A stretch of 64,000 nucleotides of DNA from Candidatus Hydrogenedentota bacterium (GTDB taxonomy: Bacteria; Hydrogenedentota; Hydrogenedentia; Hydrogenedentales; SLHB01): contig JACRLJ010000015.1 of assembly GCA_016215105.1 (NCBI GenBank), positions 1,438 to 65,437 on the forward strand, in the 5' to 3' direction. The notes below the pieces were generated by a model, which was not told the origin of the DNA, ran no database searches, and saw only the letters and a list, made by a program, of their open reading frames with translations. Of the stretch, positions 1 to 64,000 are shown one piece after another. How positions within the stretch are numbered: position 1 is the stretch's first letter; the number at the start of each line of letters is the position of its first letter. The position numbers and the translations under genes are program-made.

Positions 1-1633
1 TGACGCCTTTCTTGTGCGCGTGGTCGGTGATGGAGCGGAGCCCGCGCGGGAATCGGGTGGTGTCCACTTCCCACGTGCCCGTGTTGGGCCAGTCGGACTT
101 AATGATGTACCAACCGGCATCCATCCACCAGTAGTCCATGGGAATCTTCTCGTCGAGGTAGCGGTCAATGAATTGGAACTGACTGGCTTCGTCTGCCTTG
201 ACCATTTCCCCGAAGAAATGCGAACTGCAGCCGGACAGGTGCATGGGCCACAGTTTGCCGCCGGGGCGCGGGACGTTGTGGGCCATCATCCAGCGGCGCC
301 AGACGTTTTGCGCGTCCGTCGGGTCGCCTTTGTAGAACTGGAGCACGACCAGGGGGCTGCGAACTTCTTCGCCGGGATGCAGCGTGAAATGGGTCAGTTC
401 CTGTCCGCCGGTGATGCGCAGGCCGGTGGGGGTGTCGCGCTTGAACGTAGCGGCCCACTGCCCAGGCCACGCGATGACCGCGATGACACCTTGGCCGGGC
501 CACTCGATGTTGAAGTAGGGCATGTCGCTGTTGGTGGGGCGTCCTCCGGAGGTGGTGATGCGTTTTTCGGCGTTGGGGGGCAGCGGTGTTTCGTGGGGCT
601 GGTAATCGTTGGGCGCGCAGATGCTGCCAGTCTCGTGATGCAGCTTGAACTCGCCGGGCCGGGCAAACTTCGCGTAGAAGTCGTCCGCGCGGCGGTCGAA
701 GTGGGCGTCGAGGGCTTGAATGTTGGAGAGGATGGGAGTATCGGACTTGCCGGTATTCTTGAAGTGGAGCGTCCACTCGACGGTGGGGAAGCCGTAGTAT
801 TCGACCAGTACGCAGCGCACTTCAAGGCCGGTTTTCGGATCGCGCCAGGTTAGGGTGTGTTCGGTCTTGGCGGGGGCGGAAGAATGGGAGGTATGGGAAG
901 AATGGGACGTATGGGATTGTGTGGGCGAGATGGACGAGAGCAAATCGCGCGAAGATATGTCGCCGTATTGAAAAGAGAAAGGGAGATCTTTGGATTGGGC
1001 TACGAATTCGGGTTGGCCTTCGAGAATGGGCAGGTCACCGAGCCAGAGCGTGCGTCCGTCTTCCAGGGTGACTTTGGCGTCGGCCCAATCTGCTTGGTCG
1101 CACGCGATGCCATCGCCGGCGTCGCCGACTTCGATGGTGAACTCGCTGGCGCCGTTCAATTCGACAGACACCGAGACAGGCGCTACGCCTTCGCGCATCA
1201 CCGGCGACTTAAACGGCTCCGAGTCCCCCACTTTCACGGAGAACACGATGCTGCCTTGGCCGCCCTGGGTTTGGCTGTTGGTATCCACGCCCACGAGCGC
1301 ATTGAAGCTCTTGCCGCGGCCTGGCAGGCGCACGAGGATGCTGCTTGACGCGTGGCAGAAGAGTCCGCGCCGGTACGCCTTTTTCCCGAGCATCAGCGGC
1401 AAGTCTACGCGCCCATTCTTCCAGACCTCGTTGTAGTTGCGCACAATGACAAGGCCACCGGTATTCGCGGGGGCGGGCTCGGCGATACCGGGAAGTCCGA
1501 ACGCGCTTGAGGTCCATGTTCGGGCGTCTGTCAACTCGATCACAGAAGGAGGCGCCGCGTTTGCCGCAAGTCCGCTCATAAGTATTACTCCCAGCGCAGA
1601 AACCACAACTAAGTTCTTCACAGCGTTTAGCAT
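1..1633 (-). CDS. Secreted NPCBM-domain glycoside hydrolase, alpha-galactosidase-like (GH36/GH27-type TIM barrel). 3'-partial: runs off the left window edge.
   Basis: This gene is absent from the ORF track because it is partial, so I translated the minus strand by hand. ATG at 1633..1631 is preceded by GGGAGG. The product starts MLNAVKNLVVVSALGVILMSGLAANAAP (signal peptide). An NPCBM domain follows (RNYNEVWKNGRVDLPLMLGKKAYRRGLFCHASSSILV...VGVDTNSQ...DAGDGIACDQADWADAKV). The catalytic region reads ...FQFIDRYLDEKIPMDYWWMDAGWY...TWEVDTTRFPRGLRSITDHAHKKGV with no stop before position 1. The plus-strand ORF 14..853 is its antisense shadow. Confidence 0.8.
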   Translation of the reverse strand, partial: MLNAVKNLVVVSALGVILMSGLAANAAPPSVIELTDARTWTSSAFGLPGIAEPAPANTGGLVIVRNYNEVWKNGRVDLPLMLGKKAYRRGLFCHASSSILVRLPGRGKSFNALVGVDTNSQTQGGQGSIVFSVKVGDSEPFKSPVMREGVAPVSVSVELNGASEFTIEVGDAGDGIACDQADWADAKVTLEDGRTLWLGDLPILEGQPEFVAQSKDLPFSFQYGDISSRDLLSSISPTQSHTSHSSHTSHSSAPAKTEHTLTWRDPKTGLEVRCVLVEYYGFPTVEWTLHFKNTGKSDTPILSNIQALDAHFDRRADDFYAKFARPGEFKLHHETGSICAPNDYQPHETPLPPNAEKRITTSGGRPTNSDMPYFNIEWPGQGVIAVIAWPGQWAATFKRDTPTGLRITGGQELTHFTLHPGEEVRSPLVVLQFYKGDPTDAQNVWRRWMMAHNVPRPGGKLWPMHLSGCSSHFFGEMVKADEASQFQFIDRYLDEKIPMDYWWMDAGWYIIKSDWPNTGTWEVDTTRFPRGLRSITDHAHKKGV

Positions 1634-1664
1634 TCTGATCCTCCCCGCGTTCCACGCGGAATGG

Positions 1665-4391
1665 TTACTTTGCGGTCAGCGCCAACAGATAATACGCGTT
1701 ATGCGGTAGCCAAGGCTCGCACGACTCCGCGGACGGGGGCGAGCCGCCGGGTGGACGGAAGTCGAACCAGGGCCGGTCGGCGTTGCCAGGCTCGCGAATG
1801 ACGCCATTGGGGATTTCGCCCGGGACGGCGCCGCGCTCGTGGCCTGGTATTTCCGCGTAGAGGTGATGGTAGCGAATGCGGCTCGATGTGCCCTTGCCTT
1901 CGAGCATGCAGAGATTCAACGGGTTCATGCCGAGTATCCAGTGCATTTGATTGTCCGCGTGATCGCGGAGCTTTGCGGAGAACTCAGCGTCATCTTTGAA
2001 CACCTGTGCGGCTAGACGCGCGGTCCAGGCGACGGAACAGTACATGCTGTTCGATCCACCGAACCACTCGTCACGGCTCTTGAAATAGAACGGCTCGGCG
2101 CCAGTATAACCGCGAACGATTCCGAACGGGTTGTCGGCAAGGCGGAGACTCCGCAGGAAGTAGTTGCGAAGAGCATCCTTCACTTTGTCCGAGAGTTCCG
2201 AGGCGGGTTGCGCGAGGGCGAACGACGCGAGGCAAGCAGGGATGGTTCCTTCGTCCACGATGCGGTACTCGGGTTCACCCTGGGGCTTGCTGGCAAACCA
2301 GCCCTCCGCGTTCTGAAGCGTGAGCACGTTTCGCACGAGCCGTTCAGCGGCGGCGCGGTACTTTTCGGCGCCGGTGATTTTGAACAGTTCGAGGGCGGCG
2401 ATGATCTGGCGCGGTTCGTATCCGGCCAGAATGCGGTCTTCGTACACGGCCCATGTTTTCTCCGCCGCTTCACGATACTTCGGGCCGGGGAGATACCGGG
2501 CGAGCACGGCCCACGCGGCGATATTGTACGCGCCGAGGTCGCTGGGATCATTGATGTTGATTACGCGGTCGTCGCCGTCGCCGGCGATACCGTTGGTGTC
2601 GAGTTCGGGAATGCCGTGGTAGTCGATATCGTTGGTGACGTTCATCCAGACGTGCCCGGTCTTCGGGTCTCGCATCTTGAGCATCCAGTCGGAGCCCCAC
2701 TCCGCTTCGTCTAGAATATCAGCGCGGCCGTTGTGGTCCTCATCTATCGCGTCGAAGAATACTTTGTCGCGATCATACGCGGCGGCCATCGCGTAGACCG
2801 ACACGGGTGTGTTGTCGCCCATGTGTTTGTGCATGTCACCCGCGTTGTGATAGCCGCCGGTCACGTCGGCGTGCGAGCCGTCCGGGAGTTTGGCATCGTC
2901 CATATGACACAAGCCGTGCCAGCCCGGCACGACGCACCCGCAACGCTGCACGGAATAGAAACGGTAGGCCAGTTCGCCGGTTTCGTGGAGGCGCCGCTTC
3001 GGGGAGACGACAACGGATTGCGCGGCGGCGTTGCCGCCGCCGAGGCTGACGTCGAGGGTGTAGGTTTTTGGCGCGGGGGCGGGTATAACCCCTTCAAAAT
3101 AGTAGCGGCCCCAATCGCTGTCGTCTTGCCCGACGGCGCGTCCCAGCGCCCGCAACTTGCCCTGGTAAGCCGGGCCGCCGGCGCTTGTCCAGACAAAAGC
3201 GCCAAGACCGTACGCGGGAAACTTGGTGGAGGACACGATAAAGCGCACGGGCAGGCCCGCATCGTATCCCGTCTGGTCTACGAAGACCTCCGGATCGGCG
3301 TTTTCGGCATCGAACGCGATTACTTCCGCGGACTGAATCCGGCGCGCGCCTGCGTCTTGCGGGAACAACAACAGAAGGATGAGGCGTTCGGCGCCGGAGT
3401 GTTTCTCGATGCGGGGTGTCGAAATGATGGTTGCCGCGCCCAATGAAGCCGCTGCGGCAGAACGGTCTTCGCGCAGCAGGCCGCGCTGCCCGTATTGCTG
3501 GAGCACGACTGTTGGCAAAGCCGTCGCCGTCCCCTCGGCGCGAATGCGCGCAACCAATCCAGTGGATGCCGCTGGCGCCGCCATGAGCTCCGCGGTCAGC
3601 GCGAATTCGCCGACGCTCTTGGTGACGGACAGGAATGGAACGCCGCTTTCGCCTGATTTCACTTCGAAGGACCCGTCGGCTTGGGCTTCCGCCTTGTCCG
3701 CGGCATAGTAACGGCGCCAGCCACGGGGAATTTTCGCCGTTGGGTCGGCGGACTTGGCGGACACAAGTTCGACGTAATGGAAGTCCCCGTTGGGCAAGAT
3801 CGAATCGGAACCGCAGATCCTCAGTCCGTCCAGTTCGACTTCCTGTGTGGGCGCCGTTACCTCGACCGTTATCTCGATGTTGTAGTGTAACGCGGGTTCG
3901 CTGTCTGGCACGAAGAAATCGCAGGCGCCGTAGCGCCATTTCCAAGGGCTTGGCGCCGGGTCCAGAGAATTGATGGGATACCGGGCGTACTCGTGGCCGT
4001 CCTTGGCGTCGAACAGAATCACATTCCCCCGGAAAACCGGACAATCTGTTTTGAGCCACGTCTCGACCCGGTAGCGATCCGGCGTAATTAGCGGCCGCGG
4101 CTGATCGAAAAGTAGAACTGTCGCGCCTCGCAACGGCGCGAAGCGAAGCGCCGGACCGCCGAAACGGCCTGCCGCCGGTTCCCAAGTGGCCGCTTCCGTT
4201 GCCTGAGGAAACGGGTGGTCGGGACTTTGCGGTGTGAGCGCGAATAGGGTGTTGGACCATGCGGGTGTGGCGGTGAGGAGAAGAAGGGACGTAAGGGACA
4301 TCAACGACATAAGGGACCGAGTGGACCGAGTGGACCGAGTGGAGGCGAGGGGACGAAACAATAGGCGAAGAATGGTTCGGGGGGTAGTCAT
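1665..4391 (-). CDS. Glycoside hydrolase family 9 (endoglucanase-like) with an N-terminal Ig/CBM-like region; secreted.
   Basis: GH9 motifs are present: GGYHNAGDMHKH, LDEAEWGSDWMLKM and MNPLNLCMLEG. It has an N-terminal signal region with STRSTRSTR/LMSLMSL repeats. It is 32 bp upstream of the alpha-gal gene start and overlaps the upstream gene by 4 bp (ATGA). Confidence 0.85.
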   Translation of the reverse strand: MTTPRTILRLLFRPLASTRSTRSTRSLMSLMSLTSLLLLTATPAWSNTLFALTPQSPDHPFPQATEAATWEPAAGRFGGPALRFAPLRGATVLLFDQPRPLITPDRYRVETWLKTDCPVFRGNVILFDAKDGHEYARYPINSLDPAPSPWKWRYGACDFFVPDSEPALHYNIEITVEVTAPTQEVELDGLRICGSDSILPNGDFHYVELVSAKSADPTAKIPRGWRRYYAADKAEAQADGSFEVKSGESGVPFLSVTKSVGEFALTAELMAAPAASTGLVARIRAEGTATALPTVVLQQYGQRGLLREDRSAAAASLGAATIISTPRIEKHSGAERLILLLLFPQDAGARRIQSAEVIAFDAENADPEVFVDQTGYDAGLPVRFIVSSTKFPAYGLGAFVWTSAGGPAYQGKLRALGRAVGQDDSDWGRYYFEGVIPAPAPKTYTLDVSLGGGNAAAQSVVVSPKRRLHETGELAYRFYSVQRCGCVVPGWHGLCHMDDAKLPDGSHADVTGGYHNAGDMHKHMGDNTPVSVYAMAAAYDRDKVFFDAIDEDHNGRADILDEAEWGSDWMLKMRDPKTGHVWMNVTNDIDYHGIPELDTNGIAGDGDDRVININDPSDLGAYNIAAWAVLARYLPGPKYREAAEKTWAVYEDRILAGYEPRQIIAALELFKITGAEKYRAAAERLVRNVLTLQNAEGWFASKPQGEPEYRIVDEGTIPACLASFALAQPASELSDKVKDALRNYFLRSLRLADNPFGIVRGYTGAEPFYFKSRDEWFGGSNSMYCSVAWTARLAAQVFKDDAEFSAKLRDHADNQMHWILGMNPLNLCMLEGKGTSSRIRYHHLYAEIPGHERGAVPGEIPNGVIREPGNADRPWFDFRPPGGSPPSAESCEPWLPHNAYYLLALTAK

Positions 4392-5659
4392 GGGTTGGCG
4401 GCCTTTGGAACGTGCGCGGTTTGCGCCAGGTCATAGCGTCGGCAGGGCCAGAGGATACGATTGGGATCCCAGCGGCCGCCCGCGGTTAGGTTGTAGAGTT
4501 TTCCGTTGTGCGAGGGGACGAGGATGTCTGTGATGCCATCGCCATTGCAGTCGCATAACGTGGGCGACGCGGACACGCGTTTGCCAGCCGTGAAGGTCCA
4601 TTCGAGATCTCCCTTGGCGGAAAGGCTGTACACGTTGCCGTCCGCGGACCCGAACACCACGTCAATGGAGGCGTCGCCGTCCACGTCGCCGAGGACCGGC
4701 GCGCTCTCGATCCAGTCGCCGGCCTTGAACGACCATCGTTCCTCACCGAGATTATTCAGACAGTAGAGACGGCCTTGTCCGTCGCCGTATACGACTTCGG
4801 GTTTGGCGTCACCGTCAATGTCACCCACAGCGACGGTGCTGTCAATGCGGCACTGGAACGTGCGATGGTTCCAAATTGGTTTGCCCGTCTTGCCGTCCAG
4901 ACAATAGAGCACGCCATCCTTCGATGCTGCGAGCACTTGGATTCGGCCGTTACCGAGCACATCGGTCAACACCGGGCCGTTGTTGAATTCCGAGGGCGCG
5001 TCGAAGCGCCATTTCTCGTGGCCTGCGCTATCCAGGCAGCGCAGGGCCGCGCCACCACCGGTCAGGACTTCCACTTGTCCATCGCCATCCACATCGCCAA
5101 CGGCCAGTGGGCCCTCCGGACCGCGAGACTTGAATTGAGTTTCCCACACCTTGGCGCCTGTCACATCGTGGCATTCGACAAGTCCCCCAAGATTGATCCA
5201 AAACAGTCTGGGATTGCTACTGGGATCGGGGCCGCCCGCGGTCACGTTACCCCATGGAATGCCTTCCGGCACGGGTTGCTTCCACGCCAGTTCGCCTTTC
5301 GCGTTCAGGCACACAACACCGTCATTTCGCGTTGCGACGAATATGCCGAGTGCGCCGCCTGCGTTTAGTGGCGCAACGGTGGGTGTCGCGGTCAGGCGCA
5401 AGGTGAACCCGCCATAGTTCCAGAGGGATTTGCCATCGGCGCCAAGGCAGACGACCTCACGTTTTGAACTGGAGACGGTCAAGATCTCTTGGCCCGGATG
5501 CTCAGGCAGGAAATCCGCCACGACAGGCGAGGCGTAGATGGGGCTACCCGCCTCATAGGTCCATTGCGTTGCGGGGAGAGTTCCGGCATGCGCGAACCAG
5601 GCGATGAGCACTCCGCCGAGAACAACGGCAAGGCTGGAAGACAACCGGTGTCGGGTCAT
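4388..5659 (-). CDS. Secreted FG-GAP/VCBS-type beta-propeller repeat protein.
   Basis: The 5737-start ORF was trimmed to the internal Met MTRHRLSSSLAVVLGGVLIAWFAHA (signal peptide). Repeated GDVDGDG, GDIDGDAKPEVV, GDVDGDASIDVV and CDCNGDGITDILV FG-GAP-like calcium-binding repeats. First gene of the minus-strand operon 5659->1. Confidence 0.8.
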   Translation of the reverse strand: MTRHRLSSSLAVVLGGVLIAWFAHAGTLPATQWTYEAGSPIYASPVVADFLPEHPGQEILTVSSSKREVVCLGADGKSLWNYGGFTLRLTATPTVAPLNAGGALGIFVATRNDGVVCLNAKGELAWKQPVPEGIPWGNVTAGGPDPSSNPRLFWINLGGLVECHDVTGAKVWETQFKSRGPEGPLAVGDVDGDGQVEVLTGGGAALRCLDSAGHEKWRFDAPSEFNNGPVLTDVLGNGRIQVLAASKDGVLYCLDGKTGKPIWNHRTFQCRIDSTVAVGDIDGDAKPEVVYGDGQGRLYCLNNLGEERWSFKAGDWIESAPVLGDVDGDASIDVVFGSADGNVYSLSAKGDLEWTFTAGKRVSASPTLCDCNGDGITDILVPSHNGKLYNLTAGGRWDPNRILWPCRRYDLAQTAHVPKAANP

Positions 5660-5824
5660 GGGAACATCCTCGCTTGCGCAACGTTGATGTGGCGATTCTA
5701 TAGAATACGCGAGAGGGGTTCCACCGGGACACCACACTACCCCGCAGCGCGGACCAGTGAAATAAACGCGTGGCGCCGATTGTAGTACTACTAGGCTCCA
5801 GGCCGCGAAGAAAGGCAGGTTCCC

Positions 5825-6448
5825 ATGATACGACGCTGGTTTTCGTTGATGCGAATGGCGCTGTTTGGCGCGGGAGTGGCGATTTGCGCGGTAAACTGCG
5901 CCCCTGGAGGCACGCTTGAGGTCGGCCCGGTACGGGTGACGGAATCGATGGGAAGCGGAAGCCTCGCGCCTGCCATGTTCCCGGCGAAGGCGCTGACAAC
6001 CATCACGATCTACGAGGATTTCTGCGATATGCCGTCGGAACAGCAGCTATCCGACGAGGTGCTGCAGGTCGGAAACATCGATTTCAGCAAGTTTGTGCAG
6101 TTGAGCCACTTGAACCTGGTTCACGGCACGTTGACGGCGACCGCGGGCAATTTCGATTTCATGACCGAGCTAACAGTGTCGTACGTGCCGTCCGTTGGCG
6201 CTCCCGGTAATCCCGATCCGGTCGTGTTAGGGACGGCCAACAACCCGGGAGGGCTTGGTACGGAAGTCACGCTGATTCCGCCGGACGCGTTGGACGTTCT
6301 CGACCTCATACGGCAGAACGACGCGAATACCAGCGGGCAGTGTCCCAAGTTACGGTACGATATGACCGTGTCGTCTGCGCCGGCCTCAAATGTTCAATAC
6401 GACATCAGTATGACGGTAGACGCATTCGCGCTAGTGGGGCTCTTCTAA
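5825..6448 (+). CDS. Hypothetical secreted protein, possibly a lipoprotein.
   Basis: N-terminal hydrophobic segment with Cys (AICAVNCAPGG). No recognised domain. Divergent from the FG-GAP operon. Confidence 0.55.
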   Translation: MIRRWFSLMRMALFGAGVAICAVNCAPGGTLEVGPVRVTESMGSGSLAPAMFPAKALTTITIYEDFCDMPSEQQLSDEVLQVGNIDFSKFVQLSHLNLVHGTLTATAGNFDFMTELTVSYVPSVGAPGNPDPVVLGTANNPGGLGTEVTLIPPDALDVLDLIRQNDANTSGQCPKLRYDMTVSSAPASNVQYDISMTVDAFALVGLF

Positions 6449-6530
6449 GGGCCAACGATATTCAATTCCCGCGCAAGATGTCGCGCGACGCCAAGTCTCA
6501 GTTCAGGCACGTTCGCGGTCAACTGCTTGA

Positions 6531-6656
6531 GGAGTTCGGCCGGAAAGTCGGTTAATTGACGCGGCGCGGCCAGAAAGCATCTGTAAGTTGTTTAACACCG
6601 GCGCTCTCTCTTGCCGGGTCTTGGTAAAAGGAGGCTTTCTGGCCGCGCCTCTAGAC
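6531..6656. repeat. Dispersed intergenic repeat family A, long form (copy A1).
   Basis: About 80% identical to 17653..17778. Shares ...GCGGCGCGGCCAGAAAGCAYYTGTAAGT...CTGGCCGCGCCTCTARA. It has an internal inverted repeat GGCCAGAAAGC/GCTTTCTGGCC. Confidence 0.7.
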
Positions 6657-6863
6657 CAGATCGGGTCAAGCCCACGCTCCCTGATTAGGCGTTCCAGCTC
6701 GTTCCGCCGGATGGTTTCGGACGAAGCCCTTGACATGGCTCTGACGTCTCGCATGTGTTTTTCAGCCCCCCTCCTTGAAGTACTCGAGTTTGCGGACGAT
6801 CACATAGTGACCATATAGCGCACGCCGGCTTGATTGAGCCCGCGCGCGAATAGTTTGAGCAGG

Positions 6864-7016
6864 CTACGTTCGGGCATACAGGAAGATCTCGCGGACCGCG
6901 TCATGGACTTGGTCGTCTGTCCAGCCGGGATGTTGCTTGCGCAACCAGGCGGTCTTAATGGCCCACGCGGTCTCATAGAGATCTTGCGAGGTCTTGAGTC
7001 TTTGTGCGGGAGTCAT
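6864..7016 (-). CDS. Possible small protein of about 50 aa, hypothetical.
   Basis: The C-terminal half of ORF 6864..7154 (MTPAQRLKTSQDLYETAWAIKTAWLRKQHPGWTDDQVHDAVREIFLYART) has high GC3 and a non-degenerate composition. There is no homology call and the start is uncertain. Confidence 0.3.
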   Translation of the reverse strand: MTPAQRLKTSQDLYETAWAIKTAWLRKQHPGWTDDQVHDAVREIFLYART

Positions 7017-7215
7017 GGCCTTGATAGTCCGGAGGTATTCCTCGGTCCATCCGTAGGTGTCTTCTGATTCCACGATTCTTCTCGCACCCTGTCCGGTTGA
7101 CGCTTTGGTTTGAGTACTTCCCTGTGGGTCGCATTTAGTATAGTGAGTCTCCACGGACTTTCAAAATGGCGGAAGTTCACGCAGCTGGTAATGCTCATGG
7201 TAGAAGGAGCTTGAG

Positions 7216-8406
7216 ATGACGGCGCATGCGAAGGTGAATCGTTTAGCGTGGTGGCAAGAAGCGCGTTTCGGGATGTTCATTCACTGGGGTGTGTACGCCA
7301 TCCCAGGGCGTGGGGAGTGGGTTTACTATCAGGAGCATTTCGAGACGGGGGAGTACGCGCGGTTCGCGGATCAGTTCAACCCGAAACACTACAATCCCGC
7401 GGAATGGGTGGCGCTCGCGCAAGAAGCGGGCATGAAGTACATGGTGCTGACGACGCGGCATCACGATGGGTTTTGCTTGTTCGACAGCAAGGTATCGGAG
7501 TTCACGGCGCCGAAGACGGCGGCGCAGCGCGACCTGATTGCGGAGTATGTCGAGGCGTGCCGAGCGGCGGGCATGCCGGTGGGTCTGTATTATTCGCTCG
7601 AGGATTGGCGCTTTCCTGGCCAACTTCCGCACCTGCCGCAGAAGGAAGACTCCGTGTACGCGCCGATGGTGGAGCAGGCGCACGCGCAGGTGAGGGAATT
7701 GTGCTCGAACTACGGCAAGATCGATATTCTCTGGTTTGACGGCGGGTTTCCCTCGAGCGTGTGGCGGTCCGAGGAATTGATTAGGATGATCCGCTCGTTG
7801 CAGCCGGAAATACTGATCAACAATCGGGCGGGTCTGCCCGAAGACTTTGGCACGCCGGAGAATGTAGTAGTTCCGGAAGGCCGACCTTGGGAAGCCTGCT
7901 ACACGATGAACGATTCGTGGGGTTACGCTCTACATGACCACAACTACAAGTCGGTCTCGGAGATCCTGCGTTTGCTGGTCTCGTGCGTGGCACGCGACGG
8001 CAATTTGCTGTTGAACGTGGGGCCGGACGCGGAGGGGCGAATCCCGCCGGAAGCGGTGGACAGGCTGCGGCGCGTTGGGCAGTGGATGAAGACGAACGGA
8101 GCGGCCATTCACGGCGCGGGTTCGTCGCCGGTCATTGCGCCGGCTCTCGGCTGGTCCACACGCGCCGGTGACAAGGTGTACTTTCCGATTCAGCGTTGGC
8201 CGGGTTCAACCGTGCCGTTTGCGTGGTGCGGCAGCCGTGTGAAATCGGCGCGCCTGCTCGCTACCGGCCAGGAGGCGCGCGTGGAACAGCGCGGCGACCG
8301 CGTGTGGTTGCACGGGTTTCCGGAATGCCCGCCCGACCCCGATTTGAGCGTGATCGAGCTTTCGTTCGACGGACCAATTCAAGCGAACGATCCGGCGTAT
8401 ACGTGA
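7216..8406 (+). CDS. Alpha-L-fucosidase (GH29), cytoplasmic.
   Basis: WWQEARFGMFIHWGVYA, TTRHHDGFCLFDS and ILWFDGG motifs are typical of GH29. No signal peptide. Confidence 0.9.
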   Translation: MTAHAKVNRLAWWQEARFGMFIHWGVYAIPGRGEWVYYQEHFETGEYARFADQFNPKHYNPAEWVALAQEAGMKYMVLTTRHHDGFCLFDSKVSEFTAPKTAAQRDLIAEYVEACRAAGMPVGLYYSLEDWRFPGQLPHLPQKEDSVYAPMVEQAHAQVRELCSNYGKIDILWFDGGFPSSVWRSEELIRMIRSLQPEILINNRAGLPEDFGTPENVVVPEGRPWEACYTMNDSWGYALHDHNYKSVSEILRLLVSCVARDGNLLLNVGPDAEGRIPPEAVDRLRRVGQWMKTNGAAIHGAGSSPVIAPALGWSTRAGDKVYFPIQRWPGSTVPFAWCGSRVKSARLLATGQEARVEQRGDRVWLHGFPECPPDPDLSVIELSFDGPIQANDPAYT

Positions 8407-8601
8407 GGCGGCTACGGCGCGACCGGGTGGGCAGCGGCTTGGCTTTTCGTGCAGCCGAGGAGCAGGCGAAATCCACCGGACGACGCCATCACGATGTACT
8501 GTGTTTTGGGCGCTCCGGTGACGCGGCGAGCCGCCGCGTCTACTATTGGGACCCGCTCTTGAACCTGCTGCCGCGCCTGCAATGGCAAACTGGAGTGTTC
8601 G

Positions 8602-9687
8602 ATGACCTTTCGTGAGCTGAATCTCCGCATCTTCCGCCGCGAGCCTGTTGACCAGGTTCTGTGGCAGCCGCGCATCGAGCATTGGTATAGCATCAATAAG
8701 CGCGACGGGACGCTTCCCGAGCGGTACCGCGATATGACCATGCTCGAGCTGTTCGACGACCTCGATTGCTCGGTACGGGGATACTGGGCATTCAACGACG
8801 CGCAACGGTTCGAGGATTCGGAAGACGTTACCGCCGAGACGCGCGATGAGGGACATCTGGTTACTACGACAATACGCACGCCGGTTGGCGACCTCGTTCG
8901 CATTGAAGAGCGCACCACGGATTCCCATTACACTCGCAAGTACCCGGTCACGACGCCCGACGACATGCGCGTGATGGAGTGGATCATGGCTCGCCGGCAG
9001 GTCAGCTTCGATTGGACACGCTATGAGGAGGCCTGCACGCTCATCGGAGATCGGGGCGCGCCGACGATATTCATTCCGCGCGTAAACCTTATGCGGATCT
9101 ACATCGAGTTCATGGGATTCGAAAACGGTATCGAGGCGCTGTACGAGCTTCCGAAGGAGACCGAGCATTTGATCGCGGCCATCAATGAAAGCGACGAGGC
9201 CCTGCTGGACATGCTGTGCGCGTGCCCGATTGAGATCATCAATTTCGGCGACAACGTGCATCAGGCCATGTGCCCGCCACCGCTGTTCGAGAAATACGTG
9301 ATGCCGCAGTACCAGCGCCGCAACGAACGCTTGCGCGCCGCGGGGAAGAAGACCTACCCGCATTGGGACGGCGACTGCGGCCAGTTGCTGCCCTACGCGC
9401 AGGACTGCGGATTTGACGGCATCGAGGCTATCACGCCGGTTCCCCAGGGCGATGTGACGCTGGAACAGGTTCGCGACGGGTTCGGGGATCGCATCTTGTT
9501 GGACGGCATACCCTGCACGGACTTCCTGTTCGACACGCCGGAGGAGAGTTTGATCGAGAACACGCGGAAGTGCATCGAGTACTTTCATCCGCGCCTTGTA
9601 CTTGGCATTTCGGACGAGATTTCACCGATTGGCGACATCGAGCGCGTGCGGATGGTGAGCGCGATCGTGGCGGAATACAACGGCTGA
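8602..9687 (+). CDS. Uroporphyrinogen-decarboxylase (URO-D) family protein (methyltransferase-like).
   Basis: Length and C-terminal region (DGDCGQLLPYAQDCGFDGIEAITP) resemble the URO-D/MtaA-like fold. No signal peptide. Confidence 0.7.
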   Translation: MTFRELNLRIFRREPVDQVLWQPRIEHWYSINKRDGTLPERYRDMTMLELFDDLDCSVRGYWAFNDAQRFEDSEDVTAETRDEGHLVTTTIRTPVGDLVRIEERTTDSHYTRKYPVTTPDDMRVMEWIMARRQVSFDWTRYEEACTLIGDRGAPTIFIPRVNLMRIYIEFMGFENGIEALYELPKETEHLIAAINESDEALLDMLCACPIEIINFGDNVHQAMCPPPLFEKYVMPQYQRRNERLRAAGKKTYPHWDGDCGQLLPYAQDCGFDGIEAITPVPQGDVTLEQVRDGFGDRILLDGIPCTDFLFDTPEESLIENTRKCIEYFHPRLVLGISDEISPIGDIERVRMVSAIVAEYNG

Positions 9688-9705
9688 GCGGGTGCGACGA
9701 ATCTA

Positions 9706-9744
9706 GGAATCCGGCCGGAAAGTCGGCTCATTGACGCGGCGCGG
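9706..9744. repeat. Repeat family A, short form (copy A2), directly abutting a family B half-copy.
   Basis: GGAATCCGGCCGGAAAGTCGGCTCATTGACGCGGCGCGG. Lies in the convergent intergenic region between 9687 and 9875. Confidence 0.7.
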
Positions 9745-9752
9745 GGCTGTCG

Positions 9753-9794
9753 TACGTTGGCAGGAGATTCTTCGCTGCCGCTCAGAATGACACG
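9753..9794. repeat. Repeat family B, right-arm half copy (B1).
   Basis: TACGTTGGCAGGAGATTCTTCGCTGCCGCTCAGAATGACACG matches the right arm of the full copies at 30361..30475 and 55658..55773. Confidence 0.75.
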
Positions 9795-9874
9795 TTGCGC
9801 AGGTTTTCCAGAAAGGCGGAGAACGGCCTTGGCTGATAGGTCCTCAACAGCAGAACTGGTGGATTGGTTCGGTC

Positions 9875-11803
9875 TCAATCCGAGATCTTGGCGAAGGCCT
9901 CTTTCAGCGCGTAGTACGCCTTCTTCGGCTCTAGGTTATGGTTGATCACCGCATCGGAGATCTGCGGCCAACAATCGCACACGTTCCAGTGGAGAATACC
10001 CCCGCAATGCGGCTGGGAATGGTAGTACTCGGTCCAGACGCGGCAGGCTTCTGCTTGCAAGGTCTGGGTCACCTCGATGAATTCTTCGAGTGACTTTGGT
10101 TCGGGCAGGCCGTTGGCCTCGATGGACCGGAACAGACTTTGGATACGATAGTCCCAGCCGGTCTTGATGGTGTCGGAGCAGTGGTAATGCCATACCTCGT
10201 TGTGAGGTGGCCATAGCTTGTTTTCCGGGATGAAGGTTTTCAGTGTTTCGATATCGGGCACGGACAGATGGCCGATCTCGCTGACGAACTTACTGACATC
10301 TTTGAGATAGAAGTCCGAGCGGTAACTGGTTCCGTGCGCCCAACGGTGACTGTCGCCGCGCAGAGGGGTGTATGGTTCCTTCTCGGCGGGGTCGAAGGGG
10401 CTGTCGGGAATGCGCGGGGTATCGGGATCGAGCCGTTTGCAGATGGGCTGGAGCACGTCCCAGCCGATATTAAAACGCCGTCCGAAACTCGTGTCGTTTT
10501 CGTTGCCGCCGGACCATAGCGCCAGACACGCGTGTTTCCGCAAGCGCCGAACGACGGCATTGGCCTCGGCCTTTACCTCCTTGATGAACGCGGCGGTTTC
10601 CGGATAGGCCGCGCAGGAAAACATGAAGTCCTGCCAAATCAGAATTCCATTTTCGGAGCACAGTTCGTAGAAGAGTTCGGGCTCGTAGACGCCTCCCCCC
10701 CACACCCGCATCATGTTAGCCCCGGTGTCTTTCACCATTTCCACAAGCGTGCGGTAGTTGCTGGCGGGGATAGTGCCAGGCAGGGCGTCGGCGGGAGTCC
10801 AATTGATGCCTTTCATGAAGGTCTTGCGTCCGTTGACGGCGAAGTAGAAGCTGCTTTCGTCAATGGAAACAGTCTCTTGATAGGTTTCTATCTTTCGTAT
10901 GGCGAAGCGCTGCTCCCGGGCATCGAGAATGTCCTGTCCACGTTTGAGCGTGACGCGGATTCGGTAGAGCGCGTGCTCGCCGAGGCCGTTTGGCCACCAC
11001 AGGCGGTACGGCGAAATGGACAGCGGAACACGCGCGCCTTTTTCGGGTTTGCAGACACTGGTGAGCGAAGCAACTGTAGCGCCGTCGGGATTGAATACTT
11101 CGACGACCAGGTCACATTCTGCTGCGCCGGGAACCGCATCGAATTCAATGTCGGCGTTGAGACGCGCGGCGCTCTTACTCCAGCCGCGGGTACGAACATG
11201 GATATCACCTAGCGCTACATCGTCCATTACCTCCAGGTACACGGGCTGCCAGATTCCGACGCTGACCAGGTGAGGCGCAATGTCCCAACCGTAGTTGTAT
11301 TGCGCTTTGCGGGAAAAGATGCGCGGCGTGTACCAATTCGTCAAAGCCGGATCATTCATCTCGACACTAAACATGGGCGATGCGACGCGGACCGCGAGTT
11401 GATTCCGCTCCCCCGGCTTGATGCGGTCAGTGACGTCTACGCGGATTGGCGTGAACATGTTCTGATTCCGGGCGATTTCGGCGCCGCTGAGATAGATCGT
11501 GGCGTACGTGTCGATTCCATCGAAGACCAGCGCCGCACGTTGTCCGGGCCTAATCGCCGGCGCATCGAAGTCGCAGCGGTAGAACCAGTCCTTCTCGGCA
11601 ACCCATCGGCAATGGTCGGCGTTAAGGGCAAAGTAGGGGTCGGGAATGCGGTTCGCGGCGCGAAGATCCTGGTGGACGTCTCCGGGAACCGACGCCGGCA
11701 GCCAGCCGTCCGTCGGTCCGGTTAGAAGATCCTCGGTAGCCGAGCACCGGAAGTCTCTTCCCGTAAGACGCCAGGAGTCATTCAGTTCGATTCGGTTGCG
11801 CAT
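9875..11803 (-). CDS. Glycoside hydrolase family 2 (beta-mannosidase/exo-glucosaminidase-like).
   Basis: GH2 sugar-binding, Ig-like and TIM-barrel pattern is visible. WSGGNEN acid/base motif. Size 642 aa, no signal peptide. Confidence 0.88.
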   Translation of the reverse strand: MRNRIELNDSWRLTGRDFRCSATEDLLTGPTDGWLPASVPGDVHQDLRAANRIPDPYFALNADHCRWVAEKDWFYRCDFDAPAIRPGQRAALVFDGIDTYATIYLSGAEIARNQNMFTPIRVDVTDRIKPGERNQLAVRVASPMFSVEMNDPALTNWYTPRIFSRKAQYNYGWDIAPHLVSVGIWQPVYLEVMDDVALGDIHVRTRGWSKSAARLNADIEFDAVPGAAECDLVVEVFNPDGATVASLTSVCKPEKGARVPLSISPYRLWWPNGLGEHALYRIRVTLKRGQDILDAREQRFAIRKIETYQETVSIDESSFYFAVNGRKTFMKGINWTPADALPGTIPASNYRTLVEMVKDTGANMMRVWGGGVYEPELFYELCSENGILIWQDFMFSCAAYPETAAFIKEVKAEANAVVRRLRKHACLALWSGGNENDTSFGRRFNIGWDVLQPICKRLDPDTPRIPDSPFDPAEKEPYTPLRGDSHRWAHGTSYRSDFYLKDVSKFVSEIGHLSVPDIETLKTFIPENKLWPPHNEVWHYHCSDTIKTGWDYRIQSLFRSIEANGLPEPKSLEEFIEVTQTLQAEACRVWTEYYHSQPHCGGILHWNVCDCWPQISDAVINHNLEPKKAYYALKEAFAKISD

Positions 11804-12391
11804 CGGTCGTTCCTCCTGCGGCTTGATTTGCAGCGGCTTCGCTCGTTCTGTTAGTGCGCTTTCCGACAGAGTTCAACGGCACGATAACCACGCCGACAGC
11901 CGATTCGGAGCGCGCGCGTAGTGTAGCGCCCGGAGTCGCGCGACACAACGGACCTCACGTTTTCGACTATTGCGGCGGAGGTCACGCGCCGGATCGGCCG
12001 TATGTGTAAGTGGCCGCAGTGACAAATTGTTGCCGAAATGACCGCGATTGGGGACTCTGACGCACCACCAAAAGCTATCTTACCGCGCACTAGCGCCTTG
12101 GATGCGCCGAAATTAAGGTCTTCCAGGACAAGGACTTGTCCCCAGGCGGCACAAACAGTTGCAGTTATTGGATGGTCGTGGCATTATTCTTGCGGATTAC
12201 TACGCAGCCTGAGGAGTAATCCACAGAGCGCTTCCAGGCAAGGCATCGTTGACGAATCGCGCTTCACCGCGATTGACGCTGGCCAGAGTGACGCGGCCAG
12301 GACATCGGTATGAGAACCGTCTGTGTACAAACTGAAGACCTCGGCGTATGACGTTCGGAGAGTAGCGCGCCGCTGGTTGGAGGACAAAGGT

Positions 12392-14572
12392 ATGAGACAA
12401 CAAACGACGCACGAAGCAGGCATGGCGCTGATCCTTGTGGTCATGATCACGGTGGTGATCCTCGGCGCGGTGACGCTGGTTGTGACCAGCGTACAGACGG
12501 ACCGGTCGCGCACCGATTCGTCTATTCAGGCGACCCGCCTCGACGAGGCCGTAAAGGGGGGCACGGATATCGGTATCGAGCGCGTCTGGCGCCAGTACCT
12601 CGTGGCCAACGGGGGCGCGACCGGTAACATGACGTCCTATCTCACGTTCATCAACGGGCTCGTGCCGAACAACGAAGACACCAATGGCAACGGACAGCAG
12701 GACACCGGTGAGACGGACGCGAACGGCAATGGGGTCTTTGAATCGAATCCGGCGGGCGCCGATTTAGTGGGAGAGGCAGACAACAAGATACTTCTCACCG
12801 GCGAACAGATCCGGCGCATCCATCTCTCGCGCGCGGACGATACCAGCGGCACGACCATTACTGTCACGACCACGGCGAAGCTCGGCACGAGCACGAAGAC
12901 CGGTTCGCAGACACTGCGCGTGACCGGCGCGCTCTTCAAGGGGTTCGACTACGGCGTATTGGCGATGAATGTGAGTTGCATTCTGTGTCATTGCGAAATC
13001 AAGCCGCTCGACCTGATAAGCAATACGGACGCGACGAAGTACGGCACTTTCGATCGGATTAAAGTGGGCTCGCTTCAGTCAATCATGGTGCGCACGGGAG
13101 GTTCCTCAGACCCCTTTAGCGCGAATTCGCATGTTGCAGGCACGACGTATTCACGCGGGAACGTATACAATCAGTCGTATGGGCTCATGACTGCGGCGCA
13201 GTTAGCCTCGTCGACGTTTGACGCGTATAGTTTCTCGTCCACGACGGGGAAGATTGCGCAGAGTGCGACCGGGGGGATGACATCCGTCTCGTTGAGCAAC
13301 GCAACGACGAACGCGCAGGGAAAGCTGAATCAGAACGCAAATCTCTATCTGAACTATCCGACGAGTGACTCCCTGATGACGGACGGGGAGTTGCCTTCGA
13401 CGTTTCCGGCGCCGTACAACGACGCGAATGGAAATCGCCTGGTGGATACGGGTGAATTTGCGACGGTCATGAGTTCGGCAACCGGTTCGATTACTGGCGG
13501 CGTCGCTTATGGCGTGCCCAGCGGCTCGACGTATACGGGATCGGGACTGCCGACGACGTCCAATTCGGCCACGACCTCGCTCGCAAGCGGGTCTTATGAT
13601 GGTAACTTGATACTCAATGGCACCGCGGCGAGTCCGATCACGATTGATGGCAAAGTCGCTGTCAATGGGGATCTGGTCCTCAATGGGAAGGTGAAGGGTT
13701 GGGGTCAGTTGCAGGTGAAGGGCAACGTGTACATTGTCGGTGATACCACGTATGCGGACGCGCCGGGAACATTTGGCGTGGCGAGCGACGGCACCAGGAA
13801 CGGCCTGGCCGTTGTGGCAGGCGGCAACATCATCATGGGGGACTATCTGACACGCAGCGCCCTCGATAAGCCGTCTACTACAGGCGTACTCAATGAATAT
13901 CAGGTTAAGACCCGCGTGCAACATCAGACCGTAACGGGCGGTAAAGACGTGGGCTACTACGGCGTGAATGTGGTTGACCCAGGGTTCACCTCCGCTGGCG
14001 AAACTTTGACGAGTTTCACTTCGTCGGAGCTGATGGTGTTCAATCAGCGAGAGTATCAGATGGCGGCGGCGAACCCGTCGTACAAGCCGCGGTATTACCG
14101 TATCCGTCCCACGCAGCCGGTGGAACGCTACACCGGCGCGAGCCAGGACGCGTTCTATTACACCGACCCCGCGATATCGATCATATCGACGAACGCGAGC
14201 ACGTCGATCCTTAACCTGAGTCCGTCCGCGTATTGGATGACGGAGGCACAGCTTCGCGATATCTGGTGGGCAGACGAACAGAGCCGTCCCTCGTCCGGGC
14301 GCGCGTTCCAGTTTGACGGATTGTTGTATTCCAACAACGCGATATTCGGGCTGGTGCGGAGCAATGTGCGGCATGGCTCGTATACCATGGGGCAGATGGT
14401 GGTTCGCGGCAGCATTATTTCTCCCGACCTTGGCATTCTCGCCCCGGGCGCCAATGACGCGGCCTCGCGGCCGGCGTTCACGCTGTACTATGATCGCCGC
14501 GTGAGCAGCTTCTATCAGATAGTGGACACCACTCAAGCGACCTTCAAGCGACTGGTCTACCTGGGATACTGA
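12392..14572 (+). CDS. Large PilX-N-terminal-domain protein (pilus/pseudopilus assembly minor component-like).
   Basis: Trimmed to the Met after RBS GGAGGA. The N-terminus HEAGMALILVVMITVVILGAVTLVVTSV matches the PilX N-terminal hydrophobic segment. The remainder is Thr/Ser/Gly-rich beta-structure. The antisense ORF 13202..14536 was rejected. Confidence 0.7.
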   Translation: MRQQTTHEAGMALILVVMITVVILGAVTLVVTSVQTDRSRTDSSIQATRLDEAVKGGTDIGIERVWRQYLVANGGATGNMTSYLTFINGLVPNNEDTNGNGQQDTGETDANGNGVFESNPAGADLVGEADNKILLTGEQIRRIHLSRADDTSGTTITVTTTAKLGTSTKTGSQTLRVTGALFKGFDYGVLAMNVSCILCHCEIKPLDLISNTDATKYGTFDRIKVGSLQSIMVRTGGSSDPFSANSHVAGTTYSRGNVYNQSYGLMTAAQLASSTFDAYSFSSTTGKIAQSATGGMTSVSLSNATTNAQGKLNQNANLYLNYPTSDSLMTDGELPSTFPAPYNDANGNRLVDTGEFATVMSSATGSITGGVAYGVPSGSTYTGSGLPTTSNSATTSLASGSYDGNLILNGTAASPITIDGKVAVNGDLVLNGKVKGWGQLQVKGNVYIVGDTTYADAPGTFGVASDGTRNGLAVVAGGNIIMGDYLTRSALDKPSTTGVLNEYQVKTRVQHQTVTGGKDVGYYGVNVVDPGFTSAGETLTSFTSSELMVFNQREYQMAAANPSYKPRYYRIRPTQPVERYTGASQDAFYYTDPAISIISTNASTSILNLSPSAYWMTEAQLRDIWWADEQSRPSSGRAFQFDGLLYSNNAIFGLVRSNVRHGSYTMGQMVVRGSIISPDLGILAPGANDAASRPAFTLYYDRRVSSFYQIVDTTQATFKRLVYLGY

Positions 14573-14668
14573 TTTCGGCCCGGGATCGCCAAGGGCGGTC
14601 TGGCTGCAATTGCGCAGGTGTTAGTGTGACGTTTGGTTTGTGTAAGCGCTGAAAGGAAGGTAATTCCC

Positions 14669-15604
14669 ATGCGGAAGAATATTTTGGCCGTAGCGATACT
14701 TGCCGGGGGCGCGGGAACAAGTTTCGCGGATACGATTACGCTTCCGGACGGATCGACCATGGACGGTGTCGTCCGCGAGATCAACGCGAACTGCGTCGCG
14801 CTTACCGTTGGCGATAACACGATGGAGTTTCAACGCAGTGAGATTGGCGCCATCGAGAAGAATGACAAGAAAGGTGACCCCAGCAAGCCGCTTCTCCTGC
14901 CCTCGGTGCACGAACACCAGCGCAAGCTTGACGAAGCGACCGGGCTTACCGCGGACGAGCGCGAACGCATTCTGGGCACTATCGAGGCCCTTCACATGGC
15001 TCACGAGCCAGGCGATCGGCAGAAGGCGGAAAGTAACCTCGTTGCGCTGAACAAGACGTTGGGCGTGGTCAAATTCATCAAGGCGTCGCTTGATTACCGC
15101 TGCACGATGGCGCGGCGCATGGAGTATCTGGACGCGCTTGCAGTGCTGGACCCAGCCGCGGCGGGACCGTTGTTGGACAAGGGAGTAGTCAACCCATTCG
15201 CTCCCATGCGCGCCTTGTGCATTCGCCTTCTTGCGGCGATACAAAACCCGCCGGACAAAGCCGACCTGGGCACGCTGACGACGTTTGCCCGCGGCCTGCT
15301 GGATTTTGACGCCGACGTGCAATTCGCCGCGGGAACCGCGTTGGTTAAGTGCGGGCAGAAGACCGTGACTCCCGTTCTCCTAGCGAAACTTGACGATCCG
15401 GAAACCAGAATTCGCAACATTGCGAATCAAGCGCTGACCCAAATCTGGGGTGTAGACGCGGCCACCGTCCCTGAGGATCGCGCCGCCTTCTGGAAAGATT
15501 TTTGGAGCAAGAATGCGGCGGGTGTCACCAAGCCCCTTGATCCGGCGTCGCTGCAACCACTGGTGGACAAGGAGGCCGTTCCGGTCATGGACGGGCGCCA
15601 CTAG
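14669..15604 (+). CDS. Secreted HEAT/PBS-lyase-like repeat protein.
   Basis: Start moved to MRKNILAVAILAGGAGTSFA (signal peptide) with RBS AAGGAAGG. Alpha-helical repeats with DPETRIRNIANQAL and VQFAAGTALVKCG HEAT-like motifs. Confidence 0.7.
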   Translation: MRKNILAVAILAGGAGTSFADTITLPDGSTMDGVVREINANCVALTVGDNTMEFQRSEIGAIEKNDKKGDPSKPLLLPSVHEHQRKLDEATGLTADERERILGTIEALHMAHEPGDRQKAESNLVALNKTLGVVKFIKASLDYRCTMARRMEYLDALAVLDPAAAGPLLDKGVVNPFAPMRALCIRLLAAIQNPPDKADLGTLTTFARGLLDFDADVQFAAGTALVKCGQKTVTPVLLAKLDDPETRIRNIANQALTQIWGVDAATVPEDRAAFWKDFWSKNAAGVTKPLDPASLQPLVDKEAVPVMDGRH

Positions 15605-15923
15605 CACTACAACGCAAATCTCTCTAGGAGCCGTTGCGCAATCGGCTCATCTGGACATCTCCCACGAGAGCGCAGCGCTATTCAGGACGAAACATCACCG
15701 CGGAGCACGGGGGTATGCTGCGCCCCGCTGGGGCTGTCCGATGGGTTGCGCTTTGGTCCGGGGGTTCCCTGCCGGTCACCCCCGGCTACTTCCCTGTCGT
15801 CCCTTCGGGACTTGGCTCTTGAGATCTCGTGTCCTATTCAGCATTTGAGAAATCGCCGCCACCCCGGGGGGACTGAATTCGAAATCCTGGACATCGGCCA
15901 ATCAACCTAGCGTTGTAGTATTA

Positions 15924-15963
15924 GGAATCCGGCCAAAGAGTCAGCTTTATGACGCGGCGCGGC
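15924..15963. repeat. Repeat family A, short form (A3).
   Basis: GGAATCCGGCCAAAGAGTCAGCTTTATGACGCGGCGCGG in a convergent intergenic region. Confidence 0.65.
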
Positions 15964-16052
15964 GGTGTTCTGGCGAGGGAGACGTCACACGCGCCGTGGC
16001 TGACGCGCCGCGACACAGTATCTGCCGTTGGAGAGTCTCGAGCGCGCTCGAC

Positions 16053-16691
16053 TCAGTTGACCAGGTAAATGTTCGTGGTCACGGAGCCTGTGATCGGGGG
16101 GCGGCTCGGATCATTGCTCAGGCGGCGGCTTGCGGTCAGCGTAATTGTGAGCATGCTTCTGCTCGCGTCCAGCGCCATGGCGACGTTGCTGATATCATTG
16201 GCGCCGCCCACGGGGGTCGTTTCACCAGCGTCGGCCGTCGAGCCATTCCCGTTCATGTCCTGGATGCGGACGATGCGTCGCGTCAGTACTCTGTTATTGT
16301 CGGTGTCTTCGCTCGTGTCCAGCCGTCCGTTGCCATTCGCATCCTCGTTGATAAATCGGTAGCGAATCGCCGTGCTCCAATTGTTTCCCGTACTATTCAG
16401 TGGTTTTTGAAAGGCGATTTCGATTGGGGCGCCAGCGACCGGGTTGTTGGTGACGGCGACGGCGCTTAACGGGGGAACAAGCGCCGCGTTCGTGGTCTTC
16501 GAGGCAAGCTCGAGTTCGTTTCGCATGGCGTTGATGACGTCGCGCAGATCGGTGTCCACGACTTCCTGAGTCGCGGCCTGCCCCATCACCTTGACCGATG
16601 CGGCCATGACGGCAAACCCCAGCACGGACACGATCGATAGGAGCGCCAGGGAGATAATCAGTTCGAGCATGGTGAAACCGGTTGATTTCAT
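16053..16691 (-). CDS. Prepilin-type N-terminal cleavage/methylation domain protein (pseudopilin).
   Basis: Trimmed to MKSTGFTMLELIISLALLSIVSVLGF, the class III signal G|FTMLE. RBS AGGAGG. Confidence 0.8.
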   Translation of the reverse strand: MKSTGFTMLELIISLALLSIVSVLGFAVMAASVKVMGQAATQEVVDTDLRDVINAMRNELELASKTTNAALVPPLSAVAVTNNPVAGAPIEIAFQKPLNSTGNNWSTAIRYRFINEDANGNGRLDTSEDTDNNRVLTRRIVRIQDMNGNGSTADAGETTPVGGANDISNVAMALDASRSMLTITLTASRRLSNDPSRPPITGSVTTNIYLVN

Positions 16692-16860
16692 GGCCAGCCT
16701 CCTGGAAGTCGATTCCCGATCGGGGAAGACTCCGGTTCGTTCACGCCGCCGCATTTTCGGTGGCACACTCGAGCGGCGGCGCCGCAATTCATAAGTCAAC
16801 GGGACAGCTTCTGTGTCAGCGGCGCTCATACGTCCCGCGCAGAAGAGGCCGACAAAGCCG

Positions 16861-17301
16861 CTAGCTACTCGTAAGTACCGTGGCTAGGACATTGTTGACC
16901 GGCCGGTTCCGCCGATCGATGAACGTGCTTCGAAGCACCACCAGTAACGGATTGGTGGCGTTTGTAGCCGCGGCGTTCGTCGTCGCGTCATAGAAGTTGA
17001 TCGTAATGCGCTCGCTCATCACGCGGCTGTTGGCCGTACCGGGCACGACCGTGCCGTCGGGCCATTGGGTAAAGATGGCTGCGGGAAAATTGGTGGGATT
17101 TGCGTCCCTCACCTGGCGCATGGAGCTCAGAATCGCCTCCATGTTCTGGGTGTTTGTGTTCCGCTGGCGCTGAACGTCCATCGCGACATAGTAGGACACA
17201 AGGACTTGTGCGGTCGCGCCGAGAATAATCACGAAGATGGCCAGCGCCAAGGTGATTTCGAGCAATGTAAAACCTTGTTTACGCCGAATTGTTGAAAGCA
17301 T
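16861..17301 (-). CDS. Prepilin-type N-terminal cleavage/methylation domain protein (pseudopilin).
   Basis: MLSTIRRKQGFTLLEITLALAIFVIILG shows the G|FTLLE prepilin motif. Confidence 0.8.
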   Translation of the reverse strand: MLSTIRRKQGFTLLEITLALAIFVIILGATAQVLVSYYVAMDVQRQRNTNTQNMEAILSSMRQVRDANPTNFPAAIFTQWPDGTVVPGTANSRVMSERITINFYDATTNAAATNATNPLLVVLRSTFIDRRNRPVNNVLATVLTSS

Positions 17302-17652
17302 GCCAATCCTCCGCTCTCAATGCCGTACAGGAAGGATTTCGAGGAAGGCCGGGCGCGGCTGGCGCGCCTCCAACTTCCCAAACCGCCGCTTCCTGCAATA
17401 CAACACACACGCGCTGACTTCACGACGCCACCGGCGTAGCCACAGAGCAACACTTTTCACACTCAAAGCCGTACGCGCCTGCCCCAGGTACCTATCTGGA
17501 CTGCGGAAGCGTCAGTCCCCAGACTAGCAACAGCGGAATTATGCCACAGCGCTGCAGTATTCCGCAAGTAATTTTTGAGCGTCGACTCCAACAATACGGA
17601 CAAATATCTCAGATTGCGTAAAATCACGCAGTCGCGTCCAGTTCAATGCCTA

Positions 17653-17778
17653 GGAATCCGGCCAGAAAGTTAGCATTATTGCGCGGCGCGGCCAGAAAGC
17701 ACTTGTAAGTCGTTCAATGCCATCGCTGGCTCGTAGGGACTCTTGCTATTCGGAAGCTTCCTGGCCGCGCCTCTAAAG
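17653..17778. repeat. Repeat family A, long form (A4).
   Basis: GGAATCCGGCCAGAAAGTTAGC...GCGCGGCGCGGCCAGAAAGCACTTGTAAGT...CTGGCCGCGCCTCTAAAG. It pairs with copy 6531..6656 and sits in a divergent intergenic region. Confidence 0.7.
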
Positions 17779-18188
17779 AACCCAATTTCGGCCGTTGGCG
17801 CGTTGGAGGACGATCTAGCTCCTTCCAGGTCAAGCGTCTGTAACGAGCGCCGTATTCGCCATTCAGGTGAATTCAGGATGAATGCGTTTCGGTAACGGTT
17901 GGGCGCGTTCAGGGGCCCCACATTGCCGACCGCGGAATGCGGGCGCGCCGGGAACCGTCGAGCTATCTGGTCCCAAGTATCCCATTGCTCCCATACCTCC
18001 CATCGTACGCCCGCACACCCTAAACAAACACCTGACATGTATAGAGGGATCTACGCGAATCCGGGTCGAGGAAAACCGTGTTTAAGTGACCGGTGGACCG
18101 TGGCGCTCCATCGGTCCGATGATGGGCGTCCGGCCCGGAAAACTCTGGCCGGAGTTGCCCGAGACTAAGATCAGGGAGTGATGAGACT

Positions 18189-19184
18189 ATGCGCAGGACT
18201 TTTTTGCTGGTCGCTGTGAACGCGTTCATTTTGACGCTGTTCGCCGGAGAGGTGATCGCGGCCGGCCAGAACTACGACCCGCTGGCGATTTCCGGCGCTA
18301 CCGCGCCGGAAGTAATCGACTTGACCGTTCACGACACGAAGCGCGCACGCGACATCCCGATCCGCGTCTATTTGCCCGCCGGGAAATCCCCGGCGCCGGT
18401 CATCCTGTTCAGTCACGGCCTGGGAGGTTCGCGTGAGGGCAATGCCTATACGGGCAAGCATTGGGCAGCGCGCGGATATGTTGTGGTCGCGATGCAGCAT
18501 CCCGGCAGCGACACATCCGTTTGGCGCGACGCGCCGGTTACCCAACGCATGGCGGCGATGCGCAAAGCTGCGAATGGGGAGAACTTCATGCTGCGCGTGA
18601 AAGATGTGCCTGCGGTGCTTGACCAGCTCGAGCGGTGGAACAAATCCGGCGTTCCGGCGCTGACGGGCCGGATGGACCTGACGCGGGTCGGCATGTCCGG
18701 CCACTCGTTTGGCGCCGTAACCACGCAGGCGGTCAGCGGCCAAGTGGCCTTGCGCGGGGCCGTGTCGGTCACCGATCCGCGCATCAAAGCCGCCATCGCG
18801 TTCAGTCCGAGCCGGCCGAAGCTCGGCGGTCCGAAACAAGCGTTCGGTTCCGTACGCATTCCGTGGATGCTGATGACCGGCACCAAGGACGTCGCCCCCA
18901 TCGGAGACGCGGATGTGGCCTCGCGGCTTGCGGTGTTTCCCGCGCTTCCGCCGGGCGGCAAGTACGAAGTCGTGCTGTATAACGCGCAACACTCGGCCTT
19001 TTCCGATCGCGCGGCGCCGGGCGGCGCCGAAAAGCGCAATCCCAATCACCACCGGGCCATCCTCGCCCTGAGCACGGCCTTCTGGGACGCGTATCTCGGG
19101 CAGGACCCCATGGCGAAGGCATGGCTCGATGGAACTGGCCCCGCGTCCGTCCTGGAGAAAGACGACCAGTGGCAGAAGAAGTAG
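18189..19184 (+). CDS. Secreted alpha/beta hydrolase (PAF-acetylhydrolase/lipase/dienelactone-hydrolase-like).
   Basis: Signal peptide. GMSGHSFGA nucleophile elbow (GxSxG). Downstream Asp/His regions. Confidence 0.85.
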   Translation: MRRTFLLVAVNAFILTLFAGEVIAAGQNYDPLAISGATAPEVIDLTVHDTKRARDIPIRVYLPAGKSPAPVILFSHGLGGSREGNAYTGKHWAARGYVVVAMQHPGSDTSVWRDAPVTQRMAAMRKAANGENFMLRVKDVPAVLDQLERWNKSGVPALTGRMDLTRVGMSGHSFGAVTTQAVSGQVALRGAVSVTDPRIKAAIAFSPSRPKLGGPKQAFGSVRIPWMLMTGTKDVAPIGDADVASRLAVFPALPPGGKYEVVLYNAQHSAFSDRAAPGGAEKRNPNHHRAILALSTAFWDAYLGQDPMAKAWLDGTGPASVLEKDDQWQKK

Positions 19185-19200
19185 CTGACCTTCCGGTACG

Positions 19201-20532
19201 CTAGGATGGAAAACACTTTCCAAATGCGATGAGCAAGCGGGGCGAGCCTTTGATTCGGATTCGTCTGGTCAGCATTGCCCAAGCAAGGTTCTTCTCTTGA
19301 GCGAGGAACCCGAGCCACGTGGCGGCGTCAGCGGTAACGCGCAGGTTCGGGACGCCTATGTGCCCGCCGCTAACGCTAATCTGTTTGTTTCGGATGACGA
19401 TAGTTGCGGCGCGTTGCTCCTCGCCGGTGAACGTAAAATGATACGTGGCGTCGAGACCCTTGGATTGGTCGGGCTGGAAAGTCAGCGGAAGCCCTCGGAG
19501 AAATCCGTCCACCGTACGCGGACGCAGACTGGACCGGACGATCCGGGGGCGCTTGTTGGGAAATCTCTTGGCGACATGCTCCTCGGCGTCGGAGTTGCGG
19601 ACCACATAGACCGCCTCCTCTTTATCGGCAAGCGGTTTCACGTTTTCGCGCAAGTAGGCCTGTCGATTCGCGATGAACGGCGCGATTACGTCGTCGCCGG
19701 CAGGACACACCGCCATGCAGTACGCGGACTTGTAGCTAGCGCCGAACGAAAGGCTTTGCCACATTGACGCGGACTCGGAGTCGGTGACCCGTTTTCGGTA
19801 GTCGAATCGATTCCTGCTATCGGCAATGTGTTCGACCCAGTCGGTGAAGCCGCCCATGAACTCGCGGTAGTTGTGGGTGTAGCACGCGGAGAAATTGAAG
19901 TGGCCTTCCGGCGAGATCGCCCCCACAGGGCACGCGGCCACGCAGAGCTTGCACTCCAAACACGGGTTGTAGTCTATAGGCCGGCTGTACTCGGAAATCT
20001 CGGCGTCCACCAGAACTGTGCCGAGCAGGATGAAGTTGCCGAATTTTGGGTGGATGACGTTCCGGTGAATGCCCATCTTCCCGAGACCCGCGGCCACCGC
20101 TACGGGCTTGTGCGACACTACCCACGTTTTGCCCGGGAAGTTGTCCATCTCCATGGGGAAGCCCATCGCCGGATGGATCGCCCGTACGCCCCGCTCTTCG
20201 AGCGCGCGGATGATTCTTCGGCCTATATCGTCAACTTCGTCACCGGAGTGGTGGAATTCGAGATTGGCGACCGAGCGCGCGGGAGTGCGGATCGCCTCGG
20301 GGTTCATCCGGACGATGTAGCTGATCAGCGCCTTCGTCCGAGGATACGATCTGAGGATGTCGTCCCGCTGGTCATCGAGTTCCGGCCGCGTGATCTGCAC
20401 GAAGCCTACGTCATCGGCGCCGGACTCGAGGGCAAGACGCCGCAGCCATTGGGCGTCCAATACGTGGGGGCCGGTCTCATCGGTGTGACGTTCACGCAGA
20501 CGTTGCACGGTGGAATGTTCGGCAAGTTTCAT
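19201..20532 (-). CDS. 4Fe-4S ferredoxin-domain protein with a C-terminal SCP2-like domain (QueG/reductive-dehalogenase-like N-terminal region).
   Basis: CLECKLCVAACPVGAI and SAYCMAVCPAGDD cluster motifs. A C-terminal SCP2-like segment (RIRIKGSPRLLIAFGKCF). Confidence 0.7.
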   Translation of the reverse strand: MKLAEHSTVQRLRERHTDETGPHVLDAQWLRRLALESGADDVGFVQITRPELDDQRDDILRSYPRTKALISYIVRMNPEAIRTPARSVANLEFHHSGDEVDDIGRRIIRALEERGVRAIHPAMGFPMEMDNFPGKTWVVSHKPVAVAAGLGKMGIHRNVIHPKFGNFILLGTVLVDAEISEYSRPIDYNPCLECKLCVAACPVGAISPEGHFNFSACYTHNYREFMGGFTDWVEHIADSRNRFDYRKRVTDSESASMWQSLSFGASYKSAYCMAVCPAGDDVIAPFIANRQAYLRENVKPLADKEEAVYVVRNSDAEEHVAKRFPNKRPRIVRSSLRPRTVDGFLRGLPLTFQPDQSKGLDATYHFTFTGEEQRAATIVIRNKQISVSGGHIGVPNLRVTADAATWLGFLAQEKNLAWAMLTRRIRIKGSPRLLIAFGKCFPS

Positions 20533-20586
20533 TTCGAGGCTCCTTATATTGTATATACAAGTATCTAGTCAAGAAAAAAAGAGCGG

Positions 20587-21045
20587 CTAGGACGCCGTCT
20601 TCGCGCGTTGAAGCTGCTTGAATGTCTTGCCCAGCAAATTGACCACGCCGTCTCCCAGCATTCTCCGCGTCTTCTCCTGGGCTTCTTTCCAGCGGGGAAC
20701 CGCCTGTTGGAGCAGCGTCCGGCCCTCGGCGGTCAGGCGGAAGGGCTGCGCACGCGCGTCCTCCGCCTCCGGAACCACTTCCAGCCAGCCCCGTTGTCTC
20801 ATGCGCTCGACGTTGCGGCTCAACGTGGATACGTCCAGGTGTAGCAATTCGCACAGTGCGACGGGCCGGGCGACGCCCATCTTGGCCGCGGCGACAAGGA
20901 TGTTCATCTGGCTGGCCTTGAGATGAAGCGGGCGCAACTCTTCGTCGTAGATTTTCGTGACGACCCGGCTGAGCATCCGCACCCGCACGGCAAGGCACTC
21001 GGTGGCGATGGCGTCGAGATTCGCTTTGAATTCTTCGGTGTTCAT
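20587..21045 (-). CDS. MarR family transcriptional regulator.
   Basis: 152 aa winged-helix protein: LKASQMNILVAAAKMGVARPVALCELLHLDVSTLSRNVERMRQRGWL. Confidence 0.9.
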   Translation of the reverse strand: MNTEEFKANLDAIATECLAVRVRMLSRVVTKIYDEELRPLHLKASQMNILVAAAKMGVARPVALCELLHLDVSTLSRNVERMRQRGWLEVVPEAEDARAQPFRLTAEGRTLLQQAVPRWKEAQEKTRRMLGDGVVNLLGKTFKQLQRAKTAS

Positions 21046-21132
21046 TGGCGCATAGTTTCCGCTTCTGTAAGTAATTGTATATGCAATAATACCAAAATGT
21101 CAAGTCCCTGATCGGACCTCGCGCTCGCCCCC

Positions 21133-21405
21133 TTAATCCGCTATGCCAAGGATGTAGGGCGCGACAACGAAGTGGTATTCAGCGGCGACGAGGGCGCCAC
21201 AGGTGGCCACGAACAAACCTAACTTGAGTTCCGCCCACCAATCCTCGGTGAGCTGGCCGTCAAATAGCGACACAAAATCGGGTTTGATCCAGAAGTAGAT
21301 GGCGTCGAGAAACCCTTGGAAGTCGTCGAACAGAAGTTTTCCGTAAAGAATAAATATCGGAACGTTTACGAGAGTGAGAATCACCCAAGGAAGATACGGA
21401 CCCAT
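21133..21405 (-). CDS. Small hypothetical membrane protein.
   Basis: 90 aa with two hydrophobic helices. No homology call. Confidence 0.45.
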   Translation of the reverse strand: MGPYLPWVILTLVNVPIFILYGKLLFDDFQGFLDAIYFWIKPDFVSLFDGQLTEDWWAELKLGLFVATCGALVAAEYHFVVAPYILGIAD

Positions 21406-21427
21406 GTGAACCCCCTTTCTACTGGTT

Positions 21428-22837
21428 CTATTCTACCAAGTCGAACGTGAAGAGTTCCGCCCGGGTAAGCCGGAAGACGATGCGCGCCTCGGATTCGGCG
21501 CATTCGGCGAGCGGTTGGCCCTTCCAGGTGACAGGCACGGCGAACCCCGAGGCCGTTACGGGGTCGCAGTCGTCGAAGGAGTAACCCGCGATAGCCTTGT
21601 TGTTGTCCGTGCGGAGTTCCGCGCGGACTTCGCCCTGGACTTTCGCATTCAACGTGAGGCCGCGGCGCTTCACTTCAAAAGGCCGGGTCATGATCGTACC
21701 AGGCTCGGACGAATTGGGCCGCACGCCGACCAGGCGATCGCGCTCGGACGTCATGAGCCCTATCGCGGCCACATTTTCCTCCCTGGTGTCGTGAGGGAGG
21801 GGAAATCCGCCGTAGTAGAACCGCATTTCGTCTCCGACGACGACCGGCGATTCCGCAACCATGGCCATGCCCGCGTCCCAAGCGCCGTCGGGGCCGCGTG
21901 AGACAAAGATCGGATGCGTCGCGACCTGGCTCCAGTGCTCGCCATCGCCACTCCAGGCCAGTTCGGCCTGCATATAGCCGGTGGACTTGTCATAGAGCTG
22001 CAACGCGCCGAAGAAGAGGTCACCGCGCCGGAACACGGTCATACCATAGAACTCCGGTGTGTCGGTCTCGCTAGGCACGAGGATCGTGCGTTCGTGGGGC
22101 CAGTGTTGCAGGTCGTTGCTCACCGTCAGCGACACGCGGCGCTTGTGGTAGCCCGCATACGCGCGCGGACGGCAGAACAGTAGCCACCGGTCACGGACTT
22201 CGTCGTAGACGACGTTGTTATGGGTGTCGCTGTGATACGAGAGCGCGGGTGTATCCCAAAGCCACTTGAAGGTCTTTCCGTCATCCGACGACGAGAAGAA
22301 GAGGCCGCCCTTTTGGTTGTGCAGGGCGAGGAATCTGCCAGGATATGCGCTGGGCTTGGGGTTCAGGCAGACATCGATGTTCTGCGTCTTGTCCGTGCCC
22401 AGCTTGATGCAGTTGTTCACGGTGCTGCCTTCGCAATCGAACACGCCGAGGTCGGGTTTCCGCCACGCGATGCCATCGTCTGACTCGGCGTAGCAGACGT
22501 TGTAGGAAAATGGCAGTTTGTTTTCGTAGGCGTGACGATTCCACACGGAGTACCACATCTTGTACGTGTGGTCTTGTGGGTCAAGAATCACAGAGCCGCC
22601 CATGTGCGGGCCAGTCCCTTCCCACGGCTTGTCCCGCACGATGAGGGGATTCTTGGGATGGCGGACGGGCGGGACGACGAAGCGTTCGAGCAGCCAGCGA
22701 TCTTCGACGACGCGATCATCGCAGAAGAAGTACGGCCCTTTCGCGGCGGCGATACGGTACGACACATCGATGGGCGCGGCGGACGTATCAGCACCCAACA
22801 CCGCGACGACGGCAACGAGCAAGGCCGAGACGCTCAT
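21428..22837 (-). CDS. Secreted five-bladed beta-propeller glycoside hydrolase (GH43/GH32/GH117/GH130-superfamily-like).
   Basis: Signal peptide. Propeller-type motifs: MWYSVW, CYAESDDGIAWRKP, SSSDDGKTFKW and WDAGMAMVAESPVVVGDEMRFYYGG. Family assignment is uncertain. Confidence 0.7.
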   Translation of the reverse strand: MSVSALLVAVVAVLGADTSAAPIDVSYRIAAAKGPYFFCDDRVVEDRWLLERFVVPPVRHPKNPLIVRDKPWEGTGPHMGGSVILDPQDHTYKMWYSVWNRHAYENKLPFSYNVCYAESDDGIAWRKPDLGVFDCEGSTVNNCIKLGTDKTQNIDVCLNPKPSAYPGRFLALHNQKGGLFFSSSDDGKTFKWLWDTPALSYHSDTHNNVVYDEVRDRWLLFCRPRAYAGYHKRRVSLTVSNDLQHWPHERTILVPSETDTPEFYGMTVFRRGDLFFGALQLYDKSTGYMQAELAWSGDGEHWSQVATHPIFVSRGPDGAWDAGMAMVAESPVVVGDEMRFYYGGFPLPHDTREENVAAIGLMTSERDRLVGVRPNSSEPGTIMTRPFEVKRRGLTLNAKVQGEVRAELRTDNNKAIAGYSFDDCDPVTASGFAVPVTWKGQPLAECAESEARIVFRLTRAELFTFDLVE

Positions 22838-22838
22838 C

Positions 22839-23873
22839 TCATTTCCCTTTCGTGTCCGCGGCGGTTTTTTCGACGGCGCCCCAGAACCGGATCGTCCGGT
22901 CTCCGGACGACGACATCAGCCGGGTACCGTTGGCGTAGAAGACAAGACCATAGACGTTGGCCGTGCCGCCGTGTTTGAGCTCTTTGAGCAAAGGCAATGC
23001 GGGCTGGGCGAGGTCAGTTCCGAGGACGCGGATGCGGCCATCGTAGGCCGACACGGCCATGGCGTCTCCGGTTGGCGCGAAGGCTATGGTGTCAATGTTG
23101 TTGTTAAACGCGGCATAGGTGGACGTCTTGGAAGGCGTTTGCGCGTCGTACAGCGTGACGTGATCGCCGCCGCAGGCGATCTTGGCGCCGTCGGGCAATA
23201 TGGAGATCGCGTTGGCGTACTTCGGGCCCGGCGCCGTCCACAGGCTCCTCTTGGTCTTCCAGTCCACAAGGCTAACTTGGTCGGACAGGGTGGCCACGGC
23301 CAGTTTGTCATTGGCGCGGTTCATGTCCCATGCCGTAATTCGGTCCGGGGCCTCCCACCGGTCAATTTGGGTCAATGCGGCGGGGGCGCCGGCGCGATAG
23401 AGGCGGAGTATCGAACCCGCCTTGTCCGGTGAAAATTCCAGGCACATGAGGAGAGTGCGGTCGGGTGACCAGCGCATTCGTTGCGCCGGTCCCGGAACCA
23501 GTGATTGCACGAGCGTCCCCGAGATGTCGTACAACGCCAGTCCGGCCTTGGAACTGCACAAGACCCGGGGCGACTCCGGGTTCAGCGGCCAGAACACAGC
23601 GTACAGCGCGTCGTACGGTTCGACGCCGGGAATAGAGTACGCGTCAACGGATTTCTTCGTCGCGATGCCGTAAATGCGGATCAGCGCTTCCTCTTCGCTT
23701 ACGACGAGCGCGAGACGGCCGTCCGGGCTGATATCGCATTGAGTGAGATGTCCGTGACCTACATTGATGGAGCCAGTCTGCCCCCACGCGGCCCAGTCCG
23801 AAGGGGCCGCGTATGCGGCGGACGCGGAGATCAGGAGAATCATAGTAACAGTGGAAGAAACAACGCGACTCAT
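22839..23873 (-). CDS. Secreted WD40/beta-propeller repeat protein.
   Basis: Signal peptide MILLISASAAYAAPS. Repeated WD-like blades (e.g. IRFWG). Two bp downstream spacing to the GH gene. Confidence 0.7.
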   Translation of the reverse strand: MSRVVSSTVTMILLISASAAYAAPSDWAAWGQTGSINVGHGHLTQCDISPDGRLALVVSEEEALIRIYGIATKKSVDAYSIPGVEPYDALYAVFWPLNPESPRVLCSSKAGLALYDISGTLVQSLVPGPAQRMRWSPDRTLLMCLEFSPDKAGSILRLYRAGAPAALTQIDRWEAPDRITAWDMNRANDKLAVATLSDQVSLVDWKTKRSLWTAPGPKYANAISILPDGAKIACGGDHVTLYDAQTPSKTSTYAAFNNNIDTIAFAPTGDAMAVSAYDGRIRVLGTDLAQPALPLLKELKHGGTANVYGLVFYANGTRLMSSSGDRTIRFWGAVEKTAADTKGK

Positions 23874-23884
23874 GAACGCGATCC

Positions 23885-24937
23885 TTATTCTCTAATAACC
23901 AATTCCGACTGCAATGGCCGGTGATCCGATTGAATATCCGGTCCTACGACGCAGCGGCTGACTGCAAACTCCTTGCTCACCAGGCAATGGTCCAACGGAA
24001 TCATGAACGGCGACAGGCCCGCCGGCCACGTGGGCAGAATACCAAAACCTTGCCTCGCGTTTCGCAGTCCGCTTTCTTTAATGAGTTGCTTGTAGAAAGG
24101 CGACCACATCGAGGTATTGAAATCGCCCAATACCACTAGTGGACCCTGCCGTCGGTCAACCTGTTCACCTGCCGCGCGGAGCATCGCGTTGCGGACGCGA
24201 GCGTATTCCTCCGTGACGGGGGGCAAGGTGTGAAGACAGAGCAGTTGGACCTGCGCGCTACCCACGGCAATTGACGCTACGATGGCTGGGACCTCGGCGT
24301 CCGCGAGGTAGACCGTGTTTGTGTCCTTGAGAGGCGCTTGGCTGAACAAAGCAATGCCGAAGTTGTCATCGCGGGGCCGTTCGATACGGTACGGGTACAG
24401 CGCGCGCAAGGGGGCGAGATCGCGCAGCCAGGCGGCGTTCACTTCCTGCAGCGCCAGAATGTCCGGCTTCGTCCTCAAGATGTATTCAACAAGACTCCTG
24501 TGATTGGTGTTCTCTGTGTGAACGTTTGCCGTCACCACGGTGAGGCGCGCGCGGGCCACGGCAGCCGATGCGCTTGCTGGAACGTAACACATCATCGCGG
24601 GCGCACCATTGACGAGCAGGAGCAGGCCTGCTATAGCGGCCCACCCCCAGCGCCGCGCTGCGGTGAGTGTTACTGTCGCGATGAGCGCCACACCGAAGTA
24701 GAAGGCGACGAAGTGCGTCGCAAGTTCAAAGCGGTAATAGAATGGCGCCAGATAGCCTGTGAAGGTCGCCATCGCCACACCAACCACGGCAACCTGAGAC
24801 CACCAACAGAAGCGACTGAGAACTGAGGCGGGCCACCTGCGCGATGGGGAATTCACGGCGTCGGATTCGGATTTGTAGTCTGCCGGAAGTCCTTCTTCGC
24901 TCATGCGTATCCTCGCAAGGAGATCGATTAAGGTCAC
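23885..24937 (-). CDS. Endonuclease/exonuclease/phosphatase (EEP) family membrane-anchored protein.
   Basis: N-terminal TM helices. EEP motifs: ILALQEV, LVVLGDFNTSMW and PDIQSDHRPL. Confidence 0.85.
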   Translation of the reverse strand: MTLIDLLARIRMSEEGLPADYKSESDAVNSPSRRWPASVLSRFCWWSQVAVVGVAMATFTGYLAPFYYRFELATHFVAFYFGVALIATVTLTAARRWGWAAIAGLLLLVNGAPAMMCYVPASASAAVARARLTVVTANVHTENTNHRSLVEYILRTKPDILALQEVNAAWLRDLAPLRALYPYRIERPRDDNFGIALFSQAPLKDTNTVYLADAEVPAIVASIAVGSAQVQLLCLHTLPPVTEEYARVRNAMLRAAGEQVDRRQGPLVVLGDFNTSMWSPFYKQLIKESGLRNARQGFGILPTWPAGLSPFMIPLDHCLVSKEFAVSRCVVGPDIQSDHRPLQSELVIRE

Positions 24938-25608
24938 TACGAAACGCGGGCTGGCGTTCCCACACTCGCTCGATTCTCCAAGATGTATCGGATCAAGGGA
25001 TCCAGTGAATCGAAGACCGCTTCGGGCTCGAGGGCTTCGAGTTCGGCGCGGGTGGCGTAGCCGGTGGCGACGCAGAGGCAGCGGACGTTGGCGGCGCGAG
25101 CGGCCAGCGCGTCGAAGTGCATGTCGCCAATGAATAGCATTTTCTCGGGCGGCAGGTTGAAGTGCGCCAACGCCTTGAGGACGGCTTCGGGGTGCGGCTT
25201 GGGGTTTACGACATCTTCCGGGCCGATGCGCACTTCAAAGTAGTCCAGGACGCCCAGGTGGTCGAGAATCATCTCGGCGTATTTCCGGAGCTTCGAGGTG
25301 GCGAATCCGAGACGGAATCCCTCGCGTTGAAGCAGAGCCAACGCTTCGCGCCCGCCCGGCAAGAGCGTGGTCATATCACATGCGATCTTTTCGTAGTGCG
25401 CGCGGTAGACGCGCGCGCAGTCGTCAGGGTCACGTTGGGAGAGTTGGGCGAATTGTTGTTCGAGCGTGAATCCGATGCTGTTCACGACGGCGTCGCGTGG
25501 CGGACGGGGGTCACCGAATTTGTCGCAGGTGTGCATGAACGATTCGACGATGGCGTCGGTGGAGTCGATGAGGGTTCCGTCAAGGTCAAAGGTTACCGCT
25601 TCAATCAT
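24937..25608 (-). CDS. HAD-family hydrolase (phosphoglycolate-phosphatase-like).
   Basis: DxDGTL motif (FDLDGTLID), GFATSK and FIGDMHFD motifs. Confidence 0.9.
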   Translation of the reverse strand: MIEAVTFDLDGTLIDSTDAIVESFMHTCDKFGDPRPPRDAVVNSIGFTLEQQFAQLSQRDPDDCARVYRAHYEKIACDMTTLLPGGREALALLQREGFRLGFATSKLRKYAEMILDHLGVLDYFEVRIGPEDVVNPKPHPEAVLKALAHFNLPPEKMLFIGDMHFDALAARAANVRCLCVATGYATRAELEALEPEAVFDSLDPLIRYILENRASVGTPARVS

Positions 25609-25721
25609 CAGTCAATCCGATCCTATGGTCCGTTTAATGGACGATTGTCTTGGGCTACGTCGAAATGCAGGCGGATGAGGACATCCGCCCTCCCACAATC
25701 CGATTTTGCTAGAGGAGTCCT

Positions 25722-26336
25722 TTACGAAATACGCACGCGGCGGCCTTCGACGCGGACACGGCCTTGAGCGATCAGTTGGATCGCTTGGGGATAGAGTTCG
25801 CGTTCCTTGGCCATGACGCGTTCGGCGAGGGAGTCCGGGGTATCGTCGTCGAGCACGGGCACACACCCCTGCAGGATGATAGGGCCGTGGTCGTACTCAT
25901 TGTCGGCGAAGTGGATCGTGGCGCCGCTGACTTTCGCGCCGTAGGCCAAGACCGCTTCGTGGACATGGTGGCCGTAGAGGCCCTTGCCGCAGAATGCCGG
26001 GATCAGCGCCGGGTGCGTATTGATAATCCGGTGGGTGAAGTCGGCCGGAATGTCCAAGAGGCTCATGAATCCGGCCAGGACGACGAGGTCCACCGGATGC
26101 TGGCGGACGGCGCCCCAAATGGCGGCGTTGAATTGCGCGAGGTCCGCATAGTCCTTACGAGGCACGGCTATGGCGGGGATTTTGCGTAGCCGCGCACGTT
26201 CGAGTCCGTAGGCGTCCTTACGCGAGCTGATGACGCACAGGACTTTGGCGTCCAAAGCGCCGCGGTCGATGTGCTCGAGAATGTTTTGCAGCGTGGTGCC
26301 CCCGCCGGAGAGCAGTACAGCTAGATTCAAAGGCAT
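25722..26336 (-). CDS. purN: Phosphoribosylglycinamide formyltransferase.
   Basis: Formyl-transferase N-terminal domain: LLSGGGTTLQNIL, HRIINTHPALIPAFCG and HFADNEYDHGPII. Confidence 0.9.
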   Translation of the reverse strand: MPLNLAVLLSGGGTTLQNILEHIDRGALDAKVLCVISSRKDAYGLERARLRKIPAIAVPRKDYADLAQFNAAIWGAVRQHPVDLVVLAGFMSLLDIPADFTHRIINTHPALIPAFCGKGLYGHHVHEAVLAYGAKVSGATIHFADNEYDHGPIILQGCVPVLDDDTPDSLAERVMAKERELYPQAIQLIAQGRVRVEGRRVRIS

Positions 26337-26468
26337 GGCCGTTGCGGTTTCCTTGCGTCGCGCCGTGGTTTGAGTTCAACAGATTCAGCGGGCACAAGTT
26401 TAGCGTGGCTCAGGGCCGAAGACAAAAAAATGCGCGTCTGACTGGGAGGCGATGGCGGCACGCACGAA

Positions 26469-26484
26469 GGGCACGGTTCTTGCT
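26469..26484 (+). promoter_or_regulatory. Candidate sigma-54 (-24/-12) promoter upstream of amtB.
   Basis: GGGCAC-ggttc-TTGCT matches TGGCAC-N5-TTGCW. It lies about 250 bp upstream of the amtB start. Confidence 0.35.
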
Positions 26485-26731
26485 GATTTGTTCCACGAGC
26501 AGCCGTATTTCGGGGTAGAAGATACGTTTGAGTGTCTTTTTGAGCCAAGAAGATACCTAAGCGTAGCAACGCGGGATCGCCCCTTCTACTCCGCCCGGTT
26601 TGCGCAATCTCCTGCAGGAGCCCTATTCGATTTAGCCGATCCACCGACGATGTGCGGCGAGGTCAATCTCGCCGTCAGGGTAGCTGCGTCTTCCTGGGCT
26701 TCGGTCCAGACAGTAAGAAGGAGAACTGCGC

Positions 26732-27964
26732 GTGAACGTGATTCGACGAGGATTATTTGAAACCAAGACCGCTTGGGGTATCCGCGCGGCGTTGATTATT
26801 ATGGGTTGTACCCTGGCGGCAGGCGCGGCGCCGGCCGCTCCGATCAACTCGGGTGACACTGCATGGATGTTGACCTCGATGGCGCTGGTGTTGTTCATGA
26901 CGCTGCCGGGGCTGGCATTGTTCTATGGCGGGCTGGTTCGCAGCAAGAACGTGCTCTCCGGTGGTCTGGACCGGGTCTTTTGCCGCGGCATTACTCCGGA
27001 TAGCGTTTGGGAAACGCAAACGATTCCCGAATCGCTTTTCTTTTGCTATCAACTGACCTTCGCCATCATTACGCCGGGCCTGATCATTGGCGCGTTTGCC
27101 GAGCGCATGAAGTTCTCGGCGATGATGTGGTTCATGGGGCTGTGGACGACGATTGTGTATTCTCCCATTGCGCACATGGTGTGGGGCGGGCCGGGGGCGT
27201 TTCTGGCGGACGGACACGTGCTGGATTTCGCGGGCGGGATCGTGGTGCATCTCAACGCGGGTATTGCGGCGCTCGTCGCGGCCATCATGCTCGGGAAACG
27301 CCAGGGCTATCCACACATGGCCATGCCGCCGCACAGCTTGCCACTGACGATGATTGGCACGGGCATGCTGTGGGTAGGGTGGTTCGGTTTCAACGCGGGC
27401 AGCGCGGTGGCTGCGAATACGACGGCGGCCATGGCGATGCTGGTTACACACCTGGCGGCCGGGTTCGCGGCGCTGACCTGGATGTACATCGAGTGGTTCA
27501 AGAACGGCAAGCCGAGTGTGCTGGGCATCTGTACGGGCGCGGTGGCGGGGCTGGCCACGGTTACTCCCGCGTCGGGGTTTGTTGGCCCCATCGGCGGTAT
27601 CGTGATTGGTATCGCGGCGGCGATCGTGTGTTACTTTTTCGCCACGGCGGTCAAGCGAAAGTTTGGATACGACGACTCGCTCGACGCGTTCGGCGTACAC
27701 GGGGTCGGCGGCACGCTGGGAGTAATTCTTACGGCATTTTTCGCCAACAAGGCGCTCGGCGGCTATTCGCCGAACGACCTCGGAATATTCTCGCAGTTGA
27801 TGGCTCAACTGAAGGGGATCGTGGTTACGTTAGTCTGGTCGGGGCTAGTCTCGTACGTGATTCTTAAGGCGCTCGACGCGACCGTCGGACTTCGCGTTAG
27901 CGATCAGGAAGAAACGGAAGGGCTTGACCTCACGCAGCAGGACGAGCGCGCGTACGACCATTAG
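26732..27964 (+). CDS. amtB: Ammonium transporter (Amt family).
   Basis: GTG start after AAGAAGGAGAA. Signal peptide plus 11 TM segments. Amt motifs: DFAGGIVVHLNAGIAALV and GVHGVGGTLG. Confidence 0.92.
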   Translation: MNVIRRGLFETKTAWGIRAALIIMGCTLAAGAAPAAPINSGDTAWMLTSMALVLFMTLPGLALFYGGLVRSKNVLSGGLDRVFCRGITPDSVWETQTIPESLFFCYQLTFAIITPGLIIGAFAERMKFSAMMWFMGLWTTIVYSPIAHMVWGGPGAFLADGHVLDFAGGIVVHLNAGIAALVAAIMLGKRQGYPHMAMPPHSLPLTMIGTGMLWVGWFGFNAGSAVAANTTAAMAMLVTHLAAGFAALTWMYIEWFKNGKPSVLGICTGAVAGLATVTPASGFVGPIGGIVIGIAAAIVCYFFATAVKRKFGYDDSLDAFGVHGVGGTLGVILTAFFANKALGGYSPNDLGIFSQLMAQLKGIVVTLVWSGLVSYVILKALDATVGLRVSDQEETEGLDLTQQDERAYDH

Positions 27965-28051
27965 GCTGGGTTCCGGGACGTGATGAGACGGGATGGGAAC
28001 TAATGGGATGGGAATCAATGCGAAATCCGTCTCCGTGATTGGTAAGGGAAA

Positions 28052-28181
28052 GACGCCGAATTTCGCACAACACTGACACGCGAATTTCAGCATCAAGAAC
28101 AAGCGGGCGTCGAGCTTGTGTCGAGAGAGGGACAGACACCGAATTTCGCACAACACCGACGTGCGAATTTCGGTGTCAGTC
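28052..28181. repeat. Two related imperfect palindromes/direct repeats downstream of amtB.
   Basis: 28052..28094 reads GACGCCGAATTTCGCACAACACTGACACGCGAATTTCAGC. 28131..28181 reads GACAGACACCGAATTTCGCACAACACCGACGTGCGAATTTCGGTGTCAGTC, with a near-perfect 17-bp stem. Seen directly in the sequence. Confidence 0.6.
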
Positions 28182-28203
28182 CCAAGCGCGTAATGTAGGT
28201 TCG

Positions 28204-29043
28204 TTAGCTTGGCCAGACGCCAGTGAAGACTTCGGTGGCGGGGCCTTCCTGGTAAACGTAGCCGTCTTCGGCCCATTCGATGGTAAGCGTGCCGTAGACG
28301 AGGTGGACGTTGACGCGGCGGTCAACGCGGTTGGTGATCATCGCGGCGAGGGCGGAACCGCAGGAGCCGCTGCCGCTGGCCATGGTGACGCCGCTGCCGC
28401 GTTCCCATATGCGCATGACCATATTTTGGCGGTCGCGCACGGTGACAAATTCGACGTTGGTGCGCTTCGGGAAGGACCGGTGGCGCTCGATCCTCGGGCC
28501 GAGTTCGGTTAAGGGAACCGTAGTGGCGTCTTCCACGAAGATCACCGCGTGCGGGTTGCCGATATTGGCGCAGGTGACCTTGACCGATTGGCCGTTTCCG
28601 AGGTCGAGTTCCTCTTCGAGTACGCGGCCTTCGGGTCCCAGCATCGGAATTTCCGAGCGCTCGAATCGGGGCTTGCCCATGTTCGAGCGCACGGTGACGA
28701 CCTTTCCGTTGTCGGTGGTGAGCGTGACGCGGTTGGGACCCGCGAGCGTGTCGATGACGAATTCCTTTTTGGAGGTCATCTTGCGTTCGTAGACGTACTT
28801 GGCGAAACAGCGAATCCCGTTGCCACAGGTCTCGGCCTCGCTGCCGTCCGCGTTGAAGATGCGCATGGCGAAATCAGCCTTGTCACTCGGGGAAACGAGG
28901 ATGATTCCATCCGAGCCGGCGCCCAAATGGCGATGGCTCATCTGCCGCGAAAGCTCGGCGGGATCGGCGATGGGGTACTTGGAGGTCTCGATGTAGAAAT
29001 AGTCGTTACCGAGGCCGTGCATCTTGGTGAATTCAATAGACAT
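28204..29043 (-). CDS. dapF: Diaminopimelate epimerase.
   Basis: FTKMHGLGNDY and ETCGNGIRCFAKY catalytic Cys motifs. 279 aa. Confidence 0.92.
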   Translation of the reverse strand: MSIEFTKMHGLGNDYFYIETSKYPIADPAELSRQMSHRHLGAGSDGIILVSPSDKADFAMRIFNADGSEAETCGNGIRCFAKYVYERKMTSKKEFVIDTLAGPNRVTLTTDNGKVVTVRSNMGKPRFERSEIPMLGPEGRVLEEELDLGNGQSVKVTCANIGNPHAVIFVEDATTVPLTELGPRIERHRSFPKRTNVEFVTVRDRQNMVMRIWERGSGVTMASGSGSCGSALAAMITNRVDRRVNVHLVYGTLTIEWAEDGYVYQEGPATEVFTGVWPS

Positions 29044-29071
29044 GAGCTCAAGTGATCCAATCTGTCTTGGT

Positions 29072-30073
29072 TTAGGCCTTGCGCGAAGACGCCAAGGCGG
29101 TGTCGATGAACAACTCCAGCATCCGCGGGAACGGGATACCGGCGGCGGCGGCTTGGGGTAACAACGAGGTCTCCGTCATACCGGGTATGGTGTTGACCTC
29201 GATCCACACGGGGTCGCCCTCGTCCAGGATCATATCACTGCGGCTGAAACCTCTACAACCCACAAGCTCATGCGCATGCACGGCGACTTCCTGAATTCGG
29301 CGGGTGGTTTCGGCGTCGAGCGGCGCGGGACAAATCTCCTCGGTGGCGCCGGGGGTGTACTTGGCATGGTAATCGAAGAAGGCCGCTGTGACGGGGCGGA
29401 TCTCGATGACCGGCAGCGCGCGCAGGCCGTCTTCGCCGACGAGGTCCACCACACCGCACGTGACCTCCGTTCCGGTGATATATTCCTCGGCAAGGACCCG
29501 GTCGTCGTATCCCAGCACCTCGGGCATGCTCTCTCGGAATTCGTCCGCATTCTGCGGGATGGCCATGCCCAGACTCGACCCTTGGCAGGGGCTCTTGATA
29601 ACACAGGGAAAACCCAGCTCCGCGTCCACCTTGCGTACCACGGCGCCAGCGTCGGCGTCCCATTCGCGCCGCAGGACGACAAGTTGGTTCGCCACGCGGA
29701 TACCTGCGTCGCGGACGACGGCCTTGCTGCGGACCTTGTCCATGGCCAGTGCGCTTCCCGCGCATCCCGATCCCGTATAGGGAATGCCCAGCAGGTCGAA
29801 CATGCCCTGGATGCGTCCGTCTTCGCCGAAGGGACCGTGCAGCGCGAGGAACACGCAGTCCGTGTTGATGGCCCGCAGGTGCGGCAGCGCATCGTGAATC
29901 GCCTTGAGCGGTTCGCCCGGAAACTTCCATTTGCCGTCGCGCGTAATGGTTACCGGCGTGATCTCGAACCGGTTCCGGTCCAAGTTCCCCGCCACCATCG
30001 TGCCCGACTTGATGGATACGTCGTGTTCAGAACTGGCGCCGCCCATGAGGACGGCCACGTGCGTCTTTGTCAT
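29072..30073 (-). CDS. ddl: D-alanine--D-alanine ligase.
   Basis: VAVLMGGASSEHDVSIKSG and ATP-grasp motifs (EVNTIPGMTETSL). Confidence 0.92.
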   Translation of the reverse strand: MTKTHVAVLMGGASSEHDVSIKSGTMVAGNLDRNRFEITPVTITRDGKWKFPGEPLKAIHDALPHLRAINTDCVFLALHGPFGEDGRIQGMFDLLGIPYTGSGCAGSALAMDKVRSKAVVRDAGIRVANQLVVLRREWDADAGAVVRKVDAELGFPCVIKSPCQGSSLGMAIPQNADEFRESMPEVLGYDDRVLAEEYITGTEVTCGVVDLVGEDGLRALPVIEIRPVTAAFFDYHAKYTPGATEEICPAPLDAETTRRIQEVAVHAHELVGCRGFSRSDMILDEGDPVWIEVNTIPGMTETSLLPQAAAAGIPFPRMLELFIDTALASSRKA

Positions 30074-30360
30074 AATTCAGGAATTCCCTTTCACGTCCCT
30101 TGCGCGCTGGACGGGCGCGTCGAGCACAAAGCATAGCACACCGTTTCGCTGTGGTTCTTTTGTCATCTTGCAGTTGCGAAATGGCGCCAAGTCTGAGAAC
30201 CGCGCGGTTTCCCGGACTCGACCCCATCCCCGGACACTATGATACCCAAAGGCCCGCTTTGGTTTCCGGCGCGGAATTCGCAGACTCCAGAGGAGGCGAC
30301 GGTCTGCGAAAGGCACCCGAAATGAGCAAGGTTTTGCCAATCCGATACTGGACTACTAAC

Positions 30361-30475
30361 GTGTCATTCTGAGCGGTAGCGAAGAACCTAACCCGTGCAA
30401 GTTGAGCGCCCTGCTCCTTACGCACGGCTGTTGCACGTTGGCAGGAGATTCTTCGCTACCGCTCAGAATGACACG
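30361..30475. repeat. Repeat family B, full copy (B2) with about 27-bp terminal inverted repeats.
   Basis: GTGTCATTCTGAGCGGTAGCGAAGAA...TTCTTCGCTACCGCTCAGAATGACACG. About 85% identical overall to 55658..55773. Confidence 0.85.
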
Positions 30476-30533
30476 TTGTTGGGATCTATTCGGGAGGGTA
30501 CGGGGCAGGATTCCGCGGGCTTTTTGTACCCCC

Positions 30534-30570
30534 TTGACAAATGCTCATAATTGTATTAAAATCTTAATAC
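30534..30570 (+). promoter_or_regulatory. Sigma-70-like promoter (TTGACA-N17-TAAAAT) overlapping an 18-bp palindrome GTATTAAAATCTTAATAC, a candidate GntR autoregulatory operator.
   Basis: TTGACA at 30534..30539. -10 TAAAAT at 30557..30562. Palindrome at 30553..30570, about 30 bp upstream of the GntR start. Confidence 0.45.
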
Positions 30571-30601
30571 AATAGTCATTCTCCCGGCGAGGGTTTTCAT
30601 C

Positions 30602-31003
30602 ATGCAGATGCACATCTCGACGCACGACGGCGTTCCGATCTACCAGCAGATTGTGAGTCAAGTGAAGTATCTGGTGGCGTCCGGCCGGCTCACTCCCGGC
30701 GATGAACTTCCACCGATTCGCGCCTTGGCGGAGCAACTCCTGATCAATCCCAACACCGTCGCCCGCGCGTACCGTGAATTGGAAACCACGGGCCTCTTGA
30801 CCAAACGCCGCGGGGCGGGCACCTATGTCGCCGACACCGGTTCGCCGTTGGCCCGCGCCGAAAAGATGCGCCTTCTCGCGCAGCGGGCCGACGCGCTGCT
30901 CGTGGAAGCGCGCCAAATGAAAGTCGCCATTGATGATGTGGTTCGTCTCCTCCATGAACGCCAAGACGCCCTGGACCCGGGGATAAAGGAGAAACGCTCA
31001 TGA
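30602..31003 (+). CDS. GntR-family (YtrA-like) transcriptional regulator.
   Basis: HTH signature PPIRALAEQLLINPNTVARAYRELETTGL. Short 133-aa YtrA-type protein. Stop overlaps the ABC gene start (ATGA). Confidence 0.9.
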   Translation: MQMHISTHDGVPIYQQIVSQVKYLVASGRLTPGDELPPIRALAEQLLINPNTVARAYRELETTGLLTKRRGAGTYVADTGSPLARAEKMRLLAQRADALLVEARQMKVAIDDVVRLLHERQDALDPGIKEKRS

Positions 31004-31923
31004 CTGTGCCGCTCGATTCGGAATACGTCCTCGAAGTTGCGGGATTGACGCGCCGCTATGGCGCCAAGGCCGCATTGGACGACATCTGGCTCAAGGTTCC
31101 ACGCGGGGCCGTTTTTGGTCTGGTGGGCGAGAATGGGGCCGGCAAGACCACGCTGATCAAACACCTCATGGGACTTCTTAAGCCACAATTCGGATCGGTG
31201 CGCGTTTTCGGGCGCGATCCGGTTATCGATCCCGAGGGCGCGTTGTCTCGTATCGGTTACCTGTCCGAAGACCGGAGCATGCCGTTGTGGATGAGTGTGA
31301 CCGAGTTGATGGGCTATACGCGGGCCTTCTACCCGAAGTGGGATCAGACGTTTGCGGACGAGCTGCGCGAGACCTTTGCGCTGGACCCGAAAGCGAAGGT
31401 ACGCCACCTGAGCCGGGGCGAACGCGCCAAGCTCGGACTCCTGCTGGCGCTGGCGCATCGTCCGGAATTGCTCATCCTCGACGAGCCCTCGTCCGGGCTG
31501 GATTTGGCCGTGCGGCGGCACATCCTTACGGCGATTATCCAAACCGTGGCGGAGGAGGGCCGAACGGTCTTGTTCTCGTCACATCTGCTGGACGAGGTGG
31601 ACCGCGTCGCCGACTACGTCACCATGATCAATCAAGGCCAGATCGTATTGTCGTCAACCATGGATGAAGCGAAAGAGGCGCATCATCGCATCACGCTGCG
31701 ATTCGCCGAATCGCAGCGCCGAATGCCGTCCCTACCCGGCGCGCTGTTCTGCGAGGGATCGGGTCAAGAGTGGTCTGTCGTGTGCAACGGCCGTCTCGAA
31801 GAGCTGAAGAAGGCGGCGGAGTCCGCGGGGGCGGAGATACTGGCCGAGCAGATTCCGTCGCTCGAGGACATCTTCCTGGCGCACGCGAGCAACGCCCCGA
31901 GGGCAGCGAAAGAGGAGGACTAG
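31000..31923 (+). CDS. ABC transporter ATP-binding protein (ABC-2/YtrB-like).
   Basis: Walker A GENGAGKTT, signature LSRGERAKL and Walker B LLILDEPSSGLD. Confidence 0.9.
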   Translation: MTVPLDSEYVLEVAGLTRRYGAKAALDDIWLKVPRGAVFGLVGENGAGKTTLIKHLMGLLKPQFGSVRVFGRDPVIDPEGALSRIGYLSEDRSMPLWMSVTELMGYTRAFYPKWDQTFADELRETFALDPKAKVRHLSRGERAKLGLLLALAHRPELLILDEPSSGLDLAVRRHILTAIIQTVAEEGRTVLFSSHLLDEVDRVADYVTMINQGQIVLSSTMDEAKEAHHRITLRFAESQRRMPSLPGALFCEGSGQEWSVVCNGRLEELKKAAESAGAEILAEQIPSLEDIFLAHASNAPRAAKEED

Positions 31924-31926
31924 GCC

Positions 31927-33426
31927 ATGCAAGCCTCGATGAACGCGTTGCTGTGGGAACAGTGGCGGCGTACCCGCTGGGCATTGCTGGCGGTATTTGC
32001 CGCGTCAACCGTGGTAACGCTGTATTGCTTCATTTCGCCGAATCTTCCCAAGGACTATCAGACGCCGCCAGAACTGAGCCGAGATTTCCGATCGTTCGCG
32101 ATGATTCTGTATATGTTGGTGCTGTTTCTCCCGCTTGACGGTTCGGATATTAAGCTGGGGCTGCCCCGGTACATGATGACCCTTCCGTGCCGCACTTCGA
32201 TTCTTGCCAAAGCGCAACTCAGATATGGTCTGCTGAGCGCGCTGCTACTCGTAGTGGCTAACGAAGCTGTAGCGGCATGCTTCGTGGGCAATCAGAACTT
32301 TGAACTGGCGCTTCTGGCGGTTTCTTTGCTGGCGATTCTCTACGCGTTGTTCTGGACGTTTGGAATCGTGGCTCCACGGCCAACCCTGTTCGCGGCGGCC
32401 GCCACCGCGGTGACAGTCGTGTATTTTCACAACTTGTGGGAGAAAGCGAGTCTGTTCTTCCTCCCGGCAGAAGCCGTGGCGGCAATCATTGGCGTGTTCC
32501 TGGCCGTATGGGGTATATACCGCGACCGCAATGGCGAACTAGCGCCGGGGGTTTTCGAAAGAAACGAAGAATCGCCTAGTGCCTTTTTGTGGCGCCTCGC
32601 GCACGAGTTCGGATTCACTGCTCCGCCAGGATTGAAACCGCTGTTCCTGTACGAGTGGAAACGAACGTACCGGTACATCCCGATTATTAGTGTGCCTGCG
32701 GTGGTGGTCTGCTGTCTGGCTTTGCCGGGCTTGGATGGGCTGAGCTATCACGCCCGATTCAGAAACACCCAACTCTTCGAACATCTAACGTACACGTCGC
32801 TCGCAATTCCGCTGTTGGTTTGCGGCATAATAGGCCTTTTGCGCGACACTTGGGAGTATCGAGATTTTCGCGCCGGTCCTGGGTTATCGGAATACTGCCG
32901 ACCAGTGAGCGACCGGAGGCTCGTCGCAGCGCGATGGCTGGCCGGAGCCGCCGGAATTAGTCTGACCGAACTTCCGCTGTTACTGATTCTTCTCGCGTCT
33001 GGCGTCTTCTTGGGGGAGATTCGAATCCCAGTGGCTGCGACGAGTCTTATCTTCGTGCCAATTGCCTATATCACGTTAAGCTGGATACTGCTGTGGATCA
33101 GTCCACTGGTATTACTCGCCGCCCTGGTTATTCTCGGTGACATTCCGCACACGCTGACGTTGATACTTTTGTGCGGGATCGCGGGACTGGGATTGTTCGG
33201 GATCGTCCCGGTGGCCATCAGGCGTGGCGCCATATCGTCACGCTGGGTCTTGTTCAGCTTACTGTGCTGGACGGTAGTCTATGCGGTGTTGTACGGATCC
33301 CTCGTTAGACCACTCGATTCGCTTCCGGACGAGGTGTTGATCGCGATCGGAATGGTGGCCGTCATCGCGTGTCTGACATTCGTATGGACGCCACTGACCG
33401 TGCATGGGATGCGCCATCGGAGTTAG
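31927..33426 (+). CDS. Polytopic membrane protein, putative ABC-2 permease partner.
   Basis: About 12 predicted hydrophobic helices. Immediately downstream of the ATPase in the GntR-ABC operon. No motif-level homology call. Confidence 0.65.
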   Translation: MQASMNALLWEQWRRTRWALLAVFAASTVVTLYCFISPNLPKDYQTPPELSRDFRSFAMILYMLVLFLPLDGSDIKLGLPRYMMTLPCRTSILAKAQLRYGLLSALLLVVANEAVAACFVGNQNFELALLAVSLLAILYALFWTFGIVAPRPTLFAAAATAVTVVYFHNLWEKASLFFLPAEAVAAIIGVFLAVWGIYRDRNGELAPGVFERNEESPSAFLWRLAHEFGFTAPPGLKPLFLYEWKRTYRYIPIISVPAVVVCCLALPGLDGLSYHARFRNTQLFEHLTYTSLAIPLLVCGIIGLLRDTWEYRDFRAGPGLSEYCRPVSDRRLVAARWLAGAAGISLTELPLLLILLASGVFLGEIRIPVAATSLIFVPIAYITLSWILLWISPLVLLAALVILGDIPHTLTLILLCGIAGLGLFGIVPVAIRRGAISSRWVLFSLLCWTVVYAVLYGSLVRPLDSLPDEVLIAIGMVAVIACLTFVWTPLTVHGMRHRS

Positions 33427-33545
33427 CGCGGGCCGAATCAGCAGCCGCTGGCAGAGCTGGCGGTATGAGGAATGTCCCTACGGCGGCCTGGCCGCGACGA
33501 TATAGTCTATGGTGTGGATGCTCGGATCGGATGCACGACTGCTAA

Positions 33546-33576
33546 CGTGCCATTCTGAACGGTAGTGAAGAATCTA
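33546..33576. repeat. Repeat family B, degenerate left arm (B3).
   Basis: GTGCCATTCTGAACGGTAGTGAAGAATCTAT versus GTGTCATTCTGAGCGGTAGCGAAGAATCTAA. Confidence 0.5.
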
Positions 33577-33650
33577 TCACCGGCAGAGCCGGAAGATGAC
33601 CTATGACTTAGCACGCGTGGTCACAACCAAGAGCGCCAGTGCATCGACGA

Positions 33651-36600
33651 CTACGGCGTAATTGAGCACTGCGGCAGGTCTTTCTTGAGGATTTTCAGGG
33701 CGCCTGCGGAGACCTTGGTCTGCGATAGGTTCAGCTTGCGCAATTGCGTGAATCCGGACAGGACCGTCGTAGCCTCGTCTGTCACGGGAGTTCCCGACAG
33801 GTTCAAATCGATCAGGTTGGGCAGCTCCTTCAGGGATTCCAGTCCCTTGCCGGTCACCTTTACGTTCAGCAACGTGAGGCGCTCGAGCTGGGTCAGCGCG
33901 GCCAACTCGGCCAAGCCCTCGTCCGTCACTTTGCTCGAGGCGATCTGCAGTTCGCGCAGGCCGGTGAGCTTCGTCAGGTTCCGCAGCTCCGCGTCGGTCG
34001 CAACTCTTCCCATCAGGATGATCGTGTTGAAGCTGTTCTTGTCCAGTGAACTGAGCGCGGTCAAATCCTGCGCGGCCTCGCTGTCGGTTTGGAGCTTGAG
34101 TTCGGCGCCTGGAGGCACTCCGACCTTACCCTGAGCGGGCCCGAGTTTGGCCCACTGCTGCGGGTCTACCGAACCCAAATTGCGGCTGAACAAGGTTCCG
34201 ACGGCTCCGCCGTCACCGAAATTCAGCAATCGCGGCGGCACGGCCAGTCCCGTGTCGCTGGTTCGCGACGAAATAACGGTCTTGACGGAGTCAGTCAACG
34301 TGCCGAACGAGAGGATCCCTTTGGATTCGAGGAACCACAACATGCCAACAAGAACTACCACTGCCGCCACCGCGAACAGCATCAACCGGGAGCGCTCGGG
34401 CGAATCCTGCGAGCCCTTCAAGCGGGTCCCAATTTTGGCCATCGCCGCGTCACGATCTTTCAGCGACTTCCGCAGCTTCTCGACTTCCGCGTGCGCCTTG
34501 GCCAGATCGCCGGACTTATCCCCTTGCGCTTTCCGCAGCGCATCGAGCTCCGCAGCCAGCTTTTGCTCGGATTCGGACGCGTCGCCCGTCTTCGCGCGCA
34601 ACGAGGCCAATTCCTCTTGGAGCGCCGAGACTTCCTCTTCACTTTGCGAGCTGTGCATGCTCGCCGCGACCATTGCTTCGTCGCGATCCGCCAGGGCCTT
34701 CTTGAGCGCCTCGACCTCGGCCTGCGCTTCGGACAGCGCGCCAGCCTTGTTGGATTGTTCGGCGCGCAACGCCGCAAGTTCCTCCGCCAGCTTCTGCTCG
34801 GACTCAGAGGCCTGACCTGTCTTCGCGCGAAGGCCTTCGAGTTCCTGGCGCAGCGCGTTCATGGCGTTTTCGCTGTCCGCGTTCCGCTGCGCCGCGGCGG
34901 ACATGGCTTCGTCGCGTTCCGTGAGCGATTTCTTCAGCGCCTCGACCTCCGCGCGGGCTTCGTCGAGGGCGCCGGATTTGTTGGTCTGCTCTTTACGCAG
35001 CGCTTCGAGTTCGGTTTCGAGCTGCCGCTCGGATTGAGACGCCTGGCCAGCCTTGGCCTGGATGGCCTCCAACTCTTTCTTGAGCGCCTCGACGGCCTTT
35101 TCGCTTTCGGAACTGCGTTGCGCGGCGGCGGACATGGCTTCGTCCCGCTCGCCGAGAGAGCGTTTGAGCGCCTCGACTTCCGCGCGGGCTTCGTCGAGCG
35201 CGCCGGACTTGTCGCTCTGTTCTTTGCGCAGCGCTTCGAGCTCGGAGACCAACTGCTGTTCCGATGTGGACGCCTGACTGGCTTGCCCGCGCAACGATTC
35301 GAGTTCTTGTTGCAGCGCGCTGACGGCCTTTTCACTTTCGGAACTGCGCTGGGTAGCGGCGGCCATGGCCTCGTCGCGTTCGCCCAAAGAATGTTTGAGC
35401 GCTTCGACTTCCGCCCGCGCCTCGGCCAGCGCGTTAGTCTTGTTGGTTTGTTCCGCGCGCAACGCCTCCAATTCACGCGCCAGTTCCTGTTCGGAAGTGG
35501 CCGCGCGCGCCGCGTTCGAGCGCAGAGCATCCAATTCTTGATTCAGCTTGGCCACCGCCGCCGCGCTCTCGGTGCTATTCTTGGTGGCCGTCGCCATGGC
35601 TTCGTCCCGCTCGCTTAGCGTACGCTTCAATGTGTCGAGTTCGGACTGCGCGCCGGTCAACTCGCCGGTCTTCGCCGCTTCGTTGGCTCGAATGGCGTCC
35701 AATTCGCGGGCCAATTGCTGTTCGGAAACCGAGGCCTGTTCCGCTTGCGCACGGATGGCGTCCAGTTCGCGTTTGAGCGCCGTAACGGCCTCGCCACTCT
35801 GCGAGCTGGCCGCGGCAACGGCCTTCTCGCGCTCGGCGAGGGTCTTCCGCAACGCGTCCAACTCGACCCGCGCGCCGGTTAGCGCCTCGGACTTATTGCT
35901 CTCCTTGGACCGCAACTCCTGCAGTTCCGCGGCCAGCGCTTTTTCGGATTTCGCGGCTTCGGCCGCTTTCACGCGCAGACCACCCAATTCGCGCTCCAGC
36001 GCGGCGACCGCTTTTTCGCGTTCGGCGTTGCGCTTGGCGGCTTCGGCGATGGCCACCTCGCGGTCGGACAAGGTGCGCTTCAACGCGTCCAACTCGGAGC
36101 GGGCGCCGGCCAGGGCCTCGGTCTTGCTGCCTTCCTTTTCCCGAAGCTCGCTTAACTGCGCGGCCAGGGCCTTCTCGGACGACGACGCGCGGTCGGCCTT
36201 GGTTCGCAGGGCCTCCAGCTCGGCTTGCAGCGCGGTAACCGCTTTCTCACGCTCGGCGTTTCGTTGCGCGGCCTCCGCGATGGCTTTCTCGCGCTCGGAA
36301 AGGGTTTGCTTCAACGATTCGAGTTCGGTTCGGGCGCCAGCCAGCGCTTCGGTCTTACTGTTCTCCTTGGCGCGCAACTCATTGAGCTGGGTGGTTAGGG
36401 CCTGTTCAGAGGAGGACGCGAGTTCGGCCTTTGCGCCGAGGGCGGCGACTTCCTGCTGCAAGGCGGTGACAGCCTTTTCGCGCTCGGCGCTGTGTTTGGC
36501 GGCTTCCGCGATGGCGGCCTCGCGCGACGACAGTGTCTTCTTGAGGAGTTCGAGCTCTGTTCGAGCGCCCGCCAACGCCTCGGTCTTGTTGCCTTCCTTT

Positions 36601-37772
36601 TCGCGGAGCTGCTGAAGCTCGGCCGTGAGGGCTTTTTCAGAGGTCGCAGCGCGATCCGCCTTGGCGCGGATGGATTGAAGCTCGTTTTGAAGAGAGGCGA
36701 CCTCTTTTTCGCGTTCGGCGTTGCGCCGGGCCGCCTCGGCGATGGCCCCTTCACGGTCAGCCAGCGTGTGCTTGAGCGATTCCAACTCGGTTCGGGCGCC
36801 GGCCAAGGCTTCGGTCTTCGTGCTTTCCTTGGCGCGTATTTCCTTCAACTCCGCCTCGAGAGCTTGCTCAGACGACGCGGCGCGCTCGGCCTGTCCACGG
36901 ATGGATTCGAGTTCCTTTTGCAGCGCGGCAACGGCTTTCTCACGTTCCGCGTTTTGGCGCGCGGCTTCGGCAATGGCCATTTCGCGATCCACTAAGGTCT
37001 GCTTCAACGACTCGAGTTCGGAGCGCGCCCCCGACAACGCTTGGACTTGTTGGCTTTCCTTGGCGCGCAGGTCATTCAACTCGGCCGCCAGCGCCTGCTC
37101 GGATGATGACGCCTGTTCGGCGTTCTGGCGGACCTGTTCGAGTTCCTCGCGGAGAACCGCAAACGCTTTTTCCTTTTCAGCGGTCTGCTTGGCGGCCTCT
37201 TCGATAGCCTTCTCGCGCTCGGATAGTTCCTTTCGCAGCAGCTCCAATTCGGACTGCGCGCCTGATAGTGCTTGAAGCTGCTGGTCCTCTTTGGCCCGCA
37301 GTTCTTCGAGTTCACCGGAGAGGTCCTGCTCAGCGCCGGTCTTTTGCTGGGCTTTCGCGCGGAGCTCCTCGAGTTCCTTCTGGAGTGTTTGTACGGTGCG
37401 CCGCAACCCCGACCGGTCGATCTCGTCGGATTGCTTGAGTTTGAGCGAGGCCTTCAAGGCTTTCGCCTCGAGTTCCTGGGCGCCCAGCCAGGACTGGATT
37501 TCCTTGCCCTGCTCCGGGCTCATCCAGCCGCTCAGCGCGGTGGAATCCTTCCGAACCTGGCCGATCCGGTTCACGAGGGCGTCGCAGGCGGCTCCGGCGT
37601 CGTCCAGCAGGTCCAATGCCGCCAAACTCTGCGCCCGCATGTAGACAATACGGACGCTGTTCGGCAGCGCCTGATCCAATTCCTCCAACACAGCGAGCAC
37701 GTCCAGGTACTTTTTCCCCTGGAACAATCCCGCGATTTGCTCGTACTTTCGCTCGGTCTCTTCTGGGCTCAT
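33651..37772 (-). CDS. Giant (1373 aa) single-pass membrane protein. N-terminal TPR-like segment, about 13 tandem 77-aa coiled-coil repeats, a TM helix, and C-terminal leucine-rich repeats.
   Basis: Repeating unit ALAGARTELESLKQTLSEREKAIAEAAQRNAEREKAVTALQAELEALRTKADRASSSEKALAAQLSELREKEGSKTE. TM helix LMLFAVAAVVVLVGMLWFL. C-terminal LRRs (LTKLTGLRELQIASSKVTD..LTQLERLTLLNVKVT..LPNLIDLNLSGTPVTD..LRKLNLSQTKV). Shadow ORFs on both strands were rejected. Confidence 0.85.
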   Translation of the reverse strand: MSPEETERKYEQIAGLFQGKKYLDVLAVLEELDQALPNSVRIVYMRAQSLAALDLLDDAGAACDALVNRIGQVRKDSTALSGWMSPEQGKEIQSWLGAQELEAKALKASLKLKQSDEIDRSGLRRTVQTLQKELEELRAKAQQKTGAEQDLSGELEELRAKEDQQLQALSGAQSELELLRKELSEREKAIEEAAKQTAEKEKAFAVLREELEQVRQNAEQASSSEQALAAELNDLRAKESQQVQALSGARSELESLKQTLVDREMAIAEAARQNAEREKAVAALQKELESIRGQAERAASSEQALEAELKEIRAKESTKTEALAGARTELESLKHTLADREGAIAEAARRNAEREKEVASLQNELQSIRAKADRAATSEKALTAELQQLREKEGNKTEALAGARTELELLKKTLSSREAAIAEAAKHSAEREKAVTALQQEVAALGAKAELASSSEQALTTQLNELRAKENSKTEALAGARTELESLKQTLSEREKAIAEAAQRNAEREKAVTALQAELEALRTKADRASSSEKALAAQLSELREKEGSKTEALAGARSELDALKRTLSDREVAIAEAAKRNAEREKAVAALERELGGLRVKAAEAAKSEKALAAELQELRSKESNKSEALTGARVELDALRKTLAEREKAVAAASSQSGEAVTALKRELDAIRAQAEQASVSEQQLARELDAIRANEAAKTGELTGAQSELDTLKRTLSERDEAMATATKNSTESAAAVAKLNQELDALRSNAARAATSEQELARELEALRAEQTNKTNALAEARAEVEALKHSLGERDEAMAAATQRSSESEKAVSALQQELESLRGQASQASTSEQQLVSELEALRKEQSDKSGALDEARAEVEALKRSLGERDEAMSAAAQRSSESEKAVEALKKELEAIQAKAGQASQSERQLETELEALRKEQTNKSGALDEARAEVEALKKSLTERDEAMSAAAQRNADSENAMNALRQELEGLRAKTGQASESEQKLAEELAALRAEQSNKAGALSEAQAEVEALKKALADRDEAMVAASMHSSQSEEEVSALQEELASLRAKTGDASESEQKLAAELDALRKAQGDKSGDLAKAHAEVEKLRKSLKDRDAAMAKIGTRLKGSQDSPERSRLMLFAVAAVVVLVGMLWFLESKGILSFGTLTDSVKTVISSRTSDTGLAVPPRLLNFGDGGAVGTLFSRNLGSVDPQQWAKLGPAQGKVGVPPGAELKLQTDSEAAQDLTALSSLDKNSFNTIILMGRVATDAELRNLTKLTGLRELQIASSKVTDEGLAELAALTQLERLTLLNVKVTGKGLESLKELPNLIDLNLSGTPVTDEATTVLSGFTQLRKLNLSQTKVSAGALKILKKDLPQCSITP
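34530..37330 (-). repeat. Intragenic tandem repeat, period about 231 bp (77 codons), about 12-13 units, encoding coiled-coil heptads.
   Basis: Periodicity is visible in the protein translation and in recurring DNA strings such as CTTGAGCGCCTCGACCTCCGCGCGGGCTTCGTCGAG. Confidence 0.85.
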
Positions 37773-37934
37773 ACCGGTTTCCTACCCATCTCTTCTACCC
37801 TGCGCGCAATCACGTCTCGTCCGCTGCCTGATAGTACCACAGGCGCCAAGGTGTTTTCTTGACACCCCGGCCATTCGGACTCTACACTGAATTATGATTT
37901 TTGGCGTAACCCGACACGGCGGAGACTCAGCGGC

Positions 37935-39515
37935 ATGAGTTCTGACGCCACGATGATGCTGCTAATCTGCTCGTGCGGACAGAAGATGAAGGTGGCGACC
38001 ACCTCACTTGGCAAAACCGTCCGTTGCGTGAAATGCGGCGAGCGGCTGTCGATCACCGCGGACAACACCAAGCAGATTCCCACGGACGTTGTCGCCGCGC
38101 GCTCTGAAACGCCGCCCCTCCCCCCCCAGGCCACCCACACCGCAGGATCAGCTGCCGACGTAGCGGAAAAGGGCCCTTTCAAAGGACCGGCCGCGCCCGC
38201 CGGCTCCGAACCGCAGCAGACTGCGCGAATCGGCGCCTTGCTAATTCAGAATGGACTGATTACGAATACGCAGTTGCAGGAGGCGCTGACGGTTCAAAAG
38301 GAGCGCGGGGGAAAGACTTTCGAATTACTGATCGAACTGGGCTACTTGGACAAGAGAGCCCTGCACGAGTTCTTTTCAAAGCAGCCGGGCATTGCGAGCA
38401 TCGATCTCGCCAACTACCAAATCAATACGGATTTGGCGACGCTTATCCCGAAAGAGTTTGCGCTGGACCGTGTCATTCTGCCTTTGGACAAGCTGGGGAA
38501 GCTGTTGACGGTCGGAATGGCGTGTCCAATCGACACCGTCACGATCAAGGCCGTCGAGGAGATGACCGGCCTTCGGGTCAAGGCGATGCTCTGCAGGCTG
38601 GACGATATCCACGCCGCGGTGCAGAAATACTACCGCGATCCCAATCAGCCCGAGCAGCACGCCACACTTGAGTCGTTCGGTTTGGCCAAGCTGGCGCTTA
38701 GACCGGAAGATGCCGCGCCGCTGCTCTCCCAGTTGCTCGCGCTGCCGGCCTCGTCCCGCACGATAGAACGCCTCAAACACACGGGCGCAGATGCGCCGGT
38801 TCAGGAGGTCGCCCGTATCGCCGCGCAAGACCCGCCGTTTGCCGCTTCGATATTGACGCTGGCGAATTCGAGCGCCTACGGTTTTCCCAAACGCGTGGAT
38901 ACCATTGGATTCGCATTATCCTTGCTGGGCGCCGCCGGAATCCGCGAGTTGACGCTCGCGGCGGAGTCCGCGGCCCAAACGCACAATGCGGTGGCCGTGG
39001 ACACGCTGGCGCTTGAGGCGAGTTCCGTGTTTTGCGCGAAAGCGGCAAAGGCGATTGCCAAAGTGGCCTGTCCCGGCAAGGAGGCCATTGCGTACGTCGC
39101 GGGGCTGCTCCACGAAATCGGACGTTACGCGCTGGCGAACATCATGCCGGAGCGCTACGTCAAGTTGGACCAGAGTTTGCCGGGGCCGGCGCTGCTCAAA
39201 GCAGAGAAACAGGCGTTCACCCTAACCCATCCCGAAGCGGGATACTCCGCGGCCAGCCGTTGGGGCCTGCCCGTGACGATTGTCGAACCCATTCGGCGCC
39301 ATCACGAGCCGGAAAAGGCGACCGATGCGAAGGATATTGTGGCCGTGGTGGCCTTGGCGTCGGTCATGTCAGACGCCGCAAGCGCAACCGATGGTCAGGC
39401 CAGTCAGGACCCGTTCGCGGATTGCGGTCAATTACTAAAATCCTTGCGCTTGGATAAGCCCACGGCGCAGCGCATCCTATCGGAAGTTGTGGCGAGCGCG
39501 TCCGAGAAGTCGTAG
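37935..39515 (+). CDS. Signalling protein: N-terminal Zn-ribbon + T2SS protein-E N-terminal (GSPII_E_N) domain + HDOD domain.
   Basis: CSCGQKMKV...CVKCGERL zinc ribbon. LLIQNGLITNTQLQEALTVQKERGGKTFELLIELGYLDKRALHEFF...DLATLIPKEFALDRVILPL matches the T2SSE_N fold. C-terminal HDOD-like region (ILTLANSSAYGFPKRVDTIGFALSLLGAAGIRELTL...LLHEIGRYALA). Confidence 0.75.
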   Translation: MSSDATMMLLICSCGQKMKVATTSLGKTVRCVKCGERLSITADNTKQIPTDVVAARSETPPLPPQATHTAGSAADVAEKGPFKGPAAPAGSEPQQTARIGALLIQNGLITNTQLQEALTVQKERGGKTFELLIELGYLDKRALHEFFSKQPGIASIDLANYQINTDLATLIPKEFALDRVILPLDKLGKLLTVGMACPIDTVTIKAVEEMTGLRVKAMLCRLDDIHAAVQKYYRDPNQPEQHATLESFGLAKLALRPEDAAPLLSQLLALPASSRTIERLKHTGADAPVQEVARIAAQDPPFAASILTLANSSAYGFPKRVDTIGFALSLLGAAGIRELTLAAESAAQTHNAVAVDTLALEASSVFCAKAAKAIAKVACPGKEAIAYVAGLLHEIGRYALANIMPERYVKLDQSLPGPALLKAEKQAFTLTHPEAGYSAASRWGLPVTIVEPIRRHHEPEKATDAKDIVAVVALASVMSDAASATDGQASQDPFADCGQLLKSLRLDKPTAQRILSEVVASASEKS

Positions 39516-39541
39516 CGCGCCGCCGATCGTGAATACGGCTG

Positions 39542-39582
39542 GGAATCCGGCCGAGGAGTCGGCGTTCTGGCCGCGCCTCTAA
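39542..39582. repeat. Repeat family A, collapsed short copy (A5) overlapping the GH20 stop codon.
   Basis: GGAATCCGGCCGAGGAGTCGGCGTTCTGGCCGCGCCTCTAA contains both family A termini. Confidence 0.65.
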
Positions 39583-41363
39583 TTCGCCTTCAGCAGGGCG
39601 AGCAAATTTTCCATCGCGCCCGCGCTCTCTTTAAGCCCGCCTGACCGGTTCCGGGCAAGCCATAGCTGGCGGTATTGCGGGATGATGGGGGCCAATTCCG
39701 CCGCGAGGCGGCTGCGCACATCGCGTGGGAGTGCGGAGGTAGCGACTCCACCGGCTTTTGCGCGCGCGATGCCCAGGTGGCACGCGAACCGCGCGAGGTT
39801 TGCGTCCACGGCAAATTCGTCGCGAATAAGTTGCGCGTCGGAGGTCTTCATTCGCGCGTTTGGCAACCGCGCCATGACTTCGTCGACGTAGGCCAGCGTC
39901 TCCTCCATGTCCTTCGCCGACAGCGTTTTCAGAAAGGACTTGGAGAACGGCTTTTCCGTGCAGTGCAGAAGCAGACCGTAGAAGGTCGTGTTGTTACCGG
40001 GAGTGATGCCGGTTTTTTGGTAGGCGTTGCCGAGGTCGTACGCCAACTTGCCCATGACACCCGCTTCGTCTTCAAATGCGTAGGCGTCGAGGATGCGAGG
40101 TATATCCGCGCCAGCGTTCGTCTGCACGCACCAACTGACCGCCGCACCGTAGGCGAAGCCAAGATACGAAATGGGCAGGCACTGCCAATGGCCGCCGTCG
40201 CCCCAGTCGGTGATCAGGTACCCGATTGCGCCATTGGCCAAACCGTTCTCGCCAGCATTGCGGAGGTTGGCGACCGCGTTGTCGGTTCGGCCTACGAGTG
40301 AATTCCAGCTCGAAGTGCCAGGCACCACGTAGTAGGAGATTCCTGAACTCGCGAAGATTTTCCCATGTTCAAGGAAAGGATGTTTGGCCTCGTAGCCCCA
40401 CTCCATGGCGACCACGTCCTTGGGCAGTTCGGGGATCAGCTCCTTGTGGTTCATGATGATGACGCAGTCCGGGTCCACGGGACACAGGTCGCCTCCCCCG
40501 CCGGGCATTTCGCCGAGGTGTTTGTACTGTGGATGTTGCAGCCAGCGGCCCATGTGTCCAAACGAATTTTGATTGGGAACCAGCTCGATATAGCGCTCGC
40601 GGCAATACTTATCCAACTCCTGGATCTGATGGGCCGTCATGGGAGAGGCGTCCTGCCATACCGTGGGGTGGTTGCGATACGAGAAGGTGTGCTCGGTGTA
40701 CAGTTGCAGCTGGTTGAGCTTCCAACTGGCGAACTTGTCCACAAGCGCGTAGAGCGTTTCCATTTCGGGGACTTTGTCGCGCGCGACGTCGAGCATCACG
40801 CCGCGATTGGGAAAGTCGGGCCAGTCCACGACGTGTGCGAGCGGCAGCACCCCGCTGGCGCGCGCCTGTTGAGCAATCTGACGTATCGTCTGGGCGGCGT
40901 AGAACACTCCGGCTTCATCATGGGCGGTGATGCGAACACCGCTGGGGCCGATCGCGAGGTCATATCCCTGCGCGTGAGGCGCTGCCGCGGCGTCCACCTT
41001 GACCGAGGCCTGAGGAGCCGCCTTGTCCGCGCGGGAAGGCAGACTCTGCAGCGCGCCGAGCACAAAGCGCCGGATTTTCTCCTGCTGTTCACTCGATAGA
41101 CCGTTCCCGTCAACAGCGACATCGCCGGGGGCCAATTCGAAGGCCGGCTGCGGCGTATTGATATCGGCTTGGCGCGGCGCTGGAAGAAGGGGCCAGTCCA
41201 GGCGCTGTCCCGGCGCTACCGCCGGCGCGGCCTTATGCGACTTCTGCGGCTTGGCGTGCGTCGCGGATCGATCGGGGGCATGTTGCGGTCCGGAAGCACA
41301 CCCGGCCATTAGGAAAAGCGCCGCAAGAGACGGTAGAACGACGCCCAGTTGGTTTATACGCAT
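39579..41363 (-). CDS. Glycoside hydrolase family 20 beta-N-acetylhexosaminidase-like lipoprotein.
   Basis: Lipobox LFLMAGC. GH20 domain-2 and catalytic-start motifs (GYDLAIGPSGVRITAHDEAGVFYAAQTIRQI; VVDWPDFPNRGVMLDVARD). Confidence 0.8.
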   Translation of the reverse strand: MRINQLGVVLPSLAALFLMAGCASGPQHAPDRSATHAKPQKSHKAAPAVAPGQRLDWPLLPAPRQADINTPQPAFELAPGDVAVDGNGLSSEQQEKIRRFVLGALQSLPSRADKAAPQASVKVDAAAAPHAQGYDLAIGPSGVRITAHDEAGVFYAAQTIRQIAQQARASGVLPLAHVVDWPDFPNRGVMLDVARDKVPEMETLYALVDKFASWKLNQLQLYTEHTFSYRNHPTVWQDASPMTAHQIQELDKYCRERYIELVPNQNSFGHMGRWLQHPQYKHLGEMPGGGGDLCPVDPDCVIIMNHKELIPELPKDVVAMEWGYEAKHPFLEHGKIFASSGISYYVVPGTSSWNSLVGRTDNAVANLRNAGENGLANGAIGYLITDWGDGGHWQCLPISYLGFAYGAAVSWCVQTNAGADIPRILDAYAFEDEAGVMGKLAYDLGNAYQKTGITPGNNTTFYGLLLHCTEKPFSKSFLKTLSAKDMEETLAYVDEVMARLPNARMKTSDAQLIRDEFAVDANLARFACHLGIARAKAGGVATSALPRDVRSRLAAELAPIIPQYRQLWLARNRSGGLKESAGAMENLLALLKAN

Positions 41364-41529
41364 TGGTTATCTCCCCGGTAATGCGACTCAGAACAATTCG
41401 CTTCGCGCCCGCGCGCCCGGATGGGATAGCGCCCGCGCCAAGCCGTAGTCTAACGGATAGGGACAGCGAAAGTCCCCTGCGCGGTCCTGGCGTTGACTGA
41501 CGGCGCTCGATCGATACGATTGGCCGCGA

Positions 41530-42330
41530 TTACGCCACAAATGCGTTCGTGAGGGGCGCGGCTTCGGTGGTTCGCACGCGCACCCCGTGTACCATGATTC
41601 CTGGGCGGCCCATGCTTTGGCCGCAGATCTGCTTGTTCTCCGGGTCGCGGTATCCCAGCCGCACCAGCCGGCGCATCCGGTTGGTGCGGTTAACGTGGCT
41701 GCCGTGGACGCAGAATATATTGAAGCACACCACGTCGCCGCGCTTCGCCGGCACGGCTACCGTGTTCTCCAGAGGGTATTCATCCGTTGGCAGGTGGGGC
41801 GTACACGGGCCAGCGTCGGTCATTGTAATGTGCGGGAGGTAGCCTTTCTTGTGTGATCCCGCCAGAAAGCGAATCTCGCCGTTTTCGTGGCAGGTGTCGT
41901 CCAGATGGACCAGCACGTCGATGTACCGGCCGTCGGTGTGTTCGTAGAATGCGTTGTCCTGGTGCAAGGGGAAGGGGTGGCCAGTCTCGCGTGGCTTGAT
42001 GTGCAGTGTGGTGTGATGAAGTTCGATGTTCGGGCTGCCAATGAGGTCGGACATGCACTCCGCGAGAGCGGACTTGCTCACGCCATGGAGCCAGGCTTCC
42101 GAATAGAAATGGAGATCGTGCAGCGAGGTGAGCTTGGATTTTTTCTCGGTCTCGGGGTCCATGTAGGCCAAGCGCCAGGGACCGGTCCAGCCCATGTCCG
42201 TCGACGCCCAATGGTCGAGCAAGTAATCGAGTTCCGATTCCAGCGCGTCCATTTCGGACGGCGTGAAAACCTGAGGGATACGGAGGAATCCGTTTTCGTT
42301 GTAGAAGCTAATCTGGTCTTGCGAAAGCAT
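41530..42330 (-). CDS. Phytanoyl-CoA dioxygenase (PhyH) family Fe(II)/2OG oxygenase.
   Basis: ISFYNENGFLRI and HQDNAFY...H facial triad pattern. 266 aa. Confidence 0.88.
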   Translation of the reverse strand: MLSQDQISFYNENGFLRIPQVFTPSEMDALESELDYLLDHWASTDMGWTGPWRLAYMDPETEKKSKLTSLHDLHFYSEAWLHGVSKSALAECMSDLIGSPNIELHHTTLHIKPRETGHPFPLHQDNAFYEHTDGRYIDVLVHLDDTCHENGEIRFLAGSHKKGYLPHITMTDAGPCTPHLPTDEYPLENTVAVPAKRGDVVCFNIFCVHGSHVNRTNRMRRLVRLGYRDPENKQICGQSMGRPGIMVHGVRVRTTEAAPLTNAFVA

Positions 42331-42565
42331 GTCCTACTCCTCGTCGTTCGCCGGGGCAAATCCGGCGTCGAACACCCACGTGTCTTCATCTGCGCCACTC
42401 GATTAGACACCACCGTTTGCCGCGCTGTCAAGATAGGGCGCCAGCGCTATTTTGGGGTTCAAACTGGCTTGACTCGCTCGATTATGGTCCTGTATCATCG
42501 CCGATTGTGTAAGCAGTGTCAGGCGCTCACGAGGGGAAAACGGGCCGATCGGAGGCATTCGAAGC

Positions 42566-43672
42566 ATGGCAAAAGTAGAGCTCAAAAGCGTTAAGAAGAT
42601 ATACCCCGGTGGCGTCGAAGCGGTGAAGGGCGCGAACTTGGTCGTAAACGACAAGGAATTCGTGGTATTCGTCGGCCCGTCAGGTTGCGGTAAGTCAACG
42701 ACCCTTCGAATGATAGCCGGGTTGGAAGAGATCAGCGACGGGGAAGTCTTCATCGGCGACACCCGTGTCAATGATGTTCCGCCCAAGAATCGCGATATCG
42801 CGATGGTGTTTCAGAATTACGCGCTGTACCCGCACATGACGGTGTACAAGAATATGGCGTTTGGCCTGATGCTGCGGAAGTATCCGAAGAAGGAAATCGA
42901 GAAACGGGTGCGCGAAGCCGCCCAGATTCTCGGAATCGAGCACCTGTTGGATCGCAAGCCCAAGGCTCTGTCCGGCGGCGAGCGCCAGCGCGTGGCGGTT
43001 GGACGCGCCATCGTCCGTCAGCCGAAGGTGTTCCTGTTTGACGAGCCCTTGTCCAACCTTGACGCGAAGCTGCGCGTGCAGATGCGCGCGGAAATCAGCA
43101 AGCTGCATACGCGTCTGCAATCCACCATGATTTATGTGACCCACGATCAGGTCGAGGCCATGACGATGGGAGATCGGATCGTGGTCATGCTGGGCGGTTC
43201 GATCCAGCAGATTGCGACCCCGCTCGAGTTGTACAACAAGCCCGCCAACAAGTTCGTCGCGGGATTCATCGGCAGCCCGCCCATGAACCTCATCGAGGGG
43301 ACCATCAACGGGAGCAACGGGCAGTTGACGTTCCGGGACGCTTCGGGCGTGTTGAACGTGAACGTAGCCCAGCAACATCAGAATGCTCTTCAGTCCTATA
43401 CCGGCAAGAAGGTGTTTATCGGTATACGGCCCGAAGACCTGCAGGACAACATCAGCCAGACCATCACGCCGGGCAAGAGCGTGCAAGCCCCGGTCGAAGT
43501 CGTCGAGCCCATGGGGTCGGAAATCTATCTCTACCTCAACGTCGGCGGTCATACGATTACGGCGCGAATCCACGCCGACCGCGAGCCCGAGGTGAACAAG
43601 CCCCACGTGCTCGATGTGAACATGGATAAGGCGCATTACTTCGCTGCGGTGTCGGAGGTAGCAATACGGTAG
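42566..43672 (+). CDS. Sugar ABC transporter ATP-binding protein (MalK/UgpC-like), orphan.
   Basis: Walker A GPSGCGKST, LSGGERQRVAVGRA and a C-terminal TOBE-like domain. No adjacent permease or SBP. Confidence 0.92.
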   Translation: MAKVELKSVKKIYPGGVEAVKGANLVVNDKEFVVFVGPSGCGKSTTLRMIAGLEEISDGEVFIGDTRVNDVPPKNRDIAMVFQNYALYPHMTVYKNMAFGLMLRKYPKKEIEKRVREAAQILGIEHLLDRKPKALSGGERQRVAVGRAIVRQPKVFLFDEPLSNLDAKLRVQMRAEISKLHTRLQSTMIYVTHDQVEAMTMGDRIVVMLGGSIQQIATPLELYNKPANKFVAGFIGSPPMNLIEGTINGSNGQLTFRDASGVLNVNVAQQHQNALQSYTGKKVFIGIRPEDLQDNISQTITPGKSVQAPVEVVEPMGSEIYLYLNVGGHTITARIHADREPEVNKPHVLDVNMDKAHYFAAVSEVAIR

Positions 43673-43774
43673 GGCAATGCCCAAAGCGGTGACGACGGCG
43701 CGCTTCGGCGCGCCGTTTTTGTATGTGAATGCGTGATAGGACGACGAGACAAAGCTGCGGCAGGGGAGTTCAGT

Positions 43775-44953
43775 ATGAGCATCGACATCAAGGCGGCCGC
43801 CGCGCGGTTCGAGGCCCGGTTTGGGCATGCCCCCACGGTGGGGGCCCGCGCGCCGGGACGTGTCAACATCATCGGGGAACACACCGACTACAACGGCGGA
43901 TTCGTTCTGCCCATGGCCATCGAGCGAGAGACGGTAGTCCTGGGGAGCCCGAGAAAGGACCGCGTACTCAATGCGTATGCGGCGAACCTGGAGCGGAGCG
44001 CACAGTTAAATCTGGACCACCTCGACCGCAATCCCAGCGAACATTGGATGGATTACGTCACGGGAGTCGCGCGTGAGCTCGGGCTTCTGGGGAAACCGGT
44101 GGTTGGCGCGGACATCCTGATCCTGGGTGACGTCCCCGTGGGCGCGGGACTGAGTAGTTCGGCGAGTCTTGAGATGGCGGCGCTCAAGTTCTTCGAAGTA
44201 CTGGGCGGATTTACACTCGAGGGACCGGCCGGCGCCAAACTGGGACAGCGGGTGGAAAACGATTTCCTCGACCTTAAGACCGGCATCATGGACCAGTTTA
44301 TCGTGCGAATGGGTCAACATGGACACGCCCTGTTTCTCGATTGCCGGTCCTACGAGTACGAGTCAATTCCGATCAAGTTCGACGACGCGGTGTTCGTGAT
44401 CGCGAACACCGGCGTATCGCGAGGACTTGCCAGCTCCAAGTACAACGAACGTGTGCATGAGTGTGGCGAAGCCGTTGAAGCAATGCGGCGAGTCCTCGGT
44501 GGTAGCGGCAAGTCCCTGCGCGATTTTCCTGGCGAAGCGGATTTGGATGCGTGCCGTGGACAACTCCGCGACGTGGTCTATCGCCGGGCGCGACACGTCA
44601 TCACGGAAAACGCGCGCACGCAGGACGCCGCCGAGGCGATGCGCCGGGGCGACGCCGCCGCGTTGGGGCGCTTGATGAACGCGTCGGGTGACAGCTTGCG
44701 GATAGACTACGAAGTAACCTGCAACGAACTGGACATCATGACACGAATTGCGCGGTCCCATTCCGCGTGTTTTGGCTCCCGAATGACCGGCGCGGGTTTT
44801 GGCGGTTGCACGGTGAGTCTGGTTGCCGCTGGCCACGCGGATAAGTTCTGCGAATTCCTCGCGCAGGCGTATCGCTCGGAGACGGGTATCCGGGCTGAAC
44901 TGGTCGTGTCCTCCGCGGCGCAGGGCGCGACTCAGGTTGGGTGGCGTGGCTAG
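43775..44953 (+). CDS. galK: Galactokinase.
   Basis: Trimmed to MSIDIK after GGGGAG. GRVNIIGEHTDYNGG signature. GHMP kinase PxGAGLSSSAS and GAGFGGC motifs. Confidence 0.92.
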   Translation: MSIDIKAAAARFEARFGHAPTVGARAPGRVNIIGEHTDYNGGFVLPMAIERETVVLGSPRKDRVLNAYAANLERSAQLNLDHLDRNPSEHWMDYVTGVARELGLLGKPVVGADILILGDVPVGAGLSSSASLEMAALKFFEVLGGFTLEGPAGAKLGQRVENDFLDLKTGIMDQFIVRMGQHGHALFLDCRSYEYESIPIKFDDAVFVIANTGVSRGLASSKYNERVHECGEAVEAMRRVLGGSGKSLRDFPGEADLDACRGQLRDVVYRRARHVITENARTQDAAEAMRRGDAAALGRLMNASGDSLRIDYEVTCNELDIMTRIARSHSACFGSRMTGAGFGGCTVSLVAAGHADKFCEFLAQAYRSETGIRAELVVSSAAQGATQVGWRG

Positions 44954-45048
44954 GATTAGGCGGAAAACAGTGTTGCACTAAACGCATGGGCCAGTCAGAC
45001 GGCTCGGACTAGTCGAACGTGTCAGACGTGTCAGACAACAATACAGAC

Positions 45049-48006
45049 TCATTCGACTCTAGGGTTGGCCCAGACGGGGCGGGGGGAGGTGGGGCTTTCT
45101 CCGCCGCCTGTCATGATAAGGCGCAAGCGGTCGGCGCCGGCTGTGTCTACGTCTACGGTTTGGGGCGGCTGCTGAGGCGCGAGTGGGCCGCTGTCGAAGA
45201 CTTGGCGCCAGTCCTTGTCGCGGCGGACTTCTACTTTGAACGCGCAGGTGGTCTTGGCGGTGGCGGGAACGCTGTCATCTATACCGACGCGAGCGGTGAA
45301 GCGTTGGGCGGCGGCGAGGCTACCTTCGAGGGCGTAAGTGAGCCGCGCCTCGGCGCCGTTTGGCGTATTGACAAGTTGCATGATCAGACCCTTCTTGTAT
45401 TCAGTCCCGCCCAGGCGGAGCGGCTGGTCGTGAGGGGCTCTATTCTTGAGGAGGCCGAGTGAACCCAGCCCGTCCGGGCCGGTGTAGTCGATCTCGTCGA
45501 GATCGCTGAGATAGACCCCGTGCCCGGCGCCGAGGTATGCGGCGGTGAAGGTGGCGGAAACAATTTCGGACGTCTCGTTAGCGTGCGCGCCGCGTCCGAA
45601 CGCAGCGGCTTTGATGGTGGTGGTTTGTGTGAGCCGAATGGGCCGGCGATATTCCGGAGAGGTCGCGGTTGGGTCGGTCCCATCCAGCGTATAGCGTACG
45701 CCGGCGCGCGCGCCACGCCTATTGGGCGTCAGCCGCAGTTCCGTTTCACCCACAATGAATCTGGATGACGGCGACAGAACAGGCGCGCGCAGAGGAAGCC
45801 GCCGGCGGTATGGGTCGGTGTAGAGTCCAATCTCGTCGAATGGGATCTTCTTGAACCCGAGTTTGTGGGCGGGGGAATTTGCGCGCAAGCGGAAGTCTTC
45901 GCGGTCTGGGGCGACGACCCCGCCGTCGCCAAGGCTAACGACGTTTCCGGTCTTGCCGAGTTCGGTCTTAATCGCTTCGTCGTCGTGGCTATACGTCTGG
46001 CTGTGGCCATCGCCGCTGGGTGATCCGGTGAAGACGACGGAGTTGGCGATCAGGTTCTTCTCGAGCTTTACGTCCGCCAGACTGGCCTTGGCGCCCAATC
46101 CAAGGAAGTGGGGACCCGTACTCACGTTGCAGCGGATAATGTTGTCTTTGGGAATGATGCGCAGCGAGGCCTGAGCGTCGCCTTTCGCAAAGTCCTCGGC
46201 CAATCTCGCTAAGACAGGGTAGCGCGTGCTGTAAGGCGGTTGATCGTACTTGATGCGCTCGAGCCGCTCGACCATTTCCCACGGTCCGCCGGGCCGGAAC
46301 ATACTCAGGTCTTCCCAGACGTTGAAGCGGTACGTGCGCGCGCAACGGAGAAACAGGTTGTTCTCAATCGTCATTCCACGGCCGCTGTTGGTCAAGAACC
46401 CCTGGTCCATGTCGCAGAAGACGTTGCCGTACAGGTGGATTCCGCCGCAGGGCAGGTCGGGATAGATGGTGAAGCAGCCGAGTTCGCCGGGGCCGTGGAT
46501 GTTGTGAAAGTAGTTATAGCGGAAGACGTGGCCCATGTAGCTCCAGTCCATCGCAGAATAGATGACACCGACATCGCCGGTTTCGTGAGCAATGCGCGTG
46601 AACTCGCAATACTCGATCACGTGGTCATTCCCGCCATAGGACACGCCTTGGTGGGGGGCATCGTGAACATAGCAGTGCGTCATGCGATTGCCGACGCCGT
46701 TCAGCGAAACCGCGGGGTGATAGGTTTTCTGAATTCGAGCGAAGTGATGGATATCGCAGTTGTCCACTACGTGGCCGCCCGGCGACAGGGTCGCGCGGTC
46801 GCCGCCTTCGACGCCGATGCCGGTCGAGGCGACCTCATAGATGTCGCAACTGCGCACCGTGTGACGCGCGCCGCCTTTGATGTCGATGGCGGTCCGGCCA
46901 ACATTTCGGACAACGCACCCGTCGATTTCGTTAGATGCGCCGCCTTTCACAACCACGGCCTCGGCGCGCGAACATTCGAACGTGATTCCGCGCAATGCGG
47001 CATGCTCGACGTTGTCCATCACGATCATCGGCTGTTCCAAATCGGGAAACATCACGTCCGACTTGTCGAGTGCCGCCGGAGGCCAGAAATAGACGATGCG
47101 ATTCTGGCGATCCAGGTACCATTCGCCGGCCTGGTCAAGTTCTTCGAGGATATTCAGGAAATAGTAGCGCTGGCCTTTGGTATAGCCGTAGCCGTGATAC
47201 GGTGGCTTCGGCCAGATGAGACTCGTATCGAAATCAATGCGTTCGACAGGCTCGTATTCATCCGACCAGTCGTAGGTCCAGTAACCGTGTACCCAGATAT
47301 CCGATGCGCCGGACCATTGTTTCGGGCGGTCGCCGTCGTACTGGAACGGCCCGCGATGCCGAGTGAGATTGGGGTCGTCCTTGTCTATGAACTTGAACTG
47401 CTTGTCAGGCGGGACATCGGCGATTTTGAGCCAACCCTCGTTTGGATAACGGGCCAGAGGCATGTAGTGGTGGTTGAAGAAGAGCTCCGCGCGCGCGCCG
47501 CTCTGTGGTTGTACCGTACCCAGGGCCTCAACACCCGACTCCTTCAGATCGCACTGCATGACGTGTTCGCGCGCGTCGGGGCTCAGACGAGCGCGCACCG
47601 TTTCGTCGCTCACGGCCTGCCACTTGGTAAGACGCGTTCCGCCGATGAGGCGTACCGATTCGCCCTTGGCGGCCTGCCAGACGGCTGGCGCGCGATCCGT
47701 CCCGGAGTCCTCCGGACCGAGGAGCAGGGTCTTGGAAATGCGGTAGATTCCTTCGCGCAGGACGACCGTGCGATTGTGGCTCCTGGGGACCGACCGCAAT
47801 GCGTCGCGCGCCCGTTCGAGTGACGCGAACGGTTTCGCGATGGTCCCGGGATTTGCATCGTCGCCCGAGGGAGAAACGTATACCGTGTCCGCTGACGCGG
47901 GCTGTCCGAAAGCGAAGAGAATGAGTAGTGCGGCGAGTGAGATGAAGACGACGGTAAGGGCAGAATGAAGATATCGCGCGCGAGCGGCGCTGGAGAATTT
48001 ATGCAT
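45049..48006 (-). CDS. Secreted right-handed beta-helix (pectate-lyase-fold) protein with C-terminal CHB_HEX_C-like and NPCBM domains.
   Basis: Signal/TM N-terminus. Parallel beta-helix repeats (NVGRTAIDIKGGARHTVRSCDIYEVASTGIGVEGG...). YTLDGTDPTATSPEYRRPIRLTQTTTIKAAAFG (chitobiase C-terminal-like). Terminal NPCBM-like module (YLSDLDEIDYTG...LRLIMTGGGESPTSPRPVWANPRV). Confidence 0.8.
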   Translation of the reverse strand: MHKFSSAARARYLHSALTVVFISLAALLILFAFGQPASADTVYVSPSGDDANPGTIAKPFASLERARDALRSVPRSHNRTVVLREGIYRISKTLLLGPEDSGTDRAPAVWQAAKGESVRLIGGTRLTKWQAVSDETVRARLSPDAREHVMQCDLKESGVEALGTVQPQSGARAELFFNHHYMPLARYPNEGWLKIADVPPDKQFKFIDKDDPNLTRHRGPFQYDGDRPKQWSGASDIWVHGYWTYDWSDEYEPVERIDFDTSLIWPKPPYHGYGYTKGQRYYFLNILEELDQAGEWYLDRQNRIVYFWPPAALDKSDVMFPDLEQPMIVMDNVEHAALRGITFECSRAEAVVVKGGASNEIDGCVVRNVGRTAIDIKGGARHTVRSCDIYEVASTGIGVEGGDRATLSPGGHVVDNCDIHHFARIQKTYHPAVSLNGVGNRMTHCYVHDAPHQGVSYGGNDHVIEYCEFTRIAHETGDVGVIYSAMDWSYMGHVFRYNYFHNIHGPGELGCFTIYPDLPCGGIHLYGNVFCDMDQGFLTNSGRGMTIENNLFLRCARTYRFNVWEDLSMFRPGGPWEMVERLERIKYDQPPYSTRYPVLARLAEDFAKGDAQASLRIIPKDNIIRCNVSTGPHFLGLGAKASLADVKLEKNLIANSVVFTGSPSGDGHSQTYSHDDEAIKTELGKTGNVVSLGDGGVVAPDREDFRLRANSPAHKLGFKKIPFDEIGLYTDPYRRRLPLRAPVLSPSSRFIVGETELRLTPNRRGARAGVRYTLDGTDPTATSPEYRRPIRLTQTTTIKAAAFGRGAHANETSEIVSATFTAAYLGAGHGVYLSDLDEIDYTGPDGLGSLGLLKNRAPHDQPLRLGGTEYKKGLIMQLVNTPNGAEARLTYALEGSLAAAQRFTARVGIDDSVPATAKTTCAFKVEVRRDKDWRQVFDSGPLAPQQPPQTVDVDTAGADRLRLIMTGGGESPTSPRPVWANPRVE

Positions 48007-48192
48007 CCGGACCCCTCCCGAGTGATTTTATGTCTCACGCCGAGGGGGCAGTACTAGGAAAGTCGTATCGGATTTCGCAGTCCGTCCACAACTTCCTATC
48101 GTGTCCGCATGCCTCGACGGGGGGCGGACAGCAGTCTCGGCGCTACTCATCACATTACTTAACGCAGCAGCGCCCGTCAACCGGACACCAGT

Positions 48193-50067
48193 TTACTTTG
48201 CAGCAAAAAGGGCCTCGGCCTCCGTCAGAGCCTGTTCAATGCGTTTGACGAGCTTGTCGTTTGCCGCCTTCTCCTCGGCAGAAACGGAACTCTGCCAATC
48301 GCTATAGTCCTTTCTAGCTCCGTCGAGGTATTCCTTACACAGGTCAGGACTCCAACCATCCTGGGTAATGAGTTGATAGCACAACTTAGACAGCGCCAGC
48401 GCCGACCCTAAACAGGCCTCGCGCCGAACGGCCGGGTCACTGGCGTTGTCGCGCGCCGCGCTGAAACAGGCCGACGACTCGAAGTACCCGGCTCCTTGAA
48501 GCAGGGCCCATCCTTGGCCAAGCCCCTTCCGCTTTTCCATGCGTGCCCGGGCGCGCTCCTTGAGCAGGTCATGCAGACGCCGGACAAACCCTGGATTCTT
48601 GAGCGTCTTCGCATCGCCCGCGAGCCAGCCGATGTCCATCTGAACTTGACGTTCGTCCGCATACTTCGTAACGTCCGCCAAGTGCTCTTCTGCCGCAGTT
48701 TCCCACGCGGCGCTATCGTTAGACTTCTGATACAAATCCATAGCAAAATGGCCAGCGGGCAATAGCGTATCCGTGTCGCCGAGCGCGCGGGCAGCGTTCC
48801 TGATGGCTACGGCCCTTTCCAAGAAAGGTTTCAGTTCCTCTGTTGAATGCTGCCATCCGGACACGCTAAGTTTCCAGATGTCTTTGAAAAACCGGTAATA
48901 GTCTTCTCTCGGATTCCCCCAGCCAAGCGGAATGGGATCGCGGAGTTCTTTGTCTACAGACACGCCCTCGGAGTAGGCCGTCGCCTTCCCGAAGGTCATC
49001 TGCATGACGGTTTTGCCTTCTACCAGAATCTCAAAACGCTTCGGCAGTAGCCCCTCCGAACCCGACTTCGCATAGGACCAGCGGATTGTCCGCGCGCAGC
49101 CCACAGGCTGACCGCCTGTCCGGCCCGCGGTCTTCTCGTCTTCGGGGGTTAGAGCACGCTCGGCCACCACCATCTCTGCCTCCGAATCGGCTGTGGCGTC
49201 CGTTCCGGGCGGCCAGGTAAGTACGGCCAGAGGCTCTGGTCCGCTGTTCGAGAACAGTCGAACCGTTGTTGGATGTTGTTGACTTGCATTCGCGCCAAAC
49301 TCATATTCCGCACGGGAGAGGCGCCCGCAATAGAACCACGGCTTTATCGTATCCCACCGGGCGGTAAGCACCAGAGGGGCGTCACTGGCGCCGGTTGATG
49401 GCGATAAGCCCGGCGACACACAACGCGTCTGGGCGAATTGGTTTACCAAGTATTGTCTGACTTGATGGTCCCTGGGCGCCAGTAGCGGTGACTTGTCCAG
49501 CGGCCCCAAATTATCCATCGTCCCGATCTGGCGGACTTCGAGGTCGTGAACGCCGGGAAAATAGGTCTGAAGTAATGGTCCTGTGGCGGATAGCGTAAGC
49601 CCAATCGGTTCATAGAATATGCCTTGCGCCCGGTCAGAGGGTGATCTACTGATGACTTCAACGCGGCTGCCTTCGCGATTGCTAACCACTACGCCCCAAA
49701 GTTTTCCCGCTTTCGCGTCATCTTTGTGATATTCCTGATAACTGAGTTCAAACGGGATGAGGATCGGCGTTCCGCAAGTCCGATAATCCGTGAAGACGAC
49801 CTGCGAACCTTCGGCGGACGGACGAGGCACGGTAAGACGGGGGCCCGGGGAAAGAGCGTCCCACAAGAAGCCGATGACTTCATACGCCTGCAACGCATAG
49901 GCGAATTGACTGAACGCCTTGGCCCGAAAATAGGCCGCATTCGACTCCTCCGTCGTTGGATACGCTAAATCGGGGGCTGTGGCCTGTTGCTGCGCTGCCG
50001 CGGTAGCGCACGCAATGACCACTGCCCCGAGACACGCGATAAGCTCTCGCGTCAGATCCCGTCTCAT
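48193..50067 (-). CDS. Hypothetical secreted protein (624 aa), no recognisable domain.
   Basis: Trimmed to MRRDLTRELIACLGAVVIACATAAA (signal peptide). The upstream 99 codons of the ORF are Arg/Cys-rich and overlap the neighbouring gene. GC is lower than the flanks. Confidence 0.6.
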   Translation of the reverse strand: MRRDLTRELIACLGAVVIACATAAAQQQATAPDLAYPTTEESNAAYFRAKAFSQFAYALQAYEVIGFLWDALSPGPRLTVPRPSAEGSQVVFTDYRTCGTPILIPFELSYQEYHKDDAKAGKLWGVVVSNREGSRVEVISRSPSDRAQGIFYEPIGLTLSATGPLLQTYFPGVHDLEVRQIGTMDNLGPLDKSPLLAPRDHQVRQYLVNQFAQTRCVSPGLSPSTGASDAPLVLTARWDTIKPWFYCGRLSRAEYEFGANASQQHPTTVRLFSNSGPEPLAVLTWPPGTDATADSEAEMVVAERALTPEDEKTAGRTGGQPVGCARTIRWSYAKSGSEGLLPKRFEILVEGKTVMQMTFGKATAYSEGVSVDKELRDPIPLGWGNPREDYYRFFKDIWKLSVSGWQHSTEELKPFLERAVAIRNAARALGDTDTLLPAGHFAMDLYQKSNDSAAWETAAEEHLADVTKYADERQVQMDIGWLAGDAKTLKNPGFVRRLHDLLKERARARMEKRKGLGQGWALLQGAGYFESSACFSAARDNASDPAVRREACLGSALALSKLCYQLITQDGWSPDLCKEYLDGARKDYSDWQSSVSAEEKAANDKLVKRIEQALTEAEALFAAK

Positions 50068-51242
50068 GTCCTCTGCCTCCTTGTCCCTGTCTTGGCGCCT
50101 CGATATCTCCGAACCACAGCAGCAAAGGCTGCGGTGGCAAGAAGCCCTGCACCCGCCGCGCCTGTCAAGAGAACCTGAGAGGACCACCGCGCACGGCCGG
50201 GATCGTGTCCGGAGCCAACTTCGGAAGTCTTCTCGGAAGGTGCGATAGGTAACTTGAGAAGATGCGAGGTCCCATCGCCGTCCTGCCGACCTTCTTTTTC
50301 TGGTAGCATGGCCGGCTTGTTCATAATGCTGGCCATGTCCCCTTGAACCTGCGTAATGTCCCACGAACTGACCGGCTGGCGCTGCTCGTAGGGAGAGTTC
50401 TCGGCTGCCGGGTCACCTGGCGGCCTCAAATGTGATGTATCCACCCTGAAGAACCCGCCTGGTATGTTCAGTTCTCTGAATTTCTCGAGCAGTTCGACAA
50501 GCTTGTCACTTGACCTCCAGGACGGCTCAATCGTTTGATAGAGCCCGCTTGCCAGCAATATACCCAAGACAGGATGGAGCTTGTCCGGGTGCGCCAAGTC
50601 ATTCCGGACCTCCGCGATGGTCTCCTCCGTTGTTTTCACAATGTCCTTTCGAAGTGCGCTTTCCGCTTCGTCACTGAGCGGCGCCTTGAAGCTGGGTACG
50701 AGAGGATTCGCTGCAGCGGCTCGTTGGTTGCGGTCGAGTTCAGCGGCAAATGACAACAAAGATTCTCTCTCGGTCTCGTTTTGGACCTCTGCCGCCGTTC
50801 GCGTCACGCCATCGCGAATCAAGAGCAATATCGAGTCCAATTGACGATTTATCACGTCCTGCTGATCCGCCGGTATTGGCGGTCTGGCCAGGTAGTCCTC
50901 CACCGCAATACGGTACCTCTCCGCAAGGATTTCGATTTCAACTGGCGTCTGTCGGTAAATGTTGTTGACGCTCCAGACCGTAAAGTCGGGCGTGAAGCCC
51001 AGCAGCATTCGTTGTTCGTCAGAAGTAAGCGCCCTGCCCCCCGTCTGAGTGAGGACTCCTTCGTAGGCGCGGGCAACGCTATCGACCGTTTCCGGTGTCC
51101 AATTGACGTAGTAGTCACGCATCCACGCGCGAAGTTCCGACAACGTCTGTACCGGCGCCGTACTACCTAGAGCGGTCAGCGCGAAAAGAAGCGCGACGGC
51201 GAACAAACACAACGAACTAGCGTACAGTCTCTGACCAGACAT
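50064..51242 (-). CDS. Hypothetical secreted protein with a C-terminal hydrophobic anchor followed by a basic tail.
   Basis: Trimmed to MSGQRLYASSLCLFAVALLFALTALG. C-terminus VLLTGAAGAGLLATAAFAAVVRRYRGAKTGTRRQRT. 4-bp ATGA overlap with the downstream gene. Confidence 0.55.
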   Translation of the reverse strand: MSGQRLYASSLCLFAVALLFALTALGSTAPVQTLSELRAWMRDYYVNWTPETVDSVARAYEGVLTQTGGRALTSDEQRMLLGFTPDFTVWSVNNIYRQTPVEIEILAERYRIAVEDYLARPPIPADQQDVINRQLDSILLLIRDGVTRTAAEVQNETERESLLSFAAELDRNQRAAAANPLVPSFKAPLSDEAESALRKDIVKTTEETIAEVRNDLAHPDKLHPVLGILLASGLYQTIEPSWRSSDKLVELLEKFRELNIPGGFFRVDTSHLRPPGDPAAENSPYEQRQPVSSWDITQVQGDMASIMNKPAMLPEKEGRQDGDGTSHLLKLPIAPSEKTSEVGSGHDPGRARWSSQVLLTGAAGAGLLATAAFAAVVRRYRGAKTGTRRQRT

Positions 51243-51375
51243 AGGACTCTCCGAAGCGCGATCTATCCCCGCGCTACCCACTTCTCTGTACGCTCTTATA
51301 CCGGCGTTCCCAGTTCAGCGCCGCAAGACCAATAATGTCCCTACCGTACCTCTGGCGCCGCTCTGAACGCAATAA

Positions 51376-52194
51376 CTACTTCAGAACGGGCGCGTAGAAC
51401 TGCAGATTGCTGTAGGAGTCATCGAAGTAAGCCATTCCGGTAGCGCTAGTGTCGTAGTTCCGGCTAGTATAGCCGATCGCCTGCCTCTGTATAAGTCCAC
51501 GAGTCCAGATTTCCACAAAACATTGGGCCCCCGGGTCGTCATCCGTAGCAGATACGCGAATCATTTCGGATCTACCCATCGAAGGCATAAGCTCACTATA
51601 GTCCGGCAGCGACCATTGCATACTTAGCTCAGTCTTGCCAATACCGAAACCCGTGATGGAAAATGACGAAGGCCTGTGGTCGGCGCCGACCCAAATCTGA
51701 GTCGACCTGCTCATCGTATCGGAGTTAGCGGTATCTGCCGCCAACTCCGCGCTAGCGCTTGCCACAAGCTTTCCGAAACCACTTGGGCCGCCCATACCGA
51801 CACAAGTGCTAGCCACCGCAATTGCCTGAACGTCAAATTCAAATCTGTACGCGCTCGCAGGCGGTTCGAGTGGGTTAGGGTTATAGGTCCACGTCCACTT
51901 CACGGTCGCGTTGACTTCCTGGTTGGCACCGCCAACGGCACTCCCTGAAGGTACCCTTCGAATCTGTACAGAGGTATACGAATTGCAGTAGAGGTTCTCT
52001 CCCAAGAATGGATTTGCCCTTTGCCCGCGGGAGCTTGACACCGAGCCACACCATCCGTTCGGGTAGTTATAGTACAAGGCCGTCGCAGACAGTTGTTGAT
52101 CTGCATCACCAGAACATCCAAGCGTCCATCCCGCCATTGCATCGGACGCCAGTGTCACTCCAAAGAAAACAATAGCTATCACGAGCTTGTTCAT
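51376..52194 (-). CDS. Hypothetical secreted protein (272 aa), Cys-containing, Ser/Thr/Gly-rich.
   Basis: Trimmed to MNKLVIAIVFFGVTLASDAMA after GGGAGGA. Lowest local GC (about 53%) in the window. Confidence 0.55.
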   Translation of the reverse strand: MNKLVIAIVFFGVTLASDAMAGWTLGCSGDADQQLSATALYYNYPNGWCGSVSSSRGQRANPFLGENLYCNSYTSVQIRRVPSGSAVGGANQEVNATVKWTWTYNPNPLEPPASAYRFEFDVQAIAVASTCVGMGGPSGFGKLVASASAELAADTANSDTMSRSTQIWVGADHRPSSFSITGFGIGKTELSMQWSLPDYSELMPSMGRSEMIRVSATDDDPGAQCFVEIWTRGLIQRQAIGYTSRNYDTSATGMAYFDDSYSNLQFYAPVLK

Positions 52195-52660
52195 GGCATG
52201 ATCCTCCCTTTTTGAGATTACTGAAAACCCCGTAAAGTGAACTATTAGTTTGTCCATTCACTACCCACTGGCCGTAATGTTACCCCCCCCCCGATTTTGT
52301 CAAGGACTTTTTTCATCGCGAACTTTTTCGTCGCGCAGGTCCAATATGGACCTCGCACTACTGGTGGATAGCTTCAGTACATGACGCGCGTCCCGTGCCA
52401 GGCTGCGGGAAGCGCAGGGAGAGAATTGACGGACACGCTATCAGGGAGTAGTGAGTGGCGGGGATCAGTAGTACGGTGAGTACGGCAGTCGCTATGGAAC
52501 CGAGATGTTGCGCGAATGACACCGGTGGACTTGCCTAACTGGGCTCCTCCCGAGTAGGTTGGATCAATTTCCGTTTGTGCCACGGCCCACGCGGCGGGGC
52601 ATAGTCTCGCGCTCTTAACCCGCGCATACGAAGCGCCGCGCCTATTGTGCGCGGTTGTCA

Positions 52661-52703
52661 CACGTTAGCGGCAGATTCTTCGCTGGCGCTCAGAATGACG
52701 CGT
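52661..52703. repeat. Repeat family B, right-arm half copy (B4).
   Basis: CACGTTAGCGGCAGATTCTTCGCTGGCGCTCAGAATGACGCG. Confidence 0.65.
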
Positions 52704-52794
52704 TGACCGCAGTATCTCCGGTTGGTAAGCGTTGGTTCGTTTGGAGTCCTTTGCTTTCAATCGGTTCCGCCGGCGCTTGCTTATTAGACTCGCA

Positions 52795-53814
52795 CTATTG
52801 AACAATGCTCTTCACGAGTTCAGCGACAAACGCGGGGCCGCGGTAGATCAGGCCCGTATAGACTTGCACGAGGGCGGCGCCGGCGTCGAGTTTGTCGCGG
52901 GCGTCCTGCGGGGACATGATCCCCCCCACTCCGATGATCGGGATGCGCCCGTTGAGCGCGCTTCGCATCGCGCGGATAACTTCCGTGGCGCGTTTGGTGA
53001 GCGGGGCGCCGCTGAGACCGCCGGTCTCGCCGCCGTGCGGAAGGTCTTCGACTCCGGCGCGGGACAGCGTGGTGTTGGTGGCGATGACGCCGTCGATCTC
53101 GTGACGGTTCAACGCCTCCGCGATGAAACGGATCTCGTCATCCGACAGATCCGGCGCGATTTTCATGACTAGGGGAACGTACTTGCCATACTGCGCGGCC
53201 AGATTCTTTTGTTCGGACTTCAGCGCCGACAACAGGTGGTCTAGCTCCTCCCCGTACTGCAATGTGCGCAGATTCTTCGTGTTGGGGGAGGAAACGTTGG
53301 CGGCGACGAAGTCCGCATGGGCGTAGACCTTCCGCAGGCACGCCAGGTAATCGTCGACCGCGTTTTCGAGGGGTGTATCGGCGTTCTTCCCGATGCTGAC
53401 GCCGAGGATGCCTTTGTAGGTCCGTCGTTGGATATTCGCTACGAGGACATCCACGCCGTGGTTGTTGAAGCCCATGCGATTGATGATGGCTTCGGCTTTG
53501 GGCAAACGGAACAGGCGCGGTTTCGGGTTTCCGGGTTGCGGGCGCGGCGTGACGGTGCCGACCTCGATGAACCCGAAGCCTAACCCGCCGTACGCGTCGA
53601 CCAAGTCGCCGTTTTTGTCGAGGCCGGCAGCCAAGCCAACCGGATTTGGGAAAGTGAGGCCCATGACGGTCCGAGGCGCGGCGGGTACTGGGCCGGTCAA
53701 CAACCGGGTAATTCCCATGGCGGACATGGGACGCAACGCCATCGCGGTCAGGTGGTGGGCGGTTTCGGGATCGAGCTGGAACAGGATTGGGCGAATGATC
53801 GGGTAGATGGACAT
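52795..53814 (-). CDS. pyrD: Dihydroorotate dehydrogenase (quinone), class 2.
   Basis: [33 protein letters not shown] and IIGVGGI motifs. Confidence 0.92.
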
Positions 53815-54065
53815 AATAAGTAGGTGTACACGATTTGTGAGGCGAGTTCAACGGCGGGGAAAAGGGACAAAAGGGACGCAAGAGACTCAAGGGACCTATC
53901 AGATGGATCGGGCGGATCCGGCAGGCCGGACGCATGGCTTGGCGTACGGGTTTGGGAAAGCAAGAACTGGTTGACCGGTCCGGCGGTCGCAAGGTAGAAT
54001 GGGGTACCATCATTTTCGCGGCGCGGGCTGCGCAATCACGGCAAGTACAAAGGAGCAGACTACTT

Positions 54066-55505
54066 ATGACAACAGTTCTGGAGCCGGGCTTGGAATACAA
54101 GGTCGCGGACCTCAGTTTGGCCGAGTGGGGACGGAAAGAACTCGACATGGCCGAGAAGGAGATGCCGGGGTTGATGGCGATTCGCGAGCGGTACGCGGCG
54201 AAGCAGCCCTTGAAGGGAACGCGCATCTCCGGTTCGTTGCACATGACGATTCAGACCGCGGTGCTCATTGAAACGCTCAAGGCGTTGGGCGCGGACGTGC
54301 GCTGGGCAAGCTGCAATATCTACTCGACGCAGGATCACGCCGCGGCGGCAATCGCCGAGGCAGGGATTCCGGTATTCGCCTGGAAGGGCGAGACACTCGA
54401 GGAGTACTGGTGGTGTACGAACCAGGCGCTGCTGTTTCCGGACGGAAGCGGGCCGACCCTGATCGTCGATGACGGCGGGGACGCGACGCTGTTCATCCAC
54501 CGTGGCTACGAGTTCGAAGAAACGTACAACAAGACCGGCAAGTTGCCGCCGGTGTGCACGGACAACGCCGAGATTACGATCATCGACAGGCTGCTGCACG
54601 AAATACACGCGGACACGCCCAACCGCTGGCACGAAGTGGTCAAGCACTGGATTGGTGTTTCGGAAGAGACCACGACGGGCGTACACCGGCTGTATCAGAT
54701 GATGCAGAACGGTAAGCTGCTGACGCGCGCGATCAACGTGAACGATTCGGTGACGAAGTCGAAATTCGACAACCTGTACGGCTGCCGGGAATCCCTTGCC
54801 GACGGCATCAAGCGCGCGACCGACGTGATGATCGCGGGCAAGGTGGTGGTGATTGCCGGTTACGGCGACGTGGGCAAGGGTTGCGCGGACGCGATGAAGG
54901 GGTTGGGCGCGCGCGTGATTATTACCGAGATTGACCCGATTTGCGCGCTGCAAGCGGCGATGGAAGGCTATCAGGTTACAACGATGGCCGAGGCCGCGCC
55001 GCACGGCGACATCTTCGTAACCACGACGGGCTGCTGCGACGTGATTCGCAGTGAGCACATGAAGATCATGAAGGACGAAGCGATCCTCTGCAACATCGGC
55101 CATTTCGACTCCGAAATCGATGTGGCGTGGCTGGAATCCCAGAAGAACATCAAGCAACTGAACATCAAACCCCAGGTGGACAAGTTCATTTTCCCTGACG
55201 GGCGATGCCTCATCCTGCTGGCCCGCGGCCGCTTGGTAAACCTCGGCTGCGCGACGGGACATCCGTCGTTCGTGATGTCGAATTCGTTTGCGAATCAGAC
55301 GCTGGCGCAAATCTCGCTTAAGACCGAAACGGATAAGTACGAAGTGGGCAAGGTCTACACCCTGCCGAAGAAGCTGGACGAGGAAGTGGCTCGGTTGCAT
55401 CTCGAGAAGCTCGGTGTGAGACTCGAAACGCTATCGAAGAAGCAATCCGATTACCTTGGCGTTCCGGCAGAGGGTCCGTACAAACCGGAACACTACCGCT
55501 ACTAG
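54066..55505 (+). CDS. ahcY: Adenosylhomocysteinase.
   Basis: Trimmed to MTTVLEPG after AAAGGAG. SAHH signatures: [28 protein letters not shown] and [13 protein letters not shown]-binding. Confidence 0.93.
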
Positions 55506-55657
55506 GCTTCGCTGAGACAAAGATCGTATTATCATCGCCGTTCCTGGACCGGTTTCAGGAACGGCGATTTTGGTCAGCAAGAACCGGCAGAGCCGGATTT
55601 TTGGGGAAGGCCCCTAAGTGGGGCTTACGTTCTCTAATGGGATGCGCTACTGCCAAC

Positions 55658-55773
55658 GTGTCATTCTGAGCGGTTGCGAAGAATCTAACCCGTACACGCT
55701 GAGCGCTCTGCTTATAGCACGCAGACTATTGCACGGTGGCAGGAGATTCTTCGCTACCGCTCAGAATGACACG
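55658..55773. repeat. Repeat family B, full copy (B5).
   Basis: GTGTCATTCTGAGCGGTTGCGAAGAATCT...GGCAGGAGATTCTTCGCTACCGCTCAGAATGACACG. Confidence 0.85.
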
Positions 55774-55874
55774 TTGCGCGGACCATGCGCGAAAGTGCCG
55801 GAAGGGCGAAACCGGTAGATTCGCCATGATTCGGGAATGCGGAGCCCAAACGTCACGGCCATGGAGGGGTTGGT

Positions 55875-57680
55875 GTGCTTGTAAAGTTCCTTGAGTTCAT
55901 GCGGCGCCACATCGAGCGCCGGCGTGTGATTGTGATCGCCGGCGCGCTGGCGGCGGTGTTGACGGCGCCGTCGTTGTTCATTGGATACAACGCCGACGAT
56001 CATTTTCTGCGCATGGTGATGCAGGGATTTCCCGGCATGCCGGAGTTGAACGAACTGCCCGGCCTGGTTTCGGTTCCATTCAACATGTTCGCGTACGCCG
56101 ACGGGCGGCCAGAGTACAACCGGGCCTACATCGATCACGGCCTACTTCCCTGGTGGTCCTATGACCGCACTGTGCTTCGGCGTTGTCACCCCTTGGTGGG
56201 GCTTTCGTTGTGGGTTGACTATTTATGCTTTGGCGACCACGCCTGGCTCGCTCATCTGCACAGTCTGTTTTGGTATGCCGTAGTGGCCGCGGCCGTAGCC
56301 ATGCTGTATCGACGGCTGCTCACGCCGGCTTGGGTAGCGGGCTTGGCGGCAATTTTGTTCGCGATTGACGACGCCCACGGTTTCGCCGTGGGCTGGATAG
56401 CGAATCGCAACGCGTTCATGCCGGTCGCTCCGGCCGCGCTCCTGCTTCTCGTACACGATCGATGGCGCCGTGATGGATGGACTCCAGGCGCCATCGCCGC
56501 CCCGTTGCTGTTGATCATTGGGCTGCTGATATCGGACTCGGGAATCACGGTTTGCGCGTATCTCGCCGCGTATGCGCTATTCATGGACGAGGGGACGTGG
56601 CGAGCGAGGTCCATGAGCTTGTTACCTTGCGCCAGCGTAGGGGCCGCTTGGCTGATCATCTTTCAACGCTTCAATTTTGGCATCGTCAGTTCGGGTATCT
56701 ATGTGGACATGGGGCGGGAACCGGGAGAGTTCTTGCGGCATTTCCCGGAACGGGCGCCTCAACTGCTGCTGGCGCAACTGGCGATTCCAAACCCGGCCCT
56801 GGCCTTCAATCAACCGCGAGTGTCCATAGCGCTGGCGGTGTACGCGGTAGTGATCTTGACGCTAATCGCATGGATACTCTGGCCACTGTTACGCAAGGAC
56901 AAAGTGGCCCGCTTTAGCGCGCTGGGAATGATGCTGTCGGTCATACCGATGTGCGGGGTGCTGCCCGACAAGCGTCTACTGTTCTTTCCGGGAATAGGCG
57001 GGATGGCGTTGGTGGCGCTGTTCTTTCGCGAATTTGCGTCGCGGCAGGATGACTTGTGCGCTACGCGAGCGCGAAGAATCGGCGCGCATATTCTGTGCGC
57101 ATGCTGGATCTGGATACATTGCATTCAGGCGCCGCTGTTAATGCCGTTTGACAGCGTCAACATCAGCCGCTTCTTCGTCCCCGGCACACGCAGCGACGCA
57201 ACAGCGCCGCGCGACGCCCAATTGAGCGGAAGCGACTTGGTGATCGTGAGCGCGCCCAGCGACGCGGTCGAGTCGTATCTGCCGGTTATCCGATCCTCGC
57301 TGCGCGCGCCGGTACCCGCGCACCTTTGGGCGCTCAACGCCGGGATGAACGCCGTTAATGTGACCCGGACCGACTCCCGAACGCTGGAAGTAAGGCCCGA
57401 AGACGGGTTCGCGCCAGCCCCTTGGGGAACGTTGTTTCGCGGCCCGAACCAGCCCATGGAGGCCGGTTATACCGTGCGGCTTTCGGGGCTAACGATACAC
57501 GTGCTGTCGGTCACGCCGGATGGACGCGCGGAGACGGTCCGGTTTGTCTTTGACAAGGATGTGGATGATCCGTCGCTGCGTTGGATCACGTGGATAGGCA
57601 AGGGATATGCGCCGTTCACGCCGCCCGCCGTGGGCGAGACCACTCGCGTAGACAAGATTGATTCCGACTGGGCGATCTAG
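55875..57680 (+). CDS. Polytopic integral membrane protein, hypothetical (possibly glycosyltransferase-39/ArnT-like fold).
   Basis: About 10-12 hydrophobic helices in the N-terminal two-thirds, plus a soluble C-terminal domain. No confident motif. Confidence 0.6.
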   Translation: MLVKFLEFMRRHIERRRVIVIAGALAAVLTAPSLFIGYNADDHFLRMVMQGFPGMPELNELPGLVSVPFNMFAYADGRPEYNRAYIDHGLLPWWSYDRTVLRRCHPLVGLSLWVDYLCFGDHAWLAHLHSLFWYAVVAAAVAMLYRRLLTPAWVAGLAAILFAIDDAHGFAVGWIANRNAFMPVAPAALLLLVHDRWRRDGWTPGAIAAPLLLIIGLLISDSGITVCAYLAAYALFMDEGTWRARSMSLLPCASVGAAWLIIFQRFNFGIVSSGIYVDMGREPGEFLRHFPERAPQLLLAQLAIPNPALAFNQPRVSIALAVYAVVILTLIAWILWPLLRKDKVARFSALGMMLSVIPMCGVLPDKRLLFFPGIGGMALVALFFREFASRQDDLCATRARRIGAHILCACWIWIHCIQAPLLMPFDSVNISRFFVPGTRSDATAPRDAQLSGSDLVIVSAPSDAVESYLPVIRSSLRAPVPAHLWALNAGMNAVNVTRTDSRTLEVRPEDGFAPAPWGTLFRGPNQPMEAGYTVRLSGLTIHVLSVTPDGRAETVRFVFDKDVDDPSLRWITWIGKGYAPFTPPAVGETTRVDKIDSDWAI

Positions 57681-57811
57681 GGCAGGGCAGACAAACACCC
57701 GTTAGCCGCGCCAACGTCCCGCGACCGGCGCACCGCCCAGCGCCGCTGCCAGCAGAAGCGTGACTATCCTTGGGCCGGGCCTCGCAAGGCGCGCAGTGGC
57801 CTGCCGCATCT

Positions 57812-58768
57812 TCAGTTTGACTGTACCGGTCCGACTCCGGTCTTGGCGGATTCATATGCGGTGAGCGCCGCCTTGAGTAGGGGGGCAAGGCGCTCGTCCT
57901 TGTTCAATTCAATTGCCCGTTTCTGGTGTTTGATGGCCTCGTCCAACTTTCCCGCGTCAAACAATGTCTTCGCATACGTAAGCAATGTGCGAGGGTCGGA
58001 TCCCTCGGTAAGTTCGTAGGCCCGCTGCGCCGCGCGCGCGGCCAGGTTCTTGTCGCGGTACTTGAGCGAACCGGCGAAAAGTATATTCATCGCGACAGTG
58101 CGCATGAGCATGACGTCGTCGGCGCCATTCTTCATGATCCATTCCGCCTCTTCGTCGGCCGCTTTCTTGTCCTCTCCCGCGCCCGCCAAATCAAAGTAAC
58201 GGGCGTAATGCGCCTGTTTTTCCTTCGCCAACTGTTGCTGGCGCTGCAATTCCTTGAGGTCGAACGTCCCATCGACAAGCTTGGCAATGACCGTATCCAT
58301 TTCGGGGTCGAACGGGGGGCCATGCCACACGATGGCTCCCTTCTTGTCTATTACGAACGCAATTGGTATCACCTCGTACCCGAACTCCCCCATAAAGCGA
58401 TCGTTCGTTTGACGGTTCAAGTCGATGCCGACCGAGTACTCCATTTGCGCGCCTTGTTCCTGCACAAATAGCTTAATCATTTCCGGGTCTTCGTTGGCGA
58501 TGCCCGCGACGATCAAGCCCTTGTCCTTGTATTTCTTCTGCAGCTCCGTCAGATGAGGAATTAACTTGACGCAACTCGGACAGTATGTAGCCCAGAATTC
58601 GATCAGGTATATGTTCTTGCCGTTTCCCGCGGCAATATCCACGGGCGCGCCCTTAACCCACTCGGCGATGGCCAGCGGTTTTGCGGGATCGCCGAGGCCG
58701 GCGGCATAGGCCGGCGCCACACAAGCCAAGAGCGCCACTACGGCGGTCACGAATACGCTGATTCTCAT
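57812..58768 (-). CDS. Secreted thioredoxin-like (TlpA/ResA-type) thiol-disulfide oxidoreductase with C-terminal TPR repeats.
   Basis: Trimmed to MRISVFVTAVVALLACVAPAYA. WATYCPSC active site (CxxC). Confidence 0.8.
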   Translation of the reverse strand: MRISVFVTAVVALLACVAPAYAAGLGDPAKPLAIAEWVKGAPVDIAAGNGKNIYLIEFWATYCPSCVKLIPHLTELQKKYKDKGLIVAGIANEDPEMIKLFVQEQGAQMEYSVGIDLNRQTNDRFMGEFGYEVIPIAFVIDKKGAIVWHGPPFDPEMDTVIAKLVDGTFDLKELQRQQQLAKEKQAHYARYFDLAGAGEDKKAADEEAEWIMKNGADDVMLMRTVAMNILFAGSLKYRDKNLAARAAQRAYELTEGSDPRTLLTYAKTLFDAGKLDEAIKHQKRAIELNKDERLAPLLKAALTAYESAKTGVGPVQSN

Positions 58769-58996
58769 TCGCACAACCTTTGCTTCGTCCTCAATGCCCG
58801 TATGCCAAACCGGAACATCCGGCTCTTCACGGGATTTCACGCCTCAGTAGCGCCACGCAGATATGAAACACGCCGCCCCATTCGATTTGTCCACGCCGCA
58901 TGGATATCTCGCCTTATTCTACCGCATCTGCGGCGGCAGGTAAACCAGACGGACAGACCCAAGAATCGCCCGGTCTGGCCCTCAGGCGCCGTAGAA

Positions 58997-60862
58997 TCAG
59001 CGCCTGGGAGTTGCCGTTTCCGGAAGTTCCGGAGTGAAATCCTCGCCGGGATTAATGAACTGATCCATCTCGAAGTTGTACTGTTTGTCATAGAGTTGCT
59101 TGTAACGTCCGCCGTGGTCGAGCAGTTCGGCATGCGTGCCGCGTTCGACAATCTCTCCTCCTTCAAGCACCAGAATCTGATCCGCGCTTCGGATGGTGCT
59201 GAGGCGGTGGGCAATGACAAAGGTGGTTCTGCCCTTGCGCAACGCACGCAGGCCATCCTGGATCATGGCTTCGCTCTCGCTGTCGAGACTCGAAGTCGCT
59301 TCGTCGAGGATAAGGATGGAGGGGTTGGCCAGAATGGCGCGGGCAATGGCGATGCGTTGACGCTGTCCGCCGGAAAGTTTGATACCCCGCTCACCGACAA
59401 GGCTGTCGTACTCCTGTTCGAATTGCCGAATGAATTCGTCGCAGTGCGCGATGCGGCTAACTTCGACAACTTCGCCGCGCGTAGCGTGGGGCTTCGAGAA
59501 CCGAATGTTGTCGGCGATGGTTCGGTCGAACAGGAAATTGTCTTGCATTACGATACCAAGATGACCTCGATAGTCTCGCAAGCGCGTGCTCGCCAAGTCA
59601 CGCTTGTCCACGACAATTCGCCCTTTCGACGGATGGTTGAACGCCATCACCAGCGAAATCAGGGTGCTCTTTCCGGACCCGCTTGACCCCACCAGCGCCG
59701 TGGTCGAGCCCGCCGGCGCGTGGAAGGACACGTCTCTCAACACGGGAACGCCGGGGTTGTACTCGAACCAGACTCCTTCAAATTCAACGTCTCCCCGCAC
59801 ATCGTTTACCACTTCCTTGGATACTTCTTCTTCGTCCTCGGTGGTTGTGTTCAAGATTTCCCGGATACGATCGAGACCGGCGAACGCTTCACTGATTTGC
59901 GTGCTGATGGAGGCAATCTGCACGACAGGCGCAGCGAGCATTCCCGTAAACAGGAGGTACTGCATGAAATCGCCGGGGGTCATGCTTCCGGCCATCATAG
60001 CGCGTCCGCCCACCGTGATCATGATGAAGCCAATAACACCGATGATCACGGTCGAAAACGCGGTGGTGGCTGAAACTCCGGTCATGGATTTGGCAATGTT
60101 ACGAAACAGGCGGTGTACGCCTTCGGCGAACACGATTTGTTCGCGCTTTTCAGCGGTATACGCCTTGACGATTCGGATACCACCGAGCGATTCCGACAAA
60201 CGTCCGGTCACCTCCGCATTGATTTGACCCCGTTCCCGAAACAGGGGACGCAGACGTTGGAACGTCGCGGCCATGAAACCGCCAAAGACGAGAAGAGTCA
60301 CCAAGATGAGAGCGGTAAGATGCCAATTGATGTAGAAAAGTATCCCGAGACACACCACGGCGGTCAATGAGCCGCCTACCATGTGGATGATCCCCGTCCC
60401 GATGAGATTGCGTATCCCTTCGGCGTCCGTCATGATGCGCGAGATGAGAACGCCGGTTTTTGTGGCGTCAAAGTAGCGCACGGGGAGGCGCAGGATATGT
60501 TGTTCGACCCGCTTGCGCATGTCGGTAATGGCGCGTTGCGCGGCGACGCCAATGATCTGTGAGAGCGCAAAGGAGGTGACGGCCTGTATCACGGTCGCAA
60601 TTGCCACGGCAAAGCTGATCGGGAGCAGGAGGTCAGCGAGTCGTGACTGAATGACCCCGTCAAAGACGTCTTTCGACAACCACGGTAGGACCAGACCCGC
60701 TGCCCGATTGATGAGCATCAAGACGAGCCCCAAGAGCAGGCGGCGCCGGTGCTCTGAAAGGAGTTCTCTGGCGTCTCGCCACGCTACCGACAAAGGGATG
60801 CGCTTCTTCTTCTCGGGTGTTGACATGTTTGATTCCTGCATTCGCTGATAAATCAGCGGCAA
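58997..60862 (-). CDS. ABC exporter, fused permease-ATPase (MsbA-like).
   Basis: Six TM N-terminal domain. Walker A GSSGSGKST, LSGGQRQRIAIARA and ILILDEATSSLD. The true start may be the internal Met at about 60826. Confidence 0.9.
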   Translation of the reverse strand: MPLIYQRMQESNMSTPEKKKRIPLSVAWRDARELLSEHRRRLLLGLVLMLINRAAGLVLPWLSKDVFDGVIQSRLADLLLPISFAVAIATVIQAVTSFALSQIIGVAAQRAITDMRKRVEQHILRLPVRYFDATKTGVLISRIMTDAEGIRNLIGTGIIHMVGGSLTAVVCLGILFYINWHLTALILVTLLVFGGFMAATFQRLRPLFRERGQINAEVTGRLSESLGGIRIVKAYTAEKREQIVFAEGVHRLFRNIAKSMTGVSATTAFSTVIIGVIGFIMITVGGRAMMAGSMTPGDFMQYLLFTGMLAAPVVQIASISTQISEAFAGLDRIREILNTTTEDEEEVSKEVVNDVRGDVEFEGVWFEYNPGVPVLRDVSFHAPAGSTTALVGSSGSGKSTLISLVMAFNHPSKGRIVVDKRDLASTRLRDYRGHLGIVMQDNFLFDRTIADNIRFSKPHATRGEVVEVSRIAHCDEFIRQFEQEYDSLVGERGIKLSGGQRQRIAIARAILANPSILILDEATSSLDSESEAMIQDGLRALRKGRTTFVIAHRLSTIRSADQILVLEGGEIVERGTHAELLDHGGRYKQLYDKQYNFEMDQFINPGEDFTPELPETATPRR

Positions 60863-61071
60863 ATTTGGAAACGACGAAAGGGCGTCCTGCCGCGGGCCCT
60901 TCCGGATCCTGATGCCAAGGTAGACGAAGCACTACCTCGAACTACCAAGTTCAATTTCGTTGTCAGCTACGTCTGCATCTTCGCCGTAAGTGATGCTGAC
61001 AAAGCAGGTATTATACGCAACTCCGGACTCCGGGTCGATGACGACGCTTCTTGCCGCGCGCGCCGCGGGGC

Positions 61072-63150
61072 TCATCGCTGCGCGGAGATTTCGTATAGGG
61101 CAATTTCGTTCGGCGCCAATACGCCCGTGGTCTCCGTCCAAACGCCGCGGGACTCGACACGGGCTGGCCGGGCCGCGCCGGTCTCGTCATACGGAATAAT
61201 GCGGCAGCCGTTGGACGCGCCCTCGATCCATGGGGTCATGTCACAGCCAAAGCGAATCGAGCGCGCATCTGCGCTGGTGTTGAGCACGAGGATCAACACG
61301 CGACTGCCGTGAACGTACCCATTGATCCGCGCTTCGTCGCAGGGTTTCGCCAAGACACAATCCCCGACCAGCAGTCCTTCCTCCAGATACGGCCGAAACT
61401 TCGCGTGGAGCGCCGCACAGGTCTTGAGCGCCCGGCTCAACTCCGGGTACTCGACAATCCGCGCTGAACCGTTAACGCCCTCGGGCTTCGAGGGCAGGAT
61501 GTTCATGAACAGGTGATCCACGAAAAGACGCTTGACCACCTTGGGCGAATTGCCAACGTTTACATTGAATCGCGGCGTCGCATACGCGTTCACCAGCGCG
61601 CGCCAGTCCAGGCTGTCCACAAACAGCGCCCAGTCCCAGGTGTAGTCCAGCCAGCGGCTGTCCAGGTCAATGTTGTTGAGGTTCTCGCCGGAGAACGTCG
61701 CATCGGGATCTTTGGCTGAAGCGGCGGCGCGCACCGCGGCGAATACCGTTTCGAGGTTGGGTTCAGCGGACGCGTGCATGGCCTGGTCCCAGCAAATGGA
61801 CGTCCAACCCCGTTCGACCATGCGCAGCAGACTTTTCGTGATGTCATTCTGCCAGCCCGGATGCGACTGAACGGCAAACGAGCCGCGCGACGCCTTGCCG
61901 TAGTACGGACGCAGCATGGGAACCAAATCGGTGTGGTAGCCCCAGTCTTCCTTGTTATCGTTCAGCCCGTACTTCTCGGGAAGCGGATTCAGCATGGTCA
62001 TGACCGAAATGAACAGCGACACATTGACGCCCAAGGCGCGGCACTCCGCGAGGGCTTGCTCGAATTCCTCGAGTGTGCCCAATTCTGGCGAAGGCTGGTC
62101 TGGAATCTCCCACGGTTGCCACACCCACAGGACCAATTCACAAAGACCGTGATCGCGGCATTCCTTCGCCAGACCGGGCAGATCGCTAAACCGCCACACG
62201 ACACTCGATCCTGCAGGATCGGCCTTGACGTATTGTTGCGCGAGCCATACCGTGCGGAAGCCCAGCGATTGGCGCAAGTGGCTTGGCAACGGATGCGGCC
62301 GCCGTACGTTCTCCTGAATCCACGCGCGGAATGGTTCGATGCCCTTGGCCCAACCGTGCCGGTGCGGCGTCAGCACGTACTCCGGGCTGGTCCACGCGCC
62401 TCCGGGCGCGATAGTAACTTGGTGTTCGCACATCAAGCGCAGCGCGCCGTCCAATTGTGAGAGGTGCAGAAGCACCCGCTCGGTCGCCGCCGTTCCCGAA
62501 GTGGTCAATTCCCCCCAACTCCACACCTTCGGAAAGAGGCTGATCCCGCCGCTCAAACTCCCCAGGTCCAGCCAACGCGCGCTCATGGTCTTGTCGTACG
62601 CGCCCCACTTCAGCTCCGTCCAGTTCTTCCGCCCGGCGTACCACCAGCCGTCGTCCTCCGGAAGCTCTAGTTCGACGAACGGCTTCATGACGCATCCGCA
62701 GGTGTGCAGCTCGGTCTGGTCCTTACCGGAGAACGGAAGCAGTCCCTCGAAATCCGGAAACAGGACTTGCGGAATGGCGATCTCGGATTCGTTCTTGATG
62801 GAGGCCGTCAAGATAATCGAGCGCCCGTCCTCGGCCGCGCGCATGCGCACCGTGGCAGAGACTGATCCCTTTGGCTTAAAGTCACGGCTCATCCCCAACG
62901 CGTCCCAGGCAATCTCGACGGCGCCATCGGTCTTAGTTACGCGCGCGCCCTTCGAATAGCGCGTACCAAGGCGCAACGGTTCGAACCCGTAGCCCGGATA
63001 CGCCGCATCCAGCAGCGAGGCGCTGCCCGGCGCCCGCCGGAGCATCGTCACCCCGTCGTATTCGAGCGAGAGCAGGCCGCCCGACTCTGAGTCAATGGAA
63101 ATGCGTAATCCATTCAGTTCTGCGCTGACGGGTTGTGTTGCTGTCTTCAT
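61072..63150 (-). CDS. Hypothetical cytoplasmic protein, possibly glycoside-hydrolase-like (TIM-barrel-like middle region).
   Basis: 692 aa, no signal peptide, coding-like composition. No confident family assignment. Confidence 0.55.
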   Translation of the reverse strand: MKTATQPVSAELNGLRISIDSESGGLLSLEYDGVTMLRRAPGSASLLDAAYPGYGFEPLRLGTRYSKGARVTKTDGAVEIAWDALGMSRDFKPKGSVSATVRMRAAEDGRSIILTASIKNESEIAIPQVLFPDFEGLLPFSGKDQTELHTCGCVMKPFVELELPEDDGWWYAGRKNWTELKWGAYDKTMSARWLDLGSLSGGISLFPKVWSWGELTTSGTAATERVLLHLSQLDGALRLMCEHQVTIAPGGAWTSPEYVLTPHRHGWAKGIEPFRAWIQENVRRPHPLPSHLRQSLGFRTVWLAQQYVKADPAGSSVVWRFSDLPGLAKECRDHGLCELVLWVWQPWEIPDQPSPELGTLEEFEQALAECRALGVNVSLFISVMTMLNPLPEKYGLNDNKEDWGYHTDLVPMLRPYYGKASRGSFAVQSHPGWQNDITKSLLRMVERGWTSICWDQAMHASAEPNLETVFAAVRAAASAKDPDATFSGENLNNIDLDSRWLDYTWDWALFVDSLDWRALVNAYATPRFNVNVGNSPKVVKRLFVDHLFMNILPSKPEGVNGSARIVEYPELSRALKTCAALHAKFRPYLEEGLLVGDCVLAKPCDEARINGYVHGSRVLILVLNTSADARSIRFGCDMTPWIEGASNGCRIIPYDETGAARPARVESRGVWTETTGVLAPNEIALYEISAQR

Positions 63151-63361
63151 TCCTCTCCCTTGATTGCCTTACAGGCGGCCTCCGGCCTTCGTCTGGCCGG
63201 TAACTACAACTAGACAGAACTCCACCATCTCCCACGACAAACCCCTCTATTGCCGCCCAGCGTCCTCATCATGAGCCGGACTAAGGGCGGGCAAAGACAC
63301 ATCCCGCAGAAAAGACAGGGCAATAGCCGATGACGACGGCGGGGAATCTCCTGTGCGATGG

Positions 63362-63739
63362 TTAGATTCTGTACGGAACGCGGATACCATTCCATTCAGA
63401 GTTGAAGTCCTTGGTATTGCGCGAGACAAGCACCGCGTCGTTTGTTTGCGCGGTCGCCCAGATGATAGCGTCGGGCAGGCGTAGATGATGAGCACGGCGC
63501 AATCCTACGGCTGCTTCCGCGACTGTCAAGTCAAGCGAGATGATTTCGAAATGCGTTTCAAGAAAGTCGCGCAATTCGGAGTCGTCACCCTGCGCGCCGA
63601 CCAAGATCTCCATCCACGTAATGCGGCTGATAAATACACGCTCGTAACGGACGTATTCGTCGTCGGCTTGTGACAGACCGTTCAGCGCATCTATGACAAT
63701 GTTCGTGTCAAAAACGGCGATCACGCCCGCAGGTCCCAC
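63362..63739 (-). CDS. vapC: PIN-domain toxin (VapC-like).
   Basis: VFDTNIVIDAL N-terminal acidic motif. 125 aa. Conserved D...E...D...D spacing. Confidence 0.8.
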   Translation of the reverse strand: MGPAGVIAVFDTNIVIDALNGLSQADDEYVRYERVFISRITWMEILVGAQGDDSELRDFLETHFEIISLDLTVAEAAVGLRRAHHLRLPDAIIWATAQTNDAVLVSRNTKDFNSEWNGIRVPYRI

Positions 63740-63951
63740 TCAGAGCGAAGAGTACGCTGGTAATCGAGCGCGTCAACCTTTCGCTCGCGCCACGAACCGA
63801 AGGCTGGATGTTGGCGCAGGGAGCGGTGTTTCAGCCGCTGTTGCGCAGTCGTCACTTGTTGCTGCAAGAACGTGACGAAATCGAGCACCTCGCTCTGTTT
63901 TTCCAGCGGCAACTGACGCAGTTGCTGTTGAATTTTGTCCATCTGGCTCAT
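63721..63951 (-). CDS. Putative antitoxin (VapB/DUF2281-like) overlapping the vapC start by 19 nt.
   Basis: MSQMDKIQQQLRQLPLEKQSEVLDFVTFLQQQ. Small, and translationally coupled to the PIN gene. The start is ambiguous (63951 or 63942). Confidence 0.55.
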   Translation of the reverse strand: MSQMDKIQQQLRQLPLEKQSEVLDFVTFLQQQVTTAQQRLKHRSLRQHPAFGSWRERKVDALDYQRTLRSEWDLRA

Positions 63952-64000
63952 CTCTTTATCCTTCCAGACAGCTAAAGGGCAAGCAACGATCTGCATAAAT

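Follow-up and report, generated by a model that had tools for sequence, protein, structure and literature searches.

What are the short sequences that recur between the genes of this uncultured Hydrogenedentes bacterium, and how might they have come to be there? In the 64-kb window (the whole stretch of 64,000 nucleotides that was analysed), one set of such repeats, referred to here as family A, is present in five copies: two long forms of 125 nt, two left modules (M1) of 41 nt and one mini form of 42 nt. These are real and fairly ordinary short hairpin-forming DNA repeats scattered between genes; the remains of a miniature mobile element are the most likely explanation, in preference to a gene or a known RNA. 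The adenosylhomocysteinase of the window is 100% identical to an NCBI protein of Candidatus Hydrogenedentes, in line with a MAG of that group as the source. The genes among which they lie are partly of housekeeping character (Ddl, DapF, PurN, DHODH, AdoHcyase, Amt) and partly devoted to polysaccharide degradation (GH2, GH9, GH20, fucosidase).

Five copies and their genomic surroundings

Each copy is intergenic, reads on the plus strand and has flanks unrelated to those of the others.

6529..6653, plus strand: long form, with M1 at 6529-6569, the 5' arm at 6563-6578, the 3' arm at 6634-6649 and the end TCTA
17651..17775, plus strand: long form, with M1 at 17651-17691, the 5' arm at 17685-17700, the 3' arm at 17756-17771 and the end TCTA
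9704..9744, plus strand: left module M1, TAGGAATCCGGCC-N18-CGCGGCGCGG, in the core slot of a family B hairpin
15922..15962, plus strand: solitary M1, recovered by repeat grouping, nhmmer and the M1 pattern; flanks without family B arms
39540..39581, plus strand: mini form, the left 22 nt joined to the right 18-21 nt, with both termini kept

The copies are 68-81% identical to one another. When the window was scanned for the M1 pattern GGAATCCGGCC-N18-CGCGGCGCGG, in which 21 bases are specified and up to 3 mismatches were allowed, the four M1 copies and one intragenic match with 3 mismatches were returned, against a chance expectation, obtained from shuffles, of 0.02 matches. The 11-mer arm CGGCCAGAAAG (at most 1 mismatch) gave 10 matches where 1.6 were expected, 8 of the 10 being located inside family A, and nhmmer profiles built from the copies recovered exactly these five places and no others in the 64 kb. 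The sequence-only reading had listed five copies of a dispersed intergenic repeat in long and short forms; repeat grouping and nhmmer place all of them where they had been reported, with boundaries shifted by 2-3 nt, and their similarity, far above chance between unrelated flanks, shows the repeat to be genuine in its long, short and mini forms. The same reading had named a duplicated segment that includes flanking genes as another possible source of the similarity. This was looked at as well. Between the two long forms, flanks of 200 nt agree at 16-24% of positions, the level of random sequences, and segmental duplication is therefore ruled out.

According to a gene map based on codon usage, all five copies are situated in the non-coding DNA, which constitutes 17% of the window. 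The map also bears out the earlier remark that four of the five lie between convergent genes, a type of arrangement that accounts for 22% of all spacers (P about 0.01). The copy at 6529 occupies the convergent spacer 6449-6863 and that at 15922 the convergent spacer 15605-16052, while the copy at 17651 is found in a divergent spacer of 887 nt (17302-18188), a position that had not been pointed out before; that all copies share the plus strand, and that a third imperfect arm is present at the left end (see below), are likewise additions to the first description.

One copy had been said to overlap the stop codon of the GH20 gene, and this proved to be the right end of the mini form, whose terminal CTA is the TAG stop codon (39579-39581) of that minus-strand gene (39579..41363). 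In alignments the GH20 protein and its homologues end together at the C-terminus (…LLALLKAN), which indicates that the gene was not truncated by the mini copy, and with the inferred pre-insertion sequence at 39540, ..GGC-TA-ATTCG.., the gene would have the same TAG stop codon. Judging from these comparisons, the insertion appears to be harmless, ending exactly at the native stop codon. As to the origin of the mini form, internal deletion of a long form, proposed previously, is one possibility consistent with the retention of both termini.

A coding role of the repeats was considered and rejected, as the open reading frames across the long forms (83 aa and 120 aa) have negative coding scores. 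Beside the copy at 6529 there is a gene of antitoxin type, related to Rv0078B (6864-7154), and downstream of it an open reading frame (6503..6754) with a good ribosome-binding site enters the repeat and scores as non-coding. The repeat could have split a toxin gene next to this antitoxin gene; this idea was also abandoned, the open reading frame restored by excision of the 6529 copy having 60-61 aa, a poor codon usage and no family match in Pfam or NCBIfam. A gene for a PIN-domain protein (63362-63739) lies at the end of the window.

Several repeats of other kinds were encountered in the window. Periodic repeats of 9 nt, ATGGGANNN and TCCCATNNN, were returned as an inverted pair at 884-916 and 17971-18003. 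The first lies inside a minus-strand gene that leaves the window at its start, where it would encode a PIxPIPPI-like stretch (a 615-aa partial product of this gene is present in Logan contig L056), and the second in the non-coding spacer upstream of the gene 18189..19184. Ten tandem repeats of 231 nt, 60-75% identical, occupy 34621-37221 within a 1373-aa open reading frame (33651..37772) that has Pfam matches of coiled-coil type and C-terminal leucine-rich repeats. A pair of 61-nt direct repeats (28045-28105 and 28128-28188; 80% identical) is located just downstream of the ammonium transporter gene (26732..27964).

Anatomy, folding and ends of family A

Every copy begins with (T)AGGAATCCGGCC, the lead being CTAG, TTAG, CTGG or TGAG and followed by GAATCC. 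The left module M1, present as 41 nt in four copies, ends with CGCGGCGCGG; 13 nt at its start and 11 nt at its end are nearly invariant, and the 17 nt in its centre about half conserved. It is predicted to fold, after the conserved YTAG lead, into a bulged 6-bp stem (CCGGCC/GGCGCGG) around the variable loop. Both left-only copies, at 9704 and 15922, stop at the same base, after GCGCGG, and this common endpoint argues that M1 is a discrete unit rather than a result of random truncation.

In the long forms, M1 is joined to a REPIN-like doublet composed of two inverted 16-nt arms and a poorly conserved 55-nt spacer with a hairpin of its own. The internal inverted repeat noticed in the first reading is thus present, and is longer than stated there: the arms GGCGCGGCCAGAAAGC and GCTTTCTGGCCGCGCC form a stem of 16 bp, fully paired at 6529 and interrupted by a single A.C mismatch at 17651, which encloses the 55-nt loop and is followed by the terminal TCTA. 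The small hairpin of the loop is CCGGC/GCCGG in the copy at 6529 and GCCA/TGGC in the other. Over the hairpin module the two long forms are 77% identical without gaps. The long hairpin is predicted on either strand, with RNA or DNA parameters, and the copy at 6529 has fold z-scores of -4.8 as DNA and -3.05 as plus-strand RNA. A reading as a DGR or a CRISPR locus was rejected, as no reverse transcriptase or cas gene was found, and the differences that separate the long forms, 18 transitions against 17 transversions, are not adenine-specific.

Conservation is distributed unevenly between the two long forms, with arms and termini matching at 17/18 to 19/20 positions (about 95%) and loop segments at 8/17, 14/20 and 22/37 (47-70%). 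Strong preservation of stems but not of loops could point to selection at the RNA level, the repeats acting as hairpins in 3' untranslated regions that protect the mRNAs of convergent genes or bring about their termination, or the long form being a small RNA. Such a function would be compatible with a mobile origin, the mode of spread being secondary to it. The location of four copies between convergent genes, at a distance of 17-81 nt (318 nt in one case) from a preceding plus-strand stop codon, agrees with this proposal, as do G.U-compatible changes in the GCCGG-AAAG-TCGGC hairpin (G.T in two copies, A-T in the mini form) and the lack of a predicted T-tract terminator in the spacers that bear the copies. 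Nevertheless, we consider it improbable. The stems are invariant rather than covarying, and hence offer no covariation by which a selected structure could be supported or opposed; among the five copies a single one has a significant fold z-score, and one copy resides in a divergent promoter region. Rfam 15 gave no match at gathering thresholds, and none on any family A copy at E values up to 5, and the family is absent from the related genomes that were searched. A role as an intrinsic terminator was rejected separately, there being no T-tract after any copy and no terminator-like site at the copies, though the organism does use canonical T-tract terminators elsewhere in the window (for example, 55536-55603). 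A weak Rfam match to the Acido-Lenti-1 RNA at 15772-15812, about 110 nt upstream of the copy at 15922, had 21.6 bits against a gathering threshold of 37 (E = 1.3) and probably arose by chance.

The ends of the element call for separate consideration. A third, degenerate copy of the arm in direct orientation, CGGCCRGAAAG, is present at the left end, which makes the two ends of the element imperfect inverted repeats. The left end, GGAATCCGGCCAGAAAG, and the right end, read as its reverse complement GAGGCGCGGCCAGAAAG, have 11 inner nt in common (CGGCCAGAAAG, present in inverted orientation) but differ in the outermost 5-6 nt, the outermost hexamers being GGAATC and GAGGCG. Asymmetry of this sort is as expected for an element with distinct left and right ends. 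The dinucleotide TA is found at both ends of the copy at 17651, the flanks being GA/TA at 6529 and TG/TA at 39540; a TA fixed at the ends of family A is not distinguishable from the sequence of the element itself.

These properties make a serious rival of a classical MITE, that is, a deletion derivative of an insertion sequence with a DDE transposase, either IS630/Tc1-like with a TA target or of the IS5 group with a YTAR target. Such an element would have moved as double-stranded DNA by means of its imperfect terminal inverted repeats and duplicated TA on insertion, and the parent insertion sequence would end in GGAATCCGGCC.../...GGCCGCGCCTC with TA duplications. The near-terminal 11 nt inverted at the two ends speak for this possibility, and so do TA on both sides at 17651 (in the other two complete copies, the right flank is TA and the left flank GA or TG), the size of 42-125 nt, the existence of long, short and mini variants, the last consisting of exactly the two termini, and the pre-insertion site at 39540, from which the same GH20 stop codon results. 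On the other hand, the inversion does not extend to the outermost 6 nt of the ends, the two copies reduced to the left module end at the same internal position, unlike products of random truncation, and no insertion sequence is present in the window. The orientation bias described below, 8/8, is not expected for MITEs of the DDE type either. Taken with these objections, a MITE origin seems to us possible, if somewhat unlikely.

The composite at 9704 and family B

A second family of hairpin repeats, family B, meets family A at one place. The sequence-only reading saw at 9706-9794 a family A copy that directly abuts a family B arm, and suggested a shared insertion preference or nested insertion. 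Alignment of 9664-9805 to the family B copies leads to a different description, in which M1 takes the core slot of a complete family B hairpin.

9683..9704, plus strand: decayed family B left arm, CTGAGCGGGTGCGACGAATCT (local alignment with a score of 32, which none of 500 shuffles reached)
9745..9797, plus strand: family B linker (9745-9764) and right arm (9765-9797) (score 84, reached by 0/500 shuffles)
30357-30478, 55654-55776, 52616-52705 and 33543-33600 of the window, 20460-20560 of the Hydrogenedentes locus L052, and L041-L049: family B hairpin elements

The decayed left arm CTGAGCGGGTGCGACGAATCT matches the inner two-thirds of the family B left arm at 18/21 positions and contains the TGA stop codon (9685-9687) of the gene 8602..9687. 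Directly after M1 come the family B linker, GGCTGTCGTACGTTGGCAGG, and the right arm, and the predicted fold pairs the decayed left arm with 9765-9797 around M1. The core that family B elements carry themselves, TAACCCGYGC...GCRCGG, has the same slot, approximate length and TA...CGG boundaries as M1 at 9704. Similarity in sequence between M1 and the family B cores is marginal (P 0.02-0.6), and we therefore claim positional equivalence and not homology. The apparent fusion of A and B at 9704 is, by these alignments, a module swap, and since M1 can take the core slot of a hairpin with unrelated arms, the A/B system is modular. The composite is reproduced in an independently assembled Logan contig (L007, run SRR12113407). 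Local alignment against shuffles found no family B arms beside the other four family A copies; to the left of 6529 there was a weak hint of such an arm, with a score reached by 9/500 shuffles.

The family B arm itself has a much broader distribution. Exact matches to its pattern, GTCATTCTGAGCG-NNN-GCGAAGAATCT, are present in 9 IMG/VR contigs whose GC contents differ greatly, and a second Hydrogenedentes MAG has a version with 3 substitutions. The arm is predicted to fold into an AUUCU/AGAAU stem with a tandem G.A pair, GC/GC and, mostly, a GNNA loop, and one compensatory change, G-C to A-T, is seen at 33549. The cores also display a compensatory change in the stem (CCGTGC/GCACGG versus CCGCGCA/TGCGCGG). 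The arm had no match in Rfam, and it may represent a widespread uncatalogued motif. Two canonical T-tract terminators (55536-55603) follow the adenosylhomocysteinase gene, and the 13-mer hairpin of the second one, CCGGCAGAGCCGG, recurs exactly at 33580-33592, the latter copy being situated inside a family-B-derived element.

Relatives, mode of spread and comparison with known repeats

Family A was also sought outside the window. Scans with the strict M1 pattern of one-genome-per-species GTDB and of JGI metagenome contigs returned only chance matches in GC-rich genomes; these contig sets did not return the window itself, and the scans are accordingly uninformative on the copy number in the source genome. 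The right-end pattern had 25 matches in viral contigs, none of which was family-A-like by nhmmer, and blastn against plasmids found nothing for either A or B. Six-frame translations of both long forms gave nothing at E values up to 10 among 5.8 billion proteins, and a literature search for the repeat strings met unrelated primers only. No copy of family A was present in five other Hydrogenedentes loci (L050-L055; about 100-107 kb), whose adenosylhomocysteinases are 83-84% identical and two of which come from one organism, nor in a locus with a GH2 of 55% identity (L014) or a contig with a GH2 of 77% identity (L013). The latter GH2 is the closest relative of a flanking gene, and its locus is not syntenic. 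One of the Hydrogenedentes loci, L052, has no family A and one hairpin of B type. Since family A is missing from these relatives, and B is found in L052 and in nine IMG/VR contigs, family A looks lineage-restricted and the family B arm widespread, as far as the available sequences tell.

Hairpin repeats of different kinds were seen in other Hydrogenedentes genomes (L051, 9853-9935; L050, 13034-13296). Among them is a palindrome with 37-nt arms just upstream of the adenosylhomocysteinase gene and a repeat that starts with CTCTAATCCGCG and has 52-nt arms placed 159 nt apart. Lineage-specific hairpin elements thus look common in the phylum.

Sequencing data offered one further glimpse of family A. 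Logan contig L056 (SRR12113407_134421) reproduces the left half of the copy at 6529 and ends at 6578, exactly where the conserved 5' arm gives way to the variable loop. This end could be a branch of the assembly graph at the repeat, or a drop in coverage at the hairpin, but it is a weak hint, to which we give little weight because other contigs of SRR12113407 end inside genes. All three Logan contigs (L007, L015, L056) are short, and together they add no more than 213 nt beyond the window.

No transposase, RAYT, TnpA or integrase was found by Pfam among the 50 proteins encoded in the 64 kb. This bears on the notion that the repeats are binding sites for a protein or recombination sites, similar to integron attC, of Xer type or recognised by a nucleoid protein. 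Their single common orientation and their form, an imperfect palindrome of attC-like length, would suit such sites, but we regard this reading as very improbable. The window encodes no integrase or recombinase; the intervening genes are large, of mixed orientation and of housekeeping or glycoside-hydrolase type, and do not resemble cassettes; and the ends, GGAATCC and GCGCCTCTA, carry no RYYYAAC/GTTRRRY core sites.

A further property is the orientation of the repeats. All independent A and B elements (8/8; five of family A and three other family B cores) read on the plus strand, for which the two-sided P is 0.008, the eight elements lying in a single replichore segment. The third-codon GC skew, read on the plus strand, is +0.08 for plus-strand genes and +0.15 to +0.18 for minus-strand genes. 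Being positive for genes of both orientations, it is a signature of replication and marks the plus strand as the leading strand, and the mixed orientation of genes in the window means that transcription fails to explain the strand bias. Such a bias is to be expected of single-stranded DNA elements that target the lagging-strand template, according to a study of IS200/IS605-derived elements (PMC6006769).

The common ancestry of copies in unrelated flanks, the conserved arms with variable spacers and the solitary units, together with the modular recombination with family B, the enrichment in extragenic 3'-3' positions and the patchy distribution, point to elements of REP/REPIN-BIME or MITE kind. 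Between these, asymmetric ends, the conserved YTAG lead before a hairpin and the leading-strand orientation favour a mechanism based on single-stranded DNA and a Y1/HUH enzyme. Our preferred, and still tentative, interpretation, to which we would assign a probability of about 0.45, is that family A consists of lineage-restricted, small, non-coding, hairpin-forming dispersed repeats representing a non-autonomous element of the REP/REPIN-BIME kind. The copies would have been spread in trans by an enzyme encoded outside the window, which would act on single-stranded DNA and recognise hairpins, a Y1/HUH transposase of RAYT or IS200/IS605 type being the leading candidate. Insertion might occur next to a YTA(R) site, and sites of this sort are common at stop codons in this genome of 60% GC. 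Insertions would survive mainly in 3'-3' spacers, where they should do the least harm, and the solitary M1 units and the mini form may be immobile or decaying derivatives. No empty site, polymorphism or excision product was seen for family A, and it is from the features listed above that we infer mobility.

The resemblance to REP/REPIN elements can be traced in some detail. REPINs consist of conserved inverted REPs with a variable spacer that still forms a hairpin, and are accompanied by decaying singlets (PMC3337134); REPs and REPINs are mobilised by RAYT transposases in Pseudomonas fluorescens SBW25 and E. coli (PMC3337134, PMC3116915). Family A shares with them extragenic location, the character of imperfect palindromes, an inverted doublet that forms a long hairpin, conserved inverted arms around a variable, hairpin-forming spacer, a total length of about 90-125 nt, solitary units similar to decaying remnants, and a conserved tetranucleotide 5' of a GC-rich hairpin. 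It differs in that its lead, which would have an analogous role, is YTAG/YTAA instead of the GTAG of proteobacterial REPs, in that its 16-nt arms are not palindromic whereas classical REPs are, and in the presence of the additional asymmetric M1 and the strictly one-sided orientation. Hallmarks of a RAYT system are a single-copy gene for RAYT (a Y1 HUH protein) flanked by repeats and tens to hundreds of repeat copies per genome; five copies of family A and no RAYT were seen in the 64 kb of the window, and the host belongs to Hydrogenedentota, in which, to our knowledge, no REP/RAYT system has been described. The unusual lead and the non-palindromic arms count against the REP/REPIN assignment, as does the small number of copies, which at 68-81% identity are old for an active element; moreover, a cut-and-paste MITE would account equally well for the terminal TA dinucleotides and for a mini form in which both termini are kept. 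The origin from a REP/RAYT or IS200/IS605 system suggested in the earlier reading remains the best lead and is strengthened by the 8/8 strand bias, although no gene of such a system lies in the 64 kb.

Other classes of bacterial repeats resemble family A in part. BIMEs of E. coli and BOX elements of Streptococcus pneumoniae are mosaic, modular intergenic repeats. Interchangeable modules (here M1, A arms, B arms, core and linker) and the pairing of the outer modules as a stem-loop are common to them and to the elements described here; there is no sequence similarity, however, and the rules of composition in our case derive from nine elements only. ERIC/IRU, Correia (NEMIS) and RUP elements are bacterial MITEs with duplication of a TA target, and are often co-transcribed with neighbouring genes. 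They are also intergenic, TA-flanked imperfect palindromes of roughly 100-150 nt with long and internally deleted variants, but possess true terminal inverted repeats and are inserted in either orientation, in contrast to the asymmetric ends, left-only units and orientation bias of family A. With PATEs, palindrome-associated elements that are derived from IS200/IS605 and moved by Y1 transposition through TnpA, family A would have in common distinct ends with subterminal hairpins, an orientation tied to replication (for family A, in one replichore segment) and insertion beside a short defined sequence similar to the element's own right end (YTA versus CTA in family A). The window contains no TnpA or TnpB, and the copies of family A are much shorter than most PATEs.

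A still wider interpretation would unite both families in an undescribed modular system, whose core hairpin (a YTAR lead and a CCGNNC...GNNCGG stem) would occur alone, inside family B arms or beside family A arms. The fixed orientation relative to replication would then imply mobilisation of single-stranded DNA, with recognition of hairpins, in Hydrogenedentota, and the family B arm would be a widespread uncatalogued structured motif. We find this generalisation doubtful at present.

The class to which family A is ascribed is familiar, while the family and the host phylum are new. Family A introduces no new biological principle, and no long-standing question hinges on it. For the genome that carries them, the repeats serve as markers of gene ends, two stop codons (9685-9687 and 39579-39581) being located within them. 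Spurious open reading frames, such as 6503..6754 and 17676..18038, arise from them, and they may break assemblies, one Logan contig ending exactly at the arm/loop boundary at 6578. If confirmed genome-wide, these findings would provide a small and clean example of the exchange of modules between two repeat families, and would extend strand-biased hairpin repeats of REP/REPIN type to a candidate phylum known only from metagenomes.

Follow-up and report, generated by a model that had tools for sequence, protein, structure and literature searches.

The dispersed repeats in the window, by which we mean the whole 64-kb stretch of DNA analysed here, are probably gene-less, non-autonomous members of a REPIN/RAYT-like family of inverted hairpins that extends across bacterial phyla and is based on a GIY-YIG nuclease. 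The arm of each repeat is not a lineage-specific terminus but a hairpin module whose conservation extends over many bacterial phyla, and because these arm hairpins bracket a GIY-YIG gene elsewhere, the repeats in the window look like gene-less copies of a mobile element. More tentatively, and with somewhat less than even confidence, we propose that they are the gene-less form of an undescribed across-phyla class of mobile element, the complete form of which would be ~350-530 nt long and would hold a minimal Slx1-type GIY-YIG gene between two inverted single-stranded-DNA mini-hairpins.

A search of the window with the arm pattern GTGTCATTCTGAGCGG[AT][AT]GCGAAGAA, allowing up to three mismatches, returned seven matches, against none in 100 dinucleotide-preserving shuffles, and these seven arms make up two full elements and three partial ones. 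The full elements, each with inverted arms around a core, lie at 30358-30478 (element 1) and 55654-55776 (element 2). Both had been recognised in the initial annotation at about 115 bp; they are real, although slightly longer at 121-123 nt, and neither holds a real ORF. Their arms measure 32-33 nt (CAACGTGTCATTCTGAGCGGTAGCGAAGAATCT) and are 97% complementary to each other in both full elements, and their cores measure 55-57 nt, in keeping with the near-perfect inverted termini around a variable core that had been described. Among the intact copies the arms are 94-100% identical and the cores 61-77%.

Element 1 consists of a left arm on the plus strand (30358..30390), with the hairpin module at 30362-30388 and one outer-stem mismatch (GAAGAACC), a variable core (30391..30445) that shares 77% identity with the core of element 2 and 65% with that at 52616, and a right arm (30446..30478) that forms a perfect hairpin module on the minus strand. 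It is preceded on the plus strand by a left-flank extension (30339..30357) that is common to the regions before 55654 and 33544 and is conserved beyond the inverted repeat. Element 2 has a corresponding extension (55636..55653, plus strand) conserved with the other left flanks, a left arm (55654..55686, plus strand) carrying the mini-hairpin variant GCGGTTGC, a variable core (55687..55743) and a right arm (55744..55776, minus strand) that is 100% identical to that of element 1. The 15-mer ACCGGCAGAGCCGGA adjoins two of the copies in the window, a number within chance expectation.

The three partial copies are likewise real, but two of them are more than the isolated arms they had been taken for. 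The copy at 52616..52705 (minus strand) lacks a left arm and comprises a core (52616-52672) and a right arm (52673-52705), and the truncated copy at 9753..9797 (minus strand), which adjoins a member of a different repeat family at 9704-9750, retains the last 12 nt of the core before its right arm (9765-9797). The third, at 33525..33576 (plus strand), is truncated in this assembly to the left-flank extension and the left arm (33544-33576). This arm has three differences from the consensus; a G to A and a C to T change in GA-ACGGTAGT-GA form a compensatory pair, and the inner stem stays paired. Taken together, five of the modules in the window are perfect, one has a single mismatch and one an altered anchor, and they form two full outward-facing pairs. 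In three copies conservation continues for about 20 nt leftwards of the left arm; nothing clearly comparable is seen in the right flanks, which makes the local subfamily asymmetric.

All copies lie between long ORFs, confirming their intergenic position. Distances of 3-22 kb separate them, the genes around them are housekeeping genes, and the intergenic regions that they occupy are divergent, co-directional or convergent. Element 1 is situated between the divergently transcribed ddl and gntR-ABC operon, with a good promoter match downstream of the element, and element 2 follows the AdoHcyase gene (ahcY, 53934-55505) and that gene's own terminator-like hairpin; the partial copies occupy convergent or 3' intergenic sites. 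The AdoHcyase itself matches a protein of a Candidatus Hydrogenedentes metagenome-assembled genome at 100% identity. The absence of a transposase from the window also held, as none of ~50 window ORFs compared with Pfam had a match to transposase, integrase or GIY-YIG families, and tblastn together with a profile built from 72 proteins found no GIY-YIG gene or remnant in the window. Three other candidates were considered and set aside. The arms share AAC...GTT with integron attC sites, but the remaining RYYYAAC / GTTRRRY core does not fit, the arms are near-perfect and without bulges, and the kilobase spacing of the copies is not that of same-direction cassette arrays. A CRISPR repeat was excluded on anatomy and spacing, and a hammerhead-like core (CUGA...GAA) was dismissed on inspection, the invariant G8 and A9 being absent.

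Each arm is a self-folding unit. The module consists of TGTC, a 5-bp stem of free sequence, a tandem G.A, a capped inner stem, a second tandem G.A, the complement of the stem and a C, the inner stem being closed by a GNA or GNNA loop (GCGNAGC or GCGNNAGC). Modules are paired so as to face outwards (TGTC...GACA), and what a pair encloses is either a GIY-YIG gene or a short variable core; the window contains the latter form. The free position in CAT-N-CTGAG...GAAG-N'-AT was complementary in 99 of the 102 units in which it was not fixed by the search pattern (T:A 48, C:G 34, G:C 16, A:T 1 and three non-Watson-Crick). At loci picked by protein alone, a pattern that specified only structure (GTC, any 5-nt stem, GA, 3-30 nt, GA, stem complement) matched 172 units in 198 kb, compared with about one in shuffles, and these units contained 14 different stem sequences. 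For the analysis of covariation, 74 units selected solely by their unpaired anchor bases were aligned; all seven pairs changed on both sides, double-change cells numbered 77 against 26 +/- 6 in shuffled alignments, with none of 500 shuffles reaching the observed value, and the covariation score was 0.41 compared with at most 0.15 for slid-partner controls.

The inner stem ranges from 2 to ~10 bp, and longer inserts merely extend it; among the seven-nt inserts, 70 of 77 contained a 2-bp Watson-Crick stem and 59 of 77 a GNA loop. In 59 of 88 short elements the two arms carried different stem variants, so that pairing within the arm is kept even where pairing between the arms has been lost. The termini, which had been read as terminal inverted repeats, are a hairpin that is shared across phyla and paired within each arm. 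The variable gap between the stem halves, together with the conserved tandem G.A pairs, points to an extruded or single-stranded hairpin rather than to a duplex site bound by a protein dimer.

The full elements are predicted to fold as RNA into one long hairpin each (-75 and -74 kcal/mol, with z-scores of -11 and -10 for elements 1 and 2), as had been foreseen for the paired arms; as DNA, each full element folds at -47 kcal/mol, and a single arm alone has a weak nearest-neighbour energy of -2.9 kcal/mol. The great stability of the RNA fold, and the fact that GNRA-like loops and tandem G.A pairs are common in RNA, would suit a structured non-coding RNA acting at the level of the transcript, for instance as a small RNA, as a hairpin that regulates in cis or as an intrinsic terminator. 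We regard this as improbable. A search of the whole window against Rfam 15 gave no match at the gathering threshold, and at E <= 10 the element had only two matches, both to eukaryotic families at chance level. The suggested role as a terminator fares no better, since neither full element is followed by a T-run or called by a terminator scan and element 1 lies between the divergent promoters of ddl and gntR, and the poor conservation of the cores is a further point against an RNA.

The composition of the module also tells against a transcript. GCGNAGC and GCGNNAGC, which form its inner loop, are 'mini-hairpin DNA' motifs, whose stability is extraordinary in DNA and far lower in RNA, and SSB binds poorly to a DNA fragment with two such motifs (PMC13037366). 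Because the arms are reverse complements, each DNA strand has the G.A form at its 5' end, whereas one transcript would have the G.A form in one arm and C.U/U.C in the other; that a transcript would hold the G.A form only once favours a role at the DNA level. Judging from these sequence features, we favour hairpins that function in the form of DNA.

A single arm variant, GTCATTCTGAGCGNNNGCGAAGAA, was used in an exact scan that covered one genome for each species and matched at least 120 genome stretches, so that copies are not confined to the window. The matches listed came from Acidobacteriota, Bacteroidota, Clostridia, Chloroflexota, Patescibacteria, Omnitrophota, Deinococcales, Melainabacteria (relatives of the Cyanobacteria), Elusimicrobiota, Proteobacteria and others. 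Most of the listed stretches had one match per 8 kb, and in many of the listed matches an inverted partner followed 10-90 nt past the arm. With the strict module pattern, 105 stretches of viral contigs were matched. Among complete genomes, that of Mucilaginibacter sp. X5P1 (NZ_CP183230.1) is rich in modules.

When the ORFs around the 120 listed motif loci were clustered, the sole neighbour family that recurred across phyla was a GIY-YIG protein of ~95 aa, and tblastn placed its gene at four of the 120 listed DNA-pattern loci, in each case within ~100 nt of a module. The protein matches PF01541 (GIY-YIG) with E = 3.6e-16, the partner proteins show no variation at the catalytic Tyr, Tyr, Arg and Glu, and the closest solved structures (1zg2 and 1ywl) both belong to UPF0213, a group that forms the bacterial Slx1-like branch of the superfamily (PMC1564403). 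Based on these similarities, the partner fits a stand-alone, minimal GIY-YIG protein of the Slx1/UPF0213 type, ~90-100 aa long, and is predicted to be a nuclease.

The association was then approached from the opposite side, using 80 metagenome loci fetched by the protein alone from among at least 578 relatives. Module density in these 80 loci was 23-fold higher within 300 nt of the gene than farther off, and the 9-mers that occurred in the gene flanks of the largest number of loci, found with no prior motif, were all derived from the module. A perfect module was present in 54 of the 80 protein-picked loci, and within 300 nt of the gene a module with at most one stem mismatch was present in 65 of the 80, as against 2-5 in shuffles. 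The spacing of outward-facing pairs was bimodal, with 79 pairs at 0-60 nt and 21 pairs at 300-400 nt. At 16 loci the gene was exactly bracketed by two modules, giving units of 351-528 nt in which the forward-facing module mostly lay 10-40 nt ahead of the start codon (~80 nt at most) and the inverted module usually lay 0-40 nt past the stop codon, or up to ~95 nt past it where a further copy intervened. The genes around the 80 protein-picked loci were mutually unrelated, and no other recurring gene family, transposases included, was found beside modules at the 120 listed and 80 protein-picked loci. Only ~2% of modules adjoin the gene.

The element boundary, TGTC...GACA, has T at position -1 in 97 of 120 full elements and A at +1 in 100 of 120. 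The initial annotation had proposed a check for target-site duplications at the copy boundaries; none was found in the 120 full elements at offsets of 0-5 and lengths of 2-8, with counts not above those of permuted flanks. This bears on the proposal that the repeats are non-autonomous elements of the MITE or REP type. The description as short, gene-less, multi-copy elements with a REP-like layout stands, but classical MITEs they are not. A classical MITE would derive from an insertion sequence by deletion and would depend for its movement on a DDE-type transposase that recognises its 27-33 bp terminal inverted repeats, and it is true that the copies are small, non-coding, dispersed and intergenic, are bounded by such repeats, and have a longer, gene-bearing counterpart with the same ends, as bacterial MITEs do. 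Nevertheless, beyond the lack of a target-site duplication, no transposase occurs in the window or recurs at the 120 listed and 80 protein-picked loci; the gene found between identical ends encodes a GIY-YIG nuclease, and among these loci no parent insertion sequence with a transposase was found. The termini are shared by many phyla, whereas 97.4% of MITEs in a prokaryotic census were genus-specific (PMC11602168), and the ends are self-folding, with a covarying internal hairpin and a variable inner stem that a duplex-binding transposase does not explain. We therefore give the classical MITE almost no credence.

The closest likeness is to REPIN/RAYT systems, which share short imperfect hairpins with a conserved 5' tetranucleotide, arranged as inverted pairs around a spacer (PMC3337134, PMC3116915, PMC2817692). 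In both, the copies are intergenic and far more numerous than the gene, the hairpins also flank a small gene for a nuclease, and target-site duplications are absent. This common layout (PMC3337134) is what could recommend a strict REP/REPIN family, moved by a RAYT, an IS200/IS605-like Y1 HUH transposase whose gene would lie in another part of the genome. That, too, is very improbable, because the module-flanked gene encodes a minimal GIY-YIG protein (Slx1/UPF0213) and not a Y1 HUH transposase, and no other gene family recurs beside the modules. The hairpins differ as well, being nearly uniform across phyla rather than species-specific, and containing tandem G.A pairs and a GNA or GNNA mini-hairpin. 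Thus the classical MITE, the RAYT-driven REP, the terminator and the known RNA each fail at least one tested defining feature.

Two further groups of elements resemble the family in part. IS200/IS605 elements and their gene-less derivatives have end hairpins that are recognised as single-stranded DNA, as may be the case here, and also lack target-site duplications; the extra conserved left flank in the window makes the hairpin subterminal, as it is in IS200/IS605. Their ends, however, are unlike each other and are not inverted copies, and their HUH transposase works through a covalent intermediate, a step of which a GIY-YIG nuclease is incapable. Free-standing GIY-YIG homing genes (I-TevI / Seg) are similar in their selfish appearance, their varied contexts and a possible spread by cleavage and repair copying. 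The protein associated with the modules differs from these in being ~95 aa long, with a catalytic domain only and no DNA-binding module, in belonging to the Slx1/UPF0213 branch and not to the UvrC/homing-endonuclease branch (PMC1564403), and in being encoded by a gene bracketed by hairpins.

An independent assembly of the same organism (SRR12113407) revealed one recent structural difference between otherwise identical assemblies. Contig L201 of that assembly is identical to the window over 3,128 nt, with zero mismatches, up to the left arm that ends at 33576; past this point L201 continues into a core and an intact right arm, and the window continues into unrelated sequence. A copy that differs between near-identical genomes fits the earlier suggestion that the repeats are recombination hotspots. 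L201 starts at window position 30449, inside the right arm of element 1, and its other end is also inside a right arm, while contig L312 starts at position 55750, inside the right arm of element 2; these three contig ends inside right arms are what a multi-copy repeat would be expected to cause. Contig L314 of the independent assembly carries the composite copy at 9753 without any difference. Relatives fetched through their AdoHcyase genes had differing downstream synteny and no modules. Of twelve look-ups by exact protein sequence, six gave no record. An all-against-all search of the fetched loci found no clean empty site or insertion junction, its only yield being unrelated indels in coding sequence and two viral contigs with unequal numbers of tandem modules, and it is for this reason that we infer mobility rather than report it.

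For the reading we prefer, in which the window copies are gene-less members of a nuclease-based family, the following mechanism may be envisaged. The modules would act as single-stranded or extruded DNA hairpins and would be recognised by a structure-specific GIY-YIG nuclease supplied in trans by a gene-bearing copy elsewhere in the genome. This nuclease would cut at the hairpin boundary, after which host repair or replication would copy or remove the element, leaving no target-site duplication, with copying presumably driven by the cleavage. Such an arrangement would parallel that of REPINs served by a RAYT, or that of a homing-endonuclease gene spreading among gene-less copies. Several points count against it. 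The window is without a GIY-YIG gene or remnant, and the fraction of modules next to the gene is very small. A GIY-YIG nuclease cannot join DNA, so the nuclease alone fails to explain spread to new sites. In full copies, the long arm-to-arm hairpin would, according to the folding model, dominate over the weak single arm. The gene could also be a homing parasite of the hairpins and not their mobiliser, and arms that are far better conserved than the cores, and near-identical across phyla, could reflect a host-selected function.

These last two points are joined in the main rival explanation, according to which the hairpins are structural or regulatory elements selected by the host, for binding, processing or stability, priming, or as hairpin promoters, the copies in the window serve the cell, and the nuclease gene homes into them. 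Mini-hairpin DNA is known from phage single-strand DNA priming origins, the plasmid priming signal ssiA and phage N4 hairpin promoters (PMC13037366), and the module cap has exactly the GCGNAGC / GCGNNAGC motif, although here it sits within a larger, conserved tandem-G.A hairpin, which occurs in repeated and inverted copies and is associated with a nuclease gene. Near most modules there is no such gene, and at the 16 bracketed loci it occupies exactly the interval between paired arms, the place in which a homing gene would be expected to settle. In opposition to this, the contexts of the copies are unrelated, with no consistent position or orientation relative to genes, truncated and nested copies exist, and Rfam holds no matching family. 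Of two near-identical genomes, one has a copy in truncated form and shows no other change, unlike what would be seen at an essential site. We consider host-serving hairpins unlikely, and retain the gene-less, nuclease-based family as our explanation.

Full-text literature searches by sequence string and by concept, which are blind to subscription-only papers and to sequences given only in figures, found no prior description of the module or of a hairpin-flanked bacterial GIY-YIG element; the matches were only primer coincidences and papers on eukaryotic or organelle GIY-YIG proteins. Rfam, Pfam and NCBIfam contain no description of a hairpin-GIY-YIG system, and NCBIfam has no specific model for the protein. 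The hairpin-GIY-YIG element is thus apparently a kind of mobile element not previously described. The standard phylogenomic survey treats bacterial Slx1-like proteins as mostly vertically inherited repair factors (PMC1564403), and the association with the modules would give a biological context for the bacterial UPF0213/Slx1-like proteins. With a hairpin of 27 nt and a protein of ~95 aa, binding and cleavage are directly testable with oligonucleotides.

If the proposal is true, the REP/RAYT life-style would have been arrived at twice independently, the second time with another nuclease fold, and the tandem-G.A mini-hairpin of the family would be a natural and widespread use of a structure known mainly from phage origins and engineering. 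The family would also account for a very common source of spurious small ORFs and of assembly breaks in metagenome-assembled genomes. Should the ~350-530 nt form be truly autonomous, it would be smaller than any autonomous element known to us and would constitute the first class of transposable or homing elements in prokaryotes to be based on a GIY-YIG nuclease, as well as the source of very large numbers of gene-less copies in many phyla.

Over 3,128 nt, the window is identical to L201, a contig from an independent assembly (Logan SRR12113407) of the same organism, and the two assemblies share the left arm of the partial Family B copy at 33544-33576. They part exactly at the inner edge of this arm, from window position 33577 onward, beyond which one assembly continues with a core and a right arm and the other with unrelated sequence. 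The split may reflect heterogeneity within the population, or it may have arisen by deletion or by rearrangement involving different copies. A 15-mer, ACCGGCAGAGCCGGA, which forms a small CCGGC/GCCGG hairpin, occurs in identical form at 33579-33593 and 55583-55597 and adjoins two Family B copies; chance alone would give about two coincidences of this kind in 64 kb, and the shared 15-mer may therefore be without significance.

The hairpin modules carried in the Family B arms form tandem or alternating arrays in some other genomes (L109, L144, L195, L017, and L131), with a period of 99 nt in L109, and the number of tandem right-arm modules differs between the related viral contigs L225 and L212. 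In Fibrobacter sp. (L005, 7190-7460), the modules seem to lie within an apparent serine-rich coding repeat, reading ...SSSGVILSDSEESSSS..., and because of this appearance some module copies may reside inside coding sequence or have been absorbed into it.

Repeats of other kinds were also seen in the window. Ten tandem repeats of 231 nt (77 codons), 60-75% identical, occupy 34621-37221 within a minus-strand ORF (33651-37772) encoding 1,373 aa, which has coiled-coil-like Pfam matches and leucine-rich repeats toward its C-terminus. The stretch separating dapF from the gene for the ammonium transporter contains, at 28045-28188, a pair of adjacent 61-nt direct repeats that share 80% identity and have their starts 83 nt apart. 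A PIN-domain protein gene at the end of the window (63362-63739) and a separate Rv0078B-related antitoxin-like ORF (6864-7154) are probably toxin-antitoxin components with no relation to the repeats.

Besides Family B, the window holds a further dispersed, intergenic repeat family (TAGGAATCCGGCC...GACGCGGCGCGGCCAGAAAGC ... GCTTTCTGGCCGCGCCTCTA) with inverted segments of its own, copies of which were located at 6529-6653, 9704-9750, 15922-15968, 17651-17775, and 39542-39581. The truncated Family B copy at 9753 has a copy of this second family immediately next to it, an arrangement suggestive of either a nested insertion or recombination between the two repeat families.

Follow-up and report, generated by a model that had tools for sequence, protein, structure and literature searches.

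A giant coiled-coil membrane protein of Hydrogenedentota with a predicted periplasmic LRR domain and a conserved Zn-ribbon/MshEN/HDOD neighbour: probably a scaffold or spacer

Background

Among the described systems closest to the locus presented here, PodJ is composed of cytoplasmic coiled coils, a transmembrane (TM) segment and a periplasmic part with TPR and peptidoglycan-binding domains (PMC8980812). TipN, to which the c-di-GMP receptor TipF is recruited, and HubP are comparable landmarks; HubP and FimV organise flagella, pili and chemotaxis arrays (PMC4085708). The c-di-GMP-binding MshEN_N motif, which is found in this locus as well, has been defined previously (PMC12943098; PMC5013675). 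We have analysed a pair of divergent genes in a 64,000-nucleotide stretch of DNA (the window) from a member of the Hydrogenedentota, a group with no cultured member (PMC11406978). An initial sequence-only reading of the window had proposed that the pair could form an envelope-spanning sensing or cytoskeletal module. The analysis presented here favours an uncharacterised scaffold or spacer, and not a sensor, as the probable role of the larger product.

Results and discussion

The features of the locus are summarized in Table 1. The large ORF, which runs from ATG to stop, is a real gene. Its GC3 of 0.76 is like that of the neighbouring genes, its layout is identical in eleven full-length homologues, with additional ones in GTDB genomes, and more than 20 homologues from independent assemblies have this architecture and the same 101+77k repeat frame. 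The 77-residue tandem periodicity with about 13 copies, reported by the sequence-only reading, was recovered (self-identity at lag 77 is 0.44). That reading had also called the repeats near-identical and highly similar as DNA, an arrangement prone to recombination, and had raised the possibility of assembly collapse; here it did not hold. Identity between pairs of units is 36-77% at the protein level and 39-75% at the DNA level, TRF scored just two short 231-bp arrays with 74-78% matches, and exact direct repeats in the gene reach at most 23 nt. Such divergence makes both collapse and ongoing recombinational instability appear unlikely for the present sequence. An assembly artefact or chance non-coding ORF, for which nothing but the repetitive region speaks, is refuted for practical purposes by the homologues, the GC3 and the units themselves, which differ at 25-60% of DNA positions; its probability is practically nil.

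Table 1. Features of the giant gene and its divergent partner (positions in the window)
Feature	Position	Strand	Basis
Whole gene: 1373-aa bitopic membrane protein (head, rod, TM, periplasmic LRR)	33651..37772	-	ORF list; homologues
TPR-like head, aa 1-85, four helices, invariant Cys63, PNS motif	37518..37772	-	AF2, alignments A2/A4, profile matches
Continuous heptad coiled-coil rod, aa 86-1112, about 143 heptads, about 150 nm	34437..37517	-	Periodicity, a/d frame, AF2
13 tandem 231-bp / 77-aa units, aa 101-1098; unit 8 is 74 aa	34479..37472	-	Self-identity, 13 HMM matches
Single TM helix, about aa 1126-1150, preceded by RLKGSQDSPERSR	34323..34397	-	Hydropathy, AF2
Periplasmic domain: five-strand beta cap and six 24-residue LRRs, ending LPQCSITP	33654..34238	-	AF2, PDB profile search, Foldseek, alignment A1
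Divergent intergenic region, 162 bp	37773..37934	.	Sequence
Partner gene: 526-aa Zn-ribbon / MshEN / HDOD protein	37935..39515	+	Pfam
Zn ribbon CSCGQKMKV...GK..C.KC, aa 12-35 (CxC...CxxC)	37968..38039	+	Nearly invariant among paired neighbours
53-residue c-di-GMP-binding MshEN_N motif, aa 98-150: RIGALLIQNGLITNTQLQEALTVQ-KERGG-KTFELLIELGYLDKRALHEFFSKQ	38226..38384	+	NCBIfam NF053729
HDOD domain, aa 283-459	38781..39311	+	Pfam

The giant protein lacks an N-terminal signal peptide, and in each of the family members examined (19/19) K+R are more numerous on the N-terminal side of the TM than on its C-terminal side. P0013, a stand-alone homologue of the LRR module, does carry a signal peptide. These observations support a predicted N-in/C-out topology, in which the capped LRR domain, made up of the last 225 residues, would be periplasmic and the N-terminal 1110 residues cytoplasmic. 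They are in agreement with the earlier proposal of one TM with a positive-inside N-terminal part and an extracytoplasmic LRR domain; hydropathy peaks at aa 1130-1148, and residues 11-36 of the AF2 fragment, aa 1125-1150, form a helix.

At least five LRRs had been claimed for the C-terminal domain, and the AF2 model of the TM and LRR regions (pLDDT 86.5) has six LRR strands, at aa 1250, 1274, 1298, 1322, 1346 and 1370, with a spacing of exactly 24 residues. The alignment profile matches PDB LRR structures with E values down to 2e-53, and Foldseek gives a probability of 1.0 against the LRRs of NLRP1, Roco and internalin. The conserved five-strand cap that precedes the LRRs (aa about 1181-1228; R.L.FP...G.L..R...W...A.G.V.VP) found no match in the PDB profile search. 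About 15 disordered residues (pLDDT below 50) link the TM to the LRR module, stand-alone secreted homologues of which occur in Sumerlaeia, Gemmataceae and others. At the other end of the protein, the head helices lie at aa 3-18, 22-35, 40-52 and 56-79 (AF2, pLDDT 92). The head profile, over positions 5-68, matches many multi-TPR proteins as well as rod-less head-TM proteins.

The hydrophobic periodicity of the rod is exactly 3.50, and a 77-residue unit spans 11 heptads. The a/d frame of the rod runs without a break through aa 87-660 and again through aa 666-1105, these segments being separated by one 3-residue deletion (stutter), and its sole Pro is aa 86. An AF2 monomer model, which cannot show oligomeric state or fold-back of the rod, presents aa 86-269 as one helix. 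There are 42 attractive g-e' pairs and 1 repulsive pair, compared with 2-16 attractive and 0-17 repulsive pairs in other registers, and this charge pattern favours a predicted parallel, in-register dimer with a length of about 150 nm. The units fall into two sub-families (units 2-7 and 9-13) on either side of the divergent 74-aa unit 8, which contains SSQSGE; this would also suit a rod folded back on itself, with units 1-7 paired antiparallel with 9-13 and unit 8 as the hinge, as in SMC/Rad50 arms. The rod would then measure about 75 nm and the head would lie near the membrane. The best family matches, all sub-threshold, are indeed to SMC and Rad50 coiled-coil arms, and the conserved charged residues of the core would be accommodated more readily if the paired positions differed. 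We regard such folding as highly unlikely, however: the halves are unequal (about 540 vs 385 residues), no Pro interrupts the rod and there is no loop, the 42:1 g-e'(i+5) signature is that expected of parallel in-register pairing, ATPase head domains are absent, and the family scores fall far short of the cut-offs (117 against 567 bits).

Conservation was assessed over 247 repeats from 21 proteins. It is highest at a/d (2.1 bits), lower at e/g (1.1-1.3 bits) and lowest at the exposed b/c/f positions (0.3-0.7 bits), and the conserved R, R, E and K of the repeat occupy core positions. A comparison of copy number among relatives, which the sequence-only reading had suggested, gave 8-18 units per member, varying between species. 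Units resemble others of the same protein (0.60-0.77) more than any unit of another member (0.42-0.57), the exceptions being end unit 1 and hinge unit 8 (0.43-0.45 vs 0.40-0.43). Three relatives, P0259, P0289 and P0333, have the same head, TM and LRR domain and no rod; the linker of P0333 contains more than 300 acidic residues. Judged by these relatives, the rod is an insertion. Conservation confined to the core and its flanks, the wide range of unit number and the rod-less relatives are more in keeping with a structural spacer or scaffold than with a signal wire, and weaken the sensor reading, which appears less likely. The likeness of units within each protein also speaks for a spacer.

The very long, regular rod with its single stutter could instead belong to a membrane-attached cytoskeletal element, with rods assembled into lateral filaments or a lattice beneath the inner membrane in a mechanical or cell-shape role, as for the intermediate-filament-like proteins crescentin, FilP and Scy or other coiled-coil-rich proteins; the LRR domain would rivet such a lattice to the envelope. 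Staggered packing could be supported by the charge and core pattern of the 77-residue units, and at locus L005 the family member has genes for an FtsA/MreB-like protein, a bactofilin and an M23 peptidase nearby. We consider this rather unlikely, since the outward-facing b/c/f positions, through which rods would pack side by side, show the least conservation, rod length varies widely and the conserved partner is a signalling-type protein, not a shape determinant.

This partner, the divergent neighbour already noted across the 162-bp gap, scores 130.8 bits for HDOD and 46.7 bits for MshEN in Pfam and is 100% identical to P0067, annotated [quoted passage not shown]. A sigma-70-like TTGACA-18-TACACT (37859..37888), a consensus match only, faces the HDOD gene. 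The giant-protein family is small and has been seen almost solely in Hydrogenedentota. A divergent Zn-ribbon/MshEN(/HDOD) gene adjoins the giant gene in 12 independent loci (the window, L001, L003, L004, L013, L015-L019, L021 and L022), the other flanks of which are unrelated. The paired neighbours are only about 30% identical to each other and occur in both deep branches of the neighbour tree. The association suggested by the sequence-only reading is thus upheld, and its retention supports a functional link between the two proteins. There are exceptions to the pairing: no giant gene was found within 10 kb of the MshEN-HDOD gene at four GTDB loci, and no Zn-ribbon/MshEN/HDOD neighbour adjoins the giant gene of L005 or the rod-less relatives examined.

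The partner in the window matches NF053729 with 50.2 bits (cut-off 38) over model positions 1-53 of 53. In a regex test of the paired loci, the c-di-GMP motif is intact solely in the window and L004. That of L022 is near-intact, and L001, L003, L013, L015, L016, L018 and L019 have degenerate versions; the motif was not found by regex in L017 and L021, where the motif region itself could not be placed. Motility genes flank the pair in just 3 loci: in L001 flgB/C-fliEFGHIJ follow the giant gene in the same direction, and in L004 and L022 the MshEN gene is upstream of pilM(NOPQ). The flanks of the pair in the window are housekeeping and glycan-use genes.

A cytoplasmic head on a regular rod, a periplasmic LRR domain and a usual c-di-GMP-receptor-like neighbour together suggest a scaffold or spacer. 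The LRR domain would fix the protein to an envelope partner, and the rod would act as a rigid spacer whose length is set by repeat number. The head, which lies directly at the membrane in the rod-less relatives, would recruit clients, most probably the co-encoded Zn-ribbon/MshEN/HDOD protein through direct contact. The intact binding motif in this genome's partner raises the possibility that its recruitment or release depends on c-di-GMP. Such a module, by analogy a landmark or scaffold like PodJ, TipN-TipF or HubP, might organise type IV pili or flagella.

The same pairing could suggest a transmembrane receptor, in which the LRR domain binds a ligand and a signal travels down the coiled coil, for instance through a change of register or rotation, to the head and on to the MshEN-HDOD protein. 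Ligand binding is a common task of LRR domains and this one is predicted to be extracytoplasmic, the partner has signalling domains (c-di-GMP motif and HDOD), and the heptad frame continues perfectly from the head almost to the TM. Nevertheless, Pfam and NCBIfam found no known transmitter or output domain in the giant protein, and we know of no precedent for faithful propagation of a signal along about 143 heptads. The variable rod length of orthologues, and the relatives that keep head and LRR without a rod, indicate that the rod is not a tuned transmission element; linkers between TM and LRR such as those described above would decouple mechanical signalling. A receptor is therefore decidedly unlikely.

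Comparison with known systems

In profile (E 2e-53 to 1e-37) and fold, the LRR domain matches the 24-residue LRRs of Chlorobium Roco, Ralstonia GALA/RipG and FBXL2-type proteins, but differs from these bacterial LRRs in being joined through a TM to a giant cytoplasmic rod. Golgin-type tethers (giantin, golgin-84) are likewise built from an N-terminal capture head, a coiled-coil rod of at least 100 nm and a near-C-terminal TM anchor. They are eukaryotic, tail-anchored, not homologous and have almost no lumenal domain, and we know of no bacterial cargo for a golgin-like tether.

HubP and FimV of Vibrio and Pseudomonas are also bitopic: a single TM joins an anchoring domain in the periplasm to a long and repetitive cytoplasmic part (PMC4085708). 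Their orientation is reversed, however: an N-terminal periplasmic LysM domain is followed by acidic cytoplasmic 46-aa repeats that are not heptad coiled coils, and the giant protein has no LysM or FimV family match in Pfam or NCBIfam. In the TipN-TipF system of Caulobacter, a membrane-anchored coiled-coil landmark recruits a c-di-GMP receptor with a degenerate nucleotide-signalling domain and positions the flagellum (PMC4085708); the counterpart here is a coiled-coil membrane protein paired with an MshEN (c-di-GMP motif)/HDOD protein. TipN has the opposite polarity: two N-terminal TMs precede a C-terminal coiled coil, and a periplasmic domain is lacking. Its client TipF is a membrane EAL protein, and neither is homologous to the pair. 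The tipN and tipF genes are not known to be adjacent.

The Caulobacter crescentus polar scaffold PodJ shares a large N-terminal cytoplasmic coiled coil, one TM and a C-terminal periplasmic solenoid-repeat domain (PMC8980812; PMC4085708). The two proteins showed no sequence relationship. In place of a continuous 143-heptad repeat rod, PodJ has six separate coiled coils and a disordered region; its periplasmic domains are not LRRs, and it has no TPR head. In logic the two would be alike; PodJ recruits signalling and pilus-assembly clients. Overall, we tentatively view the giant protein as an envelope-anchored scaffold or spacer that may be analogous, not homologous, to PodJ, TipN/TipF and HubP.

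Architecture of the giant protein

The giant gene of the window is an ATG-to-stop open reading frame with a GC3 of 0.76, similar to that of the surrounding genes. Its product has the overall architecture that the sequence-only reading had described, with repeat units, one TM segment and a C-terminal LRR domain. The coordinates of this and other features are collected in the table. Self-comparison of the protein gave a top lag of 77 residues (identity 0.44) and further peaks at the harmonics, 154 and 231. The repeats had been taken as near-identical and prone to recombinational expansion and contraction, and neither description stands. Compared pairwise, the units are 36-77% identical in protein and 39-75% in DNA; TRF reports just two short 231-bp arrays in the gene (74-78% matches), copies located by a repeat finder are 60-75% identical to the reference copy, and the longest exact direct repeat is 23 nt. 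Two sub-families can be recognized, units 2-7 and units 9-13. The low identity between units and the shortness of the longest exact repeat indicate that the array is real and old, and they make assembly collapse, like strong recombinational instability at the present day, unlikely.

Features of the window and of related loci (L numbers denote loci of relatives in other genomes)
Feature	Position (strand)	Description
469-aa ORF	21428..22837 (-)	gene-like GC3
WD40 beta-propeller, 344 aa	22839..23873 (-)	adjoins endonuclease/exonuclease/phosphatase-family gene
Apparent operon	30602..33426 (+)	GntR regulator, ABC ATPase, 499-aa polytopic membrane protein without Pfam match; convergent with giant gene
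Giant gene	33651..37772 (-)	1373 aa
Repeat array of giant protein	aa 101-1098	13 units; unit 8 three residues short
Partner gene	37935..39515 (+)	526 aa, 162-bp gap from giant gene; N-terminal Zn ribbon CSCGQKMKV...GK..C.KC; 53-residue MshEN_N motif; T2SSE_N/MshEN; HDOD
Glycan-use cluster	39579..48006	GH20-like hexosaminidase, PhyH dioxygenase, MalK-type ABC ATPase, galactokinase, 985-aa GH141/beta-helix/NPCBM
723-aa ORF	48193..50364 (-)	gene-like GC3
293-aa ORF	51376..52257 (-)	gene-like GC3
601-aa ORF	55875..57680 (+)	no Pfam match
692-aa ORF	61072..63150 (-)	gene-like GC3
651-aa gene, locus L021	3167..5122	no Pfam match; directly downstream of L021 giant gene
Pair with flagellar genes, locus L001	13903..23720	co-directional flgB/C, fliE, F, G, H, I, J after giant gene
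Pair with pilus genes, locus L004	1160..6925	MshEN gene precedes pilM(NOPQ)
Pair with pilus genes, locus L022	4797..8067	MshEN gene precedes pilM(NOPQ)

A single hydrophobic segment lies at about aa 1125-1150. In the AF2 model it leads into a linker of low confidence and a five-strand beta cap, after which six beta-strands follow at an exact 24-residue spacing, in keeping with the one strand per 20-30-residue unit that characterizes the LRR superfamily. The pLDDT of this TM-LRR fragment is 86.5 overall and >90 over the LRR domain. Foldseek supports the LRR fold with a probability of 1.0, and an alignment profile of the domain matches the Roco LRR in the PDB (E = 2e-53), then GALA, FBXL2 and internalins; single-sequence Pfam LRR matches all fall under the gathering score. 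The 15 residues before the TM segment contain 3-6 K+R and those after it 1-4, with the excess before the segment in 19/19 members. The hydrophilic N-terminus of the giant protein is that of a protein without a signal peptide, and P0013, a stand-alone cap-plus-LRR homologue from a Sumerlaeia MAG, starts with one. Together these observations place the N-terminus inside and the C-terminus outside, the LRR domain being periplasmic. A surface adhesin with its coil outside the cell is rejected on the same three grounds.

The head and rod were modelled by AF2 on a 12-sequence family alignment. The head (pLDDT 92) consists of four short antiparallel helices, aa 3-79, and is followed by a single uninterrupted helix, aa 86-269; Cys63 is invariant and a PNS motif is conserved. 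Pfam shows no TPR in the window protein at E of 0.01 or better. The head is TPR-like, since positions 5-68 of the family head profile match many multi-TPR proteins; TPR_19 and TPR_16 were also scored in rod-less relatives carrying the same head.

The rod is a canonical heptad coiled coil. The strongly hydrophobic residues give a Fourier peak at exactly 3.50, coherent over almost 1000 residues, and the a/d frame is constant over aa 87-660 and over aa 666-1105, with one shift (stutter) at the 3-residue deletion of unit 8. Two registers hold 84-95% of the L/I/V/M/F residues of the rod, and P86 is the sole proline of the stretch. As 77 residues are 11 heptads, amplification of units never disrupts the heptad frame. 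Complementary charges at g and e' are the mark of a parallel in-register dimer. Among the g-e'(i+5) pairs of 143 heptads, 42 are attractive and 1 is repulsive, the remaining registers giving 2-16 attractive and 0-17 repulsive pairs, a pattern that favours parallel, in-register pairing. A rod folded back on itself is a less probable rival reading of this arrangement. With a rise of 0.148 nm per residue, the extended rod would measure about 150 nm.

Conservation across 247 units from 21 proteins is concentrated at the a/d positions (2.1 bits) and the e/g positions (1.1-1.3 bits); positions b, c and f reach 0.3-0.7 bits. What constrains the rod is thus the coiled coil itself and not a periodic binding surface. 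Conservation is lowest at the exposed b/c/f positions, which speaks against a tropomyosin-like platform with binding sites at regular intervals. A second rival reading would make the rod part of a sub-membrane cytoskeletal lattice. Repeat columns 9, 23, 48 and 65 carry R, R, E and K, respectively, at core positions in 53-83% of the 247 units.

Relatives with and without a rod

The contig index contained no exact match to the 1373-aa protein. Homologues include P0002, from a Hydrogenedentota MAG. Eleven full-length homologues (1117-1759 aa) came from a word-index search, and GTDB genomes supplied further ones, the longest of 1936 aa. A contig scan with the whole giant protein found no relative, whereas a neighbour-alignment search did yield loci. 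According to the unit HMM the members have 8, 11, 13, 14 or 15-18 units, in a common frame of aa 101 + 77k. Units of the window protein resemble each other at 0.60-0.77 and any unit of another member at 0.42-0.57. Unit 1, at the end, and unit 8, at the hinge, depart from this, with 0.43-0.45 within the protein vs 0.40-0.43 to other members. These values point to lineage-specific amplification or to concerted evolution of the units.

A head-profile search of 1.84 billion representative proteins found about 20-25 rod-bearing representatives, many of them fragmentary, and about 15 proteins in which the same N-terminal head is followed by a TM segment within 35-90 residues. Three of the latter (P0259, P0289 and P0333) continue into the same cap-plus-LRR module; in P0320, P0285 and others, different extracytoplasmic or polytopic domains follow. 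The post-TM domains seen in these short proteins are LRR, cytochrome-c/Cu-monooxygenase-like, NPCBM and polytopic membrane domains; the short proteins form a broader unnamed "head-TM-X" family. The existence of rod-less forms identifies head, TM and periplasmic domain as the core of the family and the rod as an insertion, which would serve to distance the head from its membrane anchor. The rod-less head-TM-LRR relatives are a built-in evolutionary control for the contribution of the rod.

The divergent partner gene

The divergent neighbour is 100% identical to P0067, which NCBI lists for a Candidatus Hydrogenedentes MAG. NCBIfam model NF053729 matches it over the full length of the model (1-53) with 50.2 bits (cut-off 38). 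The published MshEN c-di-GMP motif pattern (PMC12943098, PMC5013675) fits the protein; motif 1 agrees with both the strict and the relaxed pattern, and motif 2 is looser, with K-T-F where R-L-G is expected. On this motif evidence the partner is c-di-GMP-receptor-like, and binding is predicted. The HDOD domain (PF08668) scores 130.8 bits vs a gathering score of 22.9. The HD and HDIG models remain under their cut-offs, which makes catalytic competence doubtful. The partner was also considered as part of a defence system and rejected as such, having no PADLOC match and no ATPase or nuclease domains.

Only two partners, those of the window and of L004, have an intact strict c-di-GMP motif, and in that of L022 the motif is near-intact. 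It is degenerate in the partners of L001 and of the long-rod (L003-type) loci, and the region is not locatable in L017 and L021. In seven partners (L001, L003, L013, L015, L016, L018 and L019) motif 1 is without R and G, as in SEALRLLRQHGLL, and the Zn ribbon and HDOD domain are kept. This combination suggests that c-di-GMP input is dispensable in the long-rod clade. HDOD proteins can serve as adaptors without ligand binding, for example SadB (PMC12075610).

The sequence-only reading had linked the giant gene to its HDOD neighbour, and the wider survey upholds the pairing. Among loci located through the giant gene, L001 (with one gene between), L003 and L004 (where the neighbour is MshEN-only) have the divergent neighbour. 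Of 13 informative GTDB loci located through the neighbour, 9 have the giant gene directly upstream and divergent (L013, L015-L019, L020, L021 and L022; L020 is the same locus as L001) and the other 4 do not. The giant gene of L005 has a different upstream neighbour, and the partner is absent from both rod-less loci examined (2/2). Paired partners occur on both deep branches of the partner tree, at about 30% identity, and the non-shared flanks differ between paired loci, which argues that adjacency has been kept by selection and does not reflect recent common descent.

Genomic context

No conserved third gene was found around the pairs; the search gave nothing beyond synteny at clade level (PPTase, FabH, ETF) and one homologous pair, the 601-aa window ORF (w_601) and the 651-aa gene of L021 (L021_651). 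These two share 31% identity along about 600 aa (E = 1e-83), and they may represent another associated protein or just one conserved in the phylum. Motility genes abut the pair in three related loci, L001, L004 and L022. In the window the flanks contain the GntR/ABC transporter operon, the GH20-like gene and further genes for glycan use and housekeeping. Pfam gives no match at E ≤ 1e-4 to the ORFs of 723, 692, 469 and 293 aa, and an Rfam search of the window returned nothing. No member of the Hydrogenedentota has been cultured, and the prediction for the phylum is a motile, rod-shaped cell (PMC11406978).

Proposed role

The family is real, conserved and uncharacterised; its architecture is striking, and it has a functional partner that is credible. 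We propose that the LRR domain anchors the giant protein to an envelope component, that the rod acts as a spacer or scaffold, and that the head may recruit the partner, a step that c-di-GMP would modulate in the window genome. The rival reading as a receptor, in which the protein would be a sensor, is less probable than a scaffold or spacer. A bolder version of the spacer reading, to which we give only slight credence, is a "molecular ruler" or tentacle tether. An LRR-riveted, rigid parallel coil, its length set by the number of units, would hold the TPR head, together with a c-di-GMP-responsive adaptor, at a set depth in the cytoplasm, in steps of 11.4 nm per 77-residue unit and over about 90-205 nm across the family. 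If true, this would be golgin-like spatial organisation, so far undescribed in bacteria.

The interest of the family is that, in an uncultured phylum, it unites an exceptionally regular rod of adjustable length, an LRR anchor on the envelope side and a conserved pairing, at the gene level, with a c-di-GMP-receptor-like protein. The proposed mechanism, if true, would be an independent bacterial solution to spatial organisation and would provide a natural, modular, nanometre-scale spacer that grows by the same increment with each unit.

Comparison with known systems

Several identities suggested by the coil were rejected. SMC, Rad50 and MukB-like proteins (also JetC and LmuB) match in coil columns only (117 vs 567 bits). 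They have halves of an ABC-type ATPase head at both ends and antiparallel arms, whereas the giant protein is without ATPase heads and has a TPR-like head and an LRR domain at its termini. The NCBIfam SMC, Rad50, EzrA and PspA matches and the PADLOC JetC and LmuB matches are likewise coil-only, far under their cut-offs and compositional. Pfam matches to ATG16, Fez1, SHE3 and TBCA_PH cover coil segments only and were judged compositional; those to ATG16 (81.8 vs 33.7 bits) and Fez1 (36 vs 34.4 bits) are above the Pfam gathering scores. A methyl-accepting chemotaxis protein was rejected as well, there being no MCPsignal or HAMP match. Such proteins have the layout TM1 - periplasmic domain - TM2 at the N-terminus, whereas the lone TM segment of the giant protein is near the C-terminus.

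Landmark and scaffold proteins of poles and motility systems are, to our knowledge, lineage-specific, with very few known outside the Proteobacteria. Among these, PodJ combines cytoplasmic coiled coils, a TM segment and a periplasmic TPR plus PG-binding domain (PMC8980812), and TipN recruits the c-di-GMP receptor TipF, HubP being a comparable system (PMC4085708). PodJ has topology alone in common with the giant protein, from which it is set apart by domain content; Pfam and NCBIfam find neither PG-binding nor TPR domains in the periplasmic part of the giant protein, which is LRR. HubP/FimV proteins have an N-terminal periplasmic LysM domain, a TM segment, cytoplasmic acidic repeats and a FimV C-terminal motif. 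The giant protein is reversed in orientation and, in Pfam and NCBIfam, shows no LysM or FimV match, which places it outside that family. By analogy, PodJ, TipN-TipF and HubP would be its nearest functional counterparts, not its homologues, and we rate the giant protein as a putative form of bitopic coiled-coil landmark or scaffold protein with an architecture of its own.

Follow-up and report, generated by a model that had tools for sequence, protein, structure and literature searches.

A rare three-gene cassette of exported proteins in Hydrogenedentota and Planctomycetota, probably encoding a membrane-tethered envelope complex

On balance, we lean towards regarding genes A, B, and C (Table 1) as a genuine, self-contained, conserved, and rare cell-envelope cassette whose products probably form a membrane-tethered complex. 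The preliminary description of the window, by which we mean the entire 64-kb stretch of DNA analysed, had listed three adjacent open reading frames. These are present where it placed them and all lie on the minus strand, such that transcription runs from A, the first gene in every cassette, through B to C. The translational coupling ascribed to the latter pair was observed as four nucleotides shared by the B stop and the C start (agg aca TGA / ATG aga cgg), and Shine-Dalgarno-like sequences precede each start (AGGGAGGA, GGAGAG, and AGGAGG). Each protein features a hydrophobic N-terminal segment, in agreement with the signal peptides previously proposed, a call which here combines hydrophobicity, charge, AXA-like sites, and a layout conserved across homologues. 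The proteins had also been described as lacking recognisable domains, and no Pfam, NCBIfam, PADLOC, or PHROGs family was found to match any of them; A was likewise without a match in the PDB. Protein-level homologues of all three in other phyla identify them as real genes. Housekeeping genes (pyrD, ahcY, and galK) flank the cassette.

Table 1. Features of the cassette and its upstream region, with positions in the window.
Feature	Position	Strand	Basis or remark
-35-like hexamer TTGACA, upstream of gene A	52298..52303	-	Read directly
G10 homopolymer (C10 on + strand) in promoter-like spacer	52283..52292	-	Candidate slipped-strand phase-variation tract
-10-like hexamer TAACAT, right after G tract	52277..52282	-	Read directly; putative
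Gene A, exported protein, 272 aa	51376..52194	-	ORF, Shine-Dalgarno sequence, homologues upstream of B/C-type genes
Gene B, bitopic membrane protein, 392 aa	50064..51242	-	ORF, hydrophobic segments, homologues
B-type alpha-helical domain, B residues 11-197	50652..51212	-	Homologous to N-terminal domain of long C forms
B C-terminal TM helix (residues 357-377) and basic tail RRYRGAKTGTRRQRT	50067..50174	-	Stop-transfer membrane anchor
Gene C, exported protein, 624 aa	48193..50067	-	ATGA-coupled to B; homologues; AlphaFold2 model
C beta-rich domain, ~residues 80-360, LolA/LolB/RseB/LprG/EPDR-like half-barrel	48988..49830	-	Foldseek, conserved columns
C TPR-like alpha solenoid, residues 386-622	48202..48912	-	DSSP (12 helices), Foldseek

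A word-indexed search of 5.8 billion proteins returned self only, and an exhaustive HMMER search of 1.84 billion representatives recovered nine distant relatives of C at 22-30% identity. Cassettes in the same order were found in two other Hydrogenedentota species, one Phycisphaerae MAG, and several metagenome contigs (loci L003/L005, L006, L007/L011, L009, and L010), alongside partial cassettes comprising A and a long C (L013) or B and C (L002). Comparison of the flanking genes across these loci revealed none in common, the neighbourhood differing each time. Whether the trio travels together had been put forward as a check: it does so with its order kept, at six or more independent loci that share no flanking genes, and on this sequence evidence A-B-C is a single module. 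Short forms of C, from Hydrogenedentota, match at E-values of 1e-42 to 1e-51, and long forms, from Planctomycetota, at 1e-15 to 1e-35. The cassette is rare and, within a small sample of approximately nine loci, so far confined to Hydrogenedentota and Planctomycetota (Phycisphaerae).

Protein A (signal peptide at approximately residues 1-21, cleaved between AMA and GW) couples a variable N-terminal half to a C-terminal region of ~160 aa which is conserved in family alignments and carries the motifs YRFE, W.GA, GLTGxGxG, S.xWS, and DDPGxQC. B/C-type genes are preceded by A homologues in L009 (E 1.5e-27), L006 (8e-18), L003/L005 (3e-9), L007/L011 (9e-6), L010 (as two ORFs), and L013 (HMM E 8e-29).

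The signal peptide of C offers either a lipobox-like VIAC (Cys20) or a cleavage site between AAA and Q, and lipobox-like signal peptides recur in several members of its family. Foldseek was run against the PDB with two independent AlphaFold models, of C (AlphaFold2; pLDDT 81.5, pTM 0.79) and of its long-form homologue P0004 (pLDDT 82.5, pTM 0.67), both of which returned LolA-like and TPR classes. Matches to the beta domain of C included LolA (2w7q_A, E 5e-4, TM(target) 0.47; also LolA of several species), LprG, EPDR1, EPD-BCP1, 3bk5, LolA3, RseB, and MucB, while the solenoid matched BamD (3qky, E 8e-4), LGN TPR, and designed helical repeats; the C profile also weakly matches designed helical repeat proteins. 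As modelled, C has two domains, a LolA/RseB/LprG-class beta half-barrel and, C-terminal to it, a TPR-like alpha-solenoid. The beta domain bears the family motif R.EV..R.P.WRSRG..YEPIG, and its conserved residues are charged (R135, E137, R141, and E153), which is unexpected for a purely lipid-binding cavity. The function of the trio had been deemed unassignable, and this largely still holds, although structure prediction now supplies the architecture of C and a link between B and C.

B comprises a signal/anchor (residues 5-31), an alpha-helical domain (~35-200), a low-complexity linker (~200-355), and the C-terminal hydrophobic helix and basic tail noted earlier, the latter with seven K/R. Homologues in L005 (E 2e-19), L006 (6e-18), L010 (3e-16), L007/L011 (1e-14), and L009 (2e-10) likewise feature both hydrophobic segments, with a tail rich in R/K, and the helix and tail are kept in all complete B homologues. 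An HMM for which only the N-terminal extensions of long C forms (P0004-P0011) were used matches B (E 1.1e-8, 31 bits), relative to a top score of 5.5 bits among 1,000 shuffled-B decoys, and hhalign relates the B family to these extensions over 166 columns (probability 97.3%, E 1.6e-11). The B-type domain (~170 aa in B) is an all-alpha bundle in the model of P0004 and, in Planctomycetota, is fused in cis at the N-terminus of C. As Planctomycetota C thus carries a domain homologous to B, the two proteins probably work together. Short C accompanied by B in trans was found at four loci, long C with B at three, long C without B at two, and short C without B at none; the bundle is supplied in trans, in cis, or both at every locus examined.

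Several known systems invite comparison. Half-barrel proteins of the LolA type are periplasmic carriers and sensors of lipoproteins, lipids, or hydrophobic ligands, and RseB and MucB cooperate with the periplasmic portion of a bitopic membrane protein, as in the RseA-RseB system. C resembles the LolA/LolB/RseB(MucB)/LprG/EPDR class in the fold matches of its own and the P0004 beta domain and in being exported to the envelope. It differs in lacking sequence-family membership, in the size of the domain (~280 aa versus ~180 aa, with TM scores below 0.5), in its charged conserved residues, and in its fusion to a 240-aa TPR-like solenoid; moreover, the cassette is without LolCDE or a sigma/anti-sigma context, and the cytoplasmic part of B is a 15-aa tail alone. 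The solenoid recalls envelope scaffolds of the TPR type (BamD, LpoA, and NlpI, for example) in matching BamD and other TPR structures, and these scaffolds are lipoproteins, as several lipobox-bearing C family members may be. C nevertheless has no TPR Pfam match and joins its solenoid to a half-barrel, Bam or PBP context is lacking, and neither A nor B is related to a known partner. TonB, TolA, and LpoB reach across the periplasm by means of a single anchor, a long linker, and a globular domain. B shares this layout by analogy only, as it is inverted (anchor C-terminal, globular domain N-terminal), shows no sequence or family similarity, and lacks an ExbBD/TolQR partner. No Lol, Bam, or ABC partner was found next to the cassette among the window genes scanned. 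The Borrelia BBJ23-29 putative export cluster, predicted from structure alone, also pairs LolA-like and TPR modules in an envelope gene cluster, together with a MacB-type ABC transporter and Omp85 (PMC13078400); our three-gene cassette, in contrast, has neither transporter nor barrel and joins its LolA-like and TPR parts within a single polypeptide.

Upstream of A, the two promoter-like hexamers are separated by AAATC and the G tract, a spacer of 15 nt which G12 would extend to 17 nt; our promoter scan, ranging over 16-18 nt, missed the pair for this reason. G10 is the longest homopolymer in the window, and the only other run of at least 9 nt in the window and 16 fetched loci (setting aside L001, which is the same locus) is a G12 in L009, another species, at the equivalent place. 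Homopolymeric promoter tracts characterise contingency loci such as Neisseria and Haemophilus surface-protein genes and the Bordetella fim promoters. The present tract resembles these in its position between a -35-like and a -10-like hexamer, ahead of genes for exported, fast-evolving proteins, and in recurring in a second species. However, it is identical in the only second assembly of the locus and absent from the Planctomycetota loci, and the hexamers are promoter-like only and may not represent the Hydrogenedentota consensus. Judged by these sequence features, expression of the Hydrogenedentota cassettes with a long promoter-region G tract may be phase-variable.

Base composition bears on whether the trio instead arrived recently by horizontal transfer, as an accessory island whose low GC and bounding repeat element had been pointed out at first. 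The GC content of A, B, and C is 53.7, 57.0, and 58.2%, against 60.4 +/- 2.0% for 35 reference genes. The dip is real but smaller than stated, the flanks being 61-62% rather than 62-65% GC, and the AT-richer spacer was borne out (55.3% GC over 52195-52794). Codon usage is clearly atypical: GC3 values of 0.590, 0.628, and 0.638 (versus 0.741 +/- 0.046; z = -3.3, -2.5, and -2.2) and synonymous-codon scores (z = -4.7, -3.9, and -2.6) are the lowest in the window. By tetranucleotides the trio is the most atypical non-repetitive stretch, although the deviation is mild (z ~1, rank 6-7 of 61 windows). A patchy, rare taxonomic distribution and a different neighbourhood in each genome also suit an island. 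However, the GC3 deficit is common to all other hosts (0.50-0.66 versus 0.80 in L009, 0.62-0.64 versus 0.75 in L010, 0.62-0.64 versus 0.76 in L011, and 0.53-0.55 versus 0.69 in L008), and the cassettes are just 22-30% identical, their architecture and similarity tracking host phylum. The repeat arm is real (52673-52712, with an internal part from 52616) but does not bound the trio: it represents half of an intergenic palindromic element dispersed across the genome, of which the window has five or more copies, and lies on the upstream side only. The flanking genes are of the housekeeping kind. No tRNA lies near the cassette, a scan of 30 neighbouring genes revealed neither integrase nor transposase, and copies on plasmids or in viruses were not found. 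Given the shared GC3 dip, the lack of tRNA or mobility genes, and the one-sided repeat, recent import is not supported and we consider it unlikely; we infer that low GC3 is a trait of a fast-diverging gene family in all its hosts.

A role in polysaccharide capture or degradation also seems improbable. The cassette would here encode a glycan-binding complex at the surface or in the periplasm, loosely comparable to TPR-like SusD-type binders and acting with the secreted 985-aa GH141-like beta-helix/NPCBM protein encoded 186 bp after C on the same strand, with no minus-strand terminator-like site between them. A beta-helix protein also follows C in L008 (85 bp), GH172 genes (L003) and a GH63-like gene (L013) occur within ~10 kb, glycoside hydrolases abound in the window, and a polar ligand would suit the charged residues of the C beta domain. 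Yet a generic N-terminal motif is all that the two beta-helix proteins have in common, no glycoside hydrolase adjoins the cassette in L009, L010, L006, or L007/L011, and neither family nor fold searches gave a carbohydrate-binding or SusD-like match. As glycoside hydrolases are frequent throughout these genomes, their adjacency may be due to chance.

More doubtful is a part in toxin-immunity, contact-dependent competition, or defence against phages. The rapid evolution, rarity, and atypical composition of the proteins would fit such a module, as would a possibly phase-variable promoter in a contingency locus, and a SIR2/ThsA-like gene cluster adjoins the cassette in L003. That adjacency is confined to one locus, however, PADLOC matches none of the three proteins, and Pfam and fold searches returned no toxin, nuclease, peptidase, or pore-forming domain; with export signals on all three proteins, there is no cytoplasmic immunity partner.

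The tail of B had been likened to a sorting signal, and its helix and Arg-rich tail do have, family-wide, the generic shape of such signals, which would make B the substrate of a dedicated system (PEP-CTERM/exosortase, LPXTG/sortase, GlyGly-CTERM/rhombosortase, or similar) and the cassette a set of sorted surface proteins. We regard this as very improbable: the family alignment has no conserved signature ahead of the helix, be it a PEP, LPXTG, or GlyGly-type motif, NCBIfam sorting-signal models give no match at E <= 1, and the feature is confined to B. The search for a cognate enzyme was equally negative: the 30 other window genes include neither a sortase nor an exosortase or rhomboid gene, and the related loci likewise contain none. 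By its sequence, the tail is a plain membrane anchor with no known sorting signal. That the ORFs are spurious or decaying is scarcely credible and effectively refuted already by conservation, for although codon usage of the annotated frame is no better than that of other frames under the host model, NCBI annotation gives A only 112 aa, and A is split in L010 and C in L014 and L016, all three genes show protein homology across two phyla with order, motifs, and topology kept, the AlphaFold models (of C and P0004) are confident, and Shine-Dalgarno sequences and translational coupling are present.

In the membrane-tethered complex that we favour, the C-terminal helix would anchor B in the inner membrane, its tail being cytoplasmic by the positive-inside rule, and a linker of ~150 aa would hold the helical bundle in the periplasm on a long flexible tether, where it would dock on C. 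Contacts of B with C and of A with C are suggested by gene fusion and coupling. In some species C may carry a lipid anchor. The complex of B and C would bind, in the half-barrel, an envelope ligand of hydrophobic or amphipathic nature (lipid, lipoprotein, or glycolipid) and/or, through the solenoid, protein A, which may be cargo or a distal, more variable component. As the cassette holds no energy-coupling or enzymatic component, a role as carrier, scaffold, or sensor appears likelier than a catalytic one.

Genes A, B and C lie side by side on the minus strand (see table) and form a conserved cassette of exported proteins. The features from which the preliminary description set out are all present in the sequence, namely three genes with signal peptide-like starts, an ATGA in which the stop of B overlaps the start of C, and a hydrophobic helix followed by a basic tail in B. 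Each of the three starts is additionally preceded by a Shine-Dalgarno-like sequence. The genes stand on a 138-kb contig of a Candidatus Hydrogenedentota MAG. In the NCBI record, gene A appears as a 112-aa protein (MBI5091522.1), while the Logan gene call gives 272 aa. As homologues align over residues 55-272, the public annotation is too short, which may explain why a protein search with A came back empty. A promoter and terminator scan placed its sole minus-strand promoter-like site inside gene A and found no terminator-like site on that strand. The Rfam scan of the window was without a match, and the structure of the spacer upstream of A is not unusual (z = -0.41).

Features of the cassette and its surroundings, with positions in the window
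Feature	Position	Strand	Description
Gene A	52194..51376	minus	272 aa; N-terminal hydrophobic segment and AXA-like site
Gene B	51242..50064	minus	392 aa; N-terminal hydrophobic segment and AXA-like site; MBI5091521.1, 'hypothetical protein'
Gene C	50067..48193	minus	624 aa; N-terminal hydrophobic segment and AXA-like site; MBI5091520.1, 'hypothetical protein'
C N-terminus	50067-49990	minus	lipobox-like VIAC before Cys at signal peptide end
pyrD	53814..52795	minus	flanks the trio on the gene A side
Secreted GH141-like beta-helix/NPCBM protein	48006..45049	minus	flanks the trio on the gene C side
TTGACA (perfect)	52303-52298	minus	upstream of A, read in the sequence
G10 tract	52292-52283	minus	between AAATC and TAACAT; whole region 52277-52303
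Palindromic 'family B' element, half-copy	arm 52673-52712, internal sequence from 52616		upstream of the trio
Palindromic element, full and half copies	9708-9797, 30339-30478, 33525-33601, 52616-52712, 55636-55776		
Second intergenic repeat family	6528-6653, 9703-9750, 15921-15968, 17650-17775, 39539-39581		TAGGAATCCGGCCGGAAAGTCGGC ... GACGCGGCGCGG ... GGCCGCGCCTCTA

The absence of recognisable domains was borne out, as Pfam, NCBIfam, PADLOC and PHROGs held no matching family for A, B or C; the PADLOC result covers known anti-phage defence systems. Scanning every member of the A family against Pfam gave no consistent match, sequence-profile searches of the PDB with the three families returned nothing useful, and a word-indexed search of 5.8 billion proteins recovered self matches only. 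Exhaustive HMMER searching of 1.84 billion representatives identified nine relatives of C (E 3e-43 to 1e-8, 22-30% identity), one of them equal to C in length and six of 780-890 aa, carrying an additional N-terminal region (about 270 aa). Further loci came from gene-context look-ups and from scanning GTDB species representatives; they belong to two other Hydrogenedentota species (L009 and L010), a Phycisphaerae MAG (L011, whose sequence is that of L007) and several metagenome contigs. A metagenome scan with a motif from A yielded one already known contig and nothing else. Locus L001 is identical to the window and therefore offers no independent information.

In the related loci, the C homologue is directly preceded by homologues of A and B, with the gene order unchanged. 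Those of A were detected with E-values of 1.5e-27 (L009), 8e-18 (L006), 3e-9 (L003/L005) and 9e-6 (L007), as well as an HMM E-value of 8e-29 in L013; those of B with 2e-19 (L005), 6e-18 (L006), 3e-16 (L010), 1e-14 (L007) and 2e-10 (L009). The B/C junction is tight or overlapping in relatives (4 bp in L007, 8 bp in L002). The trio is all that the window has in common with L009 or L010, and flanking genes differ at every locus compared. Because the order is kept while the flanks are not, the trio is a conserved, self-contained cassette, and its earlier reading as a module holds. Some cassette genes are found in two ORFs (A at L010 5832-6692, C at L014 1-2322 and L016 2-2147), reflecting either pseudogenisation or assembly frameshifts. 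On one Planctomycetota-like contig, and there only, the cassette is directly preceded by a five-gene cluster (L003 3065-7109) whose last gene encodes a SIR2_2/ThsA-like protein (PADLOC ThsA, E 8e-10); this cluster may be a defence system.

Its low GC content had suggested that the module was horizontally acquired. The dip itself stands, with total GC at 53.7% (A), 57.0% (B) and 58.2% (C) against 60.4 +/- 2.0% in 35 reference genes, although the flanks lie at 61-62% rather than the 62-65% first estimated. GC3 values of 0.590, 0.628 and 0.638, against 0.741 +/- 0.046 (z = -2.2 to -3.3), and synonymous-codon scores 2.6 to 4.7 SD below those of other genes set the trio apart as the window's outlier in codon usage. 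The composition is thus clearly atypical at the level of codons, but the tetranucleotide deviation is mild (z about 1, rank 6-7 of 61 windows). By that measure the strongest outlier is a repetitive gene at 33.6-37.8 kb. Its 1373-aa product (33651-37772, minus strand) comprises about ten tandem repeats of 231 nt (77 aa) and a C-terminal LRR, and shows coiled-coil-like Pfam matches, a tetranucleotide z of 4.6 and a strong AT skew.

Several observations argue against a recent island. Firstly, the GC3 deficit recurs in every other host of the cassette, with values of 0.50, 0.58 and 0.66 against 0.80 +/- 0.04 for neighbouring genes in L009, 0.62-0.64 against 0.75 +/- 0.04 in L010, 0.62-0.64 against 0.76 in L011 and 0.53-0.55 against 0.69 in L008. 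Atypical composition is therefore not specific evidence of transfer here. Secondly, the cassettes are 22-30% identical to one another, and their similarity and domain architecture track host phylum. Thirdly, the window contains no tRNA gene, Pfam identified no integrase or transposase among 30 other window genes scanned, and no plasmid copies of the cassette were found. The low GC3 is best explained as a trait of the gene family itself, which diverges fast and has weak codon bias. Given a context that differs everywhere, the cassette may nonetheless be mobile or have been transferred in the more distant past. A viral origin was rejected, as neither viral contigs nor a BFVD fold match turned up. 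A local GC3 dip resembling horizontal transfer can be a family-wide trait, which here came to light only through the same genes in other hosts.

Nor is the cassette bounded by a repeat, as had been proposed. A full copy of the palindromic element consists of two 33-nt arms about 57 nt apart, one reading AACGTGTCATTCTGAGCGGTAGCGAAGAAyCT and the other its complement. Its other copies (at 9.7, 30.4, 33.5 and 55.7 kb) are intergenic and mostly downstream of unrelated genes. As the element is dispersed, and occurs on the upstream side of the trio only, it does not mark an island boundary; it matches no Rfam family and is REP- or MITE-like. The second intergenic repeat family, likewise dispersed, sometimes adjoins it. 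Elsewhere, two tandem 61-nt direct repeats (28045-28188; 80% identity, 83-nt spacing), situated in the intergenic stretch beside a diaminopimelate epimerase gene, may be a regulatory element.

By Pfam, 30 other genes of the window that were scanned comprise housekeeping functions and many glycoside hydrolases. The latter (GH9, GH29 fucosidase, GH2, GH20 and a GH141-like protein with NPCBM) are unusually dense in the window (1665-11803, 39579-41363 and 45049-48006) and are accompanied by a BamB/FG-GAP beta-propeller; this density fits a polysaccharide-degrading lifestyle. A specific link between the cassette and the beta-helix genes downstream of it, in the window and in L008, was rejected as these have only a generic motif in common.

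B and C are also related at the domain level. An HMM derived solely from the N-terminal extensions of long C proteins, i.e. those with the extra region, matches residues 11-197 of the window B (E 1.1e-8; among 1,000 shuffled-B decoys the top score was 5.5 bits). When the stand-alone B family was compared with these extensions profile to profile, the probability was 97.3% (E 1.6e-11, 166 columns). The B-type helical domain consequently exists in cis on C as well as in trans. Every short C, which lacks the extension, is accompanied by a separate B (the window, L009, L010 and L002), and no short C without B was seen among the loci examined. Long C proteins occur both with a separate B (L003/L005, L006, L007/L011) and without one (L013, L008). 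From this distribution, together with the translational coupling, we infer a direct functional partnership of the B bundle with the body of C. The idea that B and C arose by the splitting of one fused ancestral protein was dropped because separate B genes adjoin long C forms; the domain on long C is a paralogous domain in cis.

All complete B homologues have the same layout, in which an N-terminal hydrophobic segment, a helical domain and a variable charged linker are followed by a C-terminal TM helix and an R/K-rich tail. In the window B, the C-terminal hydrophobic segment spans residues 357-377 and the tail contains 7 Arg/Lys. Its reading as a sorting signal found no support: no PEP, LPXTG or GG motif precedes the helix, in a region unconserved in the family alignment, and an NCBIfam scan for sorting-domain HMMs (E <= 1) matched no family. 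Pfam identified no sortase or exosortase among the 30 other window genes scanned, and no cognate sorting enzyme was seen in the related loci. The simplest reading of the B C-terminus is a stop-transfer anchor whose tail is cytoplasmic by the positive-inside rule, which would place the helical bundle in the periplasm on a tether of about 150 residues.

In an AlphaFold2 model of the window C, computed from a 10-sequence family alignment (mean pLDDT 81.5, pTM 0.79), a signal helix and a further helix (40-72) precede a beta-rich domain (about 80-360) and a 12-helix solenoid (386-622; pLDDT about 90). The model of P0004, a long-form relative (pLDDT 82.5, pTM 0.67), has an all-alpha bundle (30-315) followed by beta and solenoid domains as in the window C, which has a two-domain architecture. 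Remote homology, the route originally recommended, led to LolA-like and TPR-type folds. When compared with the PDB by Foldseek, the beta domain of both models matched the LolA-like class, including LolA from several species (2w7q_A, E 5e-4, TM on target 0.47), the LolA-LolB complex, LprG, EPDR1, EPD-BCP1, 3bk5, LolA3, RseB and MucB. TM scores against this class, whose fold is an unclosed antiparallel beta-barrel (half-barrel), were all below 0.5. The LolA-like clan models of Pfam (LolA, LolB, MucB_RseB and others) and NCBIfam did not match C at E <= 1, nor did the C profile find a LolA-like protein among PDB sequences. With such TM scores and no agreeing sequence model, the LolA-like assignment is moderately supported. 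The conserved residues of the domain are charged, which neither proves nor excludes a cavity for a hydrophobic ligand. Neither here nor at the related loci does a gene for LolCDE or an anti-sigma RseA/MucA lie next to the cassette.

The C-terminal part of C is predicted to be a stacked helix-turn-helix solenoid, with Foldseek matches to BamD, LGN TPR and designed repeat proteins; the C profile also weakly matches designed helical repeats, and Pfam detects no TPR motif. Kinship with large lipid transfer proteins of the lipovitellin/ApoB type was considered and rejected. Despite Foldseek E-values of 3e-5 to 9e-5, these matches had TM scores of 0.10-0.17 and an rmsd of 18-23 A, were not repeated with the P0004 model and found no echo in a Vitellogenin_N Pfam match, so that we regard them as generic; all that is common is the order of a beta domain followed by a solenoid. 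Whole-chain matches to ApoB, lipovitellin, IFT-A and Ctf4 (TM 0.06-0.17) reflect the same generic arrangement. Lipobox-like motifs, also present as SVAC in P0004 and AIGC in the C relative P0006, suggest that some C proteins may be lipoproteins, other members having no such Cys.

Upstream of A, the spacer between TTGACA and TAACAT is 15 nt long (AAATC and G10); a G12 would make it 17 nt. The window contains no longer homopolymer than the G10. A G12 occupies the equivalent position in L009 (5629-5640), from another Hydrogenedentota species, and L010 carries an interrupted G-rich tract there. Across the window and the 16 fetched loci, the only runs of at least 9 nt are the G10, repeated in L001, and the G12 of L009. 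L001 was the one second assembly in which tract length could be compared, and is identical. To judge from these sequences, the tract is a candidate switch, suggesting slipped-strand phase variation in Hydrogenedentota; a recurrent G tract would rank among the few phase-variation candidates in an uncultured candidate phylum.

Taken as a working model, B would hold C at the inner membrane, the complex would bind protein A and/or an envelope ligand of hydrophobic or amphipathic nature, and A would be cargo or a distal component. Since the cassette encodes neither an ATPase nor a barrel nor an enzyme, its role would be that of a carrier, scaffold or sensor. Among known systems, the nearest are carriers and sensors of the LolA-like type, envelope scaffolds of the TPR type and tethered proteins that span the periplasm, to none of which the cassette can be assigned at the sequence level. 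A loose parallel exists in Borrelia, where one cluster contains LolA-like and TPR proteins together with an ABC transporter and Omp85 (PMC13078400). A far bolder proposal, to which we give little credence, is that the cassette encodes an undescribed trans-envelope machine, phase-variable and confined to Hydrogenedentota and Planctomycetota. In it, B would act as an adaptor tethered to the inner membrane and would position C, a LolA-like/TPR carrier, which would deliver or display the variable secreted protein A or a lipid at the cell surface without an ATPase or barrel. If true, it would constitute a new envelope-trafficking or surface-display route in phyla with poorly known envelope biology.

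The trio is a rare, uncharacterised envelope cassette, and its three unclassified families are new as families. They are covered by no curated library and together make up a single module conserved across two little-studied phyla. A LolA-like half-barrel joined to a TPR solenoid, and a membrane-tethered partner domain found in trans as well as in cis, may offer a first structural handle on them. Should the module handle lipids, lipoproteins or a surface protein, it would bear on the unusual envelopes of Hydrogenedentota and Planctomycetota.
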